Shown piece by piece: positions 1 through 64,000 of a DNA stretch of 64,000 bases. The notes under the pieces were generated by a model, which had not been told where the DNA came from, ran no database searches, and saw nothing but the letters and a program-made list of their open reading frames with translations. Source of the stretch: Patescibacteria group bacterium. Lineage in GTDB: Bacteria > Patescibacteriota > Patescibacteriia > UBA9934. The stretch covers positions 595,338-659,337 of the forward strand of contig JBAZXR010000001.1 of the NCBI GenBank assembly GCA_041659765.1, written 5' to 3'. A program made the position numbers and the translations under genes. How positions within the stretch are numbered: position 1 is the stretch's first letter; every line of letters starts with the position of its first letter.

Positions 1-265
1 AGAAGGCGAAGAAACCATGACTGAAGTAGTTACTGCTTCCGGCGTAAAGGTGAACATTCAGCGCTACAAGGGTCTTGGTGAAATGAACCCCGATCAGCTC
101 TGGGAAACCACCATGGATCCAGGCACGCGCAAGATGAAACTGGTTACCATTGAAGACGCTGCCCTAGCTGACGAAACATTCGACATTCTCATGGGTGCTG
201 ATGTAGCCCCACGCAAGAAATTCATCCAAACACACGCTAAAGACGTAGCCAACCTCGACGTCTAA
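1..265 (+). CDS. gyrB: DNA gyrase/topoisomerase IV subunit B, C-terminal end (5' part lies outside the window)
   Basis: Translation ...[22 protein letters not shown]...[26 protein letters not shown] is the conserved C-terminus of type IIA topoisomerase B subunits. GyrB and ParE cannot be separated on this fragment. Confidence 0.85.
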
Positions 266-267
266 CA

Positions 268-350
268 CCAAAACAAAACACCAGCATTGCCTAGAAATTT
301 GAGTCGGATTACCTCCTAAAAATTTCTCGACAATACTGGTGTTTTGTTTT
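268..350. repeat. Family-D palindromic intergenic element (copy D1) between convergent gyrB and the membrane ORF
   Basis: Long hairpin AAAACAAAACACCAG...CTGGTGTTTTGTTTT enclosing GAGTCGGATTACCTCCTA. A near-identical inverted copy lies at 59964-60043. Confidence 0.7.
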
Positions 351-369
351 GGAAAGGCTCTGCCTTAGG

Positions 370-825
370 TTACGGAGCTACCGGAGTGGTGCCCGGGGTC
401 TCACCGGTTGGGGCGCCAATGTTGATTGGGGCGACTTCGATGATCTTCTTGTTGATTGGATCGTAAAGAATTGCCTTTTTGGCCGTGGCATAAAGAAGAA
501 CCTTGTAACCCCTCTCAGCGCTAGCGAAGAACGCCTGGCTCTTCAACTGCTCCGGATCAGTCACCGTGGCGATAGTTGGCTCTTCGCCCTGTGGAAGGAC
601 AATCAACCTACCGACTTCTCTGATCAAATCTACGACTTCCTGCTTAGCTACTAACTGAGGATCGGCGCTCAACTTCTTAACTTTTATGACTAGATAACCG
701 TTACCAGCCAGCGAAAGGAGCAGAAAAGCTAAAAGGACCGGGGCCAGCAATCTCTCGCTTATCCCTCCAGTAACCTTCGGTGAAGTTGATTTTTCCATAG
801 AAAAGTACCGGTGAAATTCCTCCAT
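370..825 (-). CDS. hypothetical membrane-anchored protein
   Basis: 151-aa ORF with GGAGGTG upstream of the ATG. An N-terminal hydrophobic helix (LLAPVLLAFLLLSLAG) is followed by a soluble domain. No recognisable family. Confidence 0.55.
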   Translation of the reverse strand: MEEFHRYFSMEKSTSPKVTGGISERLLAPVLLAFLLLSLAGNGYLVIKVKKLSADPQLVAKQEVVDLIREVGRLIVLPQGEEPTIATVTDPEQLKSQAFFASAERGYKVLLYATAKKAILYDPINKKIIEVAPINIGAPTGETPGTTPVAP

Positions 826-957
826 ACTTTAGCACACCTCCCTACTTTACGCGCTGGTCATGTGTACCAAGAAACTATAGTGCGCCTCTGGAACAGGCCC
901 AGCGAATTGGTTGCAATGAAAGGCATACCTTCTTCCCACAGGCCTTAGCCGAACAGC

Positions 958-986
958 TTGCCAAGCTGAAAACTCTTTGCTATAGT
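958..986 (+). promoter_or_regulatory. candidate sigma70-type promoter for secE-nusG
   Basis: TTGCCA, then 17 nt, then TATAGT, about 45 nt upstream of the secE start. Confidence 0.35.
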
Positions 987-1028
987 ATAGCCAAGAACTT
1001 CCCCGTCAGGGGATTTTTAAAATCTTAT

Positions 1029-1241
1029 ATGTTTAGTCTCACTAAGAATCCAGTGACCCGCTACTTCCTGGACGTCCGGGATGAAATCAAGAAAGTAACC
1101 TGGCCCACCCAGAAACAAGCCCTCATGTATTCCGGCTTCGTGATTGGCGGCTGCCTGGTGATTGGTACGTACTTCGGACTCATTGACCACCTCTTTACCA
1201 TTGGCCTCCAAGCTTTGGTTGGCCTGGTGGCCAGCAAATAA
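1029..1241 (+). CDS. secE: preprotein translocase subunit SecE
   Basis: 70 aa with a single C-terminal TM (SGFVIGGCLVIGTYFGLID) and the conserved ...EIKKVTWPT(Q)K... motif. It sits immediately upstream of nusG, as in the conserved secE-nusG-rplKA cluster. Confidence 0.9.
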   Translation: MFSLTKNPVTRYFLDVRDEIKKVTWPTQKQALMYSGFVIGGCLVIGTYFGLIDHLFTIGLQALVGLVASK

Positions 1242-1246
1242 TTTCT

Positions 1247-1792
1247 ATGGCCAAACAAACCGCTAATTACGGCCGGCGCTGGTACGCTATCCACACTTAC
1301 TCCGGCTATGAGGAGAACGTGACAGAAAGCTTGAAACAGCGTATCGACACGATGGACATGAGTGAGAAAATTTTTAATGTCATCGTTCCGAAAGAAAAGA
1401 AAATCAAAATCAAGAACGGGGCGCGAAAAGTCATTGAAGAGAAAATCTTCCCTGGCTACGTGCTTGTTGAAATGATCGTGACGGATGACTCTTGGTACGT
1501 TGTTCGCAATACGCCAAACGTCACCGGTTTCATTGGCACCGGCAACACCCCGACACCAATCGCCCAGGAGGAAGTAGACGCGCTTATGAAACGCGTCGGT
1601 GTCTCAGAACCTGAATTCAAGATTGACGTATCTAAGGGCGACACAGTTGCCATTACGGACGGCCCCTTCAAAGCCCAGCAAGGCAAGGTGGAAGAAGTGG
1701 ACGAAGCCCGTGGCAAGATCAAAGTCATGGTCTCTATGTTCGGCCGCGAGACTCCTCTCGAGCTCGATTTCCTCCAAGTCAAAAAGGTCTAG
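1247..1792 (+). CDS. nusG: transcription termination/antitermination factor NusG
   Basis: N-terminal NGN (WYAIHTYSGYEENV) and C-terminal KOW (KGDTVAITDGPFKAQQGKVEEVD...KIKVMVSMFGRETP). Confidence 0.95.
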   Translation: MAKQTANYGRRWYAIHTYSGYEENVTESLKQRIDTMDMSEKIFNVIVPKEKKIKIKNGARKVIEEKIFPGYVLVEMIVTDDSWYVVRNTPNVTGFIGTGNTPTPIAQEEVDALMKRVGVSEPEFKIDVSKGDTVAITDGPFKAQQGKVEEVDEARGKIKVMVSMFGRETPLELDFLQVKKV

Positions 1793-1799
1793 AACCAAA

Positions 1800-1822
1800 G
1801 CGAGCCACCCGGCTCGTTTTGT
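1800..1822 (+). terminator. hairpin plus T-tract after nusG
   Basis: GAGCC-ACCC-GGCTC followed by GTTTTGTATT. Confidence 0.45.
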
Positions 1823-1845
1823 ATTACCGAGTATAATGAGGACAT

Positions 1846-2253
1846 ATGCACAAAGGCTCATCATGGATTCTGCGTCTGTACTTTGCAGTAATCGCTGCGA
1901 TCACGCTCATCACACTTATGTTCGGGGCGATTGACCTCCTGGCCACGGGGCTCAAGACGTACGTCATCACGGCCGCGGACGCACCAGACTACATGGAAAC
2001 ATGTGACGGCTCTATCCTGGCTAGCCGCAACCCGGCACCTGTACCCACGCCAAAAGACTATCCGATAGTCACCACGGAACAGCTAACGAAAGAATGTGAA
2101 GCTCGCAATAAAGAAAACATCGCCAGCTACAACCGCATGAAGGCCAGCAACGCCGTCAGAAACCTGGCCCTCATCATCATTGCCGCCCCGCTCTTTGGAC
2201 TGCACTTCCGGTTCGTATATAAGGACTGGATTGAAGAACATAAAGGTAAGTAA
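1846..2253 (+). CDS. hypothetical membrane protein inserted between nusG and rplK
   Basis: 135 aa with hydrophobic helices at both ends (LYFAVIAAITLITLMFGAIDLL and LALIIIAAPLFGL). No family recognised. Confidence 0.5.
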   Translation: MHKGSSWILRLYFAVIAAITLITLMFGAIDLLATGLKTYVITAADAPDYMETCDGSILASRNPAPVPTPKDYPIVTTEQLTKECEARNKENIASYNRMKASNAVRNLALIIIAAPLFGLHFRFVYKDWIEEHKGK

Positions 2254-2260
2254 AAAAATC

Positions 2261-2287
2261 GAGCCACGCCCCTATGGGGCGTGGCTC
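2261..2287 (+). terminator. perfect 12-bp GC-rich hairpin (terminator/attenuator) upstream of rplK
   Basis: GAGCCACGCCCC-TAT-GGGGCGTGGCTC, preceded by an A-run and followed by a T-rich stretch. Confidence 0.5.
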
Positions 2288-2393
2288 TTGAGTATATTTG
2301 ACATTTTTCGCAAATAACCGCACTATTCCGCTCGTAATTCACGAGGTAGTCGCTCGGGTAAATTCCCGGGAATCTACTATAAAAACACTCGTT

Positions 2394-2819
2394 ATGGCCA
2401 AGAAGATCAAGGCTATTATCAAGGTTCAGGCAATTGGTGGTGCAGCTACTCCGGCCCCGCCGCTTGGTCCAGTGCTCGGTCAGCAGGGTATTAACATCCA
2501 GGCTTTCGTCCAGGAATTCAATGCGAAGACCCAGGACCGCCGTGGAGAAACTGTGCCAGCCCTCATCACTATTTATGATGATCGCTCGTTCTCCTTCATC
2601 CTGAAGACCGCTCCGGCTTCAGACATGATCAAGAAGATTCTGAACCTCAAGGCAGGTTCTGGAAAGCCATTGACCGAGAAAGTCGGCAAGCTAACTAAGG
2701 CTCAGCTCCGCGATATCGCTGAGCGCAAGATGCCAGACTTGAACACCAAGGATGTAGACGCGGCCATGAAGATCATCGCTGGGACTGCACGTCAGATGGG
2801 AGTGGATGTAGAGGCGTAA
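2394..2819 (+). CDS. rplK: 50S ribosomal protein L11
   Basis: MAKKIKAIIKVQAIGGAATPAPPLGPVLGQQGINIQAFVQEFNAKT... is the canonical L11 N-terminus. The start was chosen at the internal MAKK, not the longer ORF start at 2298. Confidence 0.95.
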   Translation: MAKKIKAIIKVQAIGGAATPAPPLGPVLGQQGINIQAFVQEFNAKTQDRRGETVPALITIYDDRSFSFILKTAPASDMIKKILNLKAGSGKPLTEKVGKLTKAQLRDIAERKMPDLNTKDVDAAMKIIAGTARQMGVDVEA

Positions 2820-2888
2820 GTGATAAAGTTATAAAGTTGTAAAGTAATAAAGTGGGAGCCCAAAAGGCATTAAAACCACACCAAACAT

Positions 2889-3572
2889 ATGCACGGTAAA
2901 CGATTCACAGAATTGAAAACGACGGTTGAAAAGAAACTCTACAACGTAAAGGACGCCGTTGATCTCGTCAAAAAGGACGCGACCGCCAAGTTCGATGAAA
3001 CTGTTGAGTTGCACTTCAACCTCGGGATTGATCCAAAGATGGGCGACCAGCTCATCCGCGGTACCATCACCCTCCCTCACGGGACGGGTAAGAGCAAGAA
3101 AGTTGTTGCATTCGTTGACGCTGGCAACGAAGCAGCTGCCAAGGCTGCTGGTGCCGACATCATTGGTAACGAAGAGTACCTCGAGAACCTGGTAAAGACC
3201 GGCAAGATCGACTTCGACGTCGCCGTTGCTGTGCCAAGCATGATGCCTAAGCTGGCCAAGGCCGCTAAGATCCTCGGACCTCGCGGACTCATGCCTAACC
3301 CAAAGACGGACACTGTTGGACCAAACATCACCAAGATGGTGGAAGAACAGAAGGCTGGTAAGCTGTCTTTCAAGAATGACAACACCGCTAACGTCCACAT
3401 GATTGTGGGCAAGGCGTCATTCCCGGCCGAGAAGCTGGTCAGCAACGTGAACGCGGCTATGGACGCCATCAGCCGCGCCAAGCCACAGAGTGCCAAAGGT
3501 ATCTACATGAAGTCTGTCACCATGACTTCTACAATGGGACCCGCTGTGCGTTTGGAAGTTATCGCCTTATAA
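2889..3572 (+). CDS. rplA: 50S ribosomal protein L1
   Basis: 227 aa with GKRFTELKTTVEKKLYNVKDAVDLVKK...GIDPKMGDQLIRGTITLPHGTGK, typical of L1. Confidence 0.95.
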   Translation: MHGKRFTELKTTVEKKLYNVKDAVDLVKKDATAKFDETVELHFNLGIDPKMGDQLIRGTITLPHGTGKSKKVVAFVDAGNEAAAKAAGADIIGNEEYLENLVKTGKIDFDVAVAVPSMMPKLAKAAKILGPRGLMPNPKTDTVGPNITKMVEEQKAGKLSFKNDNTANVHMIVGKASFPAEKLVSNVNAAMDAISRAKPQSAKGIYMKSVTMTSTMGPAVRLEVIAL

Positions 3573-3579
3573 GAGAGAG

Positions 3580-3610
3580 GCACCGAGATTCCCTCGGTGC
3601 TTTTCTTTTT
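3580..3610 (+). terminator. rho-independent terminator after rplA
   Basis: GCACCGAG-ATTCCC-CTCGGTGC followed by TTTTCTTTTT. Confidence 0.75.
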
Positions 3611-3624
3611 GCGCGCCTGTATAC

Positions 3625-4626
3625 TTGGGCCATATGGCTGAAGGGAGTCGAGGCGAACCGCGCGTCCAGGAAAAATCTTGGCTTGAGCGGCAACGTGAGA
3701 AAACGCGTCTGGCAGCAGTTGCCGGCGCGCTTGCGGTTGGCACGGTCGGCGACGAACCGATACCGGTTCACCATCGAAAGATTGAGGTGATCGTGGAAGA
3801 ACCTGAGCTGAACCCGGTGTTTGATCGTCCGGAATTTTTTGAGCGCGGCCGGGGGCGTCTCACAAAAGAAGAACAACCAGACAGAATCAAAGAGCTGCCA
3901 AATGGCGAGGTCGTGTTTAAGGATACGGGCCTCACATTTTACAAAGTAGAACCCGGCGACACGATTTCCGAAATTCGCGAGCGGCTTTCGCGGTATCCGG
4001 AATACTCGCATCTCAAGAGTCAGAAAGTGAAACTCGAATCATTTAACATTCCACCGCTTGAACTGAAGGCTGGCATGTGGCTCCCAATTCCCATGGAGAA
4101 CGCTGATCGGTTGCTCACGGACGAGGAATTTGAACGCTACGCCAAACTTGCCGTAAAGGACATGAGCGAGAACGAAGGACCGTATCACAAGTCTGTCGAA
4201 AAGATTCTCCGTAAAATTTCACCAGATGAACTTGTGGCATCTCTTGAGGCAGTAGCGAAACAAGAATCCGGAGGAAAACCCATTGGCCAGTTTGAATTTC
4301 ACCGGTACGAACCATCACACGACACGTTCTCCTATTCCCTCTTTCACGTCCTTATGGAAGGACCGGGACTTGAGGCTCGACGAAACCTCGATCTCACCGA
4401 GGGACAAACCTATCATCCGCAAAATGCCGTGGAGCTTATGGTGGGGTTCCTAGTAGAAAAGGGCGAGGAAATAGACGTGAACCCCGCGTCACTATTCCCG
4501 CTTGATAAAGGCAATCATGCGGAAAAATTTGCACGGTTCTATAACGGCGCGGGATGGAAACGCACAAATCCGGACTACACAAAAGATCTCCTGGGGTATT
4601 ACAAAGAAGCACTGGAGAATCTATGA
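3625..4626 (+). CDS. LysM domain-containing membrane-anchored protein
   Basis: LysM signature YKVEPGDTISEIRERL...LKAGMWLPIP. An N-terminal hydrophobic anchor (LAAVAGALAVGTVG) is present. TTG/ATG start ambiguous (3625 or 3634). Ends with a TGA stop. Confidence 0.7.
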   Translation: MGHMAEGSRGEPRVQEKSWLERQREKTRLAAVAGALAVGTVGDEPIPVHHRKIEVIVEEPELNPVFDRPEFFERGRGRLTKEEQPDRIKELPNGEVVFKDTGLTFYKVEPGDTISEIRERLSRYPEYSHLKSQKVKLESFNIPPLELKAGMWLPIPMENADRLLTDEEFERYAKLAVKDMSENEGPYHKSVEKILRKISPDELVASLEAVAKQESGGKPIGQFEFHRYEPSHDTFSYSLFHVLMEGPGLEARRNLDLTEGQTYHPQNAVELMVGFLVEKGEEIDVNPASLFPLDKGNHAEKFARFYNGAGWKRTNPDYTKDLLGYYKEALENL

Positions 4627-5190
4627 TCCGCAGTTTTCTTTCTGGTTCTCCGCTTTTTTGATGGCATTAACGGTTACTGCTTTGTTAAGCTTATCCTGGA
4701 CATCGCCGAGCTCGTACCCAATGATGAGCACCACGCTGTCATATGCAGCAATGGGATACTCGCGAATGTCGTTGATCTTCTTCCCGTTTACATAACCGTA
4801 GATTCCCTTCTCACTTAAATTCTCCGGCGCAAACTGCTGGTGGGTCTGCAAGTATTCAACCAGATTCTTCCAGGTCGTGCCCGCGCGGTGCACGTGAACT
4901 ACATCACCGACTCCATTATGGAGATCCAGAGTTTCGTCCTTTTCGTCATCCGTTTTGTTTGAACCAACATCGCATGGCGCCAATTCCATGTATTCCATGG
5001 CTGAAAAGTCCTGCAACACGTCGTCCACATAAATCTGGAAGCCGGCGTGATAATGGACAGATTCTACCTCTGGAGCAACGACTGCGGTTGGCCGAAAAAC
5101 AAAAGCCAAGACCCCGGCAAGCAAAAAAAATACCCCAAGTCCAAAAACTGGCCTCAGCCGACGATCAATCATAGAAAAGTTTTCATACAC
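4621..5190 (-). CDS. hypothetical protein with N-terminal TM helix
   Basis: 189-aa ORF whose stop overlaps the LysM gene stop (convergent). Hydrophobic segment FGLGVFFLLAGVLAFVF. No family recognised. Confidence 0.5.
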   Translation of the reverse strand: MYENFSMIDRRLRPVFGLGVFFLLAGVLAFVFRPTAVVAPEVESVHYHAGFQIYVDDVLQDFSAMEYMELAPCDVGSNKTDDEKDETLDLHNGVGDVVHVHRAGTTWKNLVEYLQTHQQFAPENLSEKGIYGYVNGKKINDIREYPIAAYDSVVLIIGYELGDVQDKLNKAVTVNAIKKAENQKENCGS

Positions 5191-5236
5191 ATCCTACTCT
5201 TTCCGCGCATATCTGCAATTGCTAAGGTGTGGACGT

Positions 5237-5788
5237 ATGCATATCCCCCAGCGCTATATCACGGACACCGCGGAGCTCAAGAAGATAGTGGAAAGCATGA
5301 AAACGCTGGGCATGAAGATTGTCCTGACTCAAGGCGTTTATGACCTAATCCATGAAGGTCATGCCCTTTATTTAGAGAAGGCCAAGGCACTGGGCGATGT
5401 TCTCATAGTCGCTGTCGACTCCGATGAACTGACAAAGATCCGAAAAGGTCCTAAGCGTCCGATTGTCCCCCAAAATGAGCGTGTGAACATGTTGTTGCAC
5501 TTGAGGCACGTCGATATCGTGACCATCAAAGAAGCTCATCAAGGGCTGGGCGACGTCATTCAAGCTGTGCGACCTGATGTCATGGTGTTTTCGGGATCGA
5601 CCAAGGATATTACGCCGGAACATGTAGCTGAGTACAAAGACTGTTGCGGTGAAATTGTCGTCCTCCCCCCACAGGCGACTACGACTACTACGGCTCGCGT
5701 TCGCAATTTAACGATCGAGGGCGCCGAAAAACTCGCCAAAGAAGTAAACGAACTCATCGCCAAGTTTCTACAACAGATCGGCGAGTAA
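5237..5788 (+). CDS. cytidylyltransferase-like nucleotidyltransferase (RfaE domain II / HldE-C-like)
   Basis: GVYDLIHEGHALYLEKAKALGDVLIVAVDSDE matches the (T/H)xGH nucleotidyltransferase motif of RfaE-II, TagD and RibL. AAGGTG RBS before the ATG at 5237. The longer TTG-start ORF begins at 5219. Confidence 0.7.
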   Translation: MHIPQRYITDTAELKKIVESMKTLGMKIVLTQGVYDLIHEGHALYLEKAKALGDVLIVAVDSDELTKIRKGPKRPIVPQNERVNMLLHLRHVDIVTIKEAHQGLGDVIQAVRPDVMVFSGSTKDITPEHVAEYKDCCGEIVVLPPQATTTTTARVRNLTIEGAEKLAKEVNELIAKFLQQIGE

Positions 5789-5859
5789 TCATCGGCCGCA
5801 AACCTGTTGCCCCAAAATTTGGAGTCGGCAACGAATAAGTACGCCTCCTAACAAATTTT

Positions 5860-6699
5860 GTGACAACAAGTTTTCGTCCTCCCTGTATGCTTATTGCATT
5901 CGTGCCGGTGCTGCATAAGGGCTATGTTGAGCTCTTCAGAAAGTATCCGGGGCAGCTCGGCCTTCTTGGAGCAGATGTTATCTCAGATTTCACCTCGCTC
6001 ATCAGGGACCTTCGAGTGATCGACCCGGCGGAGATGCGAAAGGCTGTTTTCTCTTTAGAATTGTTTGACGAGGTGTTTGTGATGAATAAGCTCGCTCTCG
6101 AAGCGCTCGACGGCCAGTCCCTCATCATGCCGGAAGACGACATTTCACACGCGATCCACGCCCAATATTTCCCGAACGCTGAAGTGATCTTTGAGCCGAT
6201 CTTTTTACGCTGGGACCGGCAGATCTCGACTGCTGAGCATATTGTCGACCCTCAGCGAGTGATCTCGCACGAAGAACTCCACAAACACCTCATCAACTTA
6301 GCGAGCATAGAATCTGCCAAAAGTGCTGACTGGTGGCGGCAGATTGGGGCGCTAATCGTGAAGGACGGCATTATCGTGGCCCAAGCGCACAACCATCATC
6401 TCCCCACAGACTTTCACCTGAGCGCGCATGGTGACCCCAGGAGCAACTTTGACGCCGGTACGAACCTAGACATCTACACGTCTATTCACGGCGAAGCAAG
6501 CGCTATTGCTCAAGCCGCACGAGACGGCATCGGTCTCAAGGGTTCCTCGCTGTACTCAACCGTCTTCCCCTGCCCCAACTGCGCCCGAATCATCTGCGAA
6601 GCGGGAATATCGAAGGTGTATTACGAGAAAGGCTACTCACGCGTAGATGCGGAACAAATTTTTAAGGCGTTTAACGTTGAGATAATTCTCGTCGCCTAA
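5860..6699 (+). CDS. dCMP/cytidine deaminase-family protein with ~140-aa N-terminal extension of unknown function
   Basis: C-terminal half has the zinc-deaminase motifs HGEASAIAQAA and LYSTVFPCPNCARIICEAGISKVYY (the H(A/G)E ... PCxxC pattern). The N-terminal 140 aa have no recognisable family. Confidence 0.7.
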   Translation: MTTSFRPPCMLIAFVPVLHKGYVELFRKYPGQLGLLGADVISDFTSLIRDLRVIDPAEMRKAVFSLELFDEVFVMNKLALEALDGQSLIMPEDDISHAIHAQYFPNAEVIFEPIFLRWDRQISTAEHIVDPQRVISHEELHKHLINLASIESAKSADWWRQIGALIVKDGIIVAQAHNHHLPTDFHLSAHGDPRSNFDAGTNLDIYTSIHGEASAIAQAARDGIGLKGSSLYSTVFPCPNCARIICEAGISKVYYEKGYSRVDAEQIFKAFNVEIILVA

Positions 6700-7136
6700 C
6701 CAATCCGACACAGGACGCCTTTCGACGAATCGTATTCAGGACTATCAGGATCGCCTTGGACGACTTGTGCGTGAAGATGGGTAACCGAAGCTCCTGTGTA
6801 TTTGGTGTCGCCAAAACGCATCATGAGGGCTCCCCCGGCCATATTCCTTGTTTTCGAGAGCTCGACGACGATGTCCTGAAGTTCGCTCCAGGCTTCCTTA
6901 GACAACTCCGAAACCGTCTCGATGTGCGTCTTGTGCACGAGTAGCAAATGCTGCTTCACCGGCTTATACGGATAGGCGTTGTCCGTCACTAACCAGTACG
7001 TCTTTTCGACGATCGGATTCGGGTGAATTCTGTGAATGTGTTCGGGACAAAAAGGACAGATTTTCTCTTTGGCGATGTCGTCGATAACTTTGGCGTAACC
7101 GCCGCGTTGGGAGTTGAAAGGGTTAACGTAGTTCAT
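6696..7136 (-). CDS. HIT-superfamily protein, GalT/Ap4A-phosphorylase-like branch (HxHxQ)
   Basis: CPFCPE zinc-knuckle-like motif near the N-terminus and THLHAQVV (H-x-H-x-Q) as in the galactose-1-phosphate uridylyltransferase half-barrel. Confidence 0.55.
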   Translation of the reverse strand: MNYVNPFNSQRGGYAKVIDDIAKEKICPFCPEHIHRIHPNPIVEKTYWLVTDNAYPYKPVKQHLLLVHKTHIETVSELSKEAWSELQDIVVELSKTRNMAGGALMMRFGDTKYTGASVTHLHAQVVQGDPDSPEYDSSKGVLCRIG

Positions 7137-7142
7137 AGTTTC

Positions 7143-7216
7143 TCCACTCTGAGTCTTGCGAAGAGTCCGACCCTCAGAGGAGAGAGTCGGATCCTTCGCT
7201 CTCGCTCAGGATGGGA
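7143..7216. repeat. Family-B palindromic intergenic element (copy B1)
   Basis: CTCTGAGTCTTGCGAAGAGTCCGACCCTCAGAGG...AGTCGGATCCTTCGCTCTCGCTCAGGATGGGA. About 95% identical to the copy at 48789-48864. Internally self-complementary. Confidence 0.8.
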
Positions 7217-8107
7217 TCAGACAGGCGTGGGGATCAACATCGCAGGATGCGCTTGATATTCAGTGACGACGAAGTGTTCGGGACGGAAGGCAAAGATGTC
7301 GGTGATAGACGGATCGATGGTCATGGTTGGGAACGGCTTTGGTTCGCGAGCGAGGAGTTCCTTCACCTTCTCGTACTGACTTTCGTAGATGTGTGCGTCG
7401 CTGATGGTGTAGACGAGTTCCTTGGGGGTATAGCCCGTTACCTGGCCGATCATCATGAGGAAAGCGGCGTACTGGATGAAGTTAAAAACGACGCCGACAG
7501 GGATATCGCCCGAGCGTTGAAAATGGTGCACGGAAATTTCCTTCGTTTCCGGATACACAAGAATGTGCAGGTAGCCGTGGCATGGGGCGACGACAACCTT
7601 GCGCGGAGGCAAACTCGAGTTCTGAATGCAGTACTGCGGAATCCAGGGAGAAATGATGTGCGTGCGTAGGTTTGGCTTGTCTTTAATCTGCTGGACGACT
7701 TCTTTAATTTGATTGAACGGTGCTCCTTCGGCGGTCGGAAACGCAGTCCATGCTGGTCCGTAAGAACCGGGACCAAGGTCGCCTTCGGGGAGCCCGAAAA
7801 TATCGCAGCGTTCTTTTGTGACCCACTTCTTCCACCAGGCGCAGCCCCATTCGGTCAGCTCCGCCTGCGTTCTGGCGCCGTGCAGAAAGGCGATGTGTTC
7901 GGCCAAGGCGCCGATCATGAACTTCCCCGATAGATCGCGCTCGGTAATCATGGGGAAACCATTTTCAAAGAGAAAACGCATCTGGTGGCCAAGCACCATT
8001 TTGGACTTCTCGCCTTGAATCGGTGAAACTTCGACGCCCTCGCGCATAATGCGTTCAAGCAAATCATGATACTGATGATCCGGCGTGCGTTCGGCGTAAG
8101 GTTTCAT
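7217..8107 (-). CDS. thyA: thymidylate synthase (ThyA family)
   Basis: GHQMRF, GDLGPGSYGPAW, APCH, FQRSGDIPVGVVFNFIQYAAFLMMIGQ (active-site Asn retained), DAHIYESQ, REPKPFP. Confidence 0.9.
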   Translation of the reverse strand: MKPYAERTPDHQYHDLLERIMREGVEVSPIQGEKSKMVLGHQMRFLFENGFPMITERDLSGKFMIGALAEHIAFLHGARTQAELTEWGCAWWKKWVTKERCDIFGLPEGDLGPGSYGPAWTAFPTAEGAPFNQIKEVVQQIKDKPNLRTHIISPWIPQYCIQNSSLPPRKVVVAPCHGYLHILVYPETKEISVHHFQRSGDIPVGVVFNFIQYAAFLMMIGQVTGYTPKELVYTISDAHIYESQYEKVKELLAREPKPFPTMTIDPSITDIFAFRPEHFVVTEYQAHPAMLIPTPV

Positions 8108-8208
8108 ACGGAGTGATGTTATAGGTAATCAGAAATTTAGGAAACCTATAAACGGGGATAATTAAAGAGCCCGACGCATCTGCGCCGGGCCCACGATGAT
8201 CCTCACTT

Positions 8209-8688
8209 CTAGCCGATCGGGAAGTTCACAGGTACCGCACGAGTGACCCCGGGATCTTCGTAGAACTTCTGGCGAGGACGGAAGAAGTGCATGTGACGAT
8301 GAACGATGGTGCGGCCGGAGATGGCCGGATCGCCGAACCGCCATCCGACTCCTCCGCCCTGCCAGCCCAGCTCTTTCGTTACGAAGTCGTACGCTTCGCC
8401 GAGGGCAAGCCAGTCGGACAGGCACATCTCCTCGCCGTGGTGAAGCGGGTAGAAGAGCAGGTGGTCGTCCACCTCCTGTCCCTCCGTGTCCCGACGCTTA
8501 GGACGGCACTCGCACAAAACCCAGTCGTGAGCCTCCCAAACGATCCGCTGATCGTTCGGGAAGCCCGGCGCACAGAAGATGCATTCGCCGGTGCGAGCTG
8601 ATTCGAGCAACTGTTCGTAATACGCGGGACTGCGCTTGGCGTAATCCACATTGGCAACCGGAGACTTCATCCAATCAGGAACCTTAGA
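8209..8688 (-). CDS. HIT family protein (classic HxHxHxx)
   Basis: Start chosen at MSKVPDW, which has a GGAGGT RBS. CIFCAPGFP plus histidine triad IVHRHMHFF. The longer 240-aa ORF would overlap folA and is discounted. Confidence 0.6.
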   Translation of the reverse strand, partial: SKVPDWMKSPVANVDYAKRSPAYYEQLLESARTGECIFCAPGFPNDQRIVWEAHDWVLCECRPKRRDTEGQEVDDHLLFYPLHHGEEMCLSDWLALGEAYDFVTKELGWQGGGVGWRFGDPAISGRTIVHRHMHFFRPRQKFYEDPGVTRAVPVNFPIG

Positions 8689-8740
8689 CATTTGACCTCC
8701 TTGATCTCGCGGCGAAAAGGTACCATACTCTTCCCAATCT

Positions 8741-9265
8741 ATGAAAACCATTCTCCTGGCTGCTGTTACCGCTAATGGCTTCATTGCCCGTTCAACCAAT
8801 GAACTCGCCAATTGGACCAGCAAAGAAGACAAGAAACTGTTCGTCGAAGAAACCAAAAAAGCAGGCGTCATGATCATGGGTCGGACAACTTTTGCGACCA
8901 TTGGAAAACCCTTGCCAGGCCGGCTGATCATAGTGCTAACCGAAAAACCCGAAGAAGTTGCCGTGGTTCCTGGAAGCGTGGAAACCGCGTCCGGTGATTT
9001 GAAAATGATCCTCGAAAACCTTGAAAAGCGTGGCTATTCGTCGGTGATCGTTGCTGGGGGCTCAAATGTCTACTCACAATTCTTAAATGCAGGCTTAGTT
9101 GACGAACTTTTACTCACAGTTGAGGCGGTCATGTTCACAGACGGCATCAGACTGACCCAAAATCTCACCCGCGAAATTACCCTTGAACTCTTGAGTGTCG
9201 AAAAACTTGGAGAGAAGAGCGTTCTTTTCCGCTACTCGACACATCTGTCCACATCTCCTCGTTGA
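8741..9265 (+). CDS. folA: dihydrofolate reductase
   Basis: ILLAAVTANGFIA...LFVEETKKAGVMIMGRTTFATIGKPLPGRLIIVLT and a GG motif at VIVAGGSNVY. Typical DHFR. Confidence 0.9.
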   Translation: MKTILLAAVTANGFIARSTNELANWTSKEDKKLFVEETKKAGVMIMGRTTFATIGKPLPGRLIIVLTEKPEEVAVVPGSVETASGDLKMILENLEKRGYSSVIVAGGSNVYSQFLNAGLVDELLLTVEAVMFTDGIRLTQNLTREITLELLSVEKLGEKSVLFRYSTHLSTSPR

Positions 9266-9346
9266 TTTGTTTCCCGGGTGATGGCACATTCGGCTCTGAA
9301 GCCGACGCACCCCATGCTTGTACGTCGGCTTTTACAATACGCACCT

Positions 9347-9769
9347 ATGCAAGTCATCATTCGCAGGCTTACTCCGGAAGTTCCAATGCCTGAATACAAA
9401 ACTTCAGGCGCCTGTGCGTTCGACATTGCGGTGATTGAAGAAGGAGTCTTGCAGCCGAATGAACGCCGACCATTCCGGACCGGACTAGTCGTCAAAGTAC
9501 CAGACGGACATATTCTTTTACTCGCCCCTCGCTCAAGTAATGCCAAAAAAGGCGTCAGACTAGCAAATGGCATAGGCTACATTGACCGCGATTACTGCGG
9601 ACCAACAGACGAGCTCTTCGCCTACCTCCATAATGTCGGGAACGAACCATACACGGTTCAAAAAGGCGAAAGAATCATGCAGGGCGTTATTGTTCCCTGC
9701 CCAGTCGTCACCTTCATCGAAGGCGAAACGGGAAACGCTGACCGAGGCGGATTTGGGACAACGGGATGA
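9347..9769 (+). CDS. dut: dUTP diphosphatase
   Basis: Dut motifs GACAFDIA, PRSSNAKKG, GIGYIDRDYCGP, ERIMQGVI, RGGFGTTG. The ORF track begins at 9278; the internal Met at 9347 is the more likely start. Ends with a TGA stop. Confidence 0.85.
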   Translation: MQVIIRRLTPEVPMPEYKTSGACAFDIAVIEEGVLQPNERRPFRTGLVVKVPDGHILLLAPRSSNAKKGVRLANGIGYIDRDYCGPTDELFAYLHNVGNEPYTVQKGERIMQGVIVPCPVVTFIEGETGNADRGGFGTTG

Positions 9770-9783
9770 TATAATCCCGCCAT

Positions 9784-10644
9784 ATGGCTTCTCTCATCTC
9801 TCTTGGGCAAGTGATCGATAAGACAATCGCCCACTATCGCAAACACTTTGTTGAACTCTTGAGCATTACGACTTGGATAGTCATCGCTTCAGTGCCCGCA
9901 GCGGCCGCTAAGATTTTGCAGCCATACACGGCTGGTACTGAACCTACGCCACTCCATATTTTCTATCTGGTCTTGAGCTACTCGGGCGCCATTCTGTTGG
10001 CAGTAGTCAGCACCTGGGTTTTACTAAGCATCATCATTGCGGTGGCCGAAGAAGCCTCCGGCACGACCCGTGACCAGAAAGCTCAAGGCAAAAAAGCCTG
10101 GAAATTATTTTTCTCTTACGTCTGGGTATCTATTCTGGTCTCCCTCGTCATGGCGTTAATTCTAGTTCCGCCATTCCTCGGGCTGGTCCTCATCATCATT
10201 GATGCTGCTCGCAATACGTCCACCGTTCTATCATCAATTGGCGGCGTACTGCTCTTCGTGGGAGCGCTCGTTTCTTTCATTCTCCTCGTTAAATACAGTA
10301 TTCAGTACGGCTTCGCCCCATACTCGCTGGTCTTAGAAAACGAGCATGGCGTTAAAGCACTTCAACACTCAGCTACGCTCGTCTCCGGACGCTGGTGGGG
10401 CACGTTCTTCCGTTTTGTGGTCCCCAAGCTCATCTATGCGCTGGTAGTTTTTGTCCTGAATTTCCTCCTCTTGGCGGTCCTCGCCATTCTCCTCATTGTT
10501 CTACTCGGTGAAGGCCAGCTCTACCAAGGGATTGGCAATGCGACCTGGCTTATATTAAGCTCAGTCGTAACGGCGCTCTCGCTACCGCTTATTGCCGTAA
10601 CGGACTTCTACATTTATGACAGCCTCAGAACTACCCGAAGTTAA
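9784..10644 (+). CDS. polytopic membrane protein, unknown function
   Basis: 286 aa with at least six predicted TM helices. Confidence 0.6.
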   Translation: MASLISLGQVIDKTIAHYRKHFVELLSITTWIVIASVPAAAAKILQPYTAGTEPTPLHIFYLVLSYSGAILLAVVSTWVLLSIIIAVAEEASGTTRDQKAQGKKAWKLFFSYVWVSILVSLVMALILVPPFLGLVLIIIDAARNTSTVLSSIGGVLLFVGALVSFILLVKYSIQYGFAPYSLVLENEHGVKALQHSATLVSGRWWGTFFRFVVPKLIYALVVFVLNFLLLAVLAILLIVLLGEGQLYQGIGNATWLILSSVVTALSLPLIAVTDFYIYDSLRTTRS

Positions 10645-11359
10645 GCCCTCTCTTCCTAGCGTCTCTTCTCTCATTTCGACTTCCTACAAGTTCCTAGCCA
10701 CTCCCCCGCACACCTCCGTGCTCTTTGGCTTTGCCGGCTGGCTCTTGATACCTATTCTACTGAACCTTGGCTCAACTTTTCTGAGCCCGCAGGTGGGCGA
10801 AGTGGTTAATCTAATTTCCAACATCCTGGTCTTTGGTCTCTCCCTCTGGGCAACCGCTGCCATGACCATCATGATCACCGGTTTAGTCCGTCCCGATCTG
10901 GCGCCAAAAGATGTAGCCACGAGCGTCAGTGAACTAGCGTGGCGACGTGCCCCATCACTCCTCTGGGTTGGGCTGTTAGTTGCTGTTCTGCAAGCCTTTG
11001 GTCTCCTCCTGCTCGTCATCCCTGGGATTATCTTCACTGTTTGGTTCGCCTTTGCTGAAACCGAAGTGATTCTTACCGGGGCTGGCGTCTTCTCAGCCAT
11101 GGAACAAAGTCGCGAGCGAGTACGAGGGCAATTCTTCCCAGTACTCTGGCGCATGGTGGCTTTCTCGCTACTACTGACCACACTAGTCATGATGATTATT
11201 TGGCCCGTGCTGGTCCTCTCCGGCAATACCGATCTAATGATTGTCCTCACCACTCCCCCGGCGTGGTTAGACACTCTCATGAGCCTCCTTTCCGTCCTCC
11301 TCATGCCCCTCATTTTGACCTACGAACTCCATCTTTACTTTAGCCTCCGAAAGCCGTAA
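10616..11359 (+). CDS. polytopic membrane protein, paralog-like of the preceding gene
   Basis: 247 aa with a similar TM architecture and a similar C-terminal Y..LR ending. Overlaps the upstream gene by 29 nt. Confidence 0.55.
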   Translation: MTASELPEVKPSLPSVSSLISTSYKFLATPPHTSVLFGFAGWLLIPILLNLGSTFLSPQVGEVVNLISNILVFGLSLWATAAMTIMITGLVRPDLAPKDVATSVSELAWRRAPSLLWVGLLVAVLQAFGLLLLVIPGIIFTVWFAFAETEVILTGAGVFSAMEQSRERVRGQFFPVLWRMVAFSLLLTTLVMMIIWPVLVLSGNTDLMIVLTTPPAWLDTLMSLLSVLLMPLILTYELHLYFSLRKP

Positions 11360-11372
11360 GGTACTCACCGAT

Positions 11373-12884
11373 ATGAAACTCGAACCAGTCATCGGATTAG
11401 AAACGCACGTCCAGCTGAACACCAAGACTAAGCTCTTTTGTTCTTGTTCGGCACACGTGAATGACGCTGAGCCAAATGCAAACGTCTGCCCGGTCTGCAC
11501 CGGACATCCAGGTACGCTCCCGGTGCCTAACCGTCAGGCCATTTCTTGGGCTGTCATGCTCGGTCTAGCACTTGAAGGACGCATTACGCCAAAGAGCAAG
11601 TTTGACCGCAAGAACTATTTCTACCCAGACCTGCCAAAGGCCTATCAAATTTCGCAGTTTGACCTCCCGATCATGAGCGAAGGAAAGCTCGATGTAGAAA
11701 TCCCCGGCGAAAACAGAGTCGCTCGTATTCGCATTGAACGCATGCACTTGGAGGAAGATGCCGCTAAAAATATTCACGGTGAAAACGGCAAGACGTATGT
11801 GGATTTCAACCGCGGGGGCACGCCTCTGTGCGAAATTGTTACTCGACCAGATTTCAGAACAGCTGCCGAAGCAAAAGCGTATGTCCAGGAAATTCGCTTG
11901 ATTGTCCGCACTCTTGGCATTAGCGAGGGCGATCTCGAAAAAGGTCACCTGCGTTGCGACGTGAACATTTCGATGCGCGAAGTCGACGACAATGGCAAAC
12001 CAGTTTCGCCGGACCTGTCGCCCAAGACTGAAATCAAGAACATCAACTCTTTTAGAGCTATCGAACGTGCCATTGCCTACGAGATCAAGCGCCAGACAGC
12101 CCTTTGGGAAGAAGGCAACGCGCCTAAAATTACAATTACTAGAGGCTGGAACGATGCCAAGCAGATGACAGAAGGTCAGCGCGAAAAAGAAGACTCAGCT
12201 GATTACAGATATTTCCCGGAACCGGACATCCCACCACTGGAGCTTGAGAGCATCGCAAAGGACGCCAAGCATTTCATGCCAGAACTCCCCGCCGCTAAAC
12301 GTCTCCGCCTAAAGCGCGAATACGGCCTTAAGGATGATGACATCAAGCAGATTGTGGATGATCCCGCGCTCGCCAATTTCACCGAGAACGCCATGAGCGA
12401 ACTTGGCGCGTGGCTCGAAGCGAGACCAGATACAACCCCGGAACAAGTCGAGGAAGAACGCCGCAAGCTGACTAAGCTGTTCTCCGGCTGGTTGCTGTCA
12501 AAGCTCATGGGTCTGCTCCAGGAACGCGGAAGTGACGTGCGGATCATGAAACTTACTCCAGAAAACTTCGCGGAATTCATCACGCTCCTAGCCGACGGAA
12601 GAATTACCGGCCCGAAGGGACTTGAAGTGCTCGGTAAGATGCTCGACGACGGTTCAGACCCATCTCATGTAATAGACGAACTCGGTGCAACGCGAATGGA
12701 CGATCTCTCGGCGCTACAGAAAATTGTCGAAACAGTTGTAGAAGAAAACCCCAAAGAAGTTACGCGCTACAAAGCCGGAGAAACAAAACTCCTGCAGTTC
12801 CTAGTCGGACAGGTCATGAAAATCTCAAAAGGAAACGCTGATCCTGAGAAGACAGCGAGCGTCATTAAGAACGTACTCGGATAG
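11373..12884 (+). CDS. gatB: Asp-tRNA(Asn)/Glu-tRNA(Gln) amidotransferase subunit B
   Basis: IGLETHVQLNTKTKLFCSC...PNANVCPVCTGHPGTLPV...KNYFYPDLPKAYQISQ. Confidence 0.92.
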   Translation: MKLEPVIGLETHVQLNTKTKLFCSCSAHVNDAEPNANVCPVCTGHPGTLPVPNRQAISWAVMLGLALEGRITPKSKFDRKNYFYPDLPKAYQISQFDLPIMSEGKLDVEIPGENRVARIRIERMHLEEDAAKNIHGENGKTYVDFNRGGTPLCEIVTRPDFRTAAEAKAYVQEIRLIVRTLGISEGDLEKGHLRCDVNISMREVDDNGKPVSPDLSPKTEIKNINSFRAIERAIAYEIKRQTALWEEGNAPKITITRGWNDAKQMTEGQREKEDSADYRYFPEPDIPPLELESIAKDAKHFMPELPAAKRLRLKREYGLKDDDIKQIVDDPALANFTENAMSELGAWLEARPDTTPEQVEEERRKLTKLFSGWLLSKLMGLLQERGSDVRIMKLTPENFAEFITLLADGRITGPKGLEVLGKMLDDGSDPSHVIDELGATRMDDLSALQKIVETVVEENPKEVTRYKAGETKLLQFLVGQVMKISKGNADPEKTASVIKNVLG

Positions 12885-13839
12885 CTTCAGCTACAGCCTC
12901 CTTTGCACTCGCGACCCAAGTGATTCGCGAGTCATGCTTGAACCACGTTTCCTGCCGTTTGGCGTAATGACGCGTATCAATCTTGATACGCGTTATTGCA
13001 TTAGAAAGAGTACTTTTTGCGTCCAAGAATTCGCAGATTTGGCGGTAGCCGATTCCCGTCATGCCCGGGGCCTCACTGCCGTACTTAGCGCGGAGGGCGC
13101 GGACTTCGTCCACCAGCCCTTTTGCGACCATAATGTCTACGCGGGTGTCGAGCCTGTCGTAGAGTGTCTCGCGAGGCACGCTCATACCGATCATGACGGG
13201 TTCATAAATCTTTTCGCCCCAAGAACGAGATTCGGCCAGCGGTTTTCCTGTGCCTCGAAGGATCTCGAGGGCGCGTTCGAGCCTTCTCCGATTCTTTTCG
13301 TCGATTGTGGTCGCTGCGTCAGGATCCAATTCGGCGATCTCATCAAACAGTTCAGTGTCACTCTTTGTAGCAACCTCCACGCGGAAGTTTGGATTCGGTG
13401 GAACCTCGGCAAAAGTTGGTCTGTCGACCACAGCGCGAATATACAAACCCGTACCGCCAACAAGAATTGGCATTTTCCCGCGCTTAACAATATCCGCAAT
13501 TTTCTTATCCGCATACGCCTGAAACTCGGAGACCGTGTAAACCTCGTCGGGGTCAGCGATGTCGAGACCCCAGTGAGGGATGCCGTCCACCATCAGAGGT
13601 CGTTCCTGGCCCAAGCCCGACCATCCACCCGGGTTAACCTCCTCCCTTCCGCCTCCTTGGTAAGGAGGAGGGGTCCAATCCCGGACACCCTCAGGTTTGG
13701 CCGTTCCGATGTCCATCCCCTTATAAATAGTTCGAGAATCGGCGCAAATCACTTCCCCATCCACCGCCCGGGCAACCGCAAGACCAGCGTCGGTTTTACC
13801 GGAAGCTGTGGGGCCAAGAATGACGATAAGTTTTTGCAT
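12865..13839 (-). CDS. miaA: tRNA dimethylallyltransferase
   Basis: IVILGPTASGKTDAGLAVA...ICADSRTIYKGMDIGTAKP...ILVGGTGLYIRAV. A ~40-aa Pro/Gly-rich insertion follows the DIGTAKP motif. The 3' end overlaps gatB convergently by 20 nt. Confidence 0.88.
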   Translation of the reverse strand: MQKLIVILGPTASGKTDAGLAVARAVDGEVICADSRTIYKGMDIGTAKPEGVRDWTPPPYQGGGREEVNPGGWSGLGQERPLMVDGIPHWGLDIADPDEVYTVSEFQAYADKKIADIVKRGKMPILVGGTGLYIRAVVDRPTFAEVPPNPNFRVEVATKSDTELFDEIAELDPDAATTIDEKNRRRLERALEILRGTGKPLAESRSWGEKIYEPVMIGMSVPRETLYDRLDTRVDIMVAKGLVDEVRALRAKYGSEAPGMTGIGYRQICEFLDAKSTLSNAITRIKIDTRHYAKRQETWFKHDSRITWVASAKEAVAEAIRVRS

Positions 13840-13893
13840 ACTGTGTATAGTTAACTATATAACAAATGTTCCATAAAGTACCATCAGGACAAT

Positions 13894-14214
13894 ATGAACA
13901 TGGAAAGAGGACCTAAATTTGTAATCGAGAGAAAGCCGACTGAGGAAGATAGAAAAAAATCCGAAGCCGCCTACGAGCAAGCGCACATGAATAGGACGGG
14001 GATAGAACTCCTACCGGATGACCCCATCAATCTCGCCCTCGAAGCGCAAGAAAAGGCAGCTGCCGAGAAAGTGGCGGTTCGCGAGGCCTATAAAAATCGC
14101 TCACCGGAAGTCGTCGCGGCAGCGAAAGCACGTGAAGTCACGCTCGAATCACAGGTGGCACGTTTCAAAGCCGAGGCACTTAAAGCCTACGACGAAGATC
14201 AAGAAGCTGCATAA
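13894..14214 (+). CDS. hypothetical small charged protein
   Basis: 106-aa ORF, Ala/Glu/Lys-rich, followed by a strong terminator. Confidence 0.45.
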   Translation: MNMERGPKFVIERKPTEEDRKKSEAAYEQAHMNRTGIELLPDDPINLALEAQEKAAAEKVAVREAYKNRSPEVVAAAKAREVTLESQVARFKAEALKAYDEDQEAA

Positions 14215-14220
14215 AAAAAG

Positions 14221-14258
14221 GCGCGAGCGTTCCCGTGGGAGCGCTCGCGTTTGTTGTG
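14221..14258. terminator. bidirectional rho-independent terminator
   Basis: GCGCGAGCG-TTCCCGTGGGA-GCGCTCGCG flanked by AAAAAAAG upstream and TTTGTTGTG downstream. Confidence 0.7.
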
Positions 14259-14268
14259 ACCCTAGAAC

Positions 14269-14943
14269 TTAGGACTTAGGAGACGCCTGACGGATCACGC
14301 GCCCGGCCGGCAGCTGATCCTCCACACACCGATAGACAGTGATGAGAAGGAGACTACAGTGAGACCAAGCCGTCGAATCCTTGTACTTTTCCGGGTTCGT
14401 GGTCTTCAGGCCGAGCGCCTGACGAATAGGCCGGTAGAATTCCTTCTTGTAGTACTCGGTCCGCGAAAATGCCTCGCGCTCAGCACATTCGAGGCTGTGC
14501 AGCATGTCGCTGTCACTGGTCTCGGCGAGCTCCTGCCGCACGGCCCGGATTACGTCTGCGCTGGGATCGTGGAGCTTGAAGGCCGAAGACTCGAGCAGAG
14601 CTTTGAGAGCCCCGATCAGATCAGCTGCCTCGCTACCCATGATTAGCTTGTTTCTCACCCGAATCTCGACCAACTCCTGGATCAAGGCCCCCAGGTTCGG
14701 CCAACGCTTCTCCCGCATGCTGGCAGTCAGCCAAGAGGCAATGACCTCCGGGCTGGCCGGCTCAAGCGGTTCTGATGGCGGCGGCGGAGGCGGAATGGCC
14801 AGCTGGACGCCTGGCTTGACTCGCTTGGCCGACTTAAAGTCGATCTTGATGACCTTCGACTCCCCCGTCGGGCTGACTGGTGTAGAGCTCCCGACGTACT
14901 TGCCTGTGAAATTCAACACATTGTCACGTTCAGAAATGGACAT
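14269..14943 (-). CDS. hypothetical protein (poly-Pro linker)
   Basis: Start at MSISERD with a GGGGGAAG RBS. Contains a PPPPPPSEP segment. No family recognised. Confidence 0.5.
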   Translation of the reverse strand: MSISERDNVLNFTGKYVGSSTPVSPTGESKVIKIDFKSAKRVKPGVQLAIPPPPPPSEPLEPASPEVIASWLTASMREKRWPNLGALIQELVEIRVRNKLIMGSEAADLIGALKALLESSAFKLHDPSADVIRAVRQELAETSDSDMLHSLECAEREAFSRTEYYKKEFYRPIRQALGLKTTNPEKYKDSTAWSHCSLLLITVYRCVEDQLPAGRVIRQASPKS

Positions 14944-15034
14944 GCTTCCCCCTGGCATGAGGCTAAAACTAGCAGAAAATAAGCGTTTTGTCAACTGATG
15001 TATACTTGTAGCAATCATTCCCCCTTATTTTGTT

Positions 15035-16801
15035 ATGGCCAACGCGGATTCAATCAACGAGATCCAAATAGATTCCTCACCCCTGGAAGAAGCAGAGGTG
15101 ACGTGGTCTGGCGAAGCTAAAATCACCCCCATGCCGTCTCCGGAGGGTGTACCCGAACGCGGACCGGAAAAGCCCGCCACCACCCCAGTTGAGCGCCTAG
15201 GAAATAATGGCGAAATTGAGGTCTGGAACGCTTATGCTTTAGATACGGATAAAGGTAAAGTGTATTTTATTAACCAAAGAAATAAGGAACGCTGGGCGAT
15301 GGTCCCGGAAGCAGAATGGCTGGTGGAGCAGGAATTACTTGAGGCGACTAAAAAATTCTCTGGAGGCAAAACTTGGAGTACGTTCACTTCCCTACTCACC
15401 GAATCAAAAGATGGGTCGGCTGAACAAACAAAACTGAAAGAATACCTAGACCAAAATAAGGGTCGAATCTTGGAGTTTGCCGCCTGGATGGCCAAAGAGT
15501 ACAAAATCTCCAAAGAACAGGCCATCGAGCACACTAAGGAAAAAGTAAAAGCCGAGGCCGACAAAGCAACCGACAAGCGCTATTTCGAACTCGACTACGC
15601 CGTCATCGCTAAAGCAATCAATGAAGAAACGAGCGCTTTTAAAGTCCGCGAATGGGCCACGGAAGACGCCATACTAACGGCTCGTGAAAAAAGCGCAGCC
15701 GTGGTCAACTGGATCTCTCGCCAAGTGCAAATTGGAGAGGCTAAACCTTCGGAAGAAGTGACTTTAAATTTGGATCTTAGACGAGCGATTCGTGGTGATC
15801 AAAAATTGGAACGTCTAATGCTTGACCATGAGCTGGAAAAACCAGCAAATAAGGCCGATCTTGAAACGCCACTGGCCGCACTTTATGCCAAAGTAGCTAC
15901 CGAGCTAGACGCTCTTTACGGTGAAATTAAAAATAGCCAGCCGTCGCTTGGAGAACTCCGCCAAGAGAGTGAAACGCTGATTAATGACTTCAAACTTTAC
16001 AGCTACGCAGCCGCGCGTGACTTAGCCAAAAGTGCTTCTGACTTAAGTCCCCAGCTAAAAGAGTTCTTTGGCTTATCAGCCGAAACCAAGACAAAACGAG
16101 CTTCTAAAACAAAGGCTAGCAAGCCGTTAGAACCCATTAGTGAAGCTTTCGGCGGGCGAATTAAAAATATCCAAAACATTCCAGGCGACACAGGTGCTGA
16201 TGAAGTTCCGTTTGGTTTTGCTAATCCGGAACAAGTCTCCGTCTCTAACAGAGAGGCTCCCCAGAATCTCCCAGTCGAACCAGAAAAGGCAGAGATTACG
16301 GCAGTAATGCCCAAACGGCCAAAGCAGGTCACGCGCCGGTACGTAGTCCCCGAAGCGCCCAGAACCATCAGCGAACAGCTCCAAAACCTTCCGGAGACGA
16401 TTGAAGCCGAGAAAACGGAGCTCATCACGCCGGAAGAGAGACAGGCATCTTTAGCTAAAACAAAAATCGAGAAACCACCCAGAATCAAATCAAAAGCCAG
16501 GATGATTCTGGATCAGTCGTTGATGGAGGAGGGAAAGGCTAGTGAGCCAGGCTGGCTCGAGACACAGAACGCTGACGTTATCCCGCTCCCAGAAAAAGAA
16601 CAACCTCTAGAACCAGGGACGGATGTTCCAAAGTCGCGCAAAGCAAAAGAACTCGAGGCAGACTTCGATAAAGCGCATGAACCGCGCATGAGTACTTTTG
16701 AAGAACAGTATCTGCCGAGTAAGAGCAGAAATCGTCCGAATATCTTTAAACGCATGTGGAATGCTTTATTCGAAGCAGAAGACGCGGCGTTCGAAGAATA
16801 A
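15035..16801 (+). CDS. hypothetical acidic low-complexity protein (588 aa)
   Basis: Long uninterrupted ORF, E/K/A-rich and predicted largely disordered/coiled-coil. First gene of a three-gene same-strand set. Confidence 0.55.
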   Translation: MANADSINEIQIDSSPLEEAEVTWSGEAKITPMPSPEGVPERGPEKPATTPVERLGNNGEIEVWNAYALDTDKGKVYFINQRNKERWAMVPEAEWLVEQELLEATKKFSGGKTWSTFTSLLTESKDGSAEQTKLKEYLDQNKGRILEFAAWMAKEYKISKEQAIEHTKEKVKAEADKATDKRYFELDYAVIAKAINEETSAFKVREWATEDAILTAREKSAAVVNWISRQVQIGEAKPSEEVTLNLDLRRAIRGDQKLERLMLDHELEKPANKADLETPLAALYAKVATELDALYGEIKNSQPSLGELRQESETLINDFKLYSYAAARDLAKSASDLSPQLKEFFGLSAETKTKRASKTKASKPLEPISEAFGGRIKNIQNIPGDTGADEVPFGFANPEQVSVSNREAPQNLPVEPEKAEITAVMPKRPKQVTRRYVVPEAPRTISEQLQNLPETIEAEKTELITPEERQASLAKTKIEKPPRIKSKARMILDQSLMEEGKASEPGWLETQNADVIPLPEKEQPLEPGTDVPKSRKAKELEADFDKAHEPRMSTFEEQYLPSKSRNRPNIFKRMWNALFEAEDAAFEE

Positions 16802-16810
16802 CCAAGACAT

Positions 16811-17941
16811 ATGCAAATGTACAAATTCCCCAACTCGGATGCCATTCCTGGAGCGCCAAAACGAATGTTCAGTCCCAAACGACCACCAGTAGGCGAAGAA
16901 CGCGCCGACCACACAAAAGCTCTGTTTGAAGCACAGGCTGAAAGACGAGCGAAGACGCCAGAAAATAACAGTCGCGTCGCAATTACCGGAGCAGATGGAA
17001 AAGAATACACCGGCACGGTGTTATTAGCTGATGCAGAAGCTGGGACTTATGAGGCTGTCTACAGAAATGACAAGGGCGAGTTGGTAGTGGTCGAACAAAA
17101 CGTCGAGCAGGCTGAAGCGCCAAAGGCCGAGGCGGTCGAAGCCAAGGAGGCAGCTCCGGAGGTTTCGGCTGAGCAGGTAGTCGAGGCAAAGATGGAAGAA
17201 CTGAAAGAAGAACAAGAAGGAATGGCCGCTAAACTCAAAAAAGGAGCCACAGGCTTCATGAAGAGTTTTAGTAAATATTTTGCTGCAAAAACTGGTGAAC
17301 CGTTGAATGAAGATGCTTGGTTAGCCGAGGGCGATAAAATGACGGAGGTTAATGAAGAAGCGCAGGACGCACTCGAGCAGACATCCTCAGCTAAGAACAT
17401 TAAAGCTGCAGCCATGGAGCTTGGTGTTGGCGTATTTGAACAAAGCGCTATTCCAAAGATGATGAAAGCTGTGGCCGAAACCGTCGCCGCAGATTTAGTC
17501 ACTGATGAACTTACCCCGGGACGAAAATATATGGAGCGCGCCGCCTCTTGGCTGTCCGAAAAATTATCGCCGGTTGATTTTGAGATGGATGAAATCAACA
17601 AAGCAGAAGGCAGTCTTGAGTTTAGCAAAATGGCCCTTGAACAGAGCGTCTCGGCAGAAAATACTAAACTAGACAATGCTGTCACGGATCGCCGGCTAGA
17701 GAAACTCAAGGCAAAACTAGCCAAAAGCATTGGCGCTAAAGCAAAACTCATGACTCAGCCAAAAAACATGAGTCTGAGCGGACGACGGGACCCTCTGCGC
17801 GAACTTTCAGCCTCGATCGAAGCACAGTCAGGTGAAATCAGCGCTGAACTCGCAGATAGAGCCACACTTCTTGAGGCACTTAAAACTATTAGCGGCGCGG
17901 AACAAACAAAAGACGAGCTCGACGAACTACTCGCTGCTTAA
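16811..17941 (+). CDS. hypothetical Ala/Glu/Lys-rich coiled-coil protein (376 aa)
   Basis: Begins 10 nt after the previous gene. Compositionally similar to it. Confidence 0.55.
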   Translation: MQMYKFPNSDAIPGAPKRMFSPKRPPVGEERADHTKALFEAQAERRAKTPENNSRVAITGADGKEYTGTVLLADAEAGTYEAVYRNDKGELVVVEQNVEQAEAPKAEAVEAKEAAPEVSAEQVVEAKMEELKEEQEGMAAKLKKGATGFMKSFSKYFAAKTGEPLNEDAWLAEGDKMTEVNEEAQDALEQTSSAKNIKAAAMELGVGVFEQSAIPKMMKAVAETVAADLVTDELTPGRKYMERAASWLSEKLSPVDFEMDEINKAEGSLEFSKMALEQSVSAENTKLDNAVTDRRLEKLKAKLAKSIGAKAKLMTQPKNMSLSGRRDPLRELSASIEAQSGEISAELADRATLLEALKTISGAEQTKDELDELLAA

Positions 17942-17949
17942 ACTATATT

Positions 17950-18315
17950 ATGGAGAACGCAAAGGAGAAGATTCAAGGGATTCTAGATCGAGCACCGTTG
18001 CCAGTTCAGATGCGTGCCTATTACAAGGCTCGACTGGAACGTGAAGGCGTTACGCCGATTTTGATCGAGAGCATCAAGAGCGCTATGCGCGCACTTGAGA
18101 ATGACGCTTTCGGTCGAACCGGCATCACGGTAGACGAAGACGATGACGTAGAAATTCAAAAAGCGGTCAACATGTATTCATCTGCAGTTGCAAAGGCTGC
18201 CGATGCTTACTTGAAGGCCGCTAATGAAGCCGTGGCTCAAACTGTGAAAATAACTGGTAAAGCTACTAAGAAGATTGAGAAGGCGGAGGTGGAGCTGCTT
18301 AAACAGGCAGCCTAG
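17950..18315 (+). CDS. hypothetical coiled-coil protein (121 aa)
   Basis: Begins 9 nt after the previous gene. Its 3' end overlaps the thrS 3' end convergently. Confidence 0.5.
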   Translation: MENAKEKIQGILDRAPLPVQMRAYYKARLEREGVTPILIESIKSAMRALENDAFGRTGITVDEDDDVEIQKAVNMYSSAVAKAADAYLKAANEAVAQTVKITGKATKKIEKAEVELLKQAA

Positions 18316-20044
18316 CCTCGTCAGCGATACGTGAGAGAAGATCCGCTTGCGTAATAGTGAGCGGATTTTCTGTTCCAAAGACTTTTACCTGCAGGTCTCC
18401 CCCGTTGGCTTCTTTTTCGCCAATAACTATAGTCCACGGGACTTTGGACATAGCTGCTTCGCGGATTTTTTTGCCGAGTTTTTCAGAAGAATCGTCGAGC
18501 GACACGCGGACACCGGCTTCGACAAGTTTCTGCTTCAACTCAGCGGCGAACGGCACAAATGAGTCAGCCACCGTGGCCAAACGAACCTGTTCAGGCGCGA
18601 GCCAGAATGGGAAGGCGCCGGCGTAGTGCTCAATCATGATGCCGATGAAGCGTTCAACGGAACCAAGGATGGCGCGGTGAATCATGACCGGGCGCTTTTT
18701 TGTATTGTCGGCGTCTGTGTACTCGAGCTCAAAGCGTTCGGGCAGGTTGAAATCGAGCTGGATAGTGGCCAACTGCCATTCACGGCCAATAGCATCTGTA
18801 GCGATGAAGTCGATCTTCGGACCGTAGAAGGCAGCTTCGCCAATTCCCCACTCAAAAGCCTCGCCTACTTCCGCGCGGAGGATGCCTTCAAGGGTGCTAA
18901 TCGCGTTCTGCCAGACTTCTTTGCCACCCAAGTACTTCTCAGGCTCTTTCTCGTCCCAGATCGATAGACGAGGGCGGATGGACATGCCAAAAGCCTTATA
19001 AAACTTCTTCACGATCTCATAAATGTTCTTCGCCTCCACTTCAACCTGATCCATGCGACAGAACACGTGGGCGTCGTCCTGAGTAATCGAGCGAACCCTC
19101 GACAATCCTTGGAGCTGGCCGGTGTTCTCGTCGCGATAAACCGTTGTGACCTCAGAGAAACGCAAAGGCAAGTCGCGATAGCTACGAGGACGAGAAGCGA
19201 AAATCTGCGTGTGGTGCGGACAGTTCATCGGCTTCAGCACGAAAGTTTCGTCCGTCTTCTTGCTCGACACGTGGAAGATGTCGTCGGCAAATTTATCCCA
19301 GTGGCCAGAAGTCTTATAAAGATCTGCCTTGGCCATATGTGGAATGTTCACTTTCTGATAGCCGTACGGCTTCATGAGCGCCCAAACAAAGTTTGTCAGC
19401 CCTTCGCGCAACAGAGTTCCCCGAGGAGTAAAGAGAGGGAGACCGGGACCAACGAGTGACGAGAAGGCGAAGAGATCAAGCTCTACGCCGAGCTTGCGGT
19501 GGTCACGCTTCTTAGCCTCTTCCTGCATCTTCTCGTAGGCTTCAAGCTCAACGGCAGTGCCAAAGGCCAAACCGTAAATACGCGTCAGCTGCGCGTTCTT
19601 CTCGTCTCCGCGCCAGTAGGCACCGGCGAGCTTAGTCAGCTTGAAAGAGTTAACGTCCACGCGCGACAAATCCTCGTCATGTCCGCCGCGACAGAGGTCA
19701 ACATACGTTCCCGAGGTGTAGAGCGACAATGTCTGGCCTTCAGTGGCGAACTCCCGGATAAGCTCAAGTTTAAACTGGTTGTCGGCGAACAATTTCTCGG
19801 CTTCTGCCTTTGTGATCTCGGAGCGGTCAAACGAGGTGAACATGGAGATCATCTTGCGCATCTGTTTCTGGATCTTTGGGAGATCATCCTCCGAAATAGG
19901 AGTTGAAAACTGGAAGTCGTAATAGAAACCGTCGTCGATCGCTGGTCCGATCGTGCGTTTGGCATCTGGATAGAGTTCGAGAACTGCCGCGGCTAGTAAG
20001 TGAGCAAGTGAGTGTCGGCGGTGTTCGAGTTCTTGTGGAGACAT
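18299..20044 (-). CDS. thrS: threonyl-tRNA synthetase (no N-terminal TGS domain)
   Basis: HRRHSLAHLLAAAV (editing-domain motif), class II motifs (FRDE...LSRVRSITQDDAHVFC) and a C-terminal anticodon-binding domain. At 581 aa it begins within the editing domain. Confidence 0.9.
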   Translation of the reverse strand: MSPQELEHRRHSLAHLLAAAVLELYPDAKRTIGPAIDDGFYYDFQFSTPISEDDLPKIQKQMRKMISMFTSFDRSEITKAEAEKLFADNQFKLELIREFATEGQTLSLYTSGTYVDLCRGGHDEDLSRVDVNSFKLTKLAGAYWRGDEKNAQLTRIYGLAFGTAVELEAYEKMQEEAKKRDHRKLGVELDLFAFSSLVGPGLPLFTPRGTLLREGLTNFVWALMKPYGYQKVNIPHMAKADLYKTSGHWDKFADDIFHVSSKKTDETFVLKPMNCPHHTQIFASRPRSYRDLPLRFSEVTTVYRDENTGQLQGLSRVRSITQDDAHVFCRMDQVEVEAKNIYEIVKKFYKAFGMSIRPRLSIWDEKEPEKYLGGKEVWQNAISTLEGILRAEVGEAFEWGIGEAAFYGPKIDFIATDAIGREWQLATIQLDFNLPERFELEYTDADNTKKRPVMIHRAILGSVERFIGIMIEHYAGAFPFWLAPEQVRLATVADSFVPFAAELKQKLVEAGVRVSLDDSSEKLGKKIREAAMSKVPWTIVIGEKEANGGDLQVKVFGTENPLTITQADLLSRIADEARLPV

Positions 20045-20260
20045 ATATAGAGATTAAAAAACGGCCCAAACCTTCAAATAAAGGCCTAAGCCGGGACCAG
20101 GATTTCTCCCGGTGGTTCCACCCGTATTCCCTTTACAGGGCACTTTTCTGAATTGTCTTTTCGCTCGCGGATTCGTGGTCCGGTCAGTGCGAATAGAGAC
20201 ATGATAAACCTCCTAGGAATGATGTCAAATGTGGACAAGGCGGTCATTTTATGATAACCT
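20045..20260 (-). promoter_or_regulatory. putative T-box leader (tRNA-sensing riboswitch) of thrS
   Basis: On the minus strand, about 65 nt upstream of the thrS ATG, lies GAAUACGGGUGGAACCACCGGGAG. This compares with the T-box consensus AAUUAGGGUGGNACCGCGG; the GGGUGGNACC core is exact. Its 3' half is included in a downstream hairpin, CCGGGA-GAAAUCCUGG-UCCCGG, followed by U-rich sequence, giving an antiterminator/terminator-like arrangement. The Stem I specifier was not resolved. Confidence 0.4.
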
Positions 20261-20359
20261 TTCTGGTCACGACGAGACGCATTCCGCAACTCGTTTCGAC
20301 ACCTCCTAGCAATAGCTCGGAGTTCACGGGTCTGCCGCCCATTCACCAAGAGGTGCAAA

Positions 20360-20791
20360 ATGGCAGCGTTCACCATCCCGTCAGTCCTGATCGAGACCAC
20401 CCGTCAGCTGAACCAGCTACTCGGAATCAACCTCGGAGTTCCCCTCAGTGGAATGTTACCGAAAGAATGCAGCGAAGACATCGGAGTGGCTATCGAGCTC
20501 TACTTCCCCAACTGCTCCGACGACTCATTCCGGCGGGTCAAAATCGAAGCCGGCATCCACACGGGAGTCTCTGACGATGTACGGAAGACTGGTCTCTCCC
20601 GTTGGGTTGCACTCGAGCACGTATCCTTCCGAGGCTGGCTGCTGCCCGGCCGCAAGCTCGGACGAGATCTTCTTCAGAGGCTCGAGCGCATTGAGGTCGA
20701 GGTCACGGGGAAGGATTCTCCCCAACTCGGTTGTTCGTTCGCGCTCAATCTCCACCAAATGGACCTACTGAAGTGGGTAGACGTCGCCTAG
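20360..20791 (+). CDS. hypothetical protein (143 aa)
   Basis: AAGAGGTG RBS 6 nt before the ATG. The ORF ends just before a bidirectional terminator. Confidence 0.4.
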   Translation: MAAFTIPSVLIETTRQLNQLLGINLGVPLSGMLPKECSEDIGVAIELYFPNCSDDSFRRVKIEAGIHTGVSDDVRKTGLSRWVALEHVSFRGWLLPGRKLGRDLLQRLERIEVEVTGKDSPQLGCSFALNLHQMDLLKWVDVA

Positions 20792-20805
20792 CCAACACCG
20801 CCAAC

Positions 20806-20849
20806 GAAAAACCGACCCCGCAGGGTCAGTCTCTCGGGGCGGTTTTTTT
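20806..20849. terminator. bidirectional rho-independent terminator
   Basis: GAAAAACCGACCCCG...CGGGGCGGTTTTTTT: an imperfect GC stem with an A-tract on one side and a T-tract on the other. It lies just downstream of the minus-strand gene ending at 20852. Confidence 0.6.
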
Positions 20850-20851
20850 AA

Positions 20852-22117
20852 TTACTTAGGATCTACTATTTCAATCTTAATATGATCCTTAAGCGTTGGC
20901 ACGCGCTTCAGCCAGAATGGGGTGAAGGAAACCGTGACCTCCCGTACGCCGTCGTTGGAGCGGAGAAGCGTGAGGACTTCATTTGGCGAACGGCCGACGA
21001 AGCGGTCCTTACTCAAAGCGGAAGATTCGAGCGAGAGACGAGCAGTGCCGTCCAAGTAAATCGAGATTCTGGCCTCGCCGGTTTTTGCGTCAGCTGCTTC
21101 AACCTTCACTTGCATACCGTCCACGTTAACCTTAGTCGCCTCGTAACCTTCTGAAATACGCTTCTGGAACAAGTTCTGCGCGTAGGTCTTAACGAGGTCA
21201 CCCTGATAGTAAACGCCGGTTACATCGAGTGACAGCGTCAAAGTAAACGATCCAGTCTGCGTACCAACAGGGACATCCGTTTTCTGATCAACCACGCTCG
21301 ACTTCAAAGAGATGCCATTGAGCGCTAGGTCAAGACCCTGTGCGAACTCTGCCTCGGCCTGCTTCAGCAAGTCGTCCGATAGAGCGGCGACAGCATCCGT
21401 AATATCCTTTTCAGTCAGTGAGCGAACATAGACTACGCCGCCGACCATGGGATTCGAGCTCGCACCCGTGATCAGCTTCTGGGCGTTAGCGTTCAAGCCA
21501 GGAACTGTAAACTTAGCTGGATCAATCTCCCCGCCCTTGCCGGGCAGATCAGCATGAACTATGGCCTCAACTTTACCATTAGCTGGCACATTAACGGCCT
21601 TATCGATCCTGAAAAGTACGCCCGTATCAGAGAGTAAACGCGTGGTAGCTACCAGTGCCTGCGCAGAAGTACCAGCGTTCGTGATAGTCACCGTGCCGCC
21701 AGCCTTAGCTTCAACGGCCTGGGAGCCTTCGCTTGGCAAAGTAAAGGTCTTTGAGCTAGTAAAAGTCTTCTCTTTCACGGCACCAGCGATCTGACCGTCC
21801 GCGGTTGGATTAGCCACTACATCAGCCACCGCATTCACAGTGATAAGTTTTGGATTGGCGACGATCTTGATCGTAGCGCGGGAGACCGACAAATAAAGTA
21901 CGGCCAAAAGCAAGGCAAAGGTCAGGGCCACGAAAACCACCGCAATTCTCTGATAGAGACGAAGTGACCGGGAGAGCGGTTTTTTTCCGGCACTGACAAA
22001 CTTGGCCCCACCATATCTGGTGGATGGTGGCGGTGGCGGAGCTGGCGGACGTTTCAAAGAAGAGGCAGACATAGATAGTGCAATTATAGCACTAGTATTT
22101 GACGTTTTCTTCCCCAA
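20852..22117 (-). CDS. hypothetical signal-anchored (type II membrane) protein co-transcribed with dnaE
   Basis: 421 aa with an N-terminal PPAPPPPP segment, then a TM helix (IAVVFVALTFALLLAVLYL), then a large extracytoplasmic domain. Overlaps the dnaE stop by 26 nt. Confidence 0.6.
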   Translation of the reverse strand: MGKKTSNTSAIIALSMSASSLKRPPAPPPPPSTRYGGAKFVSAGKKPLSRSLRLYQRIAVVFVALTFALLLAVLYLSVSRATIKIVANPKLITVNAVADVVANPTADGQIAGAVKEKTFTSSKTFTLPSEGSQAVEAKAGGTVTITNAGTSAQALVATTRLLSDTGVLFRIDKAVNVPANGKVEAIVHADLPGKGGEIDPAKFTVPGLNANAQKLITGASSNPMVGGVVYVRSLTEKDITDAVAALSDDLLKQAEAEFAQGLDLALNGISLKSSVVDQKTDVPVGTQTGSFTLTLSLDVTGVYYQGDLVKTYAQNLFQKRISEGYEATKVNVDGMQVKVEAADAKTGEARISIYLDGTARLSLESSALSKDRFVGRSPNEVLTLLRSNDGVREVTVSFTPFWLKRVPTLKDHIKIEIVDPK

Positions 22118-25100
22118 CTATTTCACCGACTTTGCGGGCGACCTCTCGAGTGGCAGCGACACAGTATTCTGTCGCGATTTTCTTGGGCTCGCCAGCGCTC
22201 ATGACCTCGAGATGTACACGAACCGTGCCAGGTGAAGCTCGGAAGATGTCGCGTAGCTTCATGATCATTTCATTGGATGGTCGATCCGGCACCTTGATGG
22301 TGAAGGTTGTAGGTTGCTGGGTGTTGGTCGTCGGGGAGAATTCAACCTTCTTTGGTGCGACACGCTCCGCATCAAATCCGCCCTGGCCAAGCATGCCGGC
22401 GATTTCGGGAATTTCAGCCTCGGTAAAGGAGATGACGCCGTCGACGAGGATCGAATGCTCTTCGATCTCTGAATCTTCGCGCTTGCGGACAGATACTTTG
22501 CCGGTGATGACCACGAAGGCGTCAGGATTCAGCTTTTCGCGAACAACAACGTAAGTCTTTGGGAAAACCACGCACTCCACTCCCCCACTTGGGTCTTCGA
22601 TTCGCACAAAGGCCATGGGTTCGTTCTTCGCTTTAGTGTAGATCTGCTTCACCGCAGCAATAACACCACAAACTTTCACCATGGTCTTGTCCGTAAGCTC
22701 GTTGATCTTTTTAGTCGGCACGACGAACCGCGAGAATTGGTCGAAGAATAGTCCAGCCGGGTGACTCGACACATACAAACCGAGCAATTCTTTTTCCCAG
22801 GCCAGCATGGCGCTCTTAGGAATCGGATCAGCTGGGCGAAGAATGAGTTTCTTCGAGTTCATCTCCGGCGTCAGCTCGAACAATGACGACTGGTTCCGTT
22901 CGCGCTCTTCGTTCACCTGCTTGTTGTACATGACGAGGCTGTCGAGGTTGGTCACGAGCGTGATTCGGTCGCCGAACTTATCGAACGCGCCGGTCTTAAG
23001 CAAAGCCTCGAGCGTTTTCTTGTTAAACGCACGTGAATTGACTCGAGCCAAGAAGTCCGGAAGATCAAGAAACGGTCCGCCCTTCTTACGCTCCTTCACA
23101 ATCAGTTCAGCAACCTCCGTGCCCACGTTCTTAATAGCCATGAGTCCCCAGCGAATGTTCGTAGTCCCCTTCACCACCGCAAAACCCGCGAATGATTCGT
23201 TCACGTCCGGCGGCAACACCTTCATGCCCATGCGGGTACACTCGTCCACCTCAATGGTGATGCGGTCGATATTCCCCGCGTCCGAGTTCATGAGCGCCGC
23301 CATGAAGCAGGCCGGGTAATACGCCTTCAGGTACGCGGTGCGATACGCAATCATGGCATAACAGGCCGCGTGCGATTTGTTAAACCCGTAAGCGGCAAAG
23401 TCCTCCAGCTTTTGGAAAATCTTCACAGCTACCTGCTCCTTAACGCCATTCTTCATGGCGCCTTCTACAAATTTCACTTTCATCTTGGCCATGAGTTCAG
23501 CAATCTTCTTGCCCATGGCTTTACGCAAACTGTCAGCTTCTCCCCCAGTGAAACCAGCGAGGTCCTTCGACACCTGCATAACCTGCTCCTGGTAAACAGG
23601 AATACCGTACGTTTCCTTAAACGCGTTTTCCATTAAAGGATGCTCGTAGATAACCTTTTCGAGTCCGTGCTTTCGACGAATGTAGCTTTCAATAAACTGC
23701 ATCGGTCCCGGGCGGTACAGGGACACCATAGCGATGATGTCCTCGAAGGCACTCGGCTGAAGTTCCTTGATGTAACGCTTCATGCCGTCGGATTCCAACT
23801 GAAAGACGCCAGTAGTTTCAGCGCGACCAAGAAGAGCAAAAACTTTCGGATCTTTTAAGTTGATGGTGTCAATATCAATCACGTCGCCGGTGACAGCTTT
23901 AATGATCGCCATCGCGTCCTCAATCACCGTTAAGTTCGACAACCCAAGGAAGTCCATCTTCACCAGGCCCGCTGCTTCAGACGAGTTCAACGAATACTGC
24001 GTGATGAGGGCCATGTCTTCGTGCTGACCAGCCTGCAGCGGCGCTCGCTCGACGAGCGGACGATCGCCGATCACAATTCCGCAGGCGTGCTGAGACGCAT
24101 GACGAGGGTTACCTTCAAGTTTCATGGCGAGATCAATCACCCGGCGGGCCATGGGATTGCCCTCATACATCATCTTCATGTCCGGCGCCTCGACAATGGC
24201 CACCTTGAGCGGTGTATGTTTGCCCTGCACGGGCGGCGGAACGACTTTCGCGATTTGATCTCCTTCCTGGAACGAAAGGCCAAGAACACGCGACGCATCG
24301 CGAATGGCAGCGCGCGGCATAAGTGTTCCGAAAGTAATAATGCCAGCCACGTGGTCAGCGCCATACTTGGCCGTCACATACTCAAGCACCTTGCCGCGAC
24401 CAGTATCAGCAAAGTCCGTATCAATATCTGGCAAACTAATACGATCAGGGTTCAAGAAACGCTCGAAGAGCAGGCCGTAGGCAAGTGGGTCGATGTCCGT
24501 AATCTTCAGCGCGTAAGCGATGATGGAACCAGCGGCCGAGCCACGACCAGGACCCACGAGCACGCCGTGATCTTTAGCCCACACAATGTAATCTTGCACG
24601 ATTAAGAAGTATGACGGGAAGCCCATCTTCACGATAGTCGAGTACTCAAACTCGAACCGCTCCATCACGGCCGGCGAGATCGGGTTGCCATAGCGAAACT
24701 CGAGGCCCTTCAGACACAGCTCGCGCAACTCTTCCGCGTCTGTTTTGCCTGGTGGCAAAGGATAATTTGGCAAAAAGTTCTTGCCGAGTTCCATCTGGAA
24801 GTTGATTCTGTCCGCAATCTTTCGAGTATTCTCGAACGCTTCTGGAGTGTCAGCGAACGCGTGCATGATCTCGGCCGGCTCGCCAAAAGAGAGATCAACC
24901 TCGTCCGTGCTGGTCCGTCTGTACTCCTCGAGCGTTCGGCCGCGCTGAATACAAAGCTGAGCTTCGTAACCTTCGCGATCTTCCGTGTCCAAATAGAAGG
25001 TATTTCGAGTGGCAACGAGTGGCGCGCCAGTCTCGATGGAGAGCTTTCGAAACGCCTCATTCACTTCAACCTGTCTTGGCATGTCCGGATGATGAATCAT

Positions 25101-25628
25101 CTCCAAGAAAAAGTTTTCTTTACCAAAAATATCCTGATACTCAGCAATCAATGTTTTAGCTTTTTCGAGATCTCCATTACTCGCCGCATTAGGAATCTCG
25201 CCGGCGACCGCGCCAGAGAGTGCGATAAGTCCCTTCGAGTGCGCTCGCAGATATTCTTTATCGACACGCGGCTTGTAGTAGAAACCTTCAAGGAACCCCG
25301 CCGTCACGATCTTACAAATATTTCTGTAGCCTTCTTCGTTCTCAATTAAAAGAACAAGCCGGTACGGTCGATCATCTAGCCGAGCCCGTCGATCAGTCAT
25401 GCGGTGTTGCGCGATATACATGTCGACCCCAAGGATCGGCTTCATCTCCGCATCCTTACACGCCTTGAAAAACTCGACCGCCCCGTAAAGGTTCGCATTA
25501 TCCGTCAGCGCCACGGCCGTCATGCCGAGTTCTTTAGCACGCTTAACCACCGCTTTTGGCTTTGGCAGCGCCTCAAGCAGTGAATAGTGCGAATGATTGT
25601 GGAGATAGACGAAGTCCTTCGATTCCAT
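22092..25628 (-). CDS. dnaE: DNA polymerase III alpha subunit
   Basis: PHP domain (VYLHNHSHYSLLEALPKPK...ALTDNANLYGAVEFF), polymerase core and a C-terminal OB fold. Start chosen at MESKDF (25628), not the upstream extension of the ORF track. Confidence 0.95.
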   Translation of the reverse strand: MESKDFVYLHNHSHYSLLEALPKPKAVVKRAKELGMTAVALTDNANLYGAVEFFKACKDAEMKPILGVDMYIAQHRMTDRRARLDDRPYRLVLLIENEEGYRNICKIVTAGFLEGFYYKPRVDKEYLRAHSKGLIALSGAVAGEIPNAASNGDLEKAKTLIAEYQDIFGKENFFLEMIHHPDMPRQVEVNEAFRKLSIETGAPLVATRNTFYLDTEDREGYEAQLCIQRGRTLEEYRRTSTDEVDLSFGEPAEIMHAFADTPEAFENTRKIADRINFQMELGKNFLPNYPLPPGKTDAEELRELCLKGLEFRYGNPISPAVMERFEFEYSTIVKMGFPSYFLIVQDYIVWAKDHGVLVGPGRGSAAGSIIAYALKITDIDPLAYGLLFERFLNPDRISLPDIDTDFADTGRGKVLEYVTAKYGADHVAGIITFGTLMPRAAIRDASRVLGLSFQEGDQIAKVVPPPVQGKHTPLKVAIVEAPDMKMMYEGNPMARRVIDLAMKLEGNPRHASQHACGIVIGDRPLVERAPLQAGQHEDMALITQYSLNSSEAAGLVKMDFLGLSNLTVIEDAMAIIKAVTGDVIDIDTINLKDPKVFALLGRAETTGVFQLESDGMKRYIKELQPSAFEDIIAMVSLYRPGPMQFIESYIRRKHGLEKVIYEHPLMENAFKETYGIPVYQEQVMQVSKDLAGFTGGEADSLRKAMGKKIAELMAKMKVKFVEGAMKNGVKEQVAVKIFQKLEDFAAYGFNKSHAACYAMIAYRTAYLKAYYPACFMAALMNSDAGNIDRITIEVDECTRMGMKVLPPDVNESFAGFAVVKGTTNIRWGLMAIKNVGTEVAELIVKERKKGGPFLDLPDFLARVNSRAFNKKTLEALLKTGAFDKFGDRITLVTNLDSLVMYNKQVNEERERNQSSLFELTPEMNSKKLILRPADPIPKSAMLAWEKELLGLYVSSHPAGLFFDQFSRFVVPTKKINELTDKTMVKVCGVIAAVKQIYTKAKNEPMAFVRIEDPSGGVECVVFPKTYVVVREKLNPDAFVVITGKVSVRKREDSEIEEHSILVDGVISFTEAEIPEIAGMLGQGGFDAERVAPKKVEFSPTTNTQQPTTFTIKVPDRPSNEMIMKLRDIFRASPGTVRVHLEVMSAGEPKKIATEYCVAATREVARKVGEIVGEENVKY

Positions 25629-25763
25629 GTGGCTGAATGGTAGAAGGTAGAGGGTAGAAGGGCAATGCGTAAATCCCCAATACATTCAATGCTTCCCCAG
25701 GTTATCCACAGGAGTTTGACCTGGCATAAGCAGAGTTCCACTACTATGCCGCCGGGAGGAATC

Positions 25764-26393
25764 ATGATTGGACTCAAAAACCTTGCTAATGATGGAAAAC
25801 GCCGCCCGGAAATCCTGGTGGATATGGACGATGTACTCGTAGATTGGCGAGGTGAAGCCCTCCGCCAAGCGACCGATCACCCAGAGTTGAGGAGACTCCT
25901 CGACGCGGAAGCCTGGACGCATCACGATCTGTTTACAAGCGTACGGGACGTCTGCGGAGCCCACCTGAATGCGGAACTCTACCGCGTTATTGAGCAACCG
26001 CACTTCCACCGCGATCTCCCGTGGATCCCCGGAGGGAAAGAGGCGCTGGCAGACATGGAAGAGCTGGGCTACGAGGTGCGGATTGTCACCTGGCCATGGG
26101 CCGGTCATCAAACTTGCGCCTCGGAAAAGCTGGAAAGCGTCCGGCGCCATCTGGGACGCGCCTGGGAGTCCCGTGTCATCATCACAAGCGAGAAAGCGGC
26201 CGTACTCGGCCAAGTGCTGATTGATGACAAGCCGCACGCTGGCACGCTGGACGGCTACCCGCCGCCTTGGGTCCATGTGCTCTTTGAAGATTCACCCGTG
26301 TGTGTGAAAAAGTTTGCTACGCACCCGCCGGAATATCGCCTCCCCAACTGGTCAAAGTGGCGAGAGGTCATTCAACCGCTGGTTTCGCGGTAA
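25764..26393 (+). CDS. 5'(3')-deoxyribonucleotidase-like HAD hydrolase (NT5C family)
   Basis: ILVDMDDVLVDW is the DxDx(T/V) HAD motif characteristic of NT5C-type deoxyribonucleotidases. Start chosen at MIGLKN (25764); the ORF track starts at 25665. Confidence 0.6.
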   Translation: MIGLKNLANDGKRRPEILVDMDDVLVDWRGEALRQATDHPELRRLLDAEAWTHHDLFTSVRDVCGAHLNAELYRVIEQPHFHRDLPWIPGGKEALADMEELGYEVRIVTWPWAGHQTCASEKLESVRRHLGRAWESRVIITSEKAAVLGQVLIDDKPHAGTLDGYPPPWVHVLFEDSPVCVKKFATHPPEYRLPNWSKWREVIQPLVSR

Positions 26394-26401
26394 GCCCCAT
26401 C

Positions 26402-26436
26402 GCCGTCCGTCACTACGGACGGCTTTTCTTTTTTTG
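26402..26436 (+). terminator. rho-independent terminator after the nucleotidase gene
   Basis: GCCGTCCGT-CACTA-CGGACGGC followed by TTTTCTTTTTTTG. Confidence 0.75.
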
Positions 26437-26469
26437 GGACATCAATTACAATACGGTTGTTCCAAAATT

Positions 26470-26597
26470 GAATACGTATCAAGAGTCCGTCGAGGGTCCT
26501 GGCCCAATGACACGGCAGCAGCCTACGCAAGTAAGGTGCTAACTCCAGCCCTAACGGGAAAGATAATTATTATCCGACGCCGTCATGGCGTTTTTTT
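26470..26597 (+). promoter_or_regulatory. SAM-I (S-box) riboswitch with terminator, upstream of metK
   Basis: UAUCAAGAG...CGAGGGUCCUGGCCCAAUGACACGGCAGC...GGUGCUAACUCCAGC...GGGAAAGAUAA carries the conserved SAM-I blocks. It is followed by the expression-platform hairpin ACGCC-GUCAU-GGCGU plus U7, which abuts the metK ATG. Confidence 0.85.
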
Positions 26598-27557
26598 ATG
26601 CTCACTCCCCTAATCTATACCGTCGAATCCGTCACAGTTGGTCATCCGGACAAAGTCTGCGATCAGATTTCCGATGCAATTCTCGACGCGTGTGTAAAGC
26701 AAGACCCAAATAGTCGTGTCGCGATTGAAACATTCGGCAGTCATGGACTCTTAGTTCTTGGCGGTGAGATTACGACGAAGGCGAAGGTCGATTATTCAGC
26801 GATCGCGCTCAAGGTCTACAGAGATATTGGTTACACGGATGATCTCAAAGTCCTCGTCCATATCACCGAGCAGTCCCCGGACATCGCCCAAGGCGTAGAC
26901 ACCGGCGGCGCAGGTGACCAAGGAATTATGTACGGCTTTGCCACGGACGAAACGCCAGAGTTCCTCCCCCGCGGCCTGGTGTACGTTCGACAATTAACCG
27001 ACAAACTGACGGAACTCAGAAAATCCGGCGAGGTTGCTTGGTTGAAACCCGACGGTAAGGCGCAGATTACGATGCAAAACGGCAAAGCGACGGTCGTTTT
27101 AATCAGCACACAGCATGACGAAGCCGTCTCTCAGGATGAGATCAGAAAAACCCTCATCGAAAAAGTCATCTACGCCGTCATCCCCGAAGAATATCGCGCA
27201 CTAGGAATGGAAATCCTCACAAACCCCACGGGCAAGTTTGTCATTGGCGGATTTGCTGCAGACACCGGACTCACTGGTCGAAAGTTGGCCGTCGACTCCT
27301 ATGGCGGAATCGTCGCCCACGGCGGTGGTGCTACAGCCGGCAAAGACATGACCAAGGTCGACAGATCAGCCGCCCGCAAAGCCCGCGAAGTCGCCCTCGA
27401 CATTGTTAAATCTGGAAAGGCGCACGAGTGTTTGATTTCCGTGGCCTACGCAATTGGCAAAGCCGAACCCGTCATGCTTTGGGCACAAAACGAAAACCAA
27501 GAAGACATCACCCCATTACTCGCCGGAATTAGTTTCTTGCCGAAGGATCTCCGCTAG
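26598..27557 (+). CDS. metK: S-adenosylmethionine synthetase (short form, 319 aa)
   Basis: ESVTVGHPDKVCDQISDAILDA, GAGDQGIMYGFATDETPEFLP and GGGATAGKD motifs. About 60 aa shorter at the C-terminus than typical bacterial MetK. Confidence 0.9.
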   Translation: MLTPLIYTVESVTVGHPDKVCDQISDAILDACVKQDPNSRVAIETFGSHGLLVLGGEITTKAKVDYSAIALKVYRDIGYTDDLKVLVHITEQSPDIAQGVDTGGAGDQGIMYGFATDETPEFLPRGLVYVRQLTDKLTELRKSGEVAWLKPDGKAQITMQNGKATVVLISTQHDEAVSQDEIRKTLIEKVIYAVIPEEYRALGMEILTNPTGKFVIGGFAADTGLTGRKLAVDSYGGIVAHGGGATAGKDMTKVDRSAARKAREVALDIVKSGKAHECLISVAYAIGKAEPVMLWAQNENQEDITPLLAGISFLPKDLR

Positions 27558-27805
27558 TCCTCTCTCGTGAATCTCCGCACCGACTCCCCTTTCAACTCAA
27601 CCATCTCTCCCCATTCTCGCAATGGTCGCGTAAAAAATGGCGCGTCGGGGTTTTCGTACAGAGGTTCGTACACCACCATCCACTCGGCGTCATTCGAGTG
27701 CTCGGCGAGCAAGATAATCCGATACAGGTCGCCTTTGTAATGGCGATACGTCTCCCCCGCCTTGGGGGCGTCGGGTGGGAGGGGTGGGACGGGGTCTCCT
27801 CTCAT
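27554..27805 (-). CDS. DUF1653 family protein
   Basis: YRHYKGDLYRIILLAEHSNDAEWMVVYEPLY....FTRPLREW is the DUF1653 signature. Its ATG overlaps the TGA of the upstream ORF (ATGA coupling). Confidence 0.75.
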   Translation of the reverse strand: MRGDPVPPLPPDAPKAGETYRHYKGDLYRIILLAEHSNDAEWMVVYEPLYENPDAPFFTRPLREWGEMVELKGESVRRFTRED

Positions 27806-29154
27806 AGTGCAGCGAGAAATTTCTTGTAGATCTCAACCATCGCCAGCGTGTCCAGTTCGCAATAGGCGAGCATGTCTTTGCGTAGCTGAGATTTTGTTTC
27901 GGGAGCCGCCCCGGGATCAGTCAGAACGGGCCAGCTAGCAGAGGCCGTGCCGCCTTCATGAATCGTCAGGGCGTCGTAGGAGAGCTCGGGACACATGACG
28001 GGGAGCACTTTTTTGAGTGATGCGCTGCCACCAAAACGGGAGTCGTCGTAATAGCCCTTACTCACGATAGTCTTCAAATCAAACATTCGCTCATTCAAAG
28101 ACGACATGAACGCGTCATACTTCGGCACCATGCGGGCGAGCTCGGCGTTGCGTGCAGCTTCAAAGGACATATGCCAAACGATCACACCCCCTGTGTCACC
28201 AACATGTCCCCGCAGGGATTCGACGAGAGTCGCGGCCGGGTCTGCGAACTCGTCCATCAAAAATTCGACGTGCTCGAGTCCCGCGTCCGGCGACGTGAGA
28301 ATATGAATCGAGTATTGAAACGGGCATTGCTGATACGGTCGATATCCGTCAAACGGCGGAATAGCGGGTCCGTAGGTTTCGTAGTCGAGGAAATAGAGGG
28401 GATACTCGAGCGCGTCCAGCTCTTCACGAATAGCCTCCTTGTTCACGGTCAGCCCAGGTTTCCCCGAAGACACAATGGGTTCTTCGACCTCGCCTTCGAT
28501 AGCCTGCAAGATACACGCCCGGAATTCGCATTTGGCCGGATCAGTACAATTTTTAATAATGTCGAGGTTCGGCTCAGTCCCCCATCCCAAAACCGCCAGC
28601 GCACGAGGGATTTCCTTCCTGCACAACGGCAACAATTCTTCGACCTCATGCGTCACGTCCGTCCGCGCGAACAATTTCTCTGGGTCGATTGCACCCTGCT
28701 TCACATACTGGTTGTCGATGTGGACGTGGACGGTTTTTCTAATCTTCAGCCCCGCATCTTCTAGACATACGCGCTGGAACGCCATATCCATCAAATGCTC
28801 CGGCTTCACCTGGGTAGTGCTTTTCACCTCTAGCAGATCTCAAGAATCATCGCTATTCTTTTTCAGGATATCCGCGCGACACGTGATCTCCCCGGCCATA
28901 AACGTTGGCTGGAGTAAAACCTTCGCACCGTCAGCGATAGCCTTCTCCGTATTCCCCGCCCCAGCCTTCCCAAAGCCCATCACGTTCACGCCCTTTGGGT
29001 ATAACTTCATCGCCCACGCATCCACCTCGTTGCCGGTTGTGAAAGCTCTCAATGTATCGGCGTCGAACGCCGGCGCAAGATCGGGGCGTTGCTTGAAGAG
29101 CCAAAGTTCGCACGAGCAACGAAGAAATTGGTTGAAGTTAGACTTCGAGATCAT
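27802..29154 (-). pseudogene. DUF2779-family (PD-(D/E)XK nuclease + RNase-H-like exonuclease) gene interrupted by a single in-frame TGA
   Basis: The N-part (28840-29154, MISKSNFNQFLRCSCELWLFKQ...RADILKKNSDDS*) and the C-part (27802-28827, DLLEVKSTTQ...LYFLDYETYGPAIPPFDG...) are in the same frame. A TGA at 28840-28842 falls between the D and the E-V-K of the nuclease motif. This is either a pseudogene or a sequencing error. Confidence 0.65.
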
Positions 29155-29164
29155 AGGCTATCGA

Positions 29165-29491
29165 TCAGTTACTCAACGATCGGAGATATTCTTTAACCGG
29201 CTCTGCTACTGTTTCTTCGCTTATGTTTCTCTCAATACAATAAGCCGTCTTGAACCAAACTGACAGATCCTTCGCTCCTCTACTCGAGTTACAACTTCCA
29301 CAGCAAATAGCGGCATAAAACTTCTCATTAAAAGGGCCGTCATTATGAAAGTGCTCAATAGTAGCTCTATCTTTGTAGTGATCCTTCGTGCCGATGCCAC
29401 CACCCATCACCTTGCGACAATAAACACACGCACTGTCTCTTGCGCGAATCTCCGCCTCGTCACTAGCTGAGATACCGTAGGTGTTGGACAT
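29165..29491 (-). CDS. HNH endonuclease-domain protein
   Basis: CVYCRK...DHYKDRATIEHFHNDG...NEKFYAAICCGSCNSSRG shows the C-x2-C ... H-x-H ... N ... C-x2-C HNH/zinc-finger pattern. It lies 11 nt upstream of DUF2779 on the same strand. Confidence 0.65.
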   Translation of the reverse strand: MSNTYGISASDEAEIRARDSACVYCRKVMGGGIGTKDHYKDRATIEHFHNDGPFNEKFYAAICCGSCNSSRGAKDLSVWFKTAYCIERNISEETVAEPVKEYLRSLSN

Positions 29492-29593
29492 AAATAATAG
29501 CGGGGGCTACGAAGCACCATCTTACAATCGAAAGCTCGAGGAGCAGCGGAGGAAGGAGGTGAAGTGAGATTTGGAGAGCATAGACATGACCAA

Positions 29594-30310
29594 CTATACA
29601 ACCTTTCCATTCAGATAATTCGTAGCGATGTCCCGAAAAACTGCCTCAGAGAGTTCGAAGTTGAATAAACGGAAAAGTTCATCTGTGACATTCCTCGCCA
29701 AAAGGAAGATCTCTTCATCATTATTCAATTTATCAATATTCGTAGTTAAAACCGTCTCACTCGTTTTCTCTCTAACGCATAAGTATTCCCAAAAAAGCAT
29801 TCGTGAAGAATTTGCCGACATCAGCCGTCTCCCTTGAAGTTGATGGTGACGAACGGTGATAGATACGGTGGTGTCGCCGGCGATCTTTGCTAAGCGAAAA
29901 AAATTACGGAGATACATCAATGTTTCCGTCACTCGAATGATACGCGTATCGAAAAATACCGCGTTCTCTTTACGCTCATCTTCAAAGATTGTTTTGTATA
30001 AATAGAAAGCCCCGATCGCGTTCCAAGCCCAAAAATCTAAACTTCCTCGGCTTTTGTCGAATACCCGAGCAACGTGACCATCACGATCAGGTTGCGGCTT
30101 AAACTCACTACGATCCAAAAATACAGCAATCGGCCAACCAAACGTCTTAATTGTAGAATCCTTTGCCCAAGTGAGGATATCTCTCTTTTGAAGGCTAAGC
30201 TCATTATCAAAAAATACCTCAACCTCCATAATCCCTCTTTTTTTATCCAACGGAATGGACCTAGCTTCAGTCTTCATTCTATCGAACCACTGTTTTTGAT
30301 TTGCGGTCAT
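29594..30310 (-). CDS. hypothetical protein (238 aa), candidate partner/antitoxin of the upstream RelA/SpoT-domain protein
   Basis: No recognisable domain and no HD motif. Its start overlaps the stop of the RelA/SpoT gene by 4 nt (ATGA). Confidence 0.5.
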   Translation of the reverse strand: MTANQKQWFDRMKTEARSIPLDKKRGIMEVEVFFDNELSLQKRDILTWAKDSTIKTFGWPIAVFLDRSEFKPQPDRDGHVARVFDKSRGSLDFWAWNAIGAFYLYKTIFEDERKENAVFFDTRIIRVTETLMYLRNFFRLAKIAGDTTVSITVRHHQLQGRRLMSANSSRMLFWEYLCVREKTSETVLTTNIDKLNNDEEIFLLARNVTDELFRLFNFELSEAVFRDIATNYLNGKVV

Positions 30311-31071
30311 AAACCATTCTTTTTATCATCCTGCTCTCTAGCCTGCTTTTGTACAAGTTGCCACACCTTTTCACACCCCCTATGAATCAAAGAAATTGCG
30401 TCGCTCAGGTCCTTGGAGTCACCTTTCTCGTCTCTGCCATATAGATATTTCCTATCTTGCACTGCCCAGGCATCACCCAAAACCGTTCTAAGTTGAATTT
30501 CACAATGCAAATCACGCGCGATTCGGTCGTATCTCATTGTCTTGGTTACAGTAAAATGGATTGCGTCATAAAACGGACTTGATCGTCTATCCAGTGTAGC
30601 AGTGTCAGTTTTATTGTTAGTCAATCCTAAAGGAGGTTGATTCCTCATTGGAGTCTTAGTGTCGAATACACCATGTTCATCTTTCGATGTTTTTACACAC
30701 TTACCCTCAAGGCGATATGCCTTCAATTCATTGTCTAATCGGTCAGCAAATTTCCAGAGATCGTCTGCACAATTCAACGTAACCCTTACCCCTGCTATGT
30801 CTTTAAAAGAAAATAGACTTTTATACTTTTTCTTCCCAGAGTTTTTATTCCCATCATTATAATTCTCTAAAATCTTACCGATGTCTTTTATATTCTTTCT
30901 AGCGCCGATTGTCTCCACATCGATTCCAGCCTCCTCACACTCCTCACAGATCTGGTTTACAAACCGTAGAATATTTCTTTGCAACTTTAAATACACAGGA
31001 GCCCAAACCACATATTCCTCTCTAATCTTATCCTCAGCCTTCATAAAACCCGCTTGGGTCAATCGCTCCAA
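30307..31071 (-). CDS. RelA/SpoT-domain nucleotidyltransferase (small alarmone synthetase-like; possible toxSAS)
   Basis: FKDIAGVRVTLNCADDL and HCEIQLRTVLGDAWAVQDRKYLYG match the (p)ppGpp-synthetase fold motifs (D-x-A-G-x-R ... EIQ(I/L)RT). 254 aa. Overlaps the 3' end of the hsdM-S gene by 13 nt. Confidence 0.7.
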   Translation of the reverse strand: MERLTQAGFMKAEDKIREEYVVWAPVYLKLQRNILRFVNQICEECEEAGIDVETIGARKNIKDIGKILENYNDGNKNSGKKKYKSLFSFKDIAGVRVTLNCADDLWKFADRLDNELKAYRLEGKCVKTSKDEHGVFDTKTPMRNQPPLGLTNNKTDTATLDRRSSPFYDAIHFTVTKTMRYDRIARDLHCEIQLRTVLGDAWAVQDRKYLYGRDEKGDSKDLSDAISLIHRGCEKVWQLVQKQAREQDDKKNGL

Positions 31072-33482
31072 AGCTTCGCGATCGTTTCTTTAGTTTTTTG
31101 CTCGTAAATCTCAATCAGTTTCTTGGCAGATTCCATGAGCACACGCTCAGCCTCGATTTTTTCCACTATTTGTTTTTGGATGACAAGAGGTGGAAGAGGG
31201 ATTATTACATTTCTAACGATCTCGGAATTAAGATTTCTAACTACCCCACCCGTAGCGGCGTTCTCGAATTGTTCCACCACAATATCTGAACTCAGAATGT
31301 AGTACAGAAAATCTTTTCCGATCTTCTTAGCGTCTTCGGTTAAGCGCAACCAACCGTCATGAATATATCCGTCAATTTTCATTATATATGGACGCCCAAA
31401 ACTCATTGAGTTTGAAAGTACAAAATCACCAACAACGACTTTACGAGATTTTTCTGCGCCCTCCTTTGTCACTCTCTCCGCCGTATGAGTAATATATTTA
31501 TCAGCATTTTTTGTATCCCCAATTTTTACCCAATTAAATCCATCTGAGCTCTCTGTTATAAACTTATCTATCGGGCGCGGCGATGCCCCTCTTTCGATTT
31601 TACAAACTTCGCTGATTTTTACCTTCTCCCACTCTAAACCGATGTCAATTTTTGGTTTCCAATTTTGAGCGATTTGTTTCGCGCCAGCTATGATACCTGC
31701 GTAGCCGCTCAACTCCGCCACGATTTGCTCTTGAAATTCGAGGGAAGGAAGAGGAATCTTGAATTTAGAATATTGAGATATCCAGTATCGCTTGTGCTCA
31801 CCGGGAGTAAACGGGATATTCTGCATTACGTAATAGACATAGCGTATGTTCGCCAACTCTTTTTTTGTGTGTAGTATCTTCATTGCGGAAGACTTCACCT
31901 TGAACGGAAAATCGACAAATTTAGTTGCGGTTGTAAAATCATCAAATATTATCACTGGCAACCCCTCACGAAAAATACCCGTCGTCTCGTTGGTGTGGCC
32001 CAATACAAACGTCTTCCCTGCAGTGAGAACGGGGGTCAGATATTCATCTTTATAATCAACGGATTCGACCAAATACTTAGTGGGCTGCTCGTAGTCCAGA
32101 ACCTCGCCCAATTCTACCATCGGCCATTTTACGTTCGAGTGATCCATAGCGACCCGATATCGATCCGCGGAGAGATTGTAATCATCATTCTTCGCTATGT
32201 CCGTTTTTTCTACATAAATAACGTGCGCATCTTGAGCTTTCTTTCCCTTGGTCCATTCTCTCAAGATATTGACGGATGCAGGTAGATCGTTCTTGCCGAT
32301 GGGTCTACGAGTAGCACCGAGGTCGAATCCATCGTTTTCTATCTTAATAAATACTATTTCATTGAGCGTTTTGGCCAAAGTCACGTCAAAGAAAAGGATG
32401 CTTGTTTTGACGCCGGCGTATGGATTAAATACACCACCGGGAAGACTCACGACAGCAAAAAGACCATCTTCTACCAGATTCTTTCTTAGTTGTTTATACG
32501 CGCTACCCGACTGAAAGATGACCCCTTCTGGCACAATCACGCCCGCCCGGCCGCCTGGTCGCAAGTGGCTCATGATGTAATCGACGAAAAGCACCTCCGC
32601 ACGGTTAGATTGAACTCCAAATTTAGTATGCGGCTTAATCCCGCCTTTTGGAGACATGAATGGTGGGTTAGCTAAGATCACATCGAACTTATCGTTCCAA
32701 CGCTCGTCGCTGGAAAGAGAGTCATACTGGAAAATCTTTGGATTCTTAAATTGGTGGAGGTATGTATTTACCTGGGCAATACGAACCATTCCAGGATCTA
32801 TATCGTAACCCTCAAAATTATTCATCAGCTTGCGCTTCTCGTCTGGAGTAAGCGGTTTCTCTTTCTTTTCTGGGTCATCCTTACCATCGTGTTGCTCTAA
32901 AATGTGCCTATACGAGCTCACCAAAAATCCACCCGTTCCACAGGCAGGATCGAGGACCTTATCATCTTTGGTTGGGTTAACTACATCTACAATGAAATCG
33001 ATAATGTGACGCGGCGTGCGAAACTGGCCGGCATCACCCTGGCTAGACATGATCGAAAGAAGGTATTCGTATGCGTTACCAAGTTCTTCGGAATGCGAAT
33101 AATCAAAATAGTTAATTTCATTCAAAAACAAACCGAGAACTTCAGGCGATCTGTATGGCAAAAAAGCGGACTTAAAGATTCCACGAAATAATTCTGGTAG
33201 CTGTTTCGCCTCAGAAAACTTCAGAAGCGCTTCAGAATAGAGATTCATGCGCTCCTGGTTGCCCATACGTTGATCCATGAGGCGCGTCCAAGCGTAACGC
33301 TCGAGCTCACCCACGAAGAAGGACGGATCTCCGCCAGCCTTAATAGCAGCCTGATCCATGTCATCCATGAACTTATAGATAAGTGCGTTGGTGATCTGGT
33401 CAATTTGAGATGTTGGATTTGGCACTACGCCTACCAAAACCTGGCGAGCAGCATCAATGTGGCGTTTTGTTTCGGTATTCAT
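31059..33482 (-). CDS. hsdM: type I restriction-modification fused methyltransferase-specificity protein (HsdM-HsdS fusion)
   Basis: N-terminal N6-adenine MTase (FRTPRHIIDFIVDVV...VLDPACGTGGFLV; ILANPPF) is followed by two target-recognition modules. Each module ends in an HsdS conserved spacer (IPLPSLEFQEQIVAELS and IIPLPPLVIQKQIVEKIEAE). 807 aa. Confidence 0.85.
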   Translation of the reverse strand: MNTETKRHIDAARQVLVGVVPNPTSQIDQITNALIYKFMDDMDQAAIKAGGDPSFFVGELERYAWTRLMDQRMGNQERMNLYSEALLKFSEAKQLPELFRGIFKSAFLPYRSPEVLGLFLNEINYFDYSHSEELGNAYEYLLSIMSSQGDAGQFRTPRHIIDFIVDVVNPTKDDKVLDPACGTGGFLVSSYRHILEQHDGKDDPEKKEKPLTPDEKRKLMNNFEGYDIDPGMVRIAQVNTYLHQFKNPKIFQYDSLSSDERWNDKFDVILANPPFMSPKGGIKPHTKFGVQSNRAEVLFVDYIMSHLRPGGRAGVIVPEGVIFQSGSAYKQLRKNLVEDGLFAVVSLPGGVFNPYAGVKTSILFFDVTLAKTLNEIVFIKIENDGFDLGATRRPIGKNDLPASVNILREWTKGKKAQDAHVIYVEKTDIAKNDDYNLSADRYRVAMDHSNVKWPMVELGEVLDYEQPTKYLVESVDYKDEYLTPVLTAGKTFVLGHTNETTGIFREGLPVIIFDDFTTATKFVDFPFKVKSSAMKILHTKKELANIRYVYYVMQNIPFTPGEHKRYWISQYSKFKIPLPSLEFQEQIVAELSGYAGIIAGAKQIAQNWKPKIDIGLEWEKVKISEVCKIERGASPRPIDKFITESSDGFNWVKIGDTKNADKYITHTAERVTKEGAEKSRKVVVGDFVLSNSMSFGRPYIMKIDGYIHDGWLRLTEDAKKIGKDFLYYILSSDIVVEQFENAATGGVVRNLNSEIVRNVIIPLPPLVIQKQIVEKIEAERVLMESAKKLIEIYEQKTKETIAKLWSD

Positions 33483-33484
33483 AC

Positions 33485-36052
33485 TTATCCTAAATTGGTT
33501 AGCTGATAAGCGTAGTCACGGACATATTGCGGAACTGTAGTTTTGAACCCGTTAAGTTTTTGATAGTCATCGAAATCAAATGAACCACGAACATTAAATT
33601 CGGCCGGCTTGTTCTGCTTTACAATGTCGCGAACCTCTTCGTCCACAATATACGCCTTAAAGAAGTTTTTGGTTGGTTGGTAGTGTTCCTGGTCTACTTC
33701 ATAAATATCCATGAACTTCTGCCACTCTGACTCCAGAACGTCATCCTTCATCTCGAATGTATCTTTTTCACCAAATGCTACCTGCAAAAACTCTCGAACG
33801 GTGATCCGGCGATCAACACCGAAAATTTTACGGATCTTATCAAGGTTAAGGAAGTATTTTGGCTTGTCGAAAATCTGCTTTTTCGCAAAATCCTCGGCGC
33901 CTTCGGTGTCGCCATTACTCCAGAGATTCTTAAGCGTTTCATTGCCTAGCACATCTTCCTCAACAGCACGCTTAAAACCTTCACGATCAATTCGCATGCC
34001 TTCCTCACCGACTGGAGTCTCCGAAATAGTGGCCAGCTCGTCAGAAGTGGCCAAATCCACGATCCCCTTAAATATCTTCTTGCCATTCTCATCTACAAAT
34101 TCTCCCTGCGCTAATTCCTTACCCGTTGCGGTCTTTTTCTCCTCTGCCTTCTTAACTACCGGAAGCTTGATCTTCTCGTCGTACTTGAATTCTTTTTCAA
34201 AATACTCGCACGTGGCAAAGAAATCGAAAAACTTAAACTTGTCTTTAGCTACCGCGATAACATCACTGTCTTTATAATCCTTATGTTCAAACAAATATGT
34301 TCTAGTTCCACGTCCCTTTATCTGAACAAAATCTGCCGGACTAAAAACCGGACGCATTAGACCAATGTTGAGAAGATCCTGACAGTCGTATCCCGTGGTC
34401 ATCATGCCGACAGTAACAACAACGCGTGTCTTGCCCGTATCATATCCCTCCGGCTCCTTTGCATGACCGCCGAGGCGGTTATTCGCAAAATTAATGGTCA
34501 TTTGTTGTGCATCTTGCACCTGAGAAGTAACCTGCATGGCAAAATCAGATTCTCCGTATTGTTTTGGCCACTTTTCAAACGCTAATCTATTGAGAATATT
34601 AGTGACTCGCGCTGCATGTTTCTGTGAGACACAAAAGACAATGGACTTGCCGAATAATTGAACGCCCAATTTTTCTGCCACTGGATCAAAGATGCCGTTA
34701 TCAACAAATGCCTTACACATGGCAATATTCGTTTCTTCGTTGAAAAACTTTCGCTCGTAGTGCTTTGCGCTATATGTCTCGTCGACCGTTTCTCCACTTT
34801 CAGCTGCAGTGTGAACGCTATACCCTTTTTCCGACAACAACTCAGTCGTGATTTCCGTTCTTGCGTCTACTATCACGGGATTAATCAAATACCCATCTTT
34901 TACACCAGACAACAAATCATATCTAAATGTAGGCTCGCCGGATTCGCAGCCGAAGGTCTTGTACGTGCTTAAAAGCACACGTCGCTCATATTCACGCTGA
35001 GTATCCGCGTCCTCAGCGTCTACGCCCTTTAAGTAGTCCTTCGGAGTCGCGGTTAAACCGAGCTTATAGCCAACAAAGTATTCGAATACTGCCCGACTAT
35101 TACCACCAATTGAACGGTGAGCTTCGTCAGAAATCACTAGCTCAAAATCTGTGGGTGAAAATTCTTTCTTATACCGATCACCTGCCATGAAAGATTGAAT
35201 GGTCGAAACCACTACACTCGCATTCTGCCAAGAATCACGGCTCTCTTTATAGATAACACTTCTAAAATCCTTTCCAAGATACTGAGAAAATGCCTTCTGC
35301 GCCTGGTCCTCAAGCTCGATTCTGTCCACTAAGAATAAAACACGACGAGCATTGCCAGATTTCAGGAAAAGCTTAATAACCGCCGCAGAAATAAGTGTCT
35401 TGCCGGTACCCGTCGCCATTTCAAACAAGAATCTTTGTTTTCCCTCCTTGGCTGACTCTTGCAACGCCTTGATTGCCTGTACTTGATACGGACGAAGCTG
35501 TTTAAGATTATTATTTCTCAAAAATTCGCTTCGCGTTTCCGCATCCTTAAATGCTGGATCCTTAAAAAATCCAGGCATCTGCGTATCTACTACATAGTTC
35601 CCATCAACTAACGTTTTTGCTAGTTCGTCAGGATTCGGGGTGTATTTCTCATATTGTGTAATGGAATCCTGAGTGGGAAAACGAGAAATAGTATCAGGAT
35701 TTCCTTGCTTTGTATCCCAAAAATAGTGAATATTCCCATTTGAAAGAATGATAAATCTCGCTCCAACATTCCGAGCATAATTCCTCGCCTGTTCTTTTGC
35801 TGACAAAGGATCAACAGACTCTTTTTTAGCCTCAACCACAACTAATGGCCTACCGTCTTTATCTAAAAGAAGAAAATCTATAAAACCATGAGCCTCATAC
35901 TCAAAATCATCGCCAAGATCAGCGTATTTCACGCCTGGCTCCAGCTGAATATTCGCCCTGCCCTTCTTCTTATCATCCTCAAACCGCCAGCCTGATTCTT
36001 CGAGGAGTTTGTTAATCTTTATTCTAGCCTTAGCCTCTTTTGCATTTGCCAT
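33485..36052 (-). CDS. hsdR: type I restriction enzyme R subunit (N-terminal PD-(D/E)XK nuclease + SF2 helicase)
   Basis: Nuclease motif GFIDFLLLDKDGRPLVVVEAKK. Helicase motifs ATGTGKT, VISDEAHRS and QIKGRGTR. The stop overlaps the hsdM-S start (ATGA). Confidence 0.85.
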   Translation of the reverse strand: MANAKEAKARIKINKLLEESGWRFEDDKKKGRANIQLEPGVKYADLGDDFEYEAHGFIDFLLLDKDGRPLVVVEAKKESVDPLSAKEQARNYARNVGARFIILSNGNIHYFWDTKQGNPDTISRFPTQDSITQYEKYTPNPDELAKTLVDGNYVVDTQMPGFFKDPAFKDAETRSEFLRNNNLKQLRPYQVQAIKALQESAKEGKQRFLFEMATGTGKTLISAAVIKLFLKSGNARRVLFLVDRIELEDQAQKAFSQYLGKDFRSVIYKESRDSWQNASVVVSTIQSFMAGDRYKKEFSPTDFELVISDEAHRSIGGNSRAVFEYFVGYKLGLTATPKDYLKGVDAEDADTQREYERRVLLSTYKTFGCESGEPTFRYDLLSGVKDGYLINPVIVDARTEITTELLSEKGYSVHTAAESGETVDETYSAKHYERKFFNEETNIAMCKAFVDNGIFDPVAEKLGVQLFGKSIVFCVSQKHAARVTNILNRLAFEKWPKQYGESDFAMQVTSQVQDAQQMTINFANNRLGGHAKEPEGYDTGKTRVVVTVGMMTTGYDCQDLLNIGLMRPVFSPADFVQIKGRGTRTYLFEHKDYKDSDVIAVAKDKFKFFDFFATCEYFEKEFKYDEKIKLPVVKKAEEKKTATGKELAQGEFVDENGKKIFKGIVDLATSDELATISETPVGEEGMRIDREGFKRAVEEDVLGNETLKNLWSNGDTEGAEDFAKKQIFDKPKYFLNLDKIRKIFGVDRRITVREFLQVAFGEKDTFEMKDDVLESEWQKFMDIYEVDQEHYQPTKNFFKAYIVDEEVRDIVKQNKPAEFNVRGSFDFDDYQKLNGFKTTVPQYVRDYAYQLTNLG

Positions 36053-36243
36053 AGTCCTGGAGATTCTATCACCGGTCTAAAAACCCCGCCACATCAAGTA
36101 AAGTCAGCTTGCCGACGAGTGCATGCCTTATGCGCAAAGTATCCCCTTCCCCCGAAGCCTATTATCAGCGAGTATAGGCATGGCGGATCGGGAGGTGGTC
36201 GAACCCGCGAAGTCAATTAATATTAACCCCAGTACACACACCT

Positions 36244-36453
36244 ATGACAGACATCAAAGGGAACCAGGACGGACCCGGCGGTCGAAACGAAACGTATAAA
36301 ATCGGTTCGCGCCGTGAAGTCCCCCGAGTGCAGGCAGTACGAGAGGTAAAGGCCGGAACACACGACGGAGCTCATGTGGTCAAAATCAATGGCCGGGAGT
36401 ACGTTCGTGACAATCCGGACAGCTCCAAGCGTGACAACGTCAACCAACGTTAA
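36244..36453 (+). CDS. small hypothetical protein (69 aa)
   Basis: Gly/Arg-rich N-terminus. A conserved-looking HVVKINGREYVRDNPDS core. Followed by a bidirectional terminator. Confidence 0.4.
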   Translation: MTDIKGNQDGPGGRNETYKIGSRREVPRVQAVREVKAGTHDGAHVVKINGREYVRDNPDSSKRDNVNQR

Positions 36454-36561
36454 GGTTAATGGAAAAGCTGCACGAGTAGATAGAGCCCGCTCGGAAGGAG
36501 TAAATGAGGCAGTTGTAATCTGAAAATGGCGCTCGAAAGGTAGCACCTTCCAAAGTCACAC

Positions 36562-36590
36562 AAAACCCCGTCGGCCAGGCGGGGTTTTGC
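36562..36590. terminator. bidirectional terminator
   Basis: AAAACCCCG-TCGGCCAGG-CGGGGTTTT. Confidence 0.6.
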
Positions 36591-36699
36591 TTACGCTCTC
36601 TCTTCATCTTCGCGGTTTTGAAGTCTTCGCCTCCCCTATAAAGGGACTGCTGCGGGTGCCCGCCGTAGTCAGTAAACCTATGGCTTTAAACATCTGCGC

Positions 36700-38256
36700 T
36701 TACTGCGTCTTCTCACCTGTGAGTAAAAAGTCTAACTCGTTGTCAAAGATTCTTTTAAATTCCGATCGTGGATCCGCATGATCAATAATCTGTTTTGCAA
36801 CTAGATGGGCGTATTTATCTTTAATTATTCCCTCAGGATAATTAATCCTGTGATCTACGCTGCATCCAGAAAGTTCAGCATCGAAATCATTCTTCATTTC
36901 ATTATCGTAGTAATCTTCAATCTGCTTCCTTGATAATACAACGAAACGTTTGGCCGCGATATCCACGTTCATCTTCTGCATCTTCTTGTATTCGGGAGTA
37001 TTTTGGTATTCAGGATCAGTGGGGCTATCAATGATAATGCTGTATTTATCGTAGTAAAATGGGTTGCACTTAAGGAGTGTCTGCTCGGTGTTGAACCTTC
37101 GAATGTGTTCTGCAAAAAGTGGTACATTATTTGCCCCTGCGGCTGAAATAAACCCCCAATTCTTCACGATCCCTTTCTTCTTTAATGCGTCAAGCAATTT
37201 TTGAAGACTAGCCTCCTCGAGAAGACAATAATTTTCAACGTAGCCAAAATCCGTCTCGTCAGCCCCCACCATCTTTGCAGCAATATAGTTAACGCTCTGA
37301 TCATCGAACCCGTCGTTGCCTTTCCCCGGATTACCGTGCTCGTCTACGGTTTGTCCGCCATCAATTAAATATACCTTTTGATCTCTTGGAAAACTTCCGG
37401 ATTTCGAAACAATAAATGGCGAATGTGTAGTTACGAAAAACATTGCGTTATTGACTGATGATAAATCGTTTAAGATTTTTGGAACCAATTTTTGATACTC
37501 AGGGTGAAGAGATGTTTCCGGTTCCTCGATGCAGATGATGTGAAAATAATTTGGGACCTCCGGTCTATCGTTCCTTTTGTAGGACTCCAAATCATTGATC
37601 AATTTCTGCAAATTGAAATAAATCGAAATAAGGCGGATTTGTCCAGACGACAATGCCTTGAGATTAATTCTAGAGCCATCTTCAAGAAGTAACTGAATTG
37701 ATTCAACGCCCGCTGCCGATCTCATTACGTTCGTCACGGGAGAGTTGGTGTATCGATGTCTATTAATGAAATCTCTTAGATCACGTTCTAAAATGAAACT
37801 CGGCAACTTATCAAGATTGATCGCGAGACCCTCCTTGTGGGGCAACGTTCGTCTTGTGTCACTGAAATCGAAATATCGGGCAATATCTCCTAGGGGGAGA
37901 GTTGTGGCCCCTCCTTCAGCCTTCTGCATAACAGCTTTCCCATTTTTAATGAGTGAGGGATCCAGATGCACGTTTACTGTATTGCCTATTCCTTCCGGCT
38001 CGTCATATGAATACGAGAAGTTGAAGTCTGGATGGAATACTTCGAGAGGATCGCCAAAGGCCTCGTCGATGTTGGCGTCACTACGATTGTAATATTGGGA
38101 ATTAAAAGCCATCATGATCAATTCGAGAACCGAGCTTTTTCCTGCGCCGTTTTTTCCAATTAAATAATTGACCTTCTTTAATTTTGTAATTTCAAATGAT
38201 GAAGCCTTGATATTTTTATACCCAGAGATACTTAATTTGCTCAACATAAACTCCAT
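36700..38256 (-). CDS. ABC-type AAA ATPase of the OLD/AAA_15-21 family with a possible C-terminal Toprim-like domain (putative anti-phage defence)
   Basis: Walker A LIGKNGAGKSSVLE, ABC signature-like ALSSGQIRLISIY, Walker B IICIEEPETSLHP, H-loop VTTHSP. The C-terminal ~200 aa carry Toprim-like acidic residues (CLLEEAS ... IIIDSPTDPE). Confidence 0.6.
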   Translation of the reverse strand: MEFMLSKLSISGYKNIKASSFEITKLKKVNYLIGKNGAGKSSVLELIMMAFNSQYYNRSDANIDEAFGDPLEVFHPDFNFSYSYDEPEGIGNTVNVHLDPSLIKNGKAVMQKAEGGATTLPLGDIARYFDFSDTRRTLPHKEGLAINLDKLPSFILERDLRDFINRHRYTNSPVTNVMRSAAGVESIQLLLEDGSRINLKALSSGQIRLISIYFNLQKLINDLESYKRNDRPEVPNYFHIICIEEPETSLHPEYQKLVPKILNDLSSVNNAMFFVTTHSPFIVSKSGSFPRDQKVYLIDGGQTVDEHGNPGKGNDGFDDQSVNYIAAKMVGADETDFGYVENYCLLEEASLQKLLDALKKKGIVKNWGFISAAGANNVPLFAEHIRRFNTEQTLLKCNPFYYDKYSIIIDSPTDPEYQNTPEYKKMQKMNVDIAAKRFVVLSRKQIEDYYDNEMKNDFDAELSGCSVDHRINYPEGIIKDKYAHLVAKQIIDHADPRSEFKRIFDNELDFLLTGEKTQ

Positions 38257-38302
38257 TTGATCTTACGCGTTATTAAAAACCGCCACGCAAAGTGACGGTT
38301 TT

Positions 38303-38405
38303 TGGAGGGCCCGGAAGGAATCGAACCTACTTCGGGGCATTGCAGTGCTGACATCGAGGATATCGTCACTGTCAGTGCCTCTTGTCCGCCACTGGACTCG
38401 GGCCC
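38303..38405 (-). tRNA. tRNA-like gene, 103 nt, with a ~29-nt insertion in the anticodon region; one parse gives tRNA-Val(GAC)
   Basis: Minus strand: 7-bp acceptor GGGCCCG/CGGGCCC, discriminator U, encoded CCA, and a canonical T-arm GTAGG-TTCGATT-CCTTC (GGTTCGATTCC). The D-arm is GTCC-AGTGGC-GGAC. Between them, CUGACA pairs with UGUCAG across a 16-nt loop. Removing GTGACGATATCCTCGATGTCAGCACTGCA leaves a 74-nt cloverleaf with anticodon loop CUGACAA. Confidence 0.55.
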
Positions 38406-38514
38406 ATATACCAAGGCTAACACGCATCAATCTTGAGGTCGAGCGACGGAAACGGGGATAACTTATGAAACGCATAAGGGGGCTCCGGGATGACTTCCTG
38501 CTACCATTCTCCCT

Positions 38515-39054
38515 ATGCCCCTCCCTCTCTTCACCTTAAAACGCCACCCCCGCTCCCGAGGCGTTCGTATTCGTATTCGTATTGGGGCTGATGGGCAGTG
38601 TACGGTCACGGCGCATAAACGAGTCCCCGTCTGGATGATCAACCAATTTGTAGAGCAAAAGTCCGCTTGGATCCAAGAACACGTCGCCAAAGCCAAAAGC
38701 AGGCCGCAGAGTTTGCTTCATGGGGGTACGAAGGCGGATTACACTCGCCTAAAAGTACGCGCGCTTGAGCTGGCGCATGCAAGGCTCGAATATTTCAATG
38801 CAGTCTACAAGCTCACCTACAAAAAAGTTTCTATTCGCAATCAAAAAACCCGCTGGGGCAGTTGTACAAGTAATGGGGCGTTGAGTTTTAATTATCGGAT
38901 CGTGCAACTGTCGGCGGAACAGGTTGATTACATCGTTGTTCATGAACTCTGCCACCTGGCGCAGATGAATCACTCGGTGAAGTTTTGGAGGTTGGTTGAG
39001 AAAACTATTCCAGACCACAAACGACTCCGAGCGACGATTAGGAACGCAAAGTAA
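38515..39054 (+). CDS. DUF45/YgjP-family zinc metallohydrolase (M48/SprT-like HExxH)
   Basis: VVHELCHLAQMNHS (HExxH) and a typical DUF45 N-terminus (RIRIRIGADGQCTVTAHKRVP...WI). Proteins of this family are often encoded beside type I R-M systems. Contains an internal (CGTATT)x3 microsatellite. Confidence 0.75.
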   Translation: MPLPLFTLKRHPRSRGVRIRIRIGADGQCTVTAHKRVPVWMINQFVEQKSAWIQEHVAKAKSRPQSLLHGGTKADYTRLKVRALELAHARLEYFNAVYKLTYKKVSIRNQKTRWGSCTSNGALSFNYRIVQLSAEQVDYIVVHELCHLAQMNHSVKFWRLVEKTIPDHKRLRATIRNAK

Positions 39055-39085
39055 AACCCCGCCATTACAGCGGGGATTTTTACTT
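39055..39085. terminator. bidirectional terminator
   Basis: AAAACCCCGC-CATTACAG-CGGGGATTTTTACTTTTT. Confidence 0.65.
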
Positions 39086-39358
39086 TTTCTTTTTTGCATT
39101 CACGAACTGCAGCGCGATGGCGAGGAGCGTTGGGATGGTAAAACCGATCAACAGCGGCCATGCGACAACCCATTCTTCGTGCGGATAACAGTATGCAGGA
39201 ACGTCGCCGGCGAATAACGCAACCTTACAGATCGCGCTGCCTTCTACAAGCATTTTTCTTACGAGCAGCCCCGAGGGCACTGCAATAAGCCACGCGCCCA
39301 AACAAAGGCCAAGAAGAAAACCTCGATGCTTTATTAGTAAATTCCCGAGGTTCTTCAT
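39080..39358 (-). CDS. small membrane protein (92 aa)
   Basis: Two predicted TM helices and a C-terminal KKKK. Confidence 0.4.
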   Translation of the reverse strand: MKNLGNLLIKHRGFLLGLCLGAWLIAVPSGLLVRKMLVEGSAICKVALFAGDVPAYCYPHEEWVVAWPLLIGFTIPTLLAIALQFVNAKKKK

Positions 39359-39360
39359 AG

Positions 39361-39678
39361 TTACATCACATCCTCATCCTCCCCCTTATACGTCTTTTTT
39401 TCTTTCACCGTGTAACCGTCTCTTGATTTGAGTGCTTCCATGATTCGGCGGACACCGTCAGCAATACCGGTGATGAGAGCGACGTTGCCGTCAAACTTCC
39501 GCTTCATGCCCATGATGGAGTTTTCGAGGTCGTCGAGTTTTACTTTTACTTCGTCAACAAGTCCGTGCAGGCGCTTGAGTAGTCCTGCAGCCTGGAAGAG
39601 AAGCCAGCAAAGAAAAGCAGTAAACCACAATGCACAAAACGCAAGCACTATGAATAGAATGTCTTGGGTTCCCAGCAT
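39361..39678 (-). CDS. small membrane/coiled-coil protein (DUF948-like architecture)
   Basis: N-terminal TM (ILFIVLAFCALWFTAFLCWLLF) followed by a coiled-coil. Confidence 0.45.
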   Translation of the reverse strand: MLGTQDILFIVLAFCALWFTAFLCWLLFQAAGLLKRLHGLVDEVKVKLDDLENSIMGMKRKFDGNVALITGIADGVRRIMEALKSRDGYTVKEKKTYKGEDEDVM

Positions 39679-39696
39679 ATTAACTAAATAATACCA

Positions 39697-40314
39697 CTAC
39701 TTAATCGGCGTTGTCCGCAAATCCGGGGTAACCTCCAAACACGCATCACGACATTGTAAAGGAATTTCCCTTTTTAACATAACATCGACCTGATCCCTAG
39801 TATAGATGTACTCATTGTTCGAGTCCTCGAGTCGGCTCTCGATACGTTGATCCAAAAGACGCTGAAACTCGATCGACTCCGGCGGAGGATTCAGTGGCGC
39901 GAATCGCAATAAGCATACTGATCCAATCCCCAACAAAATTAAAACACAAAACAAAATCATTCTTACGTCAGACAAACCTTCGATTTTCTTGATCAAAACA
40001 AGATCCATCACCAGAATAAACAACGTCATCGCACAAAAAATTAATACAATAAACAAACCCGCACTCCAGGCGTCCGCGATTCGACCAAAAATCTGAATAC
40101 TGACTGAAACAAAAGTAAAAAGTGCGACAAAAACTCCCAGTGCTTCAATCGACCTTATCTGCCTCTCATCCGCGCGCTTATCGTAGTCATCGATCTTGGC
40201 AACAAGGTCCGCTCGGAGAGTTTGAAAATCGTTCAAGGAAGGGACGTTGCCGGATCCAGCCTGGGATGCGACACCACGCTGAGGGTACGCGCTGCCTATT
40301 CCAAAGTTGGCCAT
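39697..40314 (-). CDS. hypothetical membrane protein (205 aa)
   Basis: Central pair of TM helices. No family recognised. Confidence 0.45.
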   Translation of the reverse strand: MANFGIGSAYPQRGVASQAGSGNVPSLNDFQTLRADLVAKIDDYDKRADERQIRSIEALGVFVALFTFVSVSIQIFGRIADAWSAGLFIVLIFCAMTLFILVMDLVLIKKIEGLSDVRMILFCVLILLGIGSVCLLRFAPLNPPPESIEFQRLLDQRIESRLEDSNNEYIYTRDQVDVMLKREIPLQCRDACLEVTPDLRTTPIK

Positions 40315-41024
40315 AATGTCTTTTCAATCTCTTTAAGCTTAAAACTTTCTTTGGATTGCTCTATAAACTTTCTTATTGAAAAATTAGAAAATTTGGACGA
40401 CAAATTCTCCGTCGGATTTGAGTTAAAATCGCGGGTGATCTGGATGCCCGCCACCTCAGAGGGTTCGCCCGAAAGTCTCGCACTCATCCTTTCCAAAGTA
40501 ACGAAATTATTTACATTAAAGTCGAACTCATCAAATTTAACGCTCCTGACATACCTCACAAAAACTTCAACAAACGCGGATTCTGATTCAATGCCGAATA
40601 GATCTCTAAATCCCGGAACAATTGCCTGCTCAATAACTTTATCCTGACTTTGTTCCGGAATAAAAAAACGAGAAACGAACCCAACCCGTTTGATCGGCAG
40701 AGATTCGGCTCCGCAAAAAGCAATCAATTTCTCGGACAATTCGGTGATTGTCTTCATCTTAGCCTCAAACGGCTGCCTCCCTTCCCCGGCCACAAATAAA
40801 TCAATTCGCCCTCGCGCAATATTGCAACCGTATATGCCATCTTTGGAACTCAGCTGAACCACCGGGATATCGCTAAGCTCAATAGGGATAGGAAGCGCTA
40901 TCAGATTCCCATCCATTATTCCACCCAGTGCTTCATTAAGACGCTGATAACGATCTTCCGGGCGATCTATTAAACGATCTAGAAATAATGCCAGCTGGGT
41001 GTTAATGAGAATCTCATCCTTCAT
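40296..41024 (-). CDS. hypothetical protein (242 aa)
   Basis: Overlaps the downstream gene by 19 nt. Lies 16 nt downstream of the pheT stop on the same strand. Confidence 0.5.
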   Translation of the reverse strand: MKDEILINTQLALFLDRLIDRPEDRYQRLNEALGGIMDGNLIALPIPIELSDIPVVQLSSKDGIYGCNIARGRIDLFVAGEGRQPFEAKMKTITELSEKLIAFCGAESLPIKRVGFVSRFFIPEQSQDKVIEQAIVPGFRDLFGIESESAFVEVFVRYVRSVKFDEFDFNVNNFVTLERMSARLSGEPSEVAGIQITRDFNSNPTENLSSKFSNFSIRKFIEQSKESFKLKEIEKTLWPTLE

Positions 41025-41039
41025 AAATCAACGAGTTAG

Positions 41040-43460
41040 CTACCCCCTCAACGCCGCACCGAATTTGCCTTCGAGAGCCGTCGTGATGCGCTTAATTTCA
41101 TTTTCTACCTCGTCGCTCGTCAGTGTTCGATCATTAGCCGAAAAGGTCAGAGAAAGGGTCAACGACTTCTTACCGGACTCGACTCCTGCGCCGCGGTAAA
41201 TGTCAGTCAGCGAGATGTCGGTGAGTAACGGGCCAGCGACAGCGGCGGCGATTTCGTCGTAGGCGGTGCGTTCGTTCAACATGAAAGACAAGTCTCGTCG
41301 AGAAGCTGGGAAGGCACTGAGGAGTTCGTAGCGGAGAGCTTTTTTGAGATGCGGCAGAAGGGCTTCGAGGTCTAGGTCGATAAGGAAGACCTGCTTCTCA
41401 AGTCCGAAAGCACGTTCGTAGGCAGGCGCAACTTCCCCCATCATGCCAACAAGGGTGCGGACGCCGTTAATCTCGGCATGAATGTCCGCAGCGCGGCTGG
41501 GGTGATAGCGTGGAGTGTCCTGTACGCGGGTGAGCGAGAAGGCGACGCCGGTTTCTTTGCCGAGGCGTTCGAGCGTGCCCTTGAGGCGCATAAAAGCGGC
41601 CTCGGAGTTGTCGTAGCCGTAGTCGGCGATAACTAAACGATACTGTTCGAGAGGTAGGTTGCTGGTTGCGGGTTGCAGGTTAGAGAGGAGATGCACGCGA
41701 GAGAGTTCGAAAATACGAGCCGAAGGAGAGGTAGCCTGGTTCTTTTCGATATCCCGAAGAATCGAGGGAACTAGCGTGGGGCGCAGGTAGCTCAAGTCTT
41801 CGGCAAGCGGGTTGAGCAGCTTAACTGCATCAAGCGGGGTGATGCCGTAGCGTTCCAAGTCCTTGCCGTCAATGAGCGAAACGCCGAAGAACTCGGTATA
41901 ACCAAGAGATGCAAGAACGCGCTTCAGTTTGCGTTCCCAAACGACTGCAACGTCATTAACTGCTGGAGGAGGCGTCACGGCAGGCAACGTGCTCGGCATG
42001 TTGTGGTAGCCGTAGATGCGCGCAACTTCTTCGGTGAGATCAACCTCGGACTCAATGTCGTGATCACGCCAGAATGGAACGGTGGCCGTGATGATGTGGC
42101 CTTTCTTCGTCAGCATGAAGCCGAGCTTCGTCAGAATCTTCTCGATCTGTTCGTCCGAAATATCAACGCCGATTCTTGAGCGAATCTTCTTCGTAGACGT
42201 CTTGTACACGCGAGGTTTATACGCCTTCTCTTTTTCGTGGCGCGTGTCTGACAGTCCTTCGACGGTACCGCCAGCGAGTTGTTGTACAAGCTCAAGTGCG
42301 CGCGCCATGGCAATTGGCAACGCCTCCGTGGACAAACCTTTTTCGAAGACTAACTGAGAGTCAGAGTAAAGGTTCAGGTCGCGTGCGGTTCTGCGAACAG
42401 AGACGGCATCAAAAGCGGCTGCCTCGAAAACAACCGTCGTCGTTTCGTTCGTGGTCGAGCTCGCTTCCCCGCCCATGACACCAGCCACGGCCATCGGTCC
42501 TTCTTGGTCAGCAATGATGAGGTTTGTCTTTGAAAGTTCGTATTCCTTGCCATCGAGGGCTTTGAGCTTCTCCCCCTTCTGCGCGTCACGAATCACAATC
42601 TGATTACCGCGGATTTTGCTTGCGTCAAAGGCGTGCATCGGCTGGCCGAGCTCATGCAAGACCAAGTTTGTGATGTCAACAATGTTATTAATCGGCCGAT
42701 GACCAGCGAGCAACAATTTCTTCTGAAGCCACCACGGTGATGGGCCGACTTTTACGTTTTTTACCACGGCTGCCATGTAGCGTGGACACTTTTTGGAGTT
42801 GATCGAGACCCTGAAACCCTGAACCTCCTCCGACTCCTCCTTGGAAAGGAGGAGAGGAGCGAAAGTGAACTGACCATCGGTCGAGGCTGAACCTTCGCGG
42901 GCGAGACCGACGATGCTCATGCAGTCGGGGCGATTTGTAGTTACCTCGATATCAAAAATGGTGTCATTGAGTTCAAGTGCTTCGACAATCGGCGTGCCGG
43001 CTTTTGCGTCGGTTACTTTCGAAAGATCCCAAATCTCATGTTCGCCAGCGGGAATCTTGTCGAAACCGACTTCGGCTGCCGCGCAAATCATGCCAATGCT
43101 CTTTACTCCACGGATTTCAACCTCGGCGAGCGTGACCAGTTCGCCCTCACCATGCCACTTAACCTTTGCGCCCGGGAGCGCTACGAACACGCGCTGGCCA
43201 ACTTCAAGATTCGATCCGCCACACACAACTTCGACAGTCTTCTCGCCAATATCCGTCACCGCAATGCGAAGTTTGTTCGCATTGGGGTGCGCTTTGATCT
43301 CCTTGATAACGCCGACCACCATGTGTTCAAATTTGCCCCAAAGAGCGTCGATTTTTTCGACGGACATGGACTTGAGCGAGAGTTCTTTAGCAAACTCATC
43401 CGCAGAAAGCGTGGTGTTCAAGTATTCGCGGATCCAATTGTAAGAGGCGAGGATGTTCAT
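41040..43460 (-). CDS. pheT: phenylalanyl-tRNA synthetase beta subunit
   Basis: 806 aa with an N-terminal tRNA-binding domain (MNILASYNWIREYL...), B3/4, B5 and a C-terminal FDX-ACB domain. Confidence 0.92.
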   Translation of the reverse strand: MNILASYNWIREYLNTTLSADEFAKELSLKSMSVEKIDALWGKFEHMVVGVIKEIKAHPNANKLRIAVTDIGEKTVEVVCGGSNLEVGQRVFVALPGAKVKWHGEGELVTLAEVEIRGVKSIGMICAAAEVGFDKIPAGEHEIWDLSKVTDAKAGTPIVEALELNDTIFDIEVTTNRPDCMSIVGLAREGSASTDGQFTFAPLLLSKEESEEVQGFRVSINSKKCPRYMAAVVKNVKVGPSPWWLQKKLLLAGHRPINNIVDITNLVLHELGQPMHAFDASKIRGNQIVIRDAQKGEKLKALDGKEYELSKTNLIIADQEGPMAVAGVMGGEASSTTNETTTVVFEAAAFDAVSVRRTARDLNLYSDSQLVFEKGLSTEALPIAMARALELVQQLAGGTVEGLSDTRHEKEKAYKPRVYKTSTKKIRSRIGVDISDEQIEKILTKLGFMLTKKGHIITATVPFWRDHDIESEVDLTEEVARIYGYHNMPSTLPAVTPPPAVNDVAVVWERKLKRVLASLGYTEFFGVSLIDGKDLERYGITPLDAVKLLNPLAEDLSYLRPTLVPSILRDIEKNQATSPSARIFELSRVHLLSNLQPATSNLPLEQYRLVIADYGYDNSEAAFMRLKGTLERLGKETGVAFSLTRVQDTPRYHPSRAADIHAEINGVRTLVGMMGEVAPAYERAFGLEKQVFLIDLDLEALLPHLKKALRYELLSAFPASRRDLSFMLNERTAYDEIAAAVAGPLLTDISLTDIYRGAGVESGKKSLTLSLTFSANDRTLTSDEVENEIKRITTALEGKFGAALRG

Positions 43461-43468
43461 AGTCGATA

Positions 43469-43560
43469 GCTGAAAAGTTGAAAAGGTTGAAAAAGCTGTA
43501 AAGTGGGAATCTGATTGAATTACTTTTTTAACTTTCTTTGGCTTTTTTAACTTTTTTAAC
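43469..43560. repeat. Family-E AT-rich inverted-repeat element (copy E1) between pheS and pheT
   Basis: AAAAGTTGAAAAGGTTGAAAAAGCTGTAAAG ... CTTTTTTAACTTTCTTTGGCTTTTTTAACTTTTTTAAC. The arms match the element at 60044-60138. Confidence 0.65.
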
Positions 43561-43561
43561 T

Positions 43562-44644
43562 CTAAAACTGTTCAAGAAACCTCAAATCATTCTTATACAT
43601 GATGCGGATGTCGTCGATGTTTAAACCGGAACGCATCATAGCGGTGCGCTCAACTCCCCAACCGAAGGCAAAACCTTGATACTCTTTGGGATCAAGTCCG
43701 CCGGCTTTCAAAACATTCGGATGCACCATGCCGGCGCCGCCGAGTTCAAGCCAACCAGCTTTACAAAGCTTACATTTCACACCAGCGACAAGTCCTGTGC
43801 CTTCGCACATACCGCAAGAAATGTCGAGTTCAAAGCTCGGCTCGGTAAAGCGGAAATGATATGGACGCAAACGGGTAACGCGCCCTTCGCCGAAGAATTG
43901 TTTTGCGAAGTAATCGCAAACGCCCTTGAGTTCCGTGACGGTCGCGGTTTTGTCGATAACTAAACCTTCGAACTGGTGGAACATCGAGAGATGACGAGGT
44001 GTGGATTGTCGACGATAGCATTTGCCGATGTTGATCATGCGAATTGGCAACTGGCCTTTCTCCATCTCGCGTACCTGTGCGTTACTTGTGTGTGGAGTTA
44101 ATACAATCTTGCCTTTTTCGCCTGTCGCGGTTGTTGGTTGTCGGCCGTCGGTCGTCGAGGCGACAAAAAATGTTTCCCAATCATCACGAGCCGGATGATC
44201 CTTTGGCATGTTGAGCGACTCGAACGCGTAATAATCCCAATCGATCTCGGGATGACGAGCGCGGACAAAGCCGATGCGCGAAAAAATATCGGAAATTTCC
44301 TCGATCGCCTGGCTCGTAATATGGAGATGGCCGACAGCGGGCTCGGTTCCTGGCAAAGAAATGTCCAGCCATTCTTTTTCTGCACGTGAAGCAGACTCCG
44401 TGGCGTCCAGTCTCGCCTTTGCGGCCTCGAAAGCTCCCTCTATGGCAGCTTTCACTTCATTGGCCTTCTGTCCGGCAGCTCTCTTTTCTTCGTTCGATAA
44501 GCTTGGCAAGTCAGACATGATGTCCGCCAGTCTTCCCTTTCGGCCAAGGAACGCAACTCTGGAAGCCTCAAGTTCTTCCGCGTTCGCGATTGTCGAAAAT
44601 GCTTTGAGGCACTCGGTTTCAAGTTCTTGTAGTCGGTTGATCAT
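43562..44644 (-). CDS. pheS: phenylalanyl-tRNA synthetase alpha subunit
   Basis: Class II core with FRFTEPSFELD and GAGMVHPNVL motifs. Confidence 0.92.
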   Translation of the reverse strand: MINRLQELETECLKAFSTIANAEELEASRVAFLGRKGRLADIMSDLPSLSNEEKRAAGQKANEVKAAIEGAFEAAKARLDATESASRAEKEWLDISLPGTEPAVGHLHITSQAIEEISDIFSRIGFVRARHPEIDWDYYAFESLNMPKDHPARDDWETFFVASTTDGRQPTTATGEKGKIVLTPHTSNAQVREMEKGQLPIRMINIGKCYRRQSTPRHLSMFHQFEGLVIDKTATVTELKGVCDYFAKQFFGEGRVTRLRPYHFRFTEPSFELDISCGMCEGTGLVAGVKCKLCKAGWLELGGAGMVHPNVLKAGGLDPKEYQGFAFGWGVERTAMMRSGLNIDDIRIMYKNDLRFLEQF

Positions 44645-44662
44645 AGAATTTTGTTCGGCTCA

Positions 44663-44738
44663 GTCATCCTGAGGAGCTCCGAGCGACGAAGGATCCGATT
44701 GGGCAACCATTCAGATTCTTCGCTCCGCTCAGAATGAC
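44663..44738. repeat. Family-A palindromic intergenic element (copy A1, inverted relative to A2)
   Basis: GTCATCCTGAGGAGCTCCGAGCGACGAAGGATCCGATTGGGCAACCATTCAGATTCTTCGCTCCGCTCAGAATGAC. Its reverse complement is about 92% identical to 47821-47893. Confidence 0.8.
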
Positions 44739-44752
44739 ACTACCGTTTGTCC

Positions 44753-45835
44753 TCAAAAGAGTTTCACGATGTCCTTATATGTAACAAACAATACCAGCAA
44801 GATCAACAGCGCAAAGCCAATGGTGTGGGCGGCTTGTTCGAACTGGAGGCTATTGGGTTTTCGACGAACGGCTTCGACAAAGACAAAGAGGGCGCGACCG
44901 CCGTCTAGGGCTGGAAACGGAATAGCATTTAAGACGGCCAAGTTAACAGACAAGAGCGCGGCAAATTGCACCAAATGCCAGAAGCCTAGGCGTGCCACCT
45001 GACCAGTCAAGGAGGCGATTCCGATCGGACCAGAGAGGTCAGCCGCCACGTTCCGATGTTGGAAGAGACCCGCGATAAGTCCAACAAATGCACCGACTAT
45101 GTCATACGTCATGCCCGCCGTGGTCACCAGTCCCTTAATAGGCGCGACGTAGAAAGGAAAACGCACCGTACCTGTCTCCACAATGGCTACACCAATAATC
45201 GGTCTGCCCGCCTCAGCGTTGAACTCAGGGATGATGTCCGCCTCTTTAGTTCCGCCATCATGTGTAAAAACAACATGTACCGGCGAGCCGTCCGCATGCG
45301 GTACGAGTGCGGCACGAGCCTCTTCGCCGTTAGCGTACGTTTTGCCATCAATAGCCGTGATCTGATCCCCCTCACTTAGTCCAGCTTTGTGCGCGGGGCT
45401 CTCAGAAAGAACCTGCATGACGTTCACGGCGCGGTTTGAAATAATGGCTGATTTATAATCCACGCCCTCAATGATTGAGGGCAGACCAAACATAAAACCC
45501 GCGGTGAATAACACCCAGGCCAACAGAAAGTTCATGATGACGCCCGCGAACAACACGTACAGACGCGCTGGAATACTCTTTTGGGCAAACGCGTCATGTT
45601 CGCCTCTCTTCTCCCCATTCTCACCCTTAATACGCACAAAACCGCCGAGGGGGATAAGGTTCACGCTCCACAGCATGCCGTTTCTGTCTTTCTTCCCAAA
45701 AAGCCTAGGCGGAAAACCAAAACCAAATTCTTCAACACTCATCCCCATCTGCCGCGCCGCAATATAGTGGCCAAGTTCATGCACGAGCACGAGCAAGGAG
45801 AGAACGAGAAGAAAAACAAAGATGGTGAGCAGCAT
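44753..45835 (-). CDS. rseP: site-2 protease RseP (M50 zinc metalloprotease with PDZ domain)
   Basis: HELGHY (HExxH), a PDZ segment and LNAIPFPALDGG (LDG motif). Confidence 0.9.
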   Translation of the reverse strand: MLLTIFVFLLVLSLLVLVHELGHYIAARQMGMSVEEFGFGFPPRLFGKKDRNGMLWSVNLIPLGGFVRIKGENGEKRGEHDAFAQKSIPARLYVLFAGVIMNFLLAWVLFTAGFMFGLPSIIEGVDYKSAIISNRAVNVMQVLSESPAHKAGLSEGDQITAIDGKTYANGEEARAALVPHADGSPVHVVFTHDGGTKEADIIPEFNAEAGRPIIGVAIVETGTVRFPFYVAPIKGLVTTAGMTYDIVGAFVGLIAGLFQHRNVAADLSGPIGIASLTGQVARLGFWHLVQFAALLSVNLAVLNAIPFPALDGGRALFVFVEAVRRKPNSLQFEQAAHTIGFALLILLVLFVTYKDIVKLF

Positions 45836-45853
45836 AATATCGGGGAGATTGTA

Positions 45854-47188
45854 CTACCCCTGGATGATTTTCGCGAGTTCGTCGCGTTTTGCCTCCATCA
45901 GCTCCTTAGAAGTCGCTTCGACGATGAGGCGGAGCAAGGGTTCGGTGTTTGAGGCGCGCAGAATAAACCACCAGTCGCGACCAAATTCGCAACGGATACC
46001 GTCCAGGCGGTTGACGGAGCTCGCCTGCGAGACGTATGCGTCTTCCACACGCTTTGTGGCCGCGACCTTATCATGGACTTCGAAGTTTACTTCCCAGCTG
46101 TTCGAGTATTTGCGAAGAGGGGCGGAGATTTTGCTAAGGGGTTTCTTGGCTTTGGCGATGAGCGACAACATTCGGCAGAAAGCAAAGTCAACAGCCTCCA
46201 GGCCGGCGAATTCGGCAAAAAAGAAGTGACTAGACACTTCCCCGCCGAGCTTTGCGCCTTCGGTTCTCATGCCTTCAACCACGCGCGTGCGGCCGATTTG
46301 TCTCTGTACGCCTTTGCCGCCGTGTTCATTGATAGCGTCGAGTGTAGCCCAGGTGTGATTTGGCTGATAAATGATTGTCGCTCCTGGATTTCTTTCAAGT
46401 TCGTCGGCCGCTAACAGCGCAAGGGTTTCATCCCCGCGGAGCGGGACACCCTTGTTGTCGAGGAACCCGATTCTATCTGCGTCACCGTCGAGCGCTGCCC
46501 CAAAGGCAAAGTCGCCTGAAGCAAGAAGCTTCTCAATCTCGGCCAATGTTTCGCGCTTGTTTGGGTTGGCTTCGTGATTTGGGAATCGGGCGTCGGGCTC
46601 GGCGTAAAGCTCCGTGAGTTCAAGTCCGAGACGCTTGGCGAGCGGCCGGAAGGCAACCGTTCCCATGCCATTGCCGTAGTCCACAGCGATCTTCATGCCC
46701 TTCACGTCCGGGAGATTTGCGTTCTTGATGCAGGCCTCCACGTACTCCTCGACCACGTTGTGATCAGTCACTTTTCCTAGATCGAGCAGTGCGCCATCGT
46801 CCTTTTTGATCTCGTCGAGAATAGCTGGCCCGGAAATCGGCAACCCCGAACCATCTCCAAATTTAATACCGTTGTACTCCGCGGGATTATGAGAAGCAGT
46901 CACCATGAGCCCGGCGTCGACATTCTTGAGACTTGATATGGCAAAATTGAAGACACTCGTAGTCGTTAGACCGATATTGAGTGCATCGGCACCCATGCTT
47001 CTGATGCCTCTGATCGCCTCCGCTTGCAGTGCCTCGCTCGTGCTGCGCATATCACGGCCGACGACGACTGTTTTTGCGCCAGTCTTACGCACAATTGCTC
47101 GACCGGCCAGGTACGCGACCTCTGGCGAGACCTCTTCAAGTAAACCGCGAATGTCATTAGCTTTGAAAATATGTTCCGGAAGTTGCAT
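45854..47188 (-). CDS. phosphoglucosamine/phosphomanno-mutase (alpha-D-phosphohexomutase family)
   Basis: FKANDIRG start, active-site TASHNPAEYNG, metal loop DGDADR. Confidence 0.85.
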   Translation of the reverse strand: MQLPEHIFKANDIRGLLEEVSPEVAYLAGRAIVRKTGAKTVVVGRDMRSTSEALQAEAIRGIRSMGADALNIGLTTTSVFNFAISSLKNVDAGLMVTASHNPAEYNGIKFGDGSGLPISGPAILDEIKKDDGALLDLGKVTDHNVVEEYVEACIKNANLPDVKGMKIAVDYGNGMGTVAFRPLAKRLGLELTELYAEPDARFPNHEANPNKRETLAEIEKLLASGDFAFGAALDGDADRIGFLDNKGVPLRGDETLALLAADELERNPGATIIYQPNHTWATLDAINEHGGKGVQRQIGRTRVVEGMRTEGAKLGGEVSSHFFFAEFAGLEAVDFAFCRMLSLIAKAKKPLSKISAPLRKYSNSWEVNFEVHDKVAATKRVEDAYVSQASSVNRLDGIRCEFGRDWWFILRASNTEPLLRLIVEATSKELMEAKRDELAKIIQG

Positions 47189-47245
47189 AGATGGCTGAAG
47201 AATACTACAGTAATGCTAATACTCTTTAACCGTTGAGGCAAAACT

Positions 47246-47797
47246 ATGATGTTTCTACCAATCATTGTCTTGATCCTAGTGGCTGTCGGTTTCTGGCTGA
47301 TCGGAGTGTACAACGGATTGGTCACACTCAAAACTCGCGTAGAAGAAGCTCTTGGCGATATTGAGGTTCAGCTCAAGCGCCGCTATGACCTCATTCCAAA
47401 CCTGGTAAACACGGTTAAAGGTTACGCGCAGCATGAAGATTCTGTTTTTACGAAAGTCACCGAGGCACGCAGTCACGCTATGCAAGCTTCCACGCCGGCT
47501 CAACACGCGGAGGCCGAGGGCATGCTAACGAACACGCTTAAATCGCTCTTCGCGGTTGCCGAAAGCTACCCAGACCTTAAGGCCAATGACAACTTCCGCC
47601 ATTTGCAATCAGAGCTAGTGGACACCGAAGACAAGATTCAAGCCTCCCGCCGTTTCTACAACGGCCAGGTTCGCGATTTCAACATTCGCCTAGCCGTCTT
47701 CCCAAACAACATGATCGGCAACTCTCTTGGTTTCAAAAAGTACGATTTCTACGATGCACCAGATGAGGCAAATGCAGTGCCTGAGGTGAAATTCTAA
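47246..47797 (+). CDS. lemA: LemA family protein
   Basis: N-terminal TM followed by VQLKRRYDLIPNLVNTVKGYAQHE, the LemA signature. Confidence 0.88.
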   Translation: MMFLPIIVLILVAVGFWLIGVYNGLVTLKTRVEEALGDIEVQLKRRYDLIPNLVNTVKGYAQHEDSVFTKVTEARSHAMQASTPAQHAEAEGMLTNTLKSLFAVAESYPDLKANDNFRHLQSELVDTEDKIQASRRFYNGQVRDFNIRLAVFPNNMIGNSLGFKKYDFYDAPDEANAVPEVKF

Positions 47798-47820
47798 GAC
47801 GACGAAGGAAAGCGAATACA

Positions 47821-47893
47821 GTCATTCTGAGCGTAGCGAAGAATCTGAATGGTCAACCAATCAGATCCTTCGTCGCGGAGCTCCTCAGGATGA
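47821..47893. repeat. Family-A palindromic intergenic element (copy A2)
   Basis: GTCATTCTGAGCGTAGCGAAGAATCTGAATGGTCAACCAATCAGATCCTTCGTCGCGGAGCTCCTCAGGATGAC. The left and right halves are mutually complementary. Confidence 0.8.
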
Positions 47894-48774
47894 CTGAACT
47901 TATGTACTCCCAAATCACCGCCAACAAACGCAAGACCTGGTTATTGATTGCAATTGCCTGCGCGGTGATTGTGGTTTTAAGTGTGGCCTTTGGCGCGGCA
48001 TATAACGTGGACGCGGGGTCGTCTGTTGTCATCGGTACAATCTTTGCGAGTATTTACTCGCTCTTCAGCTATTACTTCTCCGACAAAATTGCGCTCTCGG
48101 TAAACGGAGCAAAACAGATAGAGAAAAAAGATGCGCCGGAGATTTGGAACATTGTGGAGAACCTGTGTATTGCTGACGGCGTCCCGATGCCGAAGATCTA
48201 CATCATGGATGACGCCGCGCCAAATGCGTTTGCCACAGGTCGAGATCCTCAGCATGCATCAATTGCGTTTACAACGGGTCTCCTCTCAATTCTCGATAAA
48301 CAAGAACTGGAAGGCGTGACGAGCCACGAGCTGTCGCACATTAAGAATTATGATCTGCGCGTGATGACCATCGTTGTCGTCCTGGTGGGCGCGATCATGA
48401 TCATGAGTAACATCTTCCTCCATTCTCGATTCAGTGGCGGGGGAAGGAAAAATGACGCGCTCGTTGCTTTTGTGCTCGTCGGTATTGTGCTTTCAATCCT
48501 CTCCCCCATCTTCGCCCAGCTCATTCAGCTCGCCGTATCACGACAGCGGGAATACCTCGCCGACGCGTCTGGAGCGTTACTGACGCGGTTCCCCGAGGGA
48601 CTTGCAAGTGCGCTTGAGAAGATTTCCCGCGCCAACGTACCCATGCAGAATGCGAACAAAGCTACGGCCCACTTGTTCATCGCCAACCCGTTCGGGAACA
48701 AAGTGGCCGGCTGGTTTTCTACGCATCCTCCCGTCGAGGAGAGAATTAAACGATTGAGGGAAATGGGAGGTTAA
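47890..48774 (+). CDS. htpX: protease HtpX (M48)
   Basis: HELSHIKNYD (HExxH), four TM segments, classic lemA-htpX pairing. The start may instead be the ATG at 47902. Confidence 0.88.
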   Translation: MTELMYSQITANKRKTWLLIAIACAVIVVLSVAFGAAYNVDAGSSVVIGTIFASIYSLFSYYFSDKIALSVNGAKQIEKKDAPEIWNIVENLCIADGVPMPKIYIMDDAAPNAFATGRDPQHASIAFTTGLLSILDKQELEGVTSHELSHIKNYDLRVMTIVVVLVGAIMIMSNIFLHSRFSGGGRKNDALVAFVLVGIVLSILSPIFAQLIQLAVSRQREYLADASGALLTRFPEGLASALEKISRANVPMQNANKATAHLFIANPFGNKVAGWFSTHPPVEERIKRLREMGG

Positions 48775-48788
48775 GCCGTCTCCACTCT

Positions 48789-48864
48789 GAGCCTTGCGAA
48801 GAGTCCGACCCTCAGAGGGGAAAGTCGGATCCTTCGCTCTCGCTCAGGATGGGAACCATCGATA
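48789..48864. repeat. Family-B palindromic intergenic element (copy B2)
   Basis: CTCTGAGCCTTGCGAAGAGTCCGACCCTCAGAGGGGAAAGTCGGATCCTTCGCTCTCGCTCAGGATGGGA. About 95% identical to B1 at 7143-7216. Confidence 0.8.
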
Positions 48865-48870
48865 ATCCAT

Positions 48871-51177
48871 ATGTCCGACTTAGTTGATAAATTTTCTCCC
48901 CACTTAAACACCGCGCTCACCCGGGCGTTGACTTTGGTTCTCCAGGAAGGAAGCGAGTCGATTACGCCGGAACATTTGTTTTGGGCAATTGGAACGGAAG
49001 ATTCCTGTCTGGGCGCACAGCTCCTCAAAAAGTCAGGACTCGAGGCGGCTGCTTTTGAAGAACTCACCAAACCGGCCGGCCGTAGCTCAATGACTGACCC
49101 GAAAGCTCCAAAAACTAAACCCTTTCTTTCGGTCGACGCTAAGGCTGCCATGGAGAAGGCAATGCTCGCTGCCAACCTGCACGATCACCCGCTCGTGACA
49201 ACCGAGCATCTTTTATTTGGCATCCTCGCCCTCCGTCCGCTCGCGATCAGCGCCGTGTTCAAAAAAGCTGGTGTTGATGCCGAGAAAATACAGGAAGAAC
49301 TCACTCAAATTTTTAGGGAGACGCGCGCACCAGAACCACAGCCCGCCGAAGTTCGCCCGACCGGCGTGCGCGAAGTTAAGAAAGCGCCCGCTCAGCCGTG
49401 TATAAAGTGTGGACACGTTCACGATGAAGTAGCTGACGCCAACGAGCAATCCGCGCTCGAGTTTTTTAGTACTGAGTTAACGGGTGCCGATCACGTCAAA
49501 AAGATCGATGCCTTAATTGGTCGTAACATGGAGATCGATAGACTCGCGCGCATTCTTACGCGGAAAACAAAAAATAACCCGCTTCTCCTTGGTGCTCCGG
49601 GCGTAGGCAAAACGGCGATCGTCGAGGGTCTCGCCAAGAGAATTGTCGACGGTTCCGCTCCGGCCGGGCTCAAGGGAACAAAAATTTACATGCTCGATAT
49701 GTCCGCCATGCTGGCTGGCACTATGTATCGAGGTGATTTCGAGGAACGCTTGCACGATGTTATCGAGGATCTTAAGGAGGCAAAGAATGCTGTTTTATTT
49801 ATTGACGAAGTCCACACGCTCGTCGGCACTGGTTCTGGATCCGGCGCACTCGACGCGGCGAACATTATGAAGCCGTCCCTGGCCCGTGGCGAGATTCGCG
49901 TCATTGGGGCCACGACGCGCGAGGAGTACAAAAAACACATTGAAGATGACGGCGCGCTAGCGCGCCGTTTCGCCCCCGTTTCGGTTCGTGAACCATCTGC
50001 CGATGAGACCAAATCGATCTTGATCGGCCTGGCCCCCGCCTACGCCAAGCATCACGGTGTGACCTTTGCCAAAGAAGCCTTTGCGACAATTGTCGAAATT
50101 TCTGGCCGTTACTTCCCGCATAAAGCATTTCCAGACAAGGCTATCGACCTACTCGACGAAGTTGGCAGCGCCTGCCGGACAAAGAAACTCGACATCACCA
50201 CAGACGACGTGCGCCGTGTGGCCGCCACCGTAACCGGCGTTCCGCTCGAGAGGCTCGAAGCCAATGATAGTGACAAACTCAAAACGCTCAAATCTCGACT
50301 TGCCGACCGTGTCCTTGCTCAGACAGAAGCCGTCGAAGCCGTAGCATCAAGCATCATCCGCGCCAAACTCGGCTTTCACCGCGCCGAGAAACCGCTCGCC
50401 TCTTTTCTGTTCGTCGGTCCGTCCGGAGTTGGGAAGACAGAAATGGCCAAGGCCGTAGCAGCGGAAGTTTTTGAAGATGAGAAGGCTTTGATCCGGCTCG
50501 ACATGAGTGAATATGCGGAAAGTTTTAGCGCCAGCAAACTCATTGGTTCTCCCCCAGGCTACGTGGGTTACAAAGAGGTCGCTCGATTAACTGATGCGGT
50601 CAAAGCTCGCCCATACTCGGTCGTCTTGTTCGACGAACTTGAAAAAGCACACAAAGACGTTCATCACCTACTTCTCCAAATTCTCGACGAAGGAACCATT
50701 ACTGACGCGACTGGTACGGCCGTTAATTTCAGAAACACCGTCATCATCATGACTTCAAACGCCGGTCGAGAGTTGTTCGAGCGCGGTTCCCTTGGCTTCA
50801 CCGGTAAGGCGATTAAGGAGAAGATCGATATGCGCACGATTCTCGAAGACGAGTTTAAGGCCGAATTTTTGAACCGCATCGATCGCATTTGTTTGTTCGG
50901 TGCGTTAACACCCGCCGACATGGAAAAGATTGCCAAGCGCGAACTAAAAGAACTCGAACTTCGCCTCAAGAACCGTGGAATCTCGCTCAAAGCCGATGCT
51001 GCCGCTCTAACTCAACTCGCGAAGTCCGTGAACCCCAAACTCGGTGCCCGGGATGTCCGCCGCGTCATTGCCGAAGCCATCGAACGACCGCTGGCAGACA
51101 AGGTACTAAATAATCTTGGAAAGAAAGCAAAAAACTATCGAGTCCGCGCCGGTAAGAAAGGGGTAGAGATCGCATAA
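48871..51177 (+). CDS. clpC: Clp/Hsp100 ATPase with two AAA+ modules (ClpC/ClpA-like)
   Basis: Clp-N repeat, NBD1 ([15 protein letters not shown]...VLFIDEVHTLVG), NBD2 (FVGPSGVGKTEMAKA...VVLFDELEKAH...RNTVIIMTSNAG). A short CIKCGH insert lies between the N-domain and NBD1. Confidence 0.85.
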   Translation: MSDLVDKFSPHLNTALTRALTLVLQEGSESITPEHLFWAIGTEDSCLGAQLLKKSGLEAAAFEELTKPAGRSSMTDPKAPKTKPFLSVDAKAAMEKAMLAANLHDHPLVTTEHLLFGILALRPLAISAVFKKAGVDAEKIQEELTQIFRETRAPEPQPAEVRPTGVREVKKAPAQPCIKCGHVHDEVADANEQSALEFFSTELTGADHVKKIDALIGRNMEIDRLARILTRKTKNNPLLLGAPGVGKTAIVEGLAKRIVDGSAPAGLKGTKIYMLDMSAMLAGTMYRGDFEERLHDVIEDLKEAKNAVLFIDEVHTLVGTGSGSGALDAANIMKPSLARGEIRVIGATTREEYKKHIEDDGALARRFAPVSVREPSADETKSILIGLAPAYAKHHGVTFAKEAFATIVEISGRYFPHKAFPDKAIDLLDEVGSACRTKKLDITTDDVRRVAATVTGVPLERLEANDSDKLKTLKSRLADRVLAQTEAVEAVASSIIRAKLGFHRAEKPLASFLFVGPSGVGKTEMAKAVAAEVFEDEKALIRLDMSEYAESFSASKLIGSPPGYVGYKEVARLTDAVKARPYSVVLFDELEKAHKDVHHLLLQILDEGTITDATGTAVNFRNTVIIMTSNAGRELFERGSLGFTGKAIKEKIDMRTILEDEFKAEFLNRIDRICLFGALTPADMEKIAKRELKELELRLKNRGISLKADAAALTQLAKSVNPKLGARDVRRVIAEAIERPLADKVLNNLGKKAKNYRVRAGKKGVEIA

Positions 51178-51197
51178 TTTCTGGTATACTGGCGCAT

Positions 51198-52160
51198 ATG
51201 GCAGCTACTGCCACAGCGCAATTTTCTAATACGCAGACCCAGGCTGCGTCTACTTTGCGTCAAGATAGAACGGCGGCCAAACGAACCCAACCGGGAATGA
51301 TCGGCCGGATGAGTGAACATGCCACCAGAACCATGCGGGCGGCCGTGCTTGGAGCCTCCCTCATGGCTGACAGCGGTTTTTCACGCGGAGCTGAACTCGA
51401 AGATGTAGAAGGAGACAGAATAGAAGAAGCTGGCGGAAACGTAGAGAGCCATACTGCTGGACTCTCTGCTCAAGCAAGATTTGCTGAAGCAGAACAGCGC
51501 CAGCGAACCTTAAACGCGACTCGCCGCGATGTGCTTCCAGAACAACGTTCTGAGGACATGACGCCGGAAAATCAGGCAGCTTCAGCTGAGGCTCAAGAAG
51601 CCATCAGACAAGACAGCTTAATGCGCGATGTAGCTGAACTCGGGCCAACCCGGGCCATGCGTCAACAAGTGGCGGATGAAGCGGCTAAGATGGCAGCTAA
51701 ACTAGCTCAAGATAAGGCTCAAGAATTAATTGCGCGTCTAGCGGTGTTCGCAGCGGATGATGTAGGCGGAGGGCTAGTGGAAGTAACAGAAGGTGCGGCC
51801 CTGGAGACGGATCTCGGCATTGGAACGATAACGGACGTGTCTTACAAATACACTCGGTTTGGCCGCACCATTCTAATCCCCCAAGCCACCAACGTGGGCA
51901 CCACAGCCAGAGACGCTGTTCAGTACACAGCTAATAAAGCTCTTGATCTAGCACTTCCGCCCTACAAATTTATCTTTGGCGGGGCCAACATGGCTGATCT
52001 GGCCGATGACGCAGATCTGGCGTTTACCTTACTCGTAACCGTCCCAGTAATTCTGATCATCGGGCTAACGGCTTTTATTGTCTTCATGATTTTAGCCTAC
52101 GGGTATTATTATTTAGGTTCTCTACTTGATATAAACGCCATCTTATCGCTTTTAACATAG
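51198..52160 (+). CDS. hypothetical tail-anchored protein (C-terminal TM)
   Basis: 320 aa, Ala/Glu-rich, ending in the hydrophobic helix TLLVTVPVILIIGLTAFIVFMILAY. Confidence 0.5.
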   Translation: MAATATAQFSNTQTQAASTLRQDRTAAKRTQPGMIGRMSEHATRTMRAAVLGASLMADSGFSRGAELEDVEGDRIEEAGGNVESHTAGLSAQARFAEAEQRQRTLNATRRDVLPEQRSEDMTPENQAASAEAQEAIRQDSLMRDVAELGPTRAMRQQVADEAAKMAAKLAQDKAQELIARLAVFAADDVGGGLVEVTEGAALETDLGIGTITDVSYKYTRFGRTILIPQATNVGTTARDAVQYTANKALDLALPPYKFIFGGANMADLADDADLAFTLLVTVPVILIIGLTAFIVFMILAYGYYYLGSLLDINAILSLLT

Positions 52161-52161
52161 T

Positions 52162-53388
52162 ATGAACGAGCGTAACCAAATGATCGTCCGGCTAGTTATC
52201 CTAGGCGTAGTGACCCTCGCCCTGGGCGCCGGCATGTATTTCCTCTTTTTCCGCGCCAGACCGAGCGTAGTTCCGGTCACGCCGGGCACCGGAGTCACCA
52301 CGCCAGTAGGCGGCGGCCTGCCAGCTGCCGGCGGGGCTGCGCCGTTTGTTCCTGGCGCGGTTACCCAGCCAACTGGTCCCGGCGGTCTGCCTATTTCACC
52401 CGTGGCGAATGGCGGCCTGACCTCCACCACTACTTTGACGACGAGCGCCGTTAAATCGCCTACCATCACAGCTGCCGGCAAGGTGTCCTACTATGACCCG
52501 GGTGACGGCAAGTTTTATACGATCGATGAGAACGGCAATAACATCGCACTCTCTTCGGCCAAATTTCCAGAAGCCTCAAGCGTGGTCTTCGCCACCGGTG
52601 GCGCCACCGCAGCTATAGAATTTCCAGACGGCAGTAACGTAGTCTATAACTTTGACACCGGGGTCCAGTCTACTTTGCCCTCACACTGGGAAGATTTTTC
52701 CTTCTCTCAAGATGGCGGAACAATCGCCACTAAAAGCGTGGCCACTGATCCTTCCGCGCGGTCACTAGTTATATCATCGGCAGATGGCTCCTCGGCCACG
52801 CCGATTGCCGCGCTTGGCACGAACCAAGACAAAGTCAGCGTCGTGATGTCGCCCGACGGCAGTATTGTCGGCTTCTCAGCTACGGGCTCAGTAGCCACCA
52901 GCACGTTTGGTCAAAATAGCATTTATCTAATCGGCAAAGACGGCAAAGACGCTGGTGTGCTATTTGTTACCGGCTCCAACTTCACGCCAAAATGGTCACC
53001 GGACTCTGCTCATCTAATCTACTCGGTCGCGGATGCTGGTGAAGACTATAAAGCTTCGCTCTGGTACGCAGATAAAGACGGCGATCAGAAAACTGCTACC
53101 CGCAAACAAATTCCGCTCCAAACGCTGGCTACAAAATGCACCTTCGGCTCAAACACTCTGCTGTATTGCGCCGTGCCAACGGTCATGCCCCCGGGCGGTG
53201 GATCTTCAGCCTCCCTCATCACCTCTACGGACAACCTATACAAAGTCGACTTAAGCACATTAAAGGCTACGCTCGTAGCAAAACCGGCCGTTGACACTCA
53301 GATGTCTAACCTGTCCGTCTCCCCCGCCGGTGATCTACTGTTCTTTGCCGATAAATTTGGCCGATTAAATTCTATCCGGCTCAAATAA
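52162..53388 (+). CDS. membrane-anchored TolB-like beta-propeller (PD40-repeat) protein
   Basis: N-terminal TM, Gly/Pro/Thr linker, then repeated ...SPDGS.../...WSPDSAHLIY... propeller blades. Confidence 0.55.
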   Translation: MNERNQMIVRLVILGVVTLALGAGMYFLFFRARPSVVPVTPGTGVTTPVGGGLPAAGGAAPFVPGAVTQPTGPGGLPISPVANGGLTSTTTLTTSAVKSPTITAAGKVSYYDPGDGKFYTIDENGNNIALSSAKFPEASSVVFATGGATAAIEFPDGSNVVYNFDTGVQSTLPSHWEDFSFSQDGGTIATKSVATDPSARSLVISSADGSSATPIAALGTNQDKVSVVMSPDGSIVGFSATGSVATSTFGQNSIYLIGKDGKDAGVLFVTGSNFTPKWSPDSAHLIYSVADAGEDYKASLWYADKDGDQKTATRKQIPLQTLATKCTFGSNTLLYCAVPTVMPPGGGSSASLITSTDNLYKVDLSTLKATLVAKPAVDTQMSNLSVSPAGDLLFFADKFGRLNSIRLK

Positions 53389-53390
53389 CT

Positions 53391-54032
53391 ATGAAGTACT
53401 TCTGGCAATTCTTCGCCGTTATCATTGGACTCAGCGCCGTCATCTTTCTCTTTTTTGTACTGTCCGTAAAAACGAAGGATTCCATCACCTTTACCGGCCA
53501 AAGAATCGTCACCACGCCGGAAATAACTTCAGCTGATCCAAGCCGTGGTCCGGCAAACGCTCCGGTTACGCTTGTCATGTATGAAGATTTTCAGTGCTCA
53601 GCCTGTGCCGAACTCGAACCAGTGCTTAACACGCTCCTAGCAAACTACGGTACCGCTCTCCGCTTAGTCTGGAAGGATCTGCCAAATAACGGAGCGCATC
53701 CGGAAGCTATCCCAGCGGCCGTAGCTGCCCGCTGTGCTGGCAAGCAAAATAAATTCTGGGAATTCCATGATACGCTCATGGCTAACCAGCCCCTCTTGGG
53801 TGACGATCTCTACACCCGGATTGCCGGCGAACTAAAACTAAAAGCCAACGCCTTTAGCCAGTGCGTTAAAAACCAGGACACCCTACCACTAGTCGAGCGC
53901 GGTTATGACGAAGGCTTAGCCCTCCAGATCGCCTCTACGCCAACTATCTTCTTAAACGGCACACGGTACAGTGGGTCACTCTCCCTAAGCGAACTCACCC
54001 GCGCCATTGACGCCCTACTCCCAACCATGTGA
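53391..54032 (+). CDS. DsbA-family thiol:disulfide oxidoreductase, membrane-anchored
   Basis: N-terminal TM and a thioredoxin fold with CSAC (CxxC) in VTLVMYEDFQCSACAELEP. Confidence 0.8.
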   Translation: MKYFWQFFAVIIGLSAVIFLFFVLSVKTKDSITFTGQRIVTTPEITSADPSRGPANAPVTLVMYEDFQCSACAELEPVLNTLLANYGTALRLVWKDLPNNGAHPEAIPAAVAARCAGKQNKFWEFHDTLMANQPLLGDDLYTRIAGELKLKANAFSQCVKNQDTLPLVERGYDEGLALQIASTPTIFLNGTRYSGSLSLSELTRAIDALLPTM

Positions 54033-55387
54033 AGCACCTCTTCCTCGCCTTTCTCCTGGCTCTCACCCTCTCCCCCGCCCCAGCCCTGGCGGTCGGGCTA
54101 AATTGTGGTCAGCCAAACGCGCTCAATGCCACCTGTACGTGCATGTACCCAAATGGGTTTACCACCTTTGAGGCAAGCCAGGAAACAGTCTGTATCTCAA
54201 CCTGCAACGATACCTATCATGGCGACTCCTACCAATACGACTATTGCGATGAAACGGATCCTACTATTCAGCGCTCAAGCGGCAGGCTGAACCTGCATGA
54301 TGCTCCCGTAGCCTCAGATCTAGTAGCCCCTGATGCGCCGGTAACTCCAGGCATAGTGGAACAATTCGTGACTGCCCCAAGAGAAATAGTTATCCCTATT
54401 TTGAACGTGCCGATTCCTGGTCTTGATCTAGCGGGGTCAGTCACCAAATCTGATGGCACTGTCCGCTCTAACCTCATTGGTCTGTATGTCCAAGCCGCCT
54501 ACAGATTCCTACTAGTGGCCGGCACACTTATGGCCGTGACCATGCTCATGGTGGGCGGGCTGGAGTATGTGATGTCGGGTGGTAGCTCAAAGCGCGTAGA
54601 CAAGGCCAAGACCCGTATTAAAAACGCGGTCATTGGGCTAGTGCTTCTGTTTGCGGCATTTGATTTGGCGTTTCTGATTGATCCGGGAACTGTGCTCTTC
54701 AAATCGCTGGTGGTTGAATCTGTGCCTCAGATGGCCAGCGACGTGCGGTCCAGCTTCATGTTGGCCGAGTCTCAAGTTACAGGCGGTGCGTCGGCCAAGA
54801 GCACTGATTTAGAACGCTTCAAAGCCATGGGCACACCAACCAAAGACGAATTAGAAAAAGGCGTCCCATTCTTTATAACTTCTTATTACGCCCCAGCCTA
54901 CGGCGACAAGCAGGGCGATCTAAGTTTTGAATGCAACATTGCCATGCAGTGTTCCTGTCCAGATTCACCTATCAGTGGTCGAAAAAATGCTCCCCAGTCA
55001 GCTAAGACCTGCTACAGCAAAGGCTTGAATTACTACTGGGAACCATGTACTCCATTTGCTTCGACTGTTCCTTTCTGTAACAAAACAACAGCTTTCAAAG
55101 AAGGCCTCGTGACTACGCCGCCAGAAGGCCACCATACGGCGGCGGTCAGCAGGAACGTCCTGCCGCTCGGCACAGTCTTCAAAATATTCGGGGCGCCGGA
55201 CGCGGCTTCAAACAGTGCTATCTGGTACGCGGAAGACACCGGTGGAGAAATCAAAGGAAGACGTGTAGACTTGTTCATGGGTAGCGGCTCATCAGCGCTG
55301 GCTACGGCCAAAAGAAATATTGGCGAGGTGACGCTCCGCGTCTGCCCTGGCAACGATCCGGCCAAATGCCCAACAACATTGAACTAG
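54029..55387 (+). CDS. secreted/membrane protein with Cys-rich N-domain, two central TM helices and a C-terminal 3D (MltA/RlpA-like DPBB) domain
   Basis: Signal peptide MKHLFLAFLLALTLSPAPALA. The C-terminus FFITSYYAPAYG...AAVSRNVLPLGTVFKIF...GEIKGRRVDLFMGS fits the 3D-domain pattern. Confidence 0.55.
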   Translation: MKHLFLAFLLALTLSPAPALAVGLNCGQPNALNATCTCMYPNGFTTFEASQETVCISTCNDTYHGDSYQYDYCDETDPTIQRSSGRLNLHDAPVASDLVAPDAPVTPGIVEQFVTAPREIVIPILNVPIPGLDLAGSVTKSDGTVRSNLIGLYVQAAYRFLLVAGTLMAVTMLMVGGLEYVMSGGSSKRVDKAKTRIKNAVIGLVLLFAAFDLAFLIDPGTVLFKSLVVESVPQMASDVRSSFMLAESQVTGGASAKSTDLERFKAMGTPTKDELEKGVPFFITSYYAPAYGDKQGDLSFECNIAMQCSCPDSPISGRKNAPQSAKTCYSKGLNYYWEPCTPFASTVPFCNKTTAFKEGLVTTPPEGHHTAAVSRNVLPLGTVFKIFGAPDAASNSAIWYAEDTGGEIKGRRVDLFMGSGSSALATAKRNIGEVTLRVCPGNDPAKCPTTLN

Positions 55388-55390
55388 CAT

Positions 55391-56662
55391 ATGTTTGTCT
55401 GCTCGCACTGCGACGCCCAGGTCCTTAAGTGGTCTGGGCGATGTATAGAATGTGGAAAATGGGGAACGTTGACCGAGGAGGACGGCCACGCGCCGTCTTC
55501 TTTATCTCAACAAAAATTGTCCTCTAAACCGGCGCCCGTTTTAAAGTTGGGCGAAGCATCCGCCACGGTAACTACACCTATCCCCACAGGTCTTTCCGAG
55601 CTTGATCGAGTTCTGGGCGGAGGCATCGTGCCCGGATCAGTCACCTTACTTGCTGGCGAACCCGGAATCGGCAAGTCGACAATCGTTGCACAAATCGCCG
55701 GCTTCCAGAGCGCGTACTATGCGTCCGGCGAAGAGAGCGAAGGCCAAGTTCGCCTGCGGTTTGAACGCCTCGGCATTAACCCGTCGACTATTTTGTTTTC
55801 GAACGCTGTCGACGTTGGCGCGATCATTGCCGCGGCGAAAGAAGCTAAGCCGTCTATTGTCATTGTCGATTCTATTCAAACGATGATGGTGGCGGAGGCT
55901 GACGCATTTCCAGGGACGCCGACCGCGGTGCGTGCGGCCACGACCGAGCTGATTAGTTTTGCAAAATCCACCAACACGCCTGTTTTAATCATCGGCCAAG
56001 TAACTAAAGAAGGAACCGTGGCCGGTCCAAAGACACTCGAACATCTAGTCGACACCTTGCTCACCCTCGAAGGCGACCCGGAATCGACCTATCGCATCCT
56101 TCGAGCGAACAAACATCGTTTTGGCAGTACGGAAGAAATAGGCGTTTTTGAAATGACAGAAAAAGGATTAATCGCAGTCGAGAATCCCTCGGCACGGTTC
56201 CTCAAGGAGCGGGTACCGGGCCCAGGCTCCGTGGTCACCTGCATCATGGAGGGCAGTCGACCGTTCCTAGTAGAAATCCAGGCGCTCGTCGATAAGTCTT
56301 TCTTCCCAAACCCGGTTCGACGAACCAGCGGCTATGACGCGTCTAGGCTTCAGATGGTCCTCGCGATTGTTTCCAAACGTGCTGGCATCAAGGTGTATGA
56401 CCAGGACGTATTCGTAAATGTTGTCGGTGGAATCAAGATCGATGAACACGCCGCGGACCTTGCCGTGGCAGCCGCCATCATCTCCGCCATCAATGACAAA
56501 ACCTTCCCCGCTGACACCATCATTGTGGGCGAACTAGGCCTGGGAGGCGAAGTGCGCTCCGTCCCCTTCCTCGAACGTCGGCTCAAAGAAGCCGAACGCC
56601 TCGGCATGGCTGCCTCGCTGACACCGAAGAATACTAAACACATCCGAGAGCTTGCTCGATAG
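55391..56662 (+). CDS. radA: DNA repair protein RadA/Sms
   Basis: Zinc finger CSHCDAQVLKWSGRCIECGKWG, Walker A GEPGIGKST, KNRFG motif, Lon-like C-terminal domain. Confidence 0.92.
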   Translation: MFVCSHCDAQVLKWSGRCIECGKWGTLTEEDGHAPSSLSQQKLSSKPAPVLKLGEASATVTTPIPTGLSELDRVLGGGIVPGSVTLLAGEPGIGKSTIVAQIAGFQSAYYASGEESEGQVRLRFERLGINPSTILFSNAVDVGAIIAAAKEAKPSIVIVDSIQTMMVAEADAFPGTPTAVRAATTELISFAKSTNTPVLIIGQVTKEGTVAGPKTLEHLVDTLLTLEGDPESTYRILRANKHRFGSTEEIGVFEMTEKGLIAVENPSARFLKERVPGPGSVVTCIMEGSRPFLVEIQALVDKSFFPNPVRRTSGYDASRLQMVLAIVSKRAGIKVYDQDVFVNVVGGIKIDEHAADLAVAAAIISAINDKTFPADTIIVGELGLGGEVRSVPFLERRLKEAERLGMAASLTPKNTKHIRELAR

Positions 56663-56668
56663 TATTTT

Positions 56669-56712
56669 CAGTCCTTGCGAGACCGGCTGTAATCAGCCGT
56701 GTCGAAGCAATC
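56669..56712. repeat. Family-C hairpin repeat (copy C1)
   Basis: CAGTCCTTGCGAGACCGGCTGTAATCAGCCGTGTCGAAGCAATC. Confidence 0.7.
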
Positions 56713-56715
56713 TCA

Positions 56716-57015
56716 ATGACATCTATGGAAGAGCGAAACTACTACGTGTATTTCATGACGAATCCTAATAATTCCGTCATCTATACAGGAGTTACGAATG
56801 ATATCTCTCGTCGAGTGCAGGAGCATAAGGAGAAGTATGTCGAAGGATTCACGAAGAGATACAACTGCACCAAACTTGTTTACGTTGAGGTGTTTTCGAC
56901 TGCATACGATGCCATTTCTCGCGAAAAACAGATCAAGGGCGGATCGAGGAATAAAAAGATGCTTCTTATTGCGCAGGAGAACCCAACGTGGCGAGATATT
57001 TCTGAGGAGCTCTAA
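56716..57015 (+). CDS. GIY-YIG nuclease superfamily protein (UPF0213/YhbQ-like, 99 aa)
   Basis: YYVYFMTNPNNSVIYTGVTNDISRRVQEHK...LVYVEVF...REKQIKGGSRNKK. Flanked on both sides by family-C repeats. Confidence 0.8.
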   Translation: MTSMEERNYYVYFMTNPNNSVIYTGVTNDISRRVQEHKEKYVEGFTKRYNCTKLVYVEVFSTAYDAISREKQIKGGSRNKKMLLIAQENPTWRDISEEL

Positions 57016-57022
57016 CTCCTTC

Positions 57023-57126
57023 AGTCTTTGCGAGACCAGACGTAATCGTCTGTGTCGAAGCAATCCCAATGCTATCTTTTTCGAGGTTGCTTCGAGTTGC
57101 CGTCAAACGGCACTCTCGCAAAGACC
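57023..57126. repeat. Two adjacent family-C hairpin repeats in opposite orientation (C2 direct, C3 inverted)
   Basis: CAGTCTTTGCGAGACCAGACGTAATCGTCTGTGTCGAAGCAATC, then ~20 nt, then TTGCTTCGAGTTGCCGTCAAACGGCACTCTCGCAAAGAC. Confidence 0.7.
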
Positions 57127-57184
57127 CTGACCACCCTCGCCTTCGCTCGGGGACCTGAACAATGCGGTATACTTAGGCAAAGTT

Positions 57185-58189
57185 TTGCCTATGGATCCGA
57201 ATGTCTTGTGGGGCATAGCAATTATTTGCGGCATCGTAGGTGCCATTCTTTTGTATCAGGGGAAATCGGGAGGATCTGGCAGTGTGAAGAAGTCGAGCAA
57301 ACCAAGCGCGTTTTCGACCGATCTCATCGACCAAGCCAAAAAAGGCAAACTTGATCCTTTTTCTGATCGCGAAGGCGAGATTGAGCGAACAATTCATATT
57401 CTTTTGCGTCGAAGTAAGAATAATCCCCTTCTAATCGGCGAGCCTGGAGTTGGCAAGACGGCGATCGTGCATGGACTCGCAGACAGAATCGCGAAAGGCG
57501 ATGTTCCAGCTTCGCTCAAAGACAAATCGCTTATTGCGATCAACCTAGCTTCCCTCTTTGGGGAGACGAAGTTCCGCGGAGAACTCGAGAAACGGGTCAG
57601 CGACTTTTTGAAAGACCTCGAAGGCCAGTCTCGAGAAACTATTTTGTTTATTGATGAAGTGCACATGATTGTTCAAGGCAGTGGCAGTGAAGGTTCACTA
57701 AATGTTACCGATTTGTTCAAGCCCGCCCTCGCGCGTGGCGATCTGCACATCATTGGCGCGACGACATGGGATGAATACGCGAAATACATCAAGACCGACG
57801 CGGCCCTCGATAGACGGTTCCAACCAGTACTCGTCGACGAGCCAGAGCCGGAGCAGGCGGTGCGGATGCTCAAAACACTCAGACCCGAATACGAAGCCTT
57901 TCACAAAGTAACTATTCCAGACGACGTGCTCAAAGAGGCGGTTCGACTATCTGACAAGTACATAAGAGGACGTTTCCTTCCGGACAAGGCGATCGATTTA
58001 ATCGACGAAGCCTCAGCCAAAGTATCAATTGAGTTCGAGGACAAACAACACGGCAAACATCTCGGGATTGTCCACGGTGCAGCCAAACAAACCAAACACC
58101 CCACAGTCACAAAAGACGACGTCGAAGACGTAGTAAACCAGTGGCGGGAACACATGGACGCGCAAAAATTACGACAAACCAATAAATAA
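57185..58189 (+). CDS. membrane-anchored single-module AAA+ protein homologous to Clp/Hsp100 NBD1
   Basis: N-terminal TM ([17 protein letters not shown]) replaces the Clp-N domain. Then [50 protein letters not shown]...[11 protein letters not shown]...[12 protein letters not shown]...ALDRRFQPV, which is colinear with NBD1 of the clpC-like gene at 48871. Confidence 0.7.
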
Positions 58190-58190
58190 T

Positions 58191-59900
58191 ATGAAAACAA
58201 CTTCATCAACCGCAGTACAAACAACAACAGCTACCCTCGTCGGAATTGCCATCATGGCCACCGGATTACTCGCGGCCGCAGCCGGGTTTGTCGTCGCGGC
58301 AAGTAATACAGGGCCGGTTCTCAACATTAAGGCAACGCCTCTACCTGGCGCACACGGAACCGTACAGGGCGCTCAACGAGAACCCATGCTCGGCTTCACG
58401 CTCGAGGCGAAAAATAAGGCTATCCTCATCGAATCGCTCACCTTTAATGTCCTGGCGGACAGCGACGGGAACTTCAAGGAAATTCAAAACGATCTCTCCG
58501 CCAGTGATCTCCTCCTGTCGTGCATGCTGATCAACAAGCGAACCGGGGCTGCAGTAGCGAGCCCGGTTTCTGTAACCAACGGGAACATGATCACATTTGA
58601 AGATAAGTTTACCCTTACTGCAAACTCAATCACCCCTTTCACCATTCTCTGCGACCATGCAAATACACTCATCACTAATCCGTACATCATGGGCGTTGAG
58701 CTGACCGGATATCCAGGGTATGTCGTGGCGACGGTCGCGGCTACCGGAAACAATTTGCCGGACAACCGTATCAATGTAGGAACTATCACGGATGCTGGAG
58801 TGAACGTAGCACTCACCACCTCGGTAACGATTCGTTCACGCGGCATGCTCCAGGTTTCATTAAGCCCCATCGCCCCAAGCAGCGACCTCACCATCAAAAA
58901 TAGCTCCGTCAAAGCAGCAGCATTTAAATTCACCGCGGCAGGTGAAGCTTACACAATCCAAAAACTCACCATTCAAAATATAGGCGATGACGCAGCGGTG
59001 AAAACAATCAAAATCACCTATAAGAACGCCTCTGGAGCCACAATTACAAACACCTCGACCCTTTCGAACCATTTTGCACAGTTCTCTGGGATTGATATTG
59101 CAGTGCCGACTGGCGCAGCGAACGCTGCAACGGTTGAAGTAACTGTAGATACAGCCGATATCAGCGCTACGGGCTCCGGCTCGTCCGGACAGACCTTTAG
59201 TGAAGCAATCGCCTTCTTGCCGGGCGGACTCTTTAAGGCCGTAGGCAACACCTCAGGCTCCGTTATCACCGAAAGTGAAATGGGCTACGGTTATCAGGGC
59301 GGAACCTTTACCCTCCGTGAAACTCGCCCGACCATTACCCTCCATTCAGCAAGCCCAACCGGTCCAGCTGTACCAGGTCGCAACGAGGTCTTACGATTCA
59401 ACGTAGCTGCTGATCCAGCCGAAGATCTGAGCATGTCCCAAATAACCTTCAAAGTTAACGCAACGTCCGTTGACTCGCCGTGGGCATCATGCGGTTCTTC
59501 AACAGTTAGCGGACTAGGCGATGTCACCAAATGGGAACTTAAAGACCTCACAACCGGTGAAGTGCTAACCAATAACAATTCTTGGATAATCATGAATGCG
59601 GATGGCGGCCAGTGTGGTCCGACTGATCGTGTGCAATCCGTGATCGCCTACGCACTCGCAAACCTGGTACATGGCACCATCTTCGCAGGAACAACTCACA
59701 CGCTCTCACTTATTGTAGATTCAACCGGCGCAAGCCAAAGTCAGGACGATCAAATTCAAGTTGAAATAACAAGTGAGCCAACACATGAGTTTCCACTTCT
59801 TCATAGCATCCAGTGGCGCGAAGGAGTTAATGGACCAGATCTCATAAACGGTAGTTTTATTAAGAACCTCCCAATTCGTGGCTTTACGCTCCAGTTCTAA
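58191..59900 (+). CDS. large Thr/Ser/Ala-rich cell-surface protein (569 aa), N-terminal signal anchor
   Basis: Starts 2 nt after the stop of the AAA gene. N-terminal hydrophobic segment. Predicted beta-rich extracellular repeats. No family recognised. Confidence 0.55.
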   Translation: MKTTSSTAVQTTTATLVGIAIMATGLLAAAAGFVVAASNTGPVLNIKATPLPGAHGTVQGAQREPMLGFTLEAKNKAILIESLTFNVLADSDGNFKEIQNDLSASDLLLSCMLINKRTGAAVASPVSVTNGNMITFEDKFTLTANSITPFTILCDHANTLITNPYIMGVELTGYPGYVVATVAATGNNLPDNRINVGTITDAGVNVALTTSVTIRSRGMLQVSLSPIAPSSDLTIKNSSVKAAAFKFTAAGEAYTIQKLTIQNIGDDAAVKTIKITYKNASGATITNTSTLSNHFAQFSGIDIAVPTGAANAATVEVTVDTADISATGSGSSGQTFSEAIAFLPGGLFKAVGNTSGSVITESEMGYGYQGGTFTLRETRPTITLHSASPTGPAVPGRNEVLRFNVAADPAEDLSMSQITFKVNATSVDSPWASCGSSTVSGLGDVTKWELKDLTTGEVLTNNNSWIIMNADGGQCGPTDRVQSVIAYALANLVHGTIFAGTTHTLSLIVDSTGASQSQDDQIQVEITSEPTHEFPLLHSIQWREGVNGPDLINGSFIKNLPIRGFTLQF

Positions 59901-59910
59901 AACCAAAAGC

Positions 59911-59949
59911 TTGCTTCGAGCTGCCGTCGAACGGCACTCTCGCAAAGAC
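59911..59949. repeat. Family-C hairpin repeat (copy C4, inverted)
   Basis: TTGCTTCGAGCTGCCGTCGAACGGCACTCTCGCAAAGAC. Confidence 0.7.
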
Positions 59950-59963
59950 TGAGCAGACAAGGA

Positions 59964-60043
59964 AAAACAAAAACCAGTGTTGGCGAGAAAATGTTAGGAG
60001 GTAATCCGACTCCATTTTCGAGACAATACTGGTCTTTTGTTTT
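59964..60043. repeat. Family-D palindromic element (copy D2, inverted relative to D1)
   Basis: AAAACAAAAACCAG...TAGGAGGTAATCCGACTC...CTGGTCTTTTGTTTT. Confidence 0.75.
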
Positions 60044-60138
60044 AGTTGAAAAAGTTAAAAAAGCCGAAGAAGGTTAAAAAGTAAATGCACCATCGGGATG
60101 GTACTTTACAGCTTTTTCAACTTTTTTAACTTTGTTAA
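60044..60138. repeat. Family-E AT-rich inverted-repeat element (copy E2)
   Basis: AGTTGAAAAAGTTAAAAAAGCCGAAGAAGGTTAAAAAGTAAA-[TGCACCATCGGGATGGTAC]-TTTACAGCTTTTTCAACTTTTTTAACTTTGTTAAC. Confidence 0.7.
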
Positions 60139-62214
60139 CTACTCAAAATGCACCTCGTCCACGTACTCGTAGAGACGCTCGCGGAGTTTGGGATAGTTCG
60201 TCAGGTCTGGGCTTTCGTCGAGTAGCTCTTTAGAGAAGTCCTTAGCAAAGCTCATGAGGTCAATGTCGTTCATGGTGCCGAGCTTGAACTGGTCGAAGCC
60301 TGACTGGTTTGTGCCGAAGACGCTACCGGGGCCACGGAGTTGGAGATCGCGCTCAGCTAGATCGAATCCATCCTGGCTGCCTTCAATAGCCTTCATGCGC
60401 TCACGAGCCACGTCGCCGAGCATCCCTGACGGATGCAGATAACAATAGCTCTGATGTTCGCCACGACCAACGCGTCCGCGGAGCTGGTGGAGCTGAGCCA
60501 GACCGAAACGCTCGGCACCTTCCACGTACATGACCGTGGCGTTCGGCACGTCCACACCAACCTCGACCACAGTCGTCGAGATAAGCATGTTGGATCTCCC
60601 CTCGGCGAACTCACGCATAACAGCATCCTTCTCTGCCGTCTTCATTCGACCGTGCAACATGGAGACCTTGTAGCCACGGAAAGCCTCAAGCATGAATTCC
60701 TTGTACACCTCATGAACCGAGTTCACACCGAGCGCGTCGGATTCCTCGATCAAAGGACAGACCACAAAAATCTGCCGACCTTCATTCATCTGCTCGCGCA
60801 TCATTTGATAAATGGGCTCCTCACGGCCGAGCTCGACAACTTCCGTCAAAATCGGCTTACGGCCAGCCGGGTACTCGTTCAAAATAGAACGGTCGAGATC
60901 GCCGTAAAGCACGAGAGCAAGAGAGCGAGGGATCGGCGTAGCAGTCATCGAAAGAAGATGCGGGATGCCATCCTGGTCACCCTGTTTGTCCTTGAGCGCT
61001 TGGCGCTGTTTCACACCAAAGCGGTGTTGTTCATCGACGACGATAAGTCCGAGGCGATCGAAAAGTACGTCCTGCGTTAGCAAGGCGTGCGTGCCGACCA
61101 CAAATTGCGCTCCCCCGTTTTTAAGCGCTGAAAGTAGCTGTGCTTTTGTCACCTCTTTACCGCCCACGCGACGCTTTGTCCTCGTATAAAGCGCGATCGT
61201 TAGTCTGCTACCAAATAGCTTCTGCAAAGTCTGGGCGTGTTGTTCAGCCAGGATTTCCGTGGGCGCCAGCATAGCCGTCTGCCAACCGTCTTTCTGCGCG
61301 TTACAAGCAACCAGCGCGGCCACCACCGTCTTACCACTGCCTACGTCACCTTCCAGGAGACGGTTCATCGGTTCCGGGCGGTTCATGTCCTTAATAATCG
61401 CCCAGACCGCTTTCTTCTGCGCGCCGGTGAGCTCAAAAGGCAACCCAGCGACGAGTTCCTTCATGTACGCCTCGTTGAACGGAACCTTTGGCGCCTTGCG
61501 CATTTTCAATTCTCGACGGCTCTTGGCATGGAGTAATTGGTGCAAGAAAAACTCGTCGAATTTTAATCGGCGCAGCGCTTTGTCTTTTTCTTCAGTCGTC
61601 GACGGAAAATGGAGCTCAGTAATGGCTCCGTGGAGTCCCATGAGCTCAACCTCGGACACGATCTTGTCAGGCATCCATTCCTCAACCTCTTTCACCGCAC
61701 CAAGAGAGGCCTCAGCCACCTTTCTACGAACCTTTTGTGTCAACGCACCGGTCAATTTATAAATCGGAACAATCCGGCCGGTTTCTTTGCCGATTTTTCC
61801 ACTGCCAACCACCTCATACGCTGGGTTTACGAGCGAGAGCCCGTAGCGATCATCCACCTTACCGGCCATGGAAATAATTTGACCCGGCTTCAAAACCTTA
61901 GTTAAAAAACCTTGATGAAACCACACGCCTTTAATCGCGCCAGTGCCGTCCTCGATAATCGCTTCCGTCACCATCATCTTTCGAGACTTCTGACTCTGGC
62001 GGTTCTCGATATTCATGATCGTGCCCTGAACCGTCACCTTCTGGCCAGGCTTCACGTCGGCAATAACGACCGCGTGCGAGAGGTCATCGTAACGAAACGG
62101 AAAATCAAAGAGCGCTTCGTGTAGTGTGTTGATGCCAAGCCGGGCAAAGTCTTTCGCCTTTGCGGCTCCGATCGTCGCTATAGAAGCGATGGTGTCCTTC
62201 AAATGGATCGCCAT
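60139..62214 (-). CDS. recG: ATP-dependent DNA helicase RecG
   Basis: Wedge domain, GDVGSGKT, DEQHRFGV, TATPIPRS and a TRG motif. 691 aa. Confidence 0.92.
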   Translation of the reverse strand: MAIHLKDTIASIATIGAAKAKDFARLGINTLHEALFDFPFRYDDLSHAVVIADVKPGQKVTVQGTIMNIENRQSQKSRKMMVTEAIIEDGTGAIKGVWFHQGFLTKVLKPGQIISMAGKVDDRYGLSLVNPAYEVVGSGKIGKETGRIVPIYKLTGALTQKVRRKVAEASLGAVKEVEEWMPDKIVSEVELMGLHGAITELHFPSTTEEKDKALRRLKFDEFFLHQLLHAKSRRELKMRKAPKVPFNEAYMKELVAGLPFELTGAQKKAVWAIIKDMNRPEPMNRLLEGDVGSGKTVVAALVACNAQKDGWQTAMLAPTEILAEQHAQTLQKLFGSRLTIALYTRTKRRVGGKEVTKAQLLSALKNGGAQFVVGTHALLTQDVLFDRLGLIVVDEQHRFGVKQRQALKDKQGDQDGIPHLLSMTATPIPRSLALVLYGDLDRSILNEYPAGRKPILTEVVELGREEPIYQMMREQMNEGRQIFVVCPLIEESDALGVNSVHEVYKEFMLEAFRGYKVSMLHGRMKTAEKDAVMREFAEGRSNMLISTTVVEVGVDVPNATVMYVEGAERFGLAQLHQLRGRVGRGEHQSYCYLHPSGMLGDVARERMKAIEGSQDGFDLAERDLQLRGPGSVFGTNQSGFDQFKLGTMNDIDLMSFAKDFSKELLDESPDLTNYPKLRERLYEYVDEVHFE

Positions 62215-62291
62215 AAGTTCCGCGGATTATACCAGGTCGTTGCCAAAATGCAAGTTTACGGTTCCCTCCAAATACGCTAAGGTAGCTTGAT

Positions 62292-62996
62292 ATGAAATGG
62301 GCTCTCGGAATAATCACTATTATCCTCACTATTTTCATCGCAAGCACAATTGTGCCGATGTTTTTCACGCCAGAAAACGCGATACGCCAGCGAATAACCC
62401 GCACGACGAGCGCAGCGATATCAACGAAGGATGTCTCCAAGTGCTCCGCTCTTCCTAAGACCCTAGAACACCAACGAGACCCTAATGATGAAAAAGGTGG
62501 CGGACCGTACATGACGTACCCGGCCGACGAATGCCTGAGTTCTTTCTACAGAGCCATATCGGATCCCTCGGCTTGTGAACGCTTCTACCAGCCCACGTCG
62601 GCGAATGTTTGTTTTGAATATATGGCAAAAACTCTCTCCGATGCATCATTCTGCTATCGCACCACTAACCCGCGGAAAAATTCATCCAATGCCTGTCGCG
62701 CCGCCGCGACAGGTGACATTAACGAATGCGACGTCTACAAAACAAGCCCCTACGTCTTCGCTGGCTGCGTCGAATCCGTCGTCCTACGGACGCACGATAA
62801 AAATCAGTGCCTCCTGCTACTGCCAAATACCGATGAACACGGAGTTCAGTCGAGGTTCAATGATTGCCTCCGTATCGTAGGCGAGACGAAACCGGAAGAA
62901 CGCCCTGAGCTTTGCGCCCTTATGCAATATCCGGAGTGGACTCTTCCAGAAAAGAAAGCCCAATGTATTGCCGAAAACTGGCCAAATGCCGAATAA
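62292..62996 (+). CDS. hypothetical Cys-rich membrane-anchored protein
   Basis: N-terminal TM (ALGIITIILTIFIASTIVPMFF). About 14 Cys in the extracytoplasmic part. Confidence 0.5.
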   Translation: MKWALGIITIILTIFIASTIVPMFFTPENAIRQRITRTTSAAISTKDVSKCSALPKTLEHQRDPNDEKGGGPYMTYPADECLSSFYRAISDPSACERFYQPTSANVCFEYMAKTLSDASFCYRTTNPRKNSSNACRAAATGDINECDVYKTSPYVFAGCVESVVLRTHDKNQCLLLLPNTDEHGVQSRFNDCLRIVGETKPEERPELCALMQYPEWTLPEKKAQCIAENWPNAE

Positions 62997-62997
62997 T

Positions 62998-64000
62998 ATG
63001 ACGAAAGAAACTAAACTTTGGAATGCGTCCGTCCTTCTTTGGATGATCGCGCCCGTTCTCACCTTCTTAGGAATACTCGCCGTTGAAAGATTGCTGTTTA
63101 CCAACACAGACGATGGATCCATCATGCTTTTTGCCGCGGTGGGATCCGCAGCGCTTTGCATAGCCGCAGAATTGTTTCTCGTGAGATCAGCCTTGCTCCG
63201 ACAAGAAAAATACGGCTTCGTGCTCTTTTTTGCCGCATTATTGCAGTTTCTCATTCCGCTCTCACTGGTGATCGCGCTATCTCATGCCAAATACGACGGT
63301 GACGCGTTGGTCACCCTCGCTTTCATCGCCGGCTTCAATTTCTTCATTACTGTCCTAGAAATCCTCGCTCTTGCAGTCTTCTCTGCCATTGTAAAAATTC
63401 TCCAGCATACGCGCCACTCATCACGCGCCGAGAAAGTACTGCTCGCAGGAGCTATCCTCAGTATTCATGTCGCCGTTCTCTTTCCTGTTCTCATTTTGTT
63501 GATTACAAAGCCTCCACACCATAAAACCGCTACTCCGAGCTATTTATATGACGCGTCTTCAGTTGATTTTCGACGGGACGAGAAGGTAAAAACGACCCTC
63601 GGTCAACTCCCAAGACCATTGAAAATCTTCCGCAAAGCAGACGAATTCTTCGCCATGAGTCCTACAGGCCAGACAGTCTCATTACCTTTCATGGAGAATG
63701 TAGATGCCGATGCGGGCAAATTCATCTTCTTTGATGTCTACACGGATCGCGTCTACTACGAGCAGCATGGGGATGTCATGATGCTCGACATCAATTCTAA
63801 AAAAATCAAAAAGCTACCGGACGCGTTCACTCGTGCGCTCAAAGAGGAATCTTGTTTCTCAACCATGGTCGCCAACTGTAACCCGCGCCATATTCTCGGG
63901 GCACATAATAACGAACTCGCCCTGGGGTTTCAGGGGGATGTCGCAGTAATCAACATTGAAACCGGCGAAAGAACTAATACTAGCTACGAGGGCGGCGACT
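62998..64000 (+). CDS. hypothetical polytopic membrane protein (3' end beyond window)
   Basis: ATG at 62998 opens a frame that stays open to the end of the window (more than 330 codons). Several TM helices in the first 180 aa. It is not in the supplied ORF track because no stop lies within the window. Confidence 0.5.
   Translation, partial: MTKETKLWNASVLLWMIAPVLTFLGILAVERLLFTNTDDGSIMLFAAVGSAALCIAAELFLVRSALLRQEKYGFVLFFAALLQFLIPLSLVIALSHAKYDGDALVTLAFIAGFNFFITVLEILALAVFSAIVKILQHTRHSSRAEKVLLAGAILSIHVAVLFPVLILLITKPPHHKTATPSYLYDASSVDFRRDEKVKTTLGQLPRPLKIFRKADEFFAMSPTGQTVSLPFMENVDADAGKFIFFDVYTDRVYYEQHGDVMMLDINSKKIKKLPDAFTRALKEESCFSTMVANCNPRHILGAHNNELALGFQGDVAVINIETGERTNTSYEGGD

Follow-up and report, generated by a model that had tools for sequence, protein, structure and literature searches.

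A probable two-gene, Type I-like restriction-modification module with fused methyltransferase and specificity subunits in a Patescibacteria genome

In a Patescibacteria group bacterium (assembly GCA_041659765.1), a 64,000-nucleotide stretch of contig JBAZXR010000001.1, here called the window, contains two adjacent genes on the minus strand which, judged from their sequences, very probably form a horizontally acquired, two-gene Type I-like restriction-modification (R-M) system of the M-S-fused kind, i.e., with a "Type IMS" layout. The product of the first gene, R, combines, by its domain content, a PD-(D/E)XK nuclease with an ATP-driven translocase of the SF2 type. The second gene encodes MS, in which the recognizable domains are those of an HsdM-type SAM-dependent N6-adenine methyltransferase followed, after a linker of ~5-10 residues, by a complete HsdS module (TRD1-CR1-TRD2-CR2), where the two target-recognition domains (TRDs) are predicted to be kept apart by the two long helices of the conserved regions (CRs). 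The features of the locus are listed below in coding order, with positions in the window and the evidence for each assignment.

33485..36052, minus strand: hsdR-like gene, first gene of the module, 855 aa; PD-(D/E)XK nuclease, SF2 translocase and C-terminal region
35702..35896, minus strand: nuclease core of R, aa 53-117, G..DFLLLD...VVVEAKK (D61, E74, K76); HSDR_N_2, E 1e-9
35039..35503, minus strand: RecA1/ResIII ATPase lobe of R, aa 184-338, with Walker A MATGTGKT, DEAH and GLTATP; ResIII, E 6e-42
34283..34675, minus strand: RecA2 lobe of R, approximately aa 460-590, with VTVGMMTTGYDC and QIKGRGTR (motif VI); aligns to the RD2 domain of 3H1T
31059..33482, minus strand: hsdMS fusion gene, second gene of the module, 807 aa plus stop, ATG start
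33123..33482, minus strand: HsdM-type all-helical N-terminal domain of MS, aa 1-120; AF2 helices (H3-124), Foldseek, conservation
32145..33122, minus strand: gamma-class N6-adenine methyltransferase catalytic domain, aa 121-446; Pfam, PADLOC and PDB HsdM matches
32925-32951, minus strand: motif I, DPACGTGGF (DPACGTG from aa 178); motif search of MS
32658-32669, minus strand: motif IV, NPPF, aa 272; motif search of MS
31767..32129, minus strand: TRD1, aa 452-572; alignment to EcoR124 HsdS, hypervariable in homologues
31647..31766, minus strand: central conserved region CR1, aa 573-612 (IPLPSLEFQEQIVAEL...); long helix (AF2 581-607), median identity 55%
31212..31634, minus strand: TRD2, aa 617-757; Methylase_S, PADLOC Specificity_I and HsdS structure match
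31059..31211, minus strand: distal conserved region CR2, aa 758-807 (IPLPPLVIQKQIVEKI...), plus stop codon; AF2 helix 766-806, median identity 48%

The N-terminal domain of MS is marked by a strongly conserved LVGxVPxPxSQIxQITxALIYKFMDDMD segment with invariant columns in the alignment of homologues (median identity of the domain, 57%), and Foldseek aligns MS to the HsdM structures 2OKC and 5YBB over ~450 columns with target-normalised TM scores of 0.68-0.75. The methyltransferase part is matched by Pfam N6_Mtase (aa 132-445, E 2e-53) and by the PADLOC MTase_I profile PDLC03021 (aa 2-465, E 6e-100). TRD1 begins ~10 residues after a YNLSADRY motif, and the C-terminal helical tail of HsdM is absent between the two. 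The C-terminal 360 aa of MS align with the entire EcoR124 HsdS (E 3e-44), and TRD1 is 61% identical (76/125) to the N-terminal TRD of that protein. Methylase_S matches MS twice, with aa 617-777 as the best stretch, and the PADLOC Specificity_I profiles match at aa 451-604 and aa 617-786 (E 3e-54 for TRD2, which also matches the 1YF2 HsdS with E 3e-26). The conserved spacers start with IPLP... at aa 576 and aa 761. The PADLOC REase_MTase_IIG profile matches aa 602-804.

The AF2 model of MS (pLDDT 83.9) places long helices in the two CRs, at residues 581-607 and 766-806. Values of pLDDT below 50 are found only at aa 445-448, i.e., at the M/S junction, which is the sole disordered inter-domain stretch of the model; the pTM of 0.54 leaves the geometry between domains uncertain. 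The best Foldseek matches are HsdM structures, HsdS structures and, at the top, the Vibrio vulnificus M-half-S fusion 7EEW.

In R, Pfam identifies HSDR_N_2, ResIII, SWI2_SNF2 and DEAD, and the PADLOC REase_I profile matches with E 5e-56. The GTGKT and DEAH motifs are found at aa 215 and aa 309, respectively, Helicase_C matches weakly at aa 538-584, and the C-terminal region matches no family. The top hit in a PDB search is 3H1T, the V. vulnificus HsdR (E 6e-31, aa 10-585), in an alignment that is weak. Homologues of R at related loci are 50-81% identical and free of internal stops (n = 69 sequences). Among these 69 homologues, the D, E-A-K and QAR.YA residues of the nuclease are at least 95% conserved, as are the RecA2 motifs, and the RecA1 motifs are invariant. 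Across the loci, conservation is higher in R than in MS, and all catalytic motifs of R are retained.

An earlier note on this DNA had described an 807-aa ORF carrying methyltransferase motifs I and IV (NPPF), two recognition modules that each end in an HsdS spacer, and an 855-aa neighbor with an N-terminal PD-(D/E)XK nuclease and a helicase. These elements are all recovered by the profile and motif searches above, on the minus strand, and the proposed pairing of an M-S fusion protein with a separate HsdR-like nuclease-translocase is supported by the domain content and by fused homologues. The order of the genes has to be corrected, however. HsdR had been said to follow MS with an ATGA overlap, but on the coding strand R lies upstream of MS and the junction reads TAA GT ATG, i.e., a gap of 2 nt, with AGGA located 8 nt ahead of the MS ATG. 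The sole ATGA overlap nearby (30310-30307) is found downstream of MS, between a RelA/SpoT-like ORF and a 238-aa ORF.

The R-MS region is located between metK and pheT, where the GC content falls to 41-45% at positions 30-40 kb of the window compared to ~52% in the flanks, and this drop points to an acquired island. The adjacent genes were considered as additional parts of the system, i.e., an AAA_15 ATPase, a YgjP-like peptidase, the RelA/SpoT-like ORF and the 238-aa ORF, and were rejected as such, none of them recurring in 87 other R-MS loci; the RelA-like gene pair is found elsewhere without R-M genes. A tblastn search of the 64-kb window revealed no second copy of the M or S halves. No second M gene was found within 7 kb in the 87 loci, and the only extra match to an S domain in their flanks is a short fragment at one locus (L033). 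An Rfam scan of 28-41 kb yielded no RNA family match, counts in a promoter and terminator scan did not exceed those in shuffled sequence, and megablast against E. coli genomes gave no match.

The arrangement is not particular to this genome. Uninterrupted MS fusions of 794-878 aa are present at ~70 of 85 homologous loci distributed over many phyla. At ~80 of 85 related loci, R is positioned directly upstream of MS on the same strand; upstream DNA is missing at three of the others. Such pairs, separated by 2-40 nt, extend from Patescibacteria to Proteobacteria and archaea, and cultured carriers include Paracoccus zhejiangensis J6 (pPZ02), Thiobacillus denitrificans RG and Bradyrhizobium sp. 1. 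The R-then-MS order is a conserved two-gene module. A scan of GTDB species returned at least 583 relatives, the best 80 of which were examined for coverage; these align nearly end-to-end with MS, and most cover both TRD regions. When the 150 closest clusters (50% identity) of the M domain are sorted by length, 77 have that of a two-TRD fusion and 39 that of a one-TRD fusion, i.e., 116 of the 150 have fused lengths. One-TRD members of the MS family are also found among the loci (L040, L044 and L079), and related one-TRD pairs of R and M~S occur on many enterobacterial plasmids, including many E. coli IncF plasmids. Accordingly, the rarity of the fusion implied by the earlier note does not hold, and its own counter-indication, that the fusion might prove to be a common subtype, effectively applies. 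The fusion arrangement is widespread, and engineered as well as structural precedents for it already exist.

Conservation is unevenly distributed along MS. Median identities among homologues are 48-61% for the M core and the CRs and only 17% and 19% for TRD1 and TRD2, respectively, which are thus hypervariable; in some distant hosts TRD2 is 63-84% identical, independently of TRD1. Independent exchange of the two TRDs against a conserved M core and conserved CRs is the signature of a Type I specificity subunit.

These data bear on two readings in which the locus would not be an R-M system of this kind. One is that the long ORF is an artefact of assembly or sequencing that joins hsdM and hsdS, as the earlier note had feared of a frameshift. 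The probability of such an artefact is negligible because the fusion is full-length at ~70 of the 85 loci and because Logan's independently made assembly of SRR18595301 contains the identical ORF with the same neighbors; the fused lengths of most of the closest clusters add to this evidence, and the 807-aa protein is found, 100% identical, in NCBI, JGI and Logan records. The other reading, also very improbable, is that MS works on its own, as an orphan or a regulatory methyltransferase, beside a functionally unrelated helicase-nuclease. It would fit the generic PGAP names of the two genes ("N-6 DNA methylase" and "DEAD/DEAH box helicase") and the scores below the curated NCBIfam cut-offs, i.e., 55 vs 243 bits for hsdM (TIGR00497), 53 vs 285 bits for hsdR (TIGR00348) and 226 vs 550 bits for the EcoAI/FtnUII R family (NF046051), which is the best curated family for R. 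It is contradicted by the co-occurrence of R and MS, with near-universal adjacency on one strand and at short distance across phyla, and by the stronger conservation of R with its catalytic motifs kept. As a consequence of the generic names, Type I-like R-MS systems can escape recognition in routine annotation, the one-TRD relative on E. coli IncF plasmids included.

Judged by its domains and by the resemblance between TRD1 and EcoR124, the system would have a bipartite target, ATP-dependent translocation and cleavage at a distance. In the proposed mechanism, the target read by the two TRDs would be bipartite and asymmetric, with GAA as the probable sequence of one half-site because TRD1 is so similar to the N-terminal TRD of EcoR124, which reads GAA. 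MS would methylate adenine at the host's own sites, and at unmethylated foreign DNA R would dock on the M domain, translocate the DNA using ATP and cut at a distance. The R-MS pair would then be the principal methylation-based defence of this small Patescibacteria MAG against foreign DNA, with a bipartite m6A motif containing a GAA half-site as the predicted outcome.

How one methyltransferase domain could serve two recognition domains is less readily answered, and the two-TRD MS offers a natural test case. Because no hsdM gene exists on its own and each chain pairs a single M with two TRDs, a homo-oligomer, (MS)2, with R2, would be the most probable form of the active complex, an assignment that is made tentatively. 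The resulting R2(MS)2 stoichiometry is plausible. Here, the TRD2 half-site would be served by the M domain of a second MS chain, whose S part would remain idle, a form of sharing that resembles the homotetramers of the single-chain Type IIB enzymes TstI and AloI. In classical enzymes the C-terminal helical tail of HsdM anchors M on the coiled coil of S. The absence of this tail from MS speaks against (MS)2 because an untethered second M would have no evident hold at TRD2. For engineered fusions, SEC suggested an (MSfus)2 species (PMC3510504, PMC6158711).

Instead of a dimer, an MS monomer could bind the bipartite site, modify one strand at the tethered M and recruit a single R for one-way translocation, such that cleavage would occur when two head-to-head complexes converge. 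The same logic allows Type ISP and Type III systems to manage with methylation of a single strand. Such a half-enzyme, which we consider unlikely, would account for the single M per two TRDs without a free hsdM in any of the 87 loci, for the missing tail that would hold a second M and for a junction of just ~5-10 residues; the same 1:2 ratio of M to TRD stands in AloI and CjeI, where it has been termed a mystery (PMC3874165). However, engineered two-TRD fusions methylated both strands (PMC6158711), and when R and MS were searched against PDB sequences, the matches were Type I subunits, with no Type ISP enzyme among those listed. Furthermore, one-TRD relatives in the family and 7EEW, as described in PMC12429846, must dimerise, so that the lineage does have contacts between M domains and through the CRs. 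Taken more broadly, it is rather unlikely that the two-TRD lineage uses a non-classical stoichiometry, i.e., either a monomeric MS·R half-enzyme with one-strand methylation and head-to-head collision cleavage or (MS)2 with an idle S module. If it did, this two-protein system would answer the AloI/CjeI puzzle of one catalytic unit per two TRDs, and the half-enzyme outcome would represent Type ISP logic made of Type I parts. It is still less probable that a classical M2S1 core is rebuilt from MS and a free M, produced at the M/S junction by proteolytic clipping or early termination, to give R2·M·MS. Such a supply of free M would be in line with the behavior of the EcoKI fusion, which required added free HsdM in vitro (PMC3510504), with a 73-kDa clipped fragment holding all of M that co-purified with the CC398-1 fusion (PMC6158711) and with the modeled disorder at the junction. 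The homologue L045 (Microgenomates UTCPR1) carries an in-frame stop at this position (...GERYRESEI*TNQKWPMVELGEV...), which would separate M and S, but this is a single case, for which an error or pseudogenization may account. In addition, a free M derived from the MS lineage would be without the C-terminal helices through which M binds HsdS in classical enzymes, and no clear natural M-only form was seen among relatives shorter than 560 aa in the 150 closest clusters, the six inspected being fragments, frameshifted tails and one degenerate sequence that ends near the junction.

The module can also be compared with known systems. MADS consists of the MAD2 methylase and the MAD5 S subunit within a multi-gene mad cluster. 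It was rejected on scores (119 vs 720 bits for MAD2 and 31 vs 400 bits for MAD5), and no further genes are conserved beside the module; BREX was rejected on scores and architecture. Type ISP enzymes (LlaGI, LlaBIII) share an HsdM-type methylase joined to a TRD and a nuclease-translocase, but they are single R-M-S chains with one TRD, whereas here R and MS are separate ORFs (a stop and a new ATG), MS has two TRDs, and no ISP structure is among the PDB sequence matches of either protein. The single-chain Type IIB enzymes AloI, CjeI and TstI have the same M-TRD-CR-TRD-CR order and one catalytic unit per two TRDs, and TstI and AloI form homotetramers (PMC4027205). In these enzymes, however, the M-S chain itself starts with the nuclease, there is no translocase and cuts are made at fixed positions, while in the present module the N-terminal 120 aa of MS are an HsdM-type helical domain and the nuclease resides on a separate, predicted ATP-dependent motor; this class was therefore rejected.

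With classical Type I systems the module would share three activities, a TRD-CR-TRD-CR arrangement of S and hypervariable, independently exchanged TRDs. A nuclease-translocase R, an HsdM-type gamma-class methyltransferase and a two-TRD module with spacers are all present, but instead of separate M and S subunits there is a single 807-aa ORF without stop or frameshift, i.e., M and S are covalently joined, the HsdM tail is lacking and there are two genes, not three. The affinities of R to EcoAI/FtnUII and of TRD1 to EcoR124 were noted above.

V. vulnificus YJ016 likewise has a natural protein in which M is fused to a TRD, alongside a separate HsdR. This HsdM-S1/2 protein was crystallized (7EEW; Seo et al. 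2022, via PMC12429846) and a fragment of the HsdR is known as 3H1T (PMC2777439); they are the top Foldseek match of MS and the top PDB match of R, respectively. According to that indirect account, the V. vulnificus protein has one TRD and dimerises to a balanced M2(S1/2)2, whereas in MS this balance is broken because there are two TRDs per M. The relationship is distant, with a match of MS to 7EEW of E 4e-26 over the M core only.

Type IMS is defined by the fusion of HsdM to an HsdS that carries either one or two TRDs and by a separate HsdR (PMC3510504). By sequence, the module corresponds to this 2012 definition, i.e., one chain with M followed by a two-TRD S and a separate HsdR, in a class for which activity has been shown only for the EcoKI and CC398-1 constructs. 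The engineered EcoKI (Roberts et al. 2012, PMC3510504) and S. aureus CC398-1 (Bower et al. 2018, PMC6158711) fusions restrict and modify in vivo together with HsdR and keep the bipartite specificity of their parents; the CC398-1 fusion, which carried the clipped M fragment, modified ~76% of sites. These constructs were made by deletion of the frameshift between hsdM and hsdS and retain the C-terminal helical tail of HsdM, whereas in MS, TRD1 follows almost directly after NLxxxRY. The engineered fusions relied on free or clipped M. MS represents a natural, ancient and diversified lineage rather than a read-through product.

The HsdM-HsdS fusion protein (MS) and the hsdR-like nuclease-translocase (R) are encoded by two adjacent genes of the ORF listing:

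31059..33482, minus strand: MS gene, 807 aa, ATG start
33485..36052, minus strand, same as MS: R gene, 855 aa

Because both genes lie on the minus strand at these coordinates, R comes first on the coding strand. At the junction (...AGGATAAGTATG...) the R stop codon and the MS ATG are separated by just the 2 nt GT, and a Shine-Dalgarno-like AGGA is found there. The earlier note correctly described a fusion ORF at this position, but it placed HsdR after the M-S gene and joined to it by an ATGA overlap. Neither part of that layout stands; the sole ATGA overlap of the neighbourhood (30310-30307) joins two unrelated ORFs downstream of MS.

The methylase part of MS is identified by Pfam N6_Mtase (aa 132-445, E 2e-53), PADLOC MTase_I (aa 2-465, E 6e-100), motif I DPACGTG at aa 178 and motif IV NPPF at aa 272, and this N-terminal half matches the PDB HsdM structures 5YBB, 3UFB, 2OKC and EcoKI M. 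It is followed by two Methylase_S stretches (Pfam); PADLOC Specificity_I profiles match aa 451-604 and 617-786, and IPLP marks the start of a spacer at aa 576 and again at aa 761. The methylase motifs, two recognition modules and spacers claimed earlier are thus all found. The C-terminal 360 aa align essentially over the full length of EcoR124 HsdS (E 3e-44). An AlphaFold2 model based on 82 homologues (mean pLDDT 83.9, pTM 0.54) is helical throughout residues 1-120, and its long helices 581-607 and 766-806 correspond to the two conserved regions (CR1 and CR2); pLDDT falls below 50 at the M/S junction (445-448) and in the short methylase-domain loops 148-153 and 276-280. A Foldseek search ranked 7EEW first, ahead of HsdM structures and the HsdS structure 1YF2. 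In classical HsdM a C-terminal helical tail binds HsdS. In contrast, the first target-recognition domain of MS (TRD1, WPMVELGEV...) begins only ~10 residues past the YNLSADRY motif, and MS therefore is without this tail.

Identical MS proteins are present in NCBI (“MAG: N-6 DNA methylase [Patescibacteria group bacterium]”, on an 897-kb contig), JGI and Logan records. An artefactual fusion is ruled out by an independent Logan assembly of SRR18595301, in which both the 807-aa ORF and its neighbours recur, and by unbroken MS ORFs of 794-878 aa in ~70 of 85 related loci. More than 100 homologues of ~800 aa were obtained in a protein search; they align over the whole query (58-75% identity), and each has both N6_Mtase and Methylase_S. 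A GTDB scan with one genome per species returned at least 583 relatives, the best 80 of which align almost over the full MS length; the hosts of these 80 are Patescibacteria, Omnitrophota, Proteobacteria, Bacteroidota, Spirochaetota, Dehalococcoidia, Thermodesulfobacteriota and archaea, and two of them, Thiobacillus denitrificans RG and Bradyrhizobium sp. 1, are cultured. A full HMMER scan that used just the M domain yielded 955 clusters (E <= 1e-30), and among the best 150 of these, 77 have two-TRD length, 39 one-TRD length and only 12 are shorter than 560 aa; six of the short ones were inspected and proved to be fragments or frameshifted tails, plus one degenerate sequence. Fusion is therefore the rule in this lineage, and the earlier reading of an M-S-fused Type I-like system with a separate HsdR was right.

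R carries HSDR_N_2 (aa 53-117) and ResIII (aa 184-338, E 6e-42), as well as SWI2_SNF2 and DEAD matches (Pfam), with GTGKT at aa 215 and DEAH at aa 309. Among curated families it scores best with the EcoAI/FtnUII-type R (226 bits, below the 550-bit cut-off), and its closest PDB match, the V. vulnificus HsdR fragment 3H1T (E 6e-31), covers the nuclease and both RecA lobes. Across the related loci R is 50-81% identical, without internal stops, and the motifs D...EAK, Walker A, DEAH, TATP and QxxGRGxR are conserved at >=95% (69 sequences). In tblastn searches R was immediately upstream of MS, on the same strand, at ~80 of 85 loci; the exceptions are three loci without upstream DNA, one without R within 7 kb and one with R downstream on the opposite strand. 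Of two homologous loci (L001 5461-7996; L002 6812-7897), one has R split into ORFs of 353 and 481 aa, probably a pseudogene, and the other has a Fic-domain gene inserted between R and MS.

The family bears a Type I signature. Median identities of 73 full-length homologues to the window protein are 57% for the N-terminal domain, 61% for the methylase core, 55% for CR1 and 48% for CR2, versus 17% for TRD1 and 19% for TRD2. The TRDs are also swapped independently: the homologous locus L006 has a TRD2 that is 84% and a TRD1 that is 17% identical, L007 shows the reverse (TRD1 81%, TRD2 19%), and distant hosts have one TRD in common with the window protein at 63-74% identity. Thus, both TRDs behave as functional, mobile specificity modules. 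EcoR124I recognizes GAAN6RTCG, the GAA being read by its N-terminal TRD; a GAA half-site is predicted for MS because TRD1 is 61% identical to that domain (76/125).

Variants include one-TRD forms of 619-667 aa (L040, L044 and L079), a locus with TRD2 in a different reading frame (L038), and L045 592-3096 (Microgenomates bacterium UTCPR1, MWSR01000024.1), in which a stop codon interrupts the frame exactly at the M/S junction (...GERYRESEI*TNQKWPMVELGEV...); this may represent a natural split into M plus S, a site of read-through or simply an error. On plasmids, pPZ02 of Paracoccus zhejiangensis encodes R (848 aa) and a two-TRD MS (858 aa), and the E. coli IncF plasmid CP057208.1 (L087 3403-10951) encodes, after finO, R (849 aa), a one-TRD M-S protein (677 aa) and the Ppl defence gene (PADLOC E 3e-136). 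The other top plasmid matches are likewise E. coli records and also match aa 1-414 of MS at 52%; weaker M-domain matches bring the plasmid records to 702 (Escherichia 111, Klebsiella 350). PGAP labels the plasmid pairs “DEAD/DEAH box helicase family protein” and “N-6 DNA methylase”.

GC content is 41-45% at ~30-40 kb versus ~52% on both sides, and the region lies between metK plus a DUF2779 gene at one end and pheT at the other, which fits a defence island gained by horizontal transfer. Its other genes are:

29594-31044, minus strand: RelA/SpoT-like ORF and 238-aa ORF, directly after the MS stop; ATGA overlap 30310-30307
36700-38256, minus strand: 518-aa AAA_15/AAA_21 ATPase resembling OLD, PtuA, GajA and AriA (PADLOC AriA E 9e-26)
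38515-39054, plus strand, opposite to R-MS: YgjP-like metallopeptidase gene (Pfam E 2e-41)

None of these recurs at 87 other R-MS loci. The RelA/SpoT-like ORF (245 aa from ATG at 31044; Pfam RelA_SpoT 27 bits) has only 14 homologues among 5.8 billion proteins, and the 238-aa ORF has no family match (its counterpart in L092 is 48% identical). Three other metagenome contigs carry the pair in the absence of any R-M genes (253+240, 254+240 and 234+249 aa). This rare and conserved module of two genes is a candidate toxin/antitoxin pair of the small-alarmone-synthetase type or a candidate defence pair; speculatively, its tight packing behind a Type I-like system recalls PrrC inside EcoprrI. The ATPase, with an uncharacterised C-terminal half and a terminator-like hairpin after its gene (~36555-36585), appears to be a defence gene in its own right upstream of R; it is not conserved along with R-MS. 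The YgjP-like family often accompanies Type I R-M loci. The ~500 nt upstream of R (36053-36555) hold no convincing ORF and no Rfam match, the sole ORF there being a 107-aa GTG ORF (36223-36546).

MS would recognize a bipartite target, with GAA the likely TRD1 half-site; host sites would be protected by m6A, and on unmodified DNA R would translocate in an ATP-driven manner and cleave at a distance. How one M serves two TRDs is a modestly interesting stoichiometry question, akin to the 1RM:2TRD ratio of AloI and CjeI, which was termed a mystery (Loenen et al., PMC3874165); TstI and AloI form homotetramers (PMC4027205). We tentatively favor an (MS)2R2 homo-oligomer whose second chain contributes its M domain. 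For the engineered fusion of S. aureus CC398-1 (MSfus; Bower et al. 2018, PMC6158711), made like the EcoKI fusion described below, SEC suggested an (MSfus)2 dimer, and ~76% of sites were methylated, on both strands. A monomeric half-enzyme would methylate one strand and require head-to-head sites, and seems rather unlikely. It is more doubtful still that a free M, clipped or terminated, joins one MS chain. MSfus co-purified with a clipped M-containing fragment, and the EcoKI M-S fusion required added HsdM in vitro (PMC3510504). No second M-domain gene is found within 7 kb at any related locus or in the 64-kb window.

Among the papers searched, none describes a two-TRD M-S fusion that occurs naturally together with a separate HsdR. 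Removal of the hsdM/hsdS frameshift in EcoKI yielded a fusion that restricts and modifies in vivo with HsdR, a layout named “Type IMS” (Roberts et al. 2012, PMC3510504), and for the natural HsdM-S1/2 fusion of V. vulnificus YJ016 (PDB 7EEW; Seo et al. 2022) a dimer that mimics M2S1 is described (PMC12429846). The M-S-fused architecture is common and already has engineered and structural precedents.

What the first reader, a model, noticed from the sequence alone, without database searches (positions are those of the whole stretch)
38303..38405. tRNA-like gene with canonical acceptor/T-arm but a 29-nt insertion pairing with the anticodon loop
The 103-nt element ends in an encoded CCA and has a perfect 7-bp acceptor stem and a textbook T-arm (GGTTCGATTCC). 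No standard anticodon arm can be drawn. Instead CUGACA (candidate anticodon-loop nucleotides) pairs with UGUCAG across a 16-nt loop. Excising about 29 nt (GUGACGAUAUCCUCGAUGUCAGCACUGCA) leaves a 74-nt cloverleaf with loop C-U-GAC-A-A, i.e. tRNA-Val(GAC). Intron-anticodon pairing of this kind is typical of archaeal/eukaryal protein-spliced tRNA introns, not of bacterial group I tRNA introns (over 200 nt). The alternatives are a disrupted pseudo-tRNA, a tRNA-Sec-like species, or a novel small bacterial tRNA intron. It also marks the edge of the defence island.
Basis: seen in the sequence. Interest (0 to 1): 0.7.

Follow-up and report, generated by a model that had tools for sequence, protein, structure and literature searches.

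The report
Disrupted tRNA-like gene in defence hotspot
A one-off tRNA-shaped gene in a Patescibacteria genome has a closed 17-bp hairpin where its anticodon loop should be; it is most likely a non-decoding tRNA relic that arrived with mobile defence genes, not a new kind of bacterial tRNA intron.

Summary
The 103-nt element is real. It lies on the minus strand (38303-38405) and has a perfect 7-bp acceptor stem, a D-arm with GG, a GGUUCGAUUCC T-arm, an encoded CCA and a terminator-like hairpin. No 7-nt anticodon loop exists. Positions 27-70 fold into a very stable 17-bp rod (z = -4.8; every helix p >= 0.96).

The intron reading is not supported:
- No bulge-helix-bulge motif bounds any excision that yields a valid tRNA, although a control archaeal-type intron was recovered.
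- 29 nt is far too short for a group I intron.
- The "anticodon" depends on where one cuts: Val-GAC, Cys-GCA or Ala.
- The discriminator is U73, which does not fit Val.

ARAGORN at default settings and Rfam do not call it a tRNA.

The element is a singleton. It is absent from 185,579 species genomes, JGI metagenomes, viral contigs, 80 related R-M islands and three sister genomes. In the sisters, homology stops ~86 nt upstream of it. It is the first gene of strain-specific cargo (RNA, PtuA/AriA-like ATPase, HsdR, HsdM-S) in a variable defence hotspot downstream of pheT.

Best reading: a tRNA-derived relic co-transferred with that cargo (confidence ~0.5). A functional tRNA mimic cannot be excluded.

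The parts
38303..38405 (-). tRNA-like gene, 103 nt (GGGCCCG...CGGGCCC-U-CCA)
   Evidence: Sequence. MFE -44.8 kcal/mol, z = -3.9. Not called by ARAGORN at default settings or with -i, nor by Rfam at E <= 10. Scores 130.7 bits against its own model, while ordinary tRNAs score 19-31 bits.
38399..38405 (-). Acceptor stem, 5' strand (element positions 1-7). It pairs with 38307-38313 (positions 93-99). Followed by discriminator U at 38306 and encoded CCA at 38303-38305.
   Evidence: Seven Watson-Crick pairs; p(1:99) = 0.996.
38384..38397 (-). D-arm GUCC-AGUGGC-GGAC (positions 9-22). Only one nucleotide (A8) separates it from the acceptor stem, so U8 is missing. The D-loop is short (6 nt) but contains GG.
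   Evidence: p(9:22) = 0.992. Ordinary tRNAs need a 1-nt insertion after position 7 to align to the element's model.
38336..38379 (-). Rod-like 'anticodon arm' (positions 27-70). Helices of 4+2+5+6 bp are separated by a C.A mismatch, a 1-nt bulge and a 2x2 internal loop. The apex is a CUC triloop at 38356-38358.
   Evidence: -19.7 kcal/mol, 83% of the ensemble, z = -4.83, 0/200 shuffles as good. All helices have p >= 0.96.
38373..38378 (-). 6-nt direct repeat GCACUG, copy 1 (positions 28-33). Copy 2 is at 38343-38348 (positions 58-63). Together they flank the inserted palindrome.
   Evidence: Read from the sequence; coordinates computed. The repeat explains why several different deletions give tRNA-like products.
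38341..38369 (-).
   Evidence: Deleting it gives an ARAGORN Val(GAC) call. Both proposed splice sites lie inside paired helices of the rod and are not in BHB bulges.
38314..38330 (-). T-arm GUAGG-UUCGAUU-CCUUC (positions 76-92), with one U.U mismatch
   Evidence: Sequence. It is the only GGTTCGANTCC in the window.
38275..38303 (-). Terminator-like hairpin (AAAAACCGUCAC-UUUGC-GUGGCGGUUUUU) directly after the CCA
   Evidence: -15.8 kcal/mol, z = -4.0. The consensus scanner did not list it, probably because the A/U tracts pair with each other; that explanation is my reading.
38406..38492 (-). 86-nt strain-specific leader between the homology breakpoint and the RNA 5' end. No consensus sigma-70 promoter was found in it.
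   Evidence: Alignment with sister loci L150 and L151 loses homology at about 38492. The promoter scan found 0 sites.
36700..38256 (-). Downstream neighbour: PtuA/AriA/OLD-type ABC ATPase (AAA_15/AAA_21) with an unassigned C-terminal domain
   Evidence: Pfam, PADLOC, NCBIfam and PDB sequence matches. The C-terminal domain has low pLDDT and no Pfam hit. Homologues at 46-50% identity have no tRNA-like sequence upstream.
31059..36052 (-). Mobile type I R-M module: HsdR (33485-36052) plus a fused HsdM-S (31059-33482)
   Evidence: 80 loci at 55-83% aa identity across CPR phyla, and HsdM-S is adjacent in 71 of them.
38515..39054 (+). YgjP-like metallopeptidase gene, divergent from the RNA. It is the last segment shared with sister genomes.
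   Evidence: Pfam E = 2e-41. ~74% nt identity to L150 and L151.

Best explanation
The element is a tRNA-derived gene that can no longer decode. It keeps the parts of a tRNA that make the L-shaped body: the acceptor stem with CCA, the D-loop GG and the T-loop. Its anticodon loop has been replaced by a roughly 27-31-nt imperfect palindrome flanked by a 6-nt direct repeat (GCACUG). As a result the anticodon stem continues as a closed 17-bp rod capped by a CUC triloop.

It is not part of the lineage's core tRNA set. It is the first gene of a strain-specific block (RNA, PtuA/AriA-like ATPase, orf107, HsdR, HsdM-S, RelA/SpoT-like gene) sitting in a variable defence hotspot downstream of pheT. The same HsdR/HsdM-S module in other CPR genomes lies just downstream of ordinary tRNA genes far more often than chance would give. 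The most economical history is therefore that a tRNA gene flanking the module in a donor genome was carried along during transfer. It was redundant in the recipient and was inactivated by the hairpin insertion or duplication.

Shown: the anatomy, the fold, the absence of splice motifs, the ambiguous isotype, the singleton status and the breakpoint position.
Inferred: co-transfer from a donor, redundancy, and lack of function. Whether the element is transcribed is unknown.
For: 1. tRNA body but no anticodon loop; the rod dominates the ensemble.
2. Several departures from tRNA consensus besides the insertion. Position 8 is A and the acceptor-D spacer is 1 nt, so ordinary tRNAs need an inserted base there. 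There is a U.U mismatch in the T-stem, a 6-nt D-loop and an A.C mismatch in the upper anticodon stem. ARAGORN at default settings and with -i gives no call, and Rfam gives no tRNA, tRNA-Sec or tmRNA hit even at E <= 10.
3. A 6-nt direct repeat flanks the palindrome, as expected from an insertion or duplication event. Deletions therefore yield Val, Cys or Ala products with no unique solution.
4. Singleton status:
   - 0 hits for the acceptor + D-stem + T-loop pattern in 185,579 species genomes.
   - 66 metagenome and viral loci share the 3' half, and all are ordinary tRNAs or fragments.
   - No viral hit for the 5' half or the rod, and no plasmid, phage or E. coli hit.
   - The covariance model and a structural scan over 1.36-1.74 Mb of related loci recover only the element itself.
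5. Three sister genomes (PheT 73-83% identical) keep the pheS-pheT-orf105 synteny. The two 83% sisters also keep the YgjP-like gene. None has a tRNA or tRNA-like gene in the region, and homology stops ~86 nt upstream of the element.
6. 9 of 67 related HsdR loci have an ordinary tRNA within 1 kb upstream on the same strand, against 1.25 expected (P = 7e-6).
7. No integrase and no att-type repeat of the 3' end lie nearby, so the element is not a live integration site.
Against: - The acceptor stem, CCA, T-loop and D-loop GG are flawless, and the rod is unusually stable. A freely decaying pseudogene would not need either, although a recent event would look the same.
- A terminator-like hairpin follows the CCA directly, and the gene has the same orientation as the ATPase that starts about 50 nt after it. 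That looks like an organised transcription unit.
- I could not show redundancy.
- No donor or ancestral uninterrupted copy was found, so the co-transfer history is inference.
Confidence: 0.5

Rival explanations
1. Functional, non-decoding tRNA mimic. The RNA is made, processed by RNase P/Z like a tRNA and kept stable by its tRNA body. The rod removes the anticodon so that it cannot enter translation. It would act in the defence island, for example as a decoy, inhibitor or cofactor for a tRNA-targeting effector such as the adjacent PtuA/AriA-type ATPase or the RelA/SpoT-like enzyme at 30307-31071.
For: - Intact acceptor/CCA/T/D body plus a very stable rod.
- Its own terminator-like hairpin.
- Same orientation as, and immediately upstream of, an ATPase whose characterised relatives belong to the PARIS and retron-Septu systems.
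- Paper abstracts listed link phage tRNAs to escape from a retron system (10.1101/2023.03.15.532788).
- A RelA/SpoT-like gene is in the same cargo.
Against: - ATPase homologues at 50% and 46% identity have no tRNA-like sequence in the ~145 nt available upstream.
- None of the 80 related R-M islands carries the ATPase or such an RNA.
- No homologue was found anywhere, so there is no covariation or conservation to show selection.
- The ATPase C-terminal domain could not be assigned.
- No consensus promoter was found.
- No such RNA-protein pairing turned up in the literature searches.
Confidence: 0.22
2. A genuine tRNA (Val-GAC, or Cys-GCA) carrying a new kind of short bacterial intervening sequence. 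The sequence would be removed by an unknown endonuclease/ligase pair or by an acquired archaeal-type system.
For: - Removing positions 37-65 leaves a product that ARAGORN accepts as Val(GAC), with the cut at canonical position 37/38.
- Relaxed intron mode gives Cys(GCA), which would fit the U73 discriminator (identity rule from my knowledge).
- Patescibacteria are unusually rich in tRNA introns (PMC13011429).
Against: - The control L031 was solved correctly by the same scan.
- The intron-anticodon pairing has p ~ 0.
- There is no unique product.
- U73 contradicts Val.
- The spliced products still have a 6-bp or mismatched anticodon stem, a 3-nt variable loop and no U8.
- Known bacterial tRNA introns are group I, 184-894 bp, and BHB introns are unreported in bacteria (PMC13011429).
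- In 95 complete Patescibacteria genomes the undetected tRNAs were Asn and Asp, not Val or Cys.
- The element is absent from sister genomes.
Confidence: 0.07
3. A decoding or otherwise specialised tRNA in its full-length form, such as a tRNA-Sec-like or allo-tRNA-like species, or one that reads with the apex loop.
For: Its length (103 nt) is in the range of tRNA-Sec and class II tRNAs. The apex carries CUC.
Against: - The acceptor/T arrangement is 7/5, not 8/5 or 9/4.
- The extra length is in the anticodon arm, not the variable arm.
- The apex is a 3-nt loop closed by C-G (p = 0.98), with no U33 and no purine-37 context.
- No UCA anticodon loop can be drawn in the arm (my reading of the sequence).
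- No Rfam tRNA-Sec or tmRNA hit and no ARAGORN tmRNA call.
Confidence: 0.02
4. The palindrome acts at the DNA level, for example as a recombination site or operator hairpin, and the tRNA-like flanks are incidental.
For: It lies exactly where strain-specific DNA begins. The rod is a 44-bp imperfect inverted repeat.
Against: - The palindrome is nested precisely inside a complete tRNA body with CCA, which chance would not give.
- There is only one copy in the window.
- No recombinase gene lies nearby.
Confidence: 0.04

Closest known systems
tRNA genes and tRNA-derived relics flanking genomic or defence islands
   Same: It has a tRNA-shaped gene at the junction between conserved and strain-specific DNA, with the cargo on its 3' side. 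The same R-M module lies next to ordinary tRNAs in 9 of 67 related loci.
   Different: There is no integrase and no att repeat of the 3' end. The gene is absent from sister genomes rather than being their resident tRNA. The disruption is a neat hairpin that extends the anticodon stem, not a truncation.
Archaeal/eukaryal tRNAs with BHB introns at 37/38 (control example found here: L031, tRNA-Val(UAC) with a 13-nt intron)
   Same: It has a short insertion in the anticodon region of an otherwise tRNA-like gene, and one possible excision falls at 37/38.
   Different: No bulge-helix-bulge or bulge-helix-loop motif bounds a productive excision. The favoured fold is a continuous helix. The host is a bacterium, and BHB introns are unreported in bacteria (PMC13011429).
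Group I introns in Patescibacteria tRNA genes (PMC13011429)
   Same: Same phylum. These are tRNA genes that standard tools miss because of an insertion in the anticodon loop.
   Different: Group I introns are 184-894 bp ribozymes that affect Asn, Asp and some other tRNAs. Here the insertion is ~29 nt with no ribozyme core and no Rfam hit.
tRNA-like domain of tmRNA and other tRNA mimics, in which the acceptor/T body is kept and the anticodon arm is replaced by a long helix
   Same: The architecture matches: acceptor stem with CCA, T-arm, D-loop contacts, and a long helix in place of the anticodon stem-loop.
   Different: There is no G3.U70, no tag reading frame, no pseudoknots, it is only 103 nt long, and neither ARAGORN nor Rfam calls a tmRNA.
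Phage-encoded tRNAs that counter tRNA-cleaving defence systems (PARIS, retron-Septu PtuAB)
   Same: A tRNA-shaped RNA lies in the genomic neighbourhood of a PtuA/AriA-family ATPase.
   Different: Those are decoding-competent phage tRNAs, whereas this one is host-island encoded with no anticodon loop. No co-occurrence with the ATPase family was found.

Membership tests
Canonical bacterial tRNA | 7-bp acceptor stem, discriminator and CCA end | tested here: met
   GGGCCCG/CGGGCCC, U73, encoded CCA.
Canonical bacterial tRNA | T-arm with a G53-T54-T55-C56-R57-A58 loop | tested here: met
   GGUUCGAUUCC is present. The stem has one U.U mismatch.
Canonical bacterial tRNA | 5-bp anticodon stem closing a 7-nt loop with U33 and a purine at 37 | tested here: not met
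   Positions 27-70 form a closed 17-bp rod with a 3-nt loop.
Canonical bacterial tRNA | Recognised by tRNA gene finders and covariance models | tested here: not met
   ARAGORN at default settings and with -i finds nothing. Rfam gives no tRNA hit at E <= 10.
Canonical bacterial tRNA | U8 and a two-nucleotide acceptor-D spacer | tested here: not met
   Only A8 separates the two stems. Ordinary tRNAs align to the model with one inserted base there.
tRNA with an archaeal-type BHB intron | Two 3-nt bulges separated by a 4-bp helix (or the relaxed BHL form) placing both splice sites, with a valid tRNA after excision | tested here: not met
   Twelve candidate motifs, none giving an ARAGORN-valid tRNA. 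The control L031 gave exactly one correct solution.
tRNA with an archaeal-type BHB intron | Splicing endonuclease (EndA) and RtcB-type ligase encoded in the genome | not testable with these tools
   Only 64 kb of the 897-kb contig was available.
tRNA with a group I intron | Ribozyme core (P1-P9), typically >= 184 nt, matching Rfam RF00028 | tested here: not met
   The insertion is ~29 nt with no Rfam hit. Length range is from PMC13011429.
tRNA-Sec | 8/5 (13-bp) acceptor/T domain, 6-bp D-stem, long variable arm, UCA anticodon | tested here: not met
   The arrangement is 7/5, the D-stem is 4 bp, the variable region is 3-5 nt, and there is no UCA loop. No Rfam or ARAGORN call.
tmRNA (including the tRNA-like domain) | G3.U70, tag ORF, pseudoknots, detection by ARAGORN -m or Rfam | tested here: not met
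   The pair is G3-C. ARAGORN -m finds nothing and Rfam gives no hit.
tRNA-derived relic / pseudo-tRNA in a horizontally acquired segment | tRNA body with a lesion that abolishes decoding | tested here: met
tRNA-derived relic / pseudo-tRNA in a horizontally acquired segment | Not conserved in close relatives, and located in strain-specific DNA | tested here: met
   Absent from L150, L151 and L152, with the breakpoint at about 38492. No homologue in any collection.
tRNA-derived relic / pseudo-tRNA in a horizontally acquired segment | Redundant: intact isoacceptors exist elsewhere in the genome | not testable with these tools
Defence-system ncRNA partnered with a PtuA/AriA-type ATPase | Co-occurrence of the RNA with the protein family across genomes | tested here: not met
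   No tRNA-like sequence lies upstream of the 50% and 46% homologues. The ATPase is absent from the 80 related islands. Only two close homologues had usable context, so the test is thin.

The most novel reading that the evidence does not exclude
The element is a working tRNA mimic. It would be a stand-alone RNA that keeps the tRNA body and CCA end but seals off the anticodon with a rod, and it would be expressed together with the adjacent PtuA/AriA/OLD-type ATPase as a decoy, antitoxin or sensor for a tRNA-directed defence effector. A less likely version is that it is the first short, non-group-I intervening sequence in a bacterial tRNA.
Probability: 0.12. Interest if true: 0.75.

Novelty: new variant of a known kind. 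Interest (0 to 1): 0.3.

Why it matters
If the best reading is right, the finding is mostly a caution. A short palindromic insertion can make a tRNA relic look like an intron-bearing tRNA, and the inferred "anticodon" then depends on where one chooses to cut.

The finding also documents two things about this Patescibacteria lineage. It has a variable defence hotspot downstream of pheT. And a widely shared HsdR/HsdM-S module tends to sit next to tRNA genes, which says something about how defence genes move in these tiny genomes.

It would matter more if the RNA proved to be expressed and functional. A sealed-anticodon tRNA mimic next to a PtuA/AriA-type ATPase would be a new kind of RNA component in anti-phage defence.

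Tried and rejected
- **Standard and intron-mode tRNA calling.** ARAGORN finds nothing at default stringency. Relaxed mode gives Cys(GCA) with a non-canonical intron position.
- **Rfam.** A gathering-threshold scan of the whole window finds only a SAM riboswitch. An E <= 10 scan around the element gives only noise hits.
- **Repeat-element idea.** The palindrome occurs once in the window.
- **Integration-site idea.** There is no integrase, and no repeat of the tRNA 3' end within 3 mismatches.
- **Sequence homologues.**
  - None in E. coli genomes, plasmids or phages.
  - None in 185,579 species genomes with a structure-aware pattern.
  - The 3'-half pattern in metagenome and viral contigs returned only ordinary tRNAs and fragments.
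  - No viral hit for the 5' half or the rod.
- **Association with the ATPase.** Only 9 homologues exist in the protein database. The two close ones lack the RNA upstream.
- **Association with the R-M module.** 80 related islands were searched by ARAGORN, a custom structural scan and a covariance model, and none has it.
- **Synteny in sister genomes.** The element is absent.
- **LOOT RNA lead in L112.** It is an unrelated four-hairpin RNA and is not present in the window.
- **Isotype by similarity to real tRNAs.** Uninformative, because the hits were selected for sharing the 3' half.
- **One scan.** My regex was wrong and missed the positive control, so I discarded it and repeated it correctly.
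- **Structure of the ATPase C-terminal domain.** The model had pLDDT 30-50, so no fold search was run. A permissive Pfam scan also gave nothing.
- **Exact-protein look-ups.** For PheS and for P0001 they found nothing. L001 is just the same strain.
- **One energy value.** The 'cloverleaf+rod' value of -46.6 kcal/mol counted the U.U mismatch as a pair and is not valid, so I did not use it.
Full report
**What is there.** The element lies on the minus strand at 38303-38405. Its sequence is GGGCCCGAGUCCAGUGGCGGACAAGAGGCACUGACAGUGACGAUAUCCUCGAUGUCAGCACUGCAAUGCCCCGAAGUAGGUUCGAUUCCUUCCGGGCCCUCCA.

It has the following tRNA-like parts:
- a perfect 7-bp acceptor stem, discriminator U and an encoded CCA;
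- a D-arm, GUCC-AGUGGC-GGAC;
- a T-arm, GUAGG-UUCGAUU-CCUUC, with one U.U mismatch.

A 12-bp terminator-like hairpin follows the CCA directly (-15.8 kcal/mol, z = -4.0). The whole element folds at -44.8 kcal/mol (z = -3.9, 0 of 200 shuffles as good).

**The arm.** Positions 27-70 do not form an anticodon stem-loop. They form one nearly continuous rod of 4+2+5+6 base pairs. The helices are separated by a C.A mismatch, a single bulged A and a 2x2 internal loop, and the rod is capped by a CUC triloop.
- Taken alone, the rod has -19.7 kcal/mol, makes up 83% of the ensemble, and scores z = -4.83.
- Every rod helix has pairing probability >= 0.96.
A structure containing it scores -32.0 kcal/mol, about 13 kcal/mol worse than the MFE.

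**Is it a tRNA with an intron?** ARAGORN finds nothing at default stringency, with or without intron search. Only with a lowered threshold does it propose tRNA-Cys(GCA), with a 31-nt intron at a non-canonical place. Rfam gives no tRNA, tRNA-Sec or tmRNA match even at E <= 10.

I deleted every segment of 8-47 nt from the arm, 980 deletions in all. ARAGORN called 37 of the products as tRNAs, with anticodons GAC, GCA, UGC and GGC. The isotype therefore depends on the chosen cut. One reason is a 6-nt direct repeat, GCACUG, at positions 28-33 and 58-63, which flanks the palindrome.

The discriminator is U73. By textbook identity rules (my knowledge) that fits Cys or Gly and not Val, which uses A73.

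I then wrote a formal scan for bulge-helix-bulge motifs and their relaxed forms. A tRNA gene found by accident in a groundwater contig (L031) served as a positive control. There, exactly one of 13 candidates gave a valid tRNA: Val-UAC after removing a 13-nt intron at 37/38. In our element none of 12 candidates did.

A group I intron is excluded by size. Bacterial tRNA group I introns are 184-894 bp, and BHB introns have not been reported in bacteria (PMC13011429). The same paper reports that in 95 complete Patescibacteria genomes the tRNAs missed by standard tools were Asn and Asp. It reports no gap in Val or Cys that would call for a cryptic gene.

**Other departures from a tRNA.**
- Only one nucleotide (A8) separates the acceptor stem from the D-stem. 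Ordinary tRNAs need an inserted base there to align to the element's covariance model.
- The D-loop has 6 nt.
- The upper anticodon stem has an A.C mismatch.
- The best "spliced" cloverleaf has a 6-bp anticodon stem and a 3-nt variable loop.

**Where it sits.** The source is a Patescibacteria MAG, on an 897-kb contig. On the element's strand the gene order is:

pheS, pheT, orf242, orf205, orf105, orf92, [YgjP-like gene on the opposite strand], 86-nt leader, tRNA-like gene, terminator, PtuA/AriA/OLD-type ABC ATPase, orf107, HsdR, fused HsdM-S, a RelA/SpoT-like gene, orf238, then DUF2779 and metK with its SAM riboswitch.

GC content falls from about 0.53 to 0.40-0.48 between roughly 29 and 41 kb. 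No integrase and no att-type repeat of the tRNA 3' end are present.

**Relatives.** PheT homologues at 83%, 83%, 73% and 66% identity lie on long contigs.
- All four keep the synteny ClpB-M48-LemA-PGM-RseP-pheS-pheT. In the three with DNA available, an orf105 homologue follows pheT.
- After that each carries different defence cargo: Zeta/Fic/Shedu, DUF3800/RhuM/SLFN, HEPN/type ISP R-M, or HsdR/HsdM-S. In two of the four the cargo is seen to end at a DUF2779 gene, followed by metK in one of them.
- This region is therefore a variable defence hotspot.
- The YgjP-like gene is shared with the two 83% relatives at ~74% nucleotide identity. Homology runs through its start codon and about 25 nt beyond, then stops at about window 38492, 86 nt before the element.
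- None of the three relatives with available DNA has any tRNA or tRNA-like sequence in the region, even with relaxed intron-mode ARAGORN.

The element is thus the first gene of the strain-specific segment. It is neither a core tRNA nor the outer edge of the hotspot.

**Does it travel with a neighbour?**
- *The ATPase.* It has only nine homologues in the large protein database. The two close ones (50% and 46% identity) have no tRNA-like sequence in the ~145 nt available upstream.
- *HsdR.* It has many close relatives. I retrieved 80 loci at 55-83% identity from many CPR phyla and a few other phyla, and the fused HsdM-S gene is adjacent in 71 of them. None carries the ATPase, orf107 or the YgjP-like gene.
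- *Searches within those loci.* ARAGORN, a structural scan (T-loop plus 7-bp acceptor stem plus oversized body) and a covariance model built from the element all recover only ordinary tRNAs. These score 19-31 bits with the rod deleted, against 130.7 bits for the element itself.

One pattern did emerge. In 9 of 67 loci with enough upstream sequence, an ordinary tRNA gene (Asn, Glu, Gln, Trp, Ser or Leu) lies within 1 kb upstream of HsdR. All nine are on the same strand, against 1.25 expected (Poisson P = 7e-6).

**Wider searches for the RNA.**
- The acceptor + D-stem + T-loop pattern found nothing in 185,579 species genomes.
- The 3' half matched 57 metagenome and 9 viral loci. All are ordinary 71-73-nt tRNAs, tmRNA ends or att fragments.
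- The 5' half and the rod found nothing in viral contigs.
- E. coli genomes, plasmids and phages gave nothing.
- The only other copy is a read-assembly contig from the same strain.

**Interpretation.** The evidence fits best with a tRNA-derived gene that came in with the strain-specific cargo and cannot decode, because a short palindromic insertion or duplication flanked by a 6-nt direct repeat has sealed its anticodon arm. The related R-M module's habit of sitting just downstream of tRNA genes gives a plausible route: a donor's flanking tRNA was carried along. Co-transfer, redundancy and lack of function are inferences. I could not see the rest of the genome, and there are no expression data.

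The intact body, the CCA end, the terminator and the very stable rod keep open a functional, non-decoding tRNA mimic linked to the defence genes (about 0.2). That idea has no comparative support so far, and the ATPase C-terminal domain could not be assigned. A new short bacterial tRNA intron is unlikely (about 0.07). tRNA-Sec-like, tmRNA-like and DNA-level readings are essentially excluded.

**Verdict.** The feature is real and its shape is unusual. It is most probably a disrupted tRNA relic in a defence hotspot, and the intron interpretation is not supported. Interest is modest (0.3). It would rise sharply only if the RNA proved to be expressed and to act with the neighbouring ATPase.

Noticed in passing
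window 26473-26569 (+), with metK at 26598-27557: A SAM-I riboswitch (Rfam RF00162, 56.3 bits) lies directly upstream of a SAM synthetase gene in this Patescibacteria genome. The metK ORF is short (319 aa) and matches only the first 86 of 138 positions of the C-terminal domain profile.
   Followed up: no
window 29594-31071 (-): A 254-aa protein with a RelA/SpoT nucleotidyltransferase domain (Pfam 27.1 bits, just above the cut-off of 27) and an unannotated 238-aa ORF lie just downstream of hsdM-S inside the strain-specific cargo. This may be a toxSAS-type toxin module. Characterised members of that class modify tRNA CCA ends (my knowledge).
   Followed up: partly
window ~28.9-41.0 kb; L150, L151 and L152 12.4-22 kb: The interval from downstream of pheT to DUF2779-metK is a variable defence hotspot in this CPR lineage. 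Four relatives (66-83% PheT identity) carry entirely different cargo there: Zeta/Fic/Shedu, DUF3800/RhuM/SLFN, HEPN/type ISP R-M, or HsdR/HsdM-S.
   Followed up: yes
L070-L149 (80 loci); window 31059-36052: A two-gene type I R-M module (HsdR plus a fused HsdM-S) is shared at 55-83% aa identity across many CPR phyla and some non-CPR MAGs. In 9 of 67 loci it lies within 1 kb downstream of an ordinary tRNA gene on the same strand (P ~ 7e-6).
   Followed up: yes
L031 1563-1648: A low-GC groundwater contig carries an archaeal-type tRNA-Val(UAC) with a 13-nt intron at 37/38 bounded by a bulge-helix-loop motif. Default ARAGORN misses it, and ARAGORN intron mode mis-calls it Ser(UGA).
   Followed up: partly
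L112 4931-5044 (+): A LOOT RNA (Rfam RF03000, 74.2 bits) in a Saccharibacteria MAG lies immediately after homologues of the window's orf242 and orf205 and ~5 kb upstream of the related HsdR. It is not present in the window.
   Followed up: partly
window 39697-41024 (-): orf242 and orf205 have no Pfam, PHROG or PADLOC hit. They are inserted between pheT and the conserved orf105 relative to the three sister genomes. Their only homologues in the held loci are in L112, again near the HsdR module.
   Followed up: partly
window 38566-38585: A CGAATA x3 tandem repeat lies inside the 5' part of the YgjP-like gene. The sister genomes have one unit fewer, and the read-assembly contig L001 breaks at this repeat.
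   Followed up: partly
L012, L047/L053, L083, L093, L051: Ordinary tRNA genes in these loci are preceded by partial duplicates of their own 5' ends. L051 carries three copies of a tRNA-Met 3' part. These look like att-type footprints of integration events.
   Followed up: no

Follow-up and report, generated by a model that had tools for sequence, protein, structure and literature searches.

The short hairpin repeats between genes in the window, a 64,000-nucleotide stretch of DNA from a Patescibacteria group bacterium, belong to a known repeat class, of which they form inverted pairs. This class comprises the TGTC/CGTC-tagged REPs, that is, Ssn-related motifs (SRMs). Ssn nucleases, which are small GIY-YIG enzymes, cut SRMs in the form of single-stranded DNA (Chenal 2025, Nat Commun 16:2388, PMC11893778). 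The Ssn/SRM system is already known, but a variant with G·A mismatches is widespread and was missed by the published search motif. We put at about 0.8 the probability that the window elements, which form families A and B, are head-to-head pairs of two different SRMs and are recognition sites for Ssn.

A sequence-only reading of the window had described four intergenic hairpin repeats of about 75 nt. All four are real and were located (Table 1). B2 had been placed 10 nt too far along, at 48789–48864. For A2, the start at 47821 was right but the end fell 1 nt short. The reported similarity within families holds. Thus, A1 and A2, given as about 92% identical, align over 56 nt at 91% and 22 nt at 100%, with a 2-nt indel between. 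Likewise, B1 and B2, given as about 95% identical, share a 76-nt block with 96% identity. The two families do share termini (CAYTCTGAG-N4-GCGAAGARTC ... GATCCTTCG-(6-12 nt)-CTCAGGATG), which are invariant in the alignment. The long hairpin proposed for each copy is also reproduced, with folding energies of −40 to −42 kcal/mol as RNA (z −3.2 to −7.5).

Table 1. Repeat arms, arm pairs and the ssn homologue in the window.
Feature	Position	Strand	Description
B1	7141–7216	+	Inverted arm pair, tags outward
B1 left arm	7143–7171	+	CC-ACTCT-GA-GT-CTT-GC-GA-AGAGT-C
B1 right arm	7186–7215	−	CC-ATCCT-GA-GC-GAGA-GC-GA-AGGAT-C
A1	44663–44738	−	Inverted arm pair
A1 short arm	44710–44738	−	ATTCT/AGAAT
A1 long arm	44663–44699	+	ATCCT/AGGAT
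A2	47821–47894	+	Inverted arm pair
A2 short arm	47821–47849	+	ATTCT/AGAAT
A2 long arm	47860–47894	−	ATCCT/AGGAT
B2	48779–48854	+	Inverted arm pair
B2 first arm	48781–48809	+	
B2 second arm	48824–48853	−	
C-type arm	56671–56715	+	GTC-CTTGC-GAGA-[hairpin CCGGCTG TAAT CAGCCGTG]-TCGAA-GCAAT-C
ssn homologue	56725–57015	+	96 aa, single-domain GIY-YIG nuclease
C-type inverted pair	57024–57125		ORF-less; directly after ssn stop codon
C pair, first arm	57024–57068	+	83% identical to arm at 56671
C pair, second arm	57082–57125	−	
Solitary C-type arm	59906–59949	−	93% identical to 57084–57125; just after ORF 58191–59900

The elements had been placed between convergent or tandem gene ends. They do lie between gene ends, but all four gaps are tandem and none is convergent. 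Pfam supports the names given to the flanking genes. A1 is found between rseP (stop 44753) and pheS (start 44644), A2 between lemA (stop 47797) and htpX, and B2 between htpX (stop 48774) and clpC (start 48871). Each of these has the same sense as its neighbours. B1 fills the gap from thyA (stop 7217) to HIT (start 7136) and is antisense to both genes. The elements had rightly been distinguished from CRISPR repeats. Nor are they a local segmental duplication, because a scan of representative genomes listed at least 120 stretches of the same element class, from many phyla.

Every copy consists of two arms of about 25–35 nt, inverted and facing inward. All four window copies are head-to-head with their tags outside, and the short spacer between the arms is itself self-complementary. 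Read on its own strand, an arm has a (T/C)GTC tag followed by a 5-nt stem strand and GA; after a mini stem-loop come a second GA, the complementary 5 nt of the stem and a C. The mini stem-loop is either GC-GNA-GC, a 2-bp mini-stem with a GNA-type loop, or a longer hairpin. A-type arms in the window read TGTC-ATTCT-GA-GC-GNA-GC-GA-AGAAT-C-TNN, whereas B arms carry CC-AC where others have GTC-AT. Across 65 arms, GTC and the C at column 25 were invariant or nearly so. The base preceding GTC was T in 73%, and C in 15%, of 100 full elements. Overall, the stem has nine positions, starts A-T, T-A and contains G·A/A·G at positions 6–7. The loop measures 3 nt unless a long hairpin takes its place, and the tail is C-T-N.

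Stem pairing occurs within each arm, not between arms. The matched 5-mer pairs ATTGC/GCAAT, ATCCT/AGGAT and ATTCT/AGAAT were counted 224, 170 and 166 times, respectively. Rarer matched pairs were ACCCT/AGGGT (10), ATTCC/GGAAT (9), ATCGC/GCGAT (8) and ACTCT/AGAGT (5), and mixed combinations occurred only 7 and 5 times. Among 184 full elements, the within-arm match was perfect in 173 and 163, whereas the cross-arm match was perfect in 13 and 16. In the 65 arms, which were unfiltered for pairing, 88.8% of cells pair and double changes occur in five of seven pairs; no shuffle out of 500 reached these values. The window provides its own example: between the A left arm (ATTCT/AGAAT) and the B left arm (ACTCT/AGAGT), both stem strands have changed in a compensatory way. 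The two arms of an element are mostly different: 139 of the 184 were ATTCT+ATCCT heterodimers and 8 were homodimers. By nearest-neighbour rules, isolated short arms fold weakly (−3.6 kcal/mol, z −0.8). For the whole pair as a single strand, the predicted structure is one long hairpin, which could mask the arms (−20.5 kcal/mol, z −5.6, for A2 folded as DNA).

The description of the repeats as REP-like was apt. Their layout is that of the CGTC/TGTC-tagged REP superfamily, arranged as head-to-head heterodimers. The superfamily comprises CGTC-1 to -4 and includes Neisseria dRS3 and Rickettsia RPE-4/-6 (Di Nocera 2013, BMC Genomics 14:522, PMC3733652). These REPs have a terminal CGTC, TGTC or CCTC tag outside the pairing, a stem of 8–9 bp starting A-T, T-A, a loop of 4–5 nt and a 3-nt tail. 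They are typically head-to-head heterodimers with structured spacers and are reported not to be associated with tyrosine transposase genes (PMC3733652). The elements here share the CGTC or often TGTC tag. Their stem and tail resemble the published ones in part, with 8–9 stem positions, A-T and T-A first, and a short tail. They are also mostly head-to-head dimers, often heterodimers, with complementary spacer ends and no recurrent tyrosine transposase partner. However, the four described families are fully paired with 4–5-nt loops, whereas our arms carry G·A/G·A in mid-stem and are closed either by GNA, a loop of 3 nt, or by an inserted long hairpin. In addition, spacers are shorter here (10–40 nt), and the host range described for CGTC REPs was five phyla.

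The characterised SRMs are similarly built. They include NTS, CGTC-ATTCCCGC-GMAV-GCGGGAAT-C-YRG, and NTSvar, CGTC-ATACTCGGG-N5-CCCGAGTAT-C (PMC11893778). Cutting requires the 3 nt ahead of the palindrome, and binding requires the C behind it (PMC11893778). The characterised enzymes, from Neisseria and Wolbachia, need single-stranded DNA to bind the folded motif, recognise only the tagged strand and make their cut upstream of the tag, a few nucleotides away (PMC11893778). As in these motifs, an unpaired (C/T)GTC tag precedes a stem in our arms that starts with AT and closes in a short loop, with a C following, and the repeats are intergenic, multi-copy and present in many phyla. The published motifs differ in forming 8–9 perfect pairs; here, there is a 5-bp stem, a tandem G·A and a 2-bp mini-stem. 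The conserved tandem mid-stem G·A has no counterpart in the characterised perfect-stem motifs. Furthermore, the arms here mostly occur as tight heterotypic inverted pairs, giving a 60–105-nt hairpin. The published SRM motif, HGTCWYN(0-2)YYVSBRHN(0-5)WNVSBRGN(0-2)RNCYNB (PMC11893778), had no match in the window and matched 0 of 586 arms of the G·A class. By comparison, it matched five times in 1 kb around gonococcal ssnA. Hence, membership of the class rests on architecture and protein association, not on the published pattern. Neisseria NIMEs are likewise variable segments bounded by inverted dRS3/NTS repeats (as cited in PMC11893778 and PMC3733652), but the units here are mostly single and compact instead of large mosaics.

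The window also encodes an Ssn homologue. The protein matches PF01541 over residues 5–78 (E=2.7e-18) and has no other domain. In tblastn it aligns with a N. gonorrhoeae record over 89% of its length (E=1e-17), and BLASTP gives 44% identity with the 94-aa gonococcal SsnA orthologue (2e-27). The tblastn values lie within the published limits for Ssn homology (E<1e-10, alignment >75% of the query; PMC11893778), with the gonococcal SsnA orthologue, not the N. meningitidis protein, as reference here. The gonococcal 94-aa ORF has five canonical NTS around it. Residues Y9, Y20 and E67 of the window protein align with catalytic Y6, Y17 and E64 (N. meningitidis numbering). The closest solved structure is 1ZG2 (UPF0213 BH0048; E=2.7e-6). 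The known system has the same components: a single-domain GIY-YIG protein of about 95 aa, conserved catalytic Tyr, Tyr and Glu, and a gene bracketed by hairpin repeats. In the window, the hairpin arms on both sides of ssn are C-type. The upstream arm ends 10 nt before the ssn start codon and, as DNA, folds with −11.2 kcal/mol (z −4.2). Because A or B arms do not flank this gene, the enzyme for A/B arms may be encoded elsewhere or absent.

Arms and ssn are associated well beyond the window. We examined 80 metagenome loci chosen solely by protein similarity. The arm 5′ terminus occurred at most 120 nt upstream of the ssn homologue in 51 of 76 loci, and the mirror terminus at most 120 nt downstream in 61 of 77. 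An arm was present on either side in 66 of 73 loci (90%) and on both sides in 41 (56%). The background was 0.69 per kb. For comparison, the flanking figures published for the SRM motif are 71% and 42% (PMC11893778). Exact A-type arms bracket or adjoin ssn in loci L196, L042 and L063 and in a Planktothrix agardhii plasmid. Arm type follows the protein tree, with two exceptions. Arms with the G·A mismatch were found in at least 17 phylum-level groups; groups with this arm class include Planctomycetota, Acidobacteriota, Verrucomicrobiota, Bacteroidota, Bacillota, Cyanobacteriota and CPR lineages.

We infer that the elements are most likely sites for binding and cleavage by Ssn on single-stranded DNA. 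Such DNA would arise during replication and repair, or arrive by transformation or conjugation. A cognate Ssn could then bind each arm and place a nick immediately beyond either end of the pair, in the top strand on the left and in the bottom strand on the right. The outcome may be restriction of SRM-bearing single-stranded DNA, as in Neisseria. Alternatively, the repeats and the SRM-ssn-SRM unit may propagate in this way. Cleavage of G·A arms is putative, because changing the stem sequence of published motifs, with the hairpin kept, abolishes activity (PMC11893778).

Arm-ssn-arm could instead be an autonomous IS-like element of about 400 bp. Ssn would act on single-stranded DNA as a transposase or homing nuclease, and the ORF-less A and B pairs would be non-autonomous derivatives moved in trans. 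We consider this possible, though unlikely. The unit is tight: the ORF usually lies between both arms, the upstream arm ends about 10–25 nt before the ATG and typically 1 nt separates the ssn stop codon from the downstream arm. However, some ssn genes, about 20%, have whole pairs on either side and are not inside one. ORF-less A-type pairs share their polarity, ATTCT left and ATCCT right, with the ORF-bearing locus L196. Near-identical copies occur within genomes, such as B1 and B2, 41.6 kb apart, and tandem copies occur in L093, L118, L042 and L209. The agreement of arm type with the protein tree is also as expected for such an element, as is the lack of target-site duplication, seen too in single-stranded DNA transposons. 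The Ssn authors themselves remarked on the IS-like layout (PMC11893778). Nevertheless, the known activity of Ssn is a single cut in single-stranded DNA, with no strand-transfer chemistry, and neither our analysis nor PMC11893778 demonstrated excision, insertion or an empty-site pair. Closely related Planktothrix plasmids have either ssn or a hyp+PIN module beside the same hairpin array, but here one module takes the place of the other instead of being cleanly inserted. Viral contigs rarely carry the elements (eight stretches), and no ssn relatives were found in them. A broader proposal is that G·A arms and their Ssn clade form an autonomous single-stranded DNA transposon or homing unit of this size, with the 60–105-nt pairs as MITE-like derivatives, horizontal spread across at least 17 phylum-level groups and Ssn as the mobilising enzyme, not only a host restriction factor for single-stranded DNA. 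This is slightly more doubtful again. If true, no self-contained mobile element in bacteria would be smaller than this unit.

Intrinsic terminators consist of a GC-rich hairpin followed by a T-run. The sequence-only reading had suggested that the elements act in the transcript, as terminators or mRNA stabilisers; RNase processing between cistrons is a further role of this kind. Function at the RNA level is improbable. The hairpins are very stable as RNA, three of the four copies are sense-oriented in apparent operons, 16–23 nt upstream of start codons, and the left end of B1 provides GGAGA on the reverse strand, five bases before the HIT start codon. However, no copy has a T-tail or terminator call; the six terminator-like sites between 44000 and 49500 all lie off the elements. 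Among the 120 matches listed, orientation to transcription was unbiased (29 sense and 28 antisense in tandem gaps) and 14 elements were in divergent gaps. No Rfam match to the elements was found. The outward tags and within-arm pairing are symmetric on both DNA strands; such conserved features therefore fit recognition of DNA, not of a transcript. SsnA does not bind RNA (PMC11893778). Secondary effects on mRNA are possible.

The MITE-like behaviour and RAYT partner also proposed for the repeats found no support. In REP/REPIN-RAYT systems, a Y1 (HUH) transposase gene is flanked by repeats with a GTAG tag, while DDE-type MITEs combine terminal inverted repeats with target-site duplication. Mobilisation by either route is very improbable, despite the short intergenic palindromes in inverted pairs and the conserved terminal inverted repeats around a variable centre. 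An all-against-all comparison of ORFs near the 120 matches listed revealed no recurrent transposase; the recurrent neighbour is the GIY-YIG gene. The tag is (T/C)GTC, not GTAG, and CGTC-tagged REPs are reported not to flank tyrosine transposase genes (PMC3733652). Direct repeats of 1, 2 and 3 nt flanked 10, 1 and 1 of 100 full elements, against 25, 6.3 and 1.6 expected; this is at or below chance, with no target-site duplication. The likeness to REP/REPIN-RAYT systems and BIMEs is one of design: inverted pairs of short imperfect palindromes make a larger hairpin without target-site duplication, and the repeats on both sides of a small nuclease gene are recognised by its product as single-stranded DNA hairpins. 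By contrast, the nuclease here has a GIY-YIG, not an HUH-Y1, fold, and ssn is multi-copy in some assemblies and inside the pair.

Reading the elements as paired SRMs gives a common intergenic hairpin, near-identical even among very distant bacteria, a place in a system whose enzyme is known. The subclass that the published pattern overlooks, marked by the conserved tandem G·A in the stem and by heterotypic arm pairs, may be the main environmental one. These arms offer new candidate enzyme/site pairs for single-stranded DNA tools, and the compact arm-ssn-arm unit is a testable case of whether Ssn drives repeat spread. For annotation of the window, the elements should not be labelled terminators. 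One of them also bears on a gene start: in htpX, the in-frame ATG that comes first (47890) is part of the terminal CTCAGGATGAC of A2, and the next ATG is at 47907.

Four intergenic hairpin elements of about 75 nt, A1, A2, B1 and B2, were recovered from the window by repeat search and alignment. Each comprises two inverted arms. By analogy with a neisserial system, the paired arms of A and B most likely serve as recognition hairpins for Ssn, a small GIY-YIG nuclease. In the window repeat search, B1 and B2 are a 76-nt direct repeat (96% identity, 41.6 kb apart). A1 and A2 match in inverted orientation over 56 nt (91% identity) and 22 nt (100%), with a 2-nt indel between. Alignment identified two blocks invariant across A and B: CAYTCTGAG-N4-GCGAAGARTC and GATCCTTCG...CTCAGGATG. 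The centres of A and B differ, yet each is self-complementary.

The sequence-only reading had described the same four hairpins, with B2 placed 10 nt too high, between convergent or tandem gene ends. Neighbouring genes were identified using Pfam. The intergenic placement stands; all four gene pairs are tandem, so the convergent part does not. A single long hairpin is predicted for every copy, on both strands, with energies of -34 to -42 kcal/mol as RNA, in agreement with the hairpin first proposed. For A2 as DNA, the long-hairpin fold is -20.5 kcal/mol. Rfam scans of the window and six related loci, at gathering and at permissive thresholds, detected no family on any arm. A tRNA scan found no tRNA.

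Coordinates of features in the window
Feature	Positions	Strand	Context	Remarks
B1	7141-7216		thyA->HIT gap	antisense to transcription
A1	44663-44738	-	rseP->pheS gap	sense of transcription
A2	47821-47894	+	lemA->htpX gap	sense of transcription
B2	48779-48854		htpX->clpC gap	sense of transcription
ssn homologue ORF	56725-57015			96 aa; GIY-YIG domain alone
Solitary C-type arm copy	59906-59949
SAM-I riboswitch	26473-26569	+		RF00162, 56.3 bits, E=2.6e-10
metK ORF	26598-27557		directly downstream of riboswitch	SAM synthetase
Low-GC region	29600-38300			41-45% vs ~52% GC
RelA/SpoT-like ORF	30307-31071		low-GC region	weak match
N6-methylase + specificity subunit	31059-33482		low-GC region	fused
Type I/III restriction helicase	33485-36052		low-GC region
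AAA_15/AAA_21 ATPase	36700-38256		low-GC region
84-nt repeat pair	267-352 and 59963-60046			inverted, 83% identity
AT-rich repeats	43474-43561 and 60044-60141		intergenic	inverted

Two element ends lie at gene starts. The first in-frame ATG of htpX (47890) falls within the CTCAGGATGAC that ends A2; 17 nt downstream is a second ATG (47907). An exact-protein look-up of htpX translated from 47890 returned no record. Hence, the true start may be 47907. At the left end of B1 (7136-7147, - strand) the sequence reads GTGGAGA-AACT-ATG; a Shine-Dalgarno-like GGAGA precedes the HIT-family start, with AACT between. The repeat terminus may thus have been exapted.

The left (ATTCT...AGAAT) and right (ATCCT...AGGAT) arms give the element an apparent asymmetry. 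This arises because pairing is within each arm. Within arms, perfect complementarity is seen for seven distinct 5-mer pairs, whose mixed combinations are rare. Among 184 full elements, the within-arm match was perfect in 173 and 163, and the cross-arm match in 13 and 16 only. Heterotypic pairs prevail, with ATTCT and ATCCT arms combined in 139 of the 184. For 65 arms unselected for pairing, 88.8% of cells pair and double changes occur at 5/7 pairs; the observed pairing values were reached by 0/500 shuffles. The B left arm in the window carries a compensatory change relative to the A left arm (ATTCT/AGAAT to ACTCT/AGAGT). The long hairpin is preferred by energy models, but covariation points to local pairing within arms. 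Arms therefore consist of a GTC tag, 5-bp stem, GA, mini stem-loop, GA, stem and C. The mini stem-loop is GC-GNA-GC, GC-CTT-GC, GC-GAGA-GC or a longer hairpin. The two GA dinucleotides are opposed and conserved, and would form tandem G·A mismatches.

We scanned one genome per species with a two-arm pattern built from the four copies. This retrieved at least 120 stretches. Among the matches listed, record titles name Planctomycetota, Acidobacteriota, Verrucomicrobiota, Bacteroidota, several Bacillota families, Alpha-, Beta- and Gammaproteobacteria, Nitrospirota, Nitrospinota, Chloroflexota, Gemmatimonadota, Myxococcota, Synergistota, Zixibacteria, Omnitrophota, Melainabacteria-type Cyanobacteriota and CPR lineages. 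Across the listed loci the consensus is nearly constant: TGTCATTCTGAGCGNAGCGAAGAATC, a variable self-complementary spacer, then GATCCTTCGCTNCGCTCAGGATGACA. Elements are 59-107 nt long. The core GTCAT...ATGAC is preceded by Y-T and followed by A-R, and no target-site duplication was seen at the elements. Elements are rare in viral contigs, where 8 A-type stretches were counted and ssn relatives were absent. Isolates that have elements of this class include Mucilaginibacter sp. SG564, Lachnospiraceae AC2029, Planktothrix agardhii and Spirosoma oryzicola. Four loci (L001, L090, L094 and L116) carry a nested second motif within the right arm (...GATCCTTCG-cggAGTTTACCCTGAGCG.AGCGAA.GGGCTCAGG...); one arm type appears to have inserted into another.

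Orientation relative to flanking ORFs is unbiased. Across the 120 listed loci, elements in tandem gaps are sense in 29 cases and antisense in 28; 21 lie in convergent gaps and 14 in divergent gaps. In the window, no terminator-like site coincides with a copy. The terminator role first suggested is thus unsupported. Strings of the type CUGAG...CGAAG suggested a hammerhead or other small self-cleaving ribozyme; the core misfits and orientation is unbiased, so this identity was rejected. Integron attC was rejected, as no arrays or cassettes are present, and CRISPR, already dismissed in the sequence-only reading, falls likewise.

The ssn ORF was traced via other repeats in the window. Upstream is an arm-like sequence, GTCCTTGCGAGA-hairpin-GTCGAAGCAATC. 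Downstream is a second copy of this arm, then its inverted partner. The gene is bracketed by arms of a third, C type. The encoded product shares 44% identity with the SsnA orthologue of the gonococcus (tblastn E=1e-17, BLASTP 2e-27). Catalytic residues align in the BLASTP comparison, and the gonococcal orthologue sits amid five canonical NTS, the hairpin repeats bound by neisserial SsnA. Directly downstream of the ssn cassette (57185-59900), a 334-aa ORF encodes only the first AAA module and lid of a Clp/Hsp100-type ATPase; 2 nt further on is a 569-aa ORF without a Pfam match. Both ORFs could derive from one gene that was split or rearranged beside the repeat cluster.

Homologues of ssn occur in two of the 120 listed element loci. 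In one (L063), two complete A-type elements flank the gene; in the other (L042), the gene is inside an A-type element, directly after the left arm. A metagenome scan seeded with the protein alone drew 80 loci from more than 560 relatives. In these loci an arm lies 10-25 nt before the ATG, with a mirror arm typically 1 nt past the stop. Most flanks belong to a sister type (GTCATTGCGAG...CGAAGCAATC / GATTGCTTCG...CTCGCAATGAC) and some are exactly A-type (L196, L187 and L193). We counted strict 11-nt terminus motifs, for which the background is 0.69 per kb. Termini were found within 120 nt upstream at 51/76 metagenome loci and within 120 nt downstream at 61/77; 66/73 had one on at least one side and 41/73 on both. 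Arm type follows the protein tree, with two exceptions. On plasmids of isolates, an ssn copy of Planktothrix agardhii is surrounded by arrays of A-type elements, and a CCC-type pair lies beside an ssn copy of Spirosoma.

SsnA of N. meningitidis is a 94-aa single-domain GIY-YIG protein (cd10448) whose binding target, the hairpin repeat NTS (CGTCATTCCCGCGMAVGCGGGAATCYRG), includes dRS3 (PMC11893778). The enzyme binds only ssDNA, on one strand only, cuts a few nt upstream and is inactive on dsDNA and RNA (PMC11893778). Three bases before the NTS palindrome govern cutting, the C after it governs binding, and the ssnA product lowers transformation by NTS-bearing DNA (PMC11893778). Ssn-related motifs (SRMs), 29 of them curated by Chenal et al. 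2025, are found near 71% of ssnA homologues and on both sides in 42%; the NTS-ssnA-NTS layout was likened to an insertion sequence and to REP/RAYT pairing (PMC11893778). Neisseria dRS3 and Rickettsia RPE-4/-6 belong to the CGTC-tagged REPs defined by Di Nocera et al. 2013 (PMC3733652). The tag of these REPs is often TGTC, and their stems are 8-9 bp with AT first (PMC3733652). Most are head-to-head dimers with tags outside, many being heterodimers, and spacers have complementary ends (PMC3733652).

The window arms share with these repeats the tag, AT-first stem, trailing C and head-to-head heterodimers. Hence, "REP-like" was right in kind. The RAYT partner expected with it was wrong; the partner is a GIY-YIG ssn gene, and CGTC-tagged REPs are not associated with a tyrosine transposase (PMC3733652). 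However, the predicted mid-stem of window-class arms is G·A/G·A, where the published motif is paired, and the published degenerate SRM pattern gave 0 sites in the window and matched 0/586 arms of the G·A class. We therefore file the arm class as a divergent variant of the SRM/CGTC-REP repeats, an assignment based on shared layout and protein association. The system is already known, the repeats since 2013 and the enzyme since 2025. The window arms belong to a widespread sequence variant that escapes the published motif.

When DNA becomes single-stranded, a cognate Ssn is predicted to recognise every arm on its tag-bearing strand and to nick immediately beyond the arm pair. We infer this from enzymes that share 44% identity with the window protein. 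Candidate roles would be restriction of ssDNA and propagation of the repeats, alone or together. Mobility is compatible with several features: arm-ssn-arm units are compact, ORF-less pairs share their polarity, genomes hold near-identical copies, and Planktothrix plasmids show a presence/absence difference. Flanks are 92-95% identical among P. agardhii No.66 p1 (L209), NIES-204 plasmid3 (L211) and PCC7805 p1 (L212). In L209, an MmeI-type gene and DISARM drmA enclose a hairpin array, then ssn, then another hairpin array. L211 and L212 have three tandem hairpins, then a hypothetical gene and PIN module in place of ssn. This is a polymorphism at the hairpin array.

The window has other features. 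A SAM-I riboswitch precedes metK (Pfam S-AdoMet_synt N, M and C). The low-GC region contains a defence-type cluster and is probably an acquired island. The 84-nt repeats are a separate family, unrelated to the Ssn arms. Each copy is a 33-bp hairpin (268-300 / 320-352) with the loop GAGTCGGATTACCTCCTAA (complement TTAGGAGGTAATCC). The AT-rich repeats comprise (A)AAGTTAAAAAAG-type units at two distant sites, and Rfam gives only weak, sub-threshold miRNA-family matches to them.
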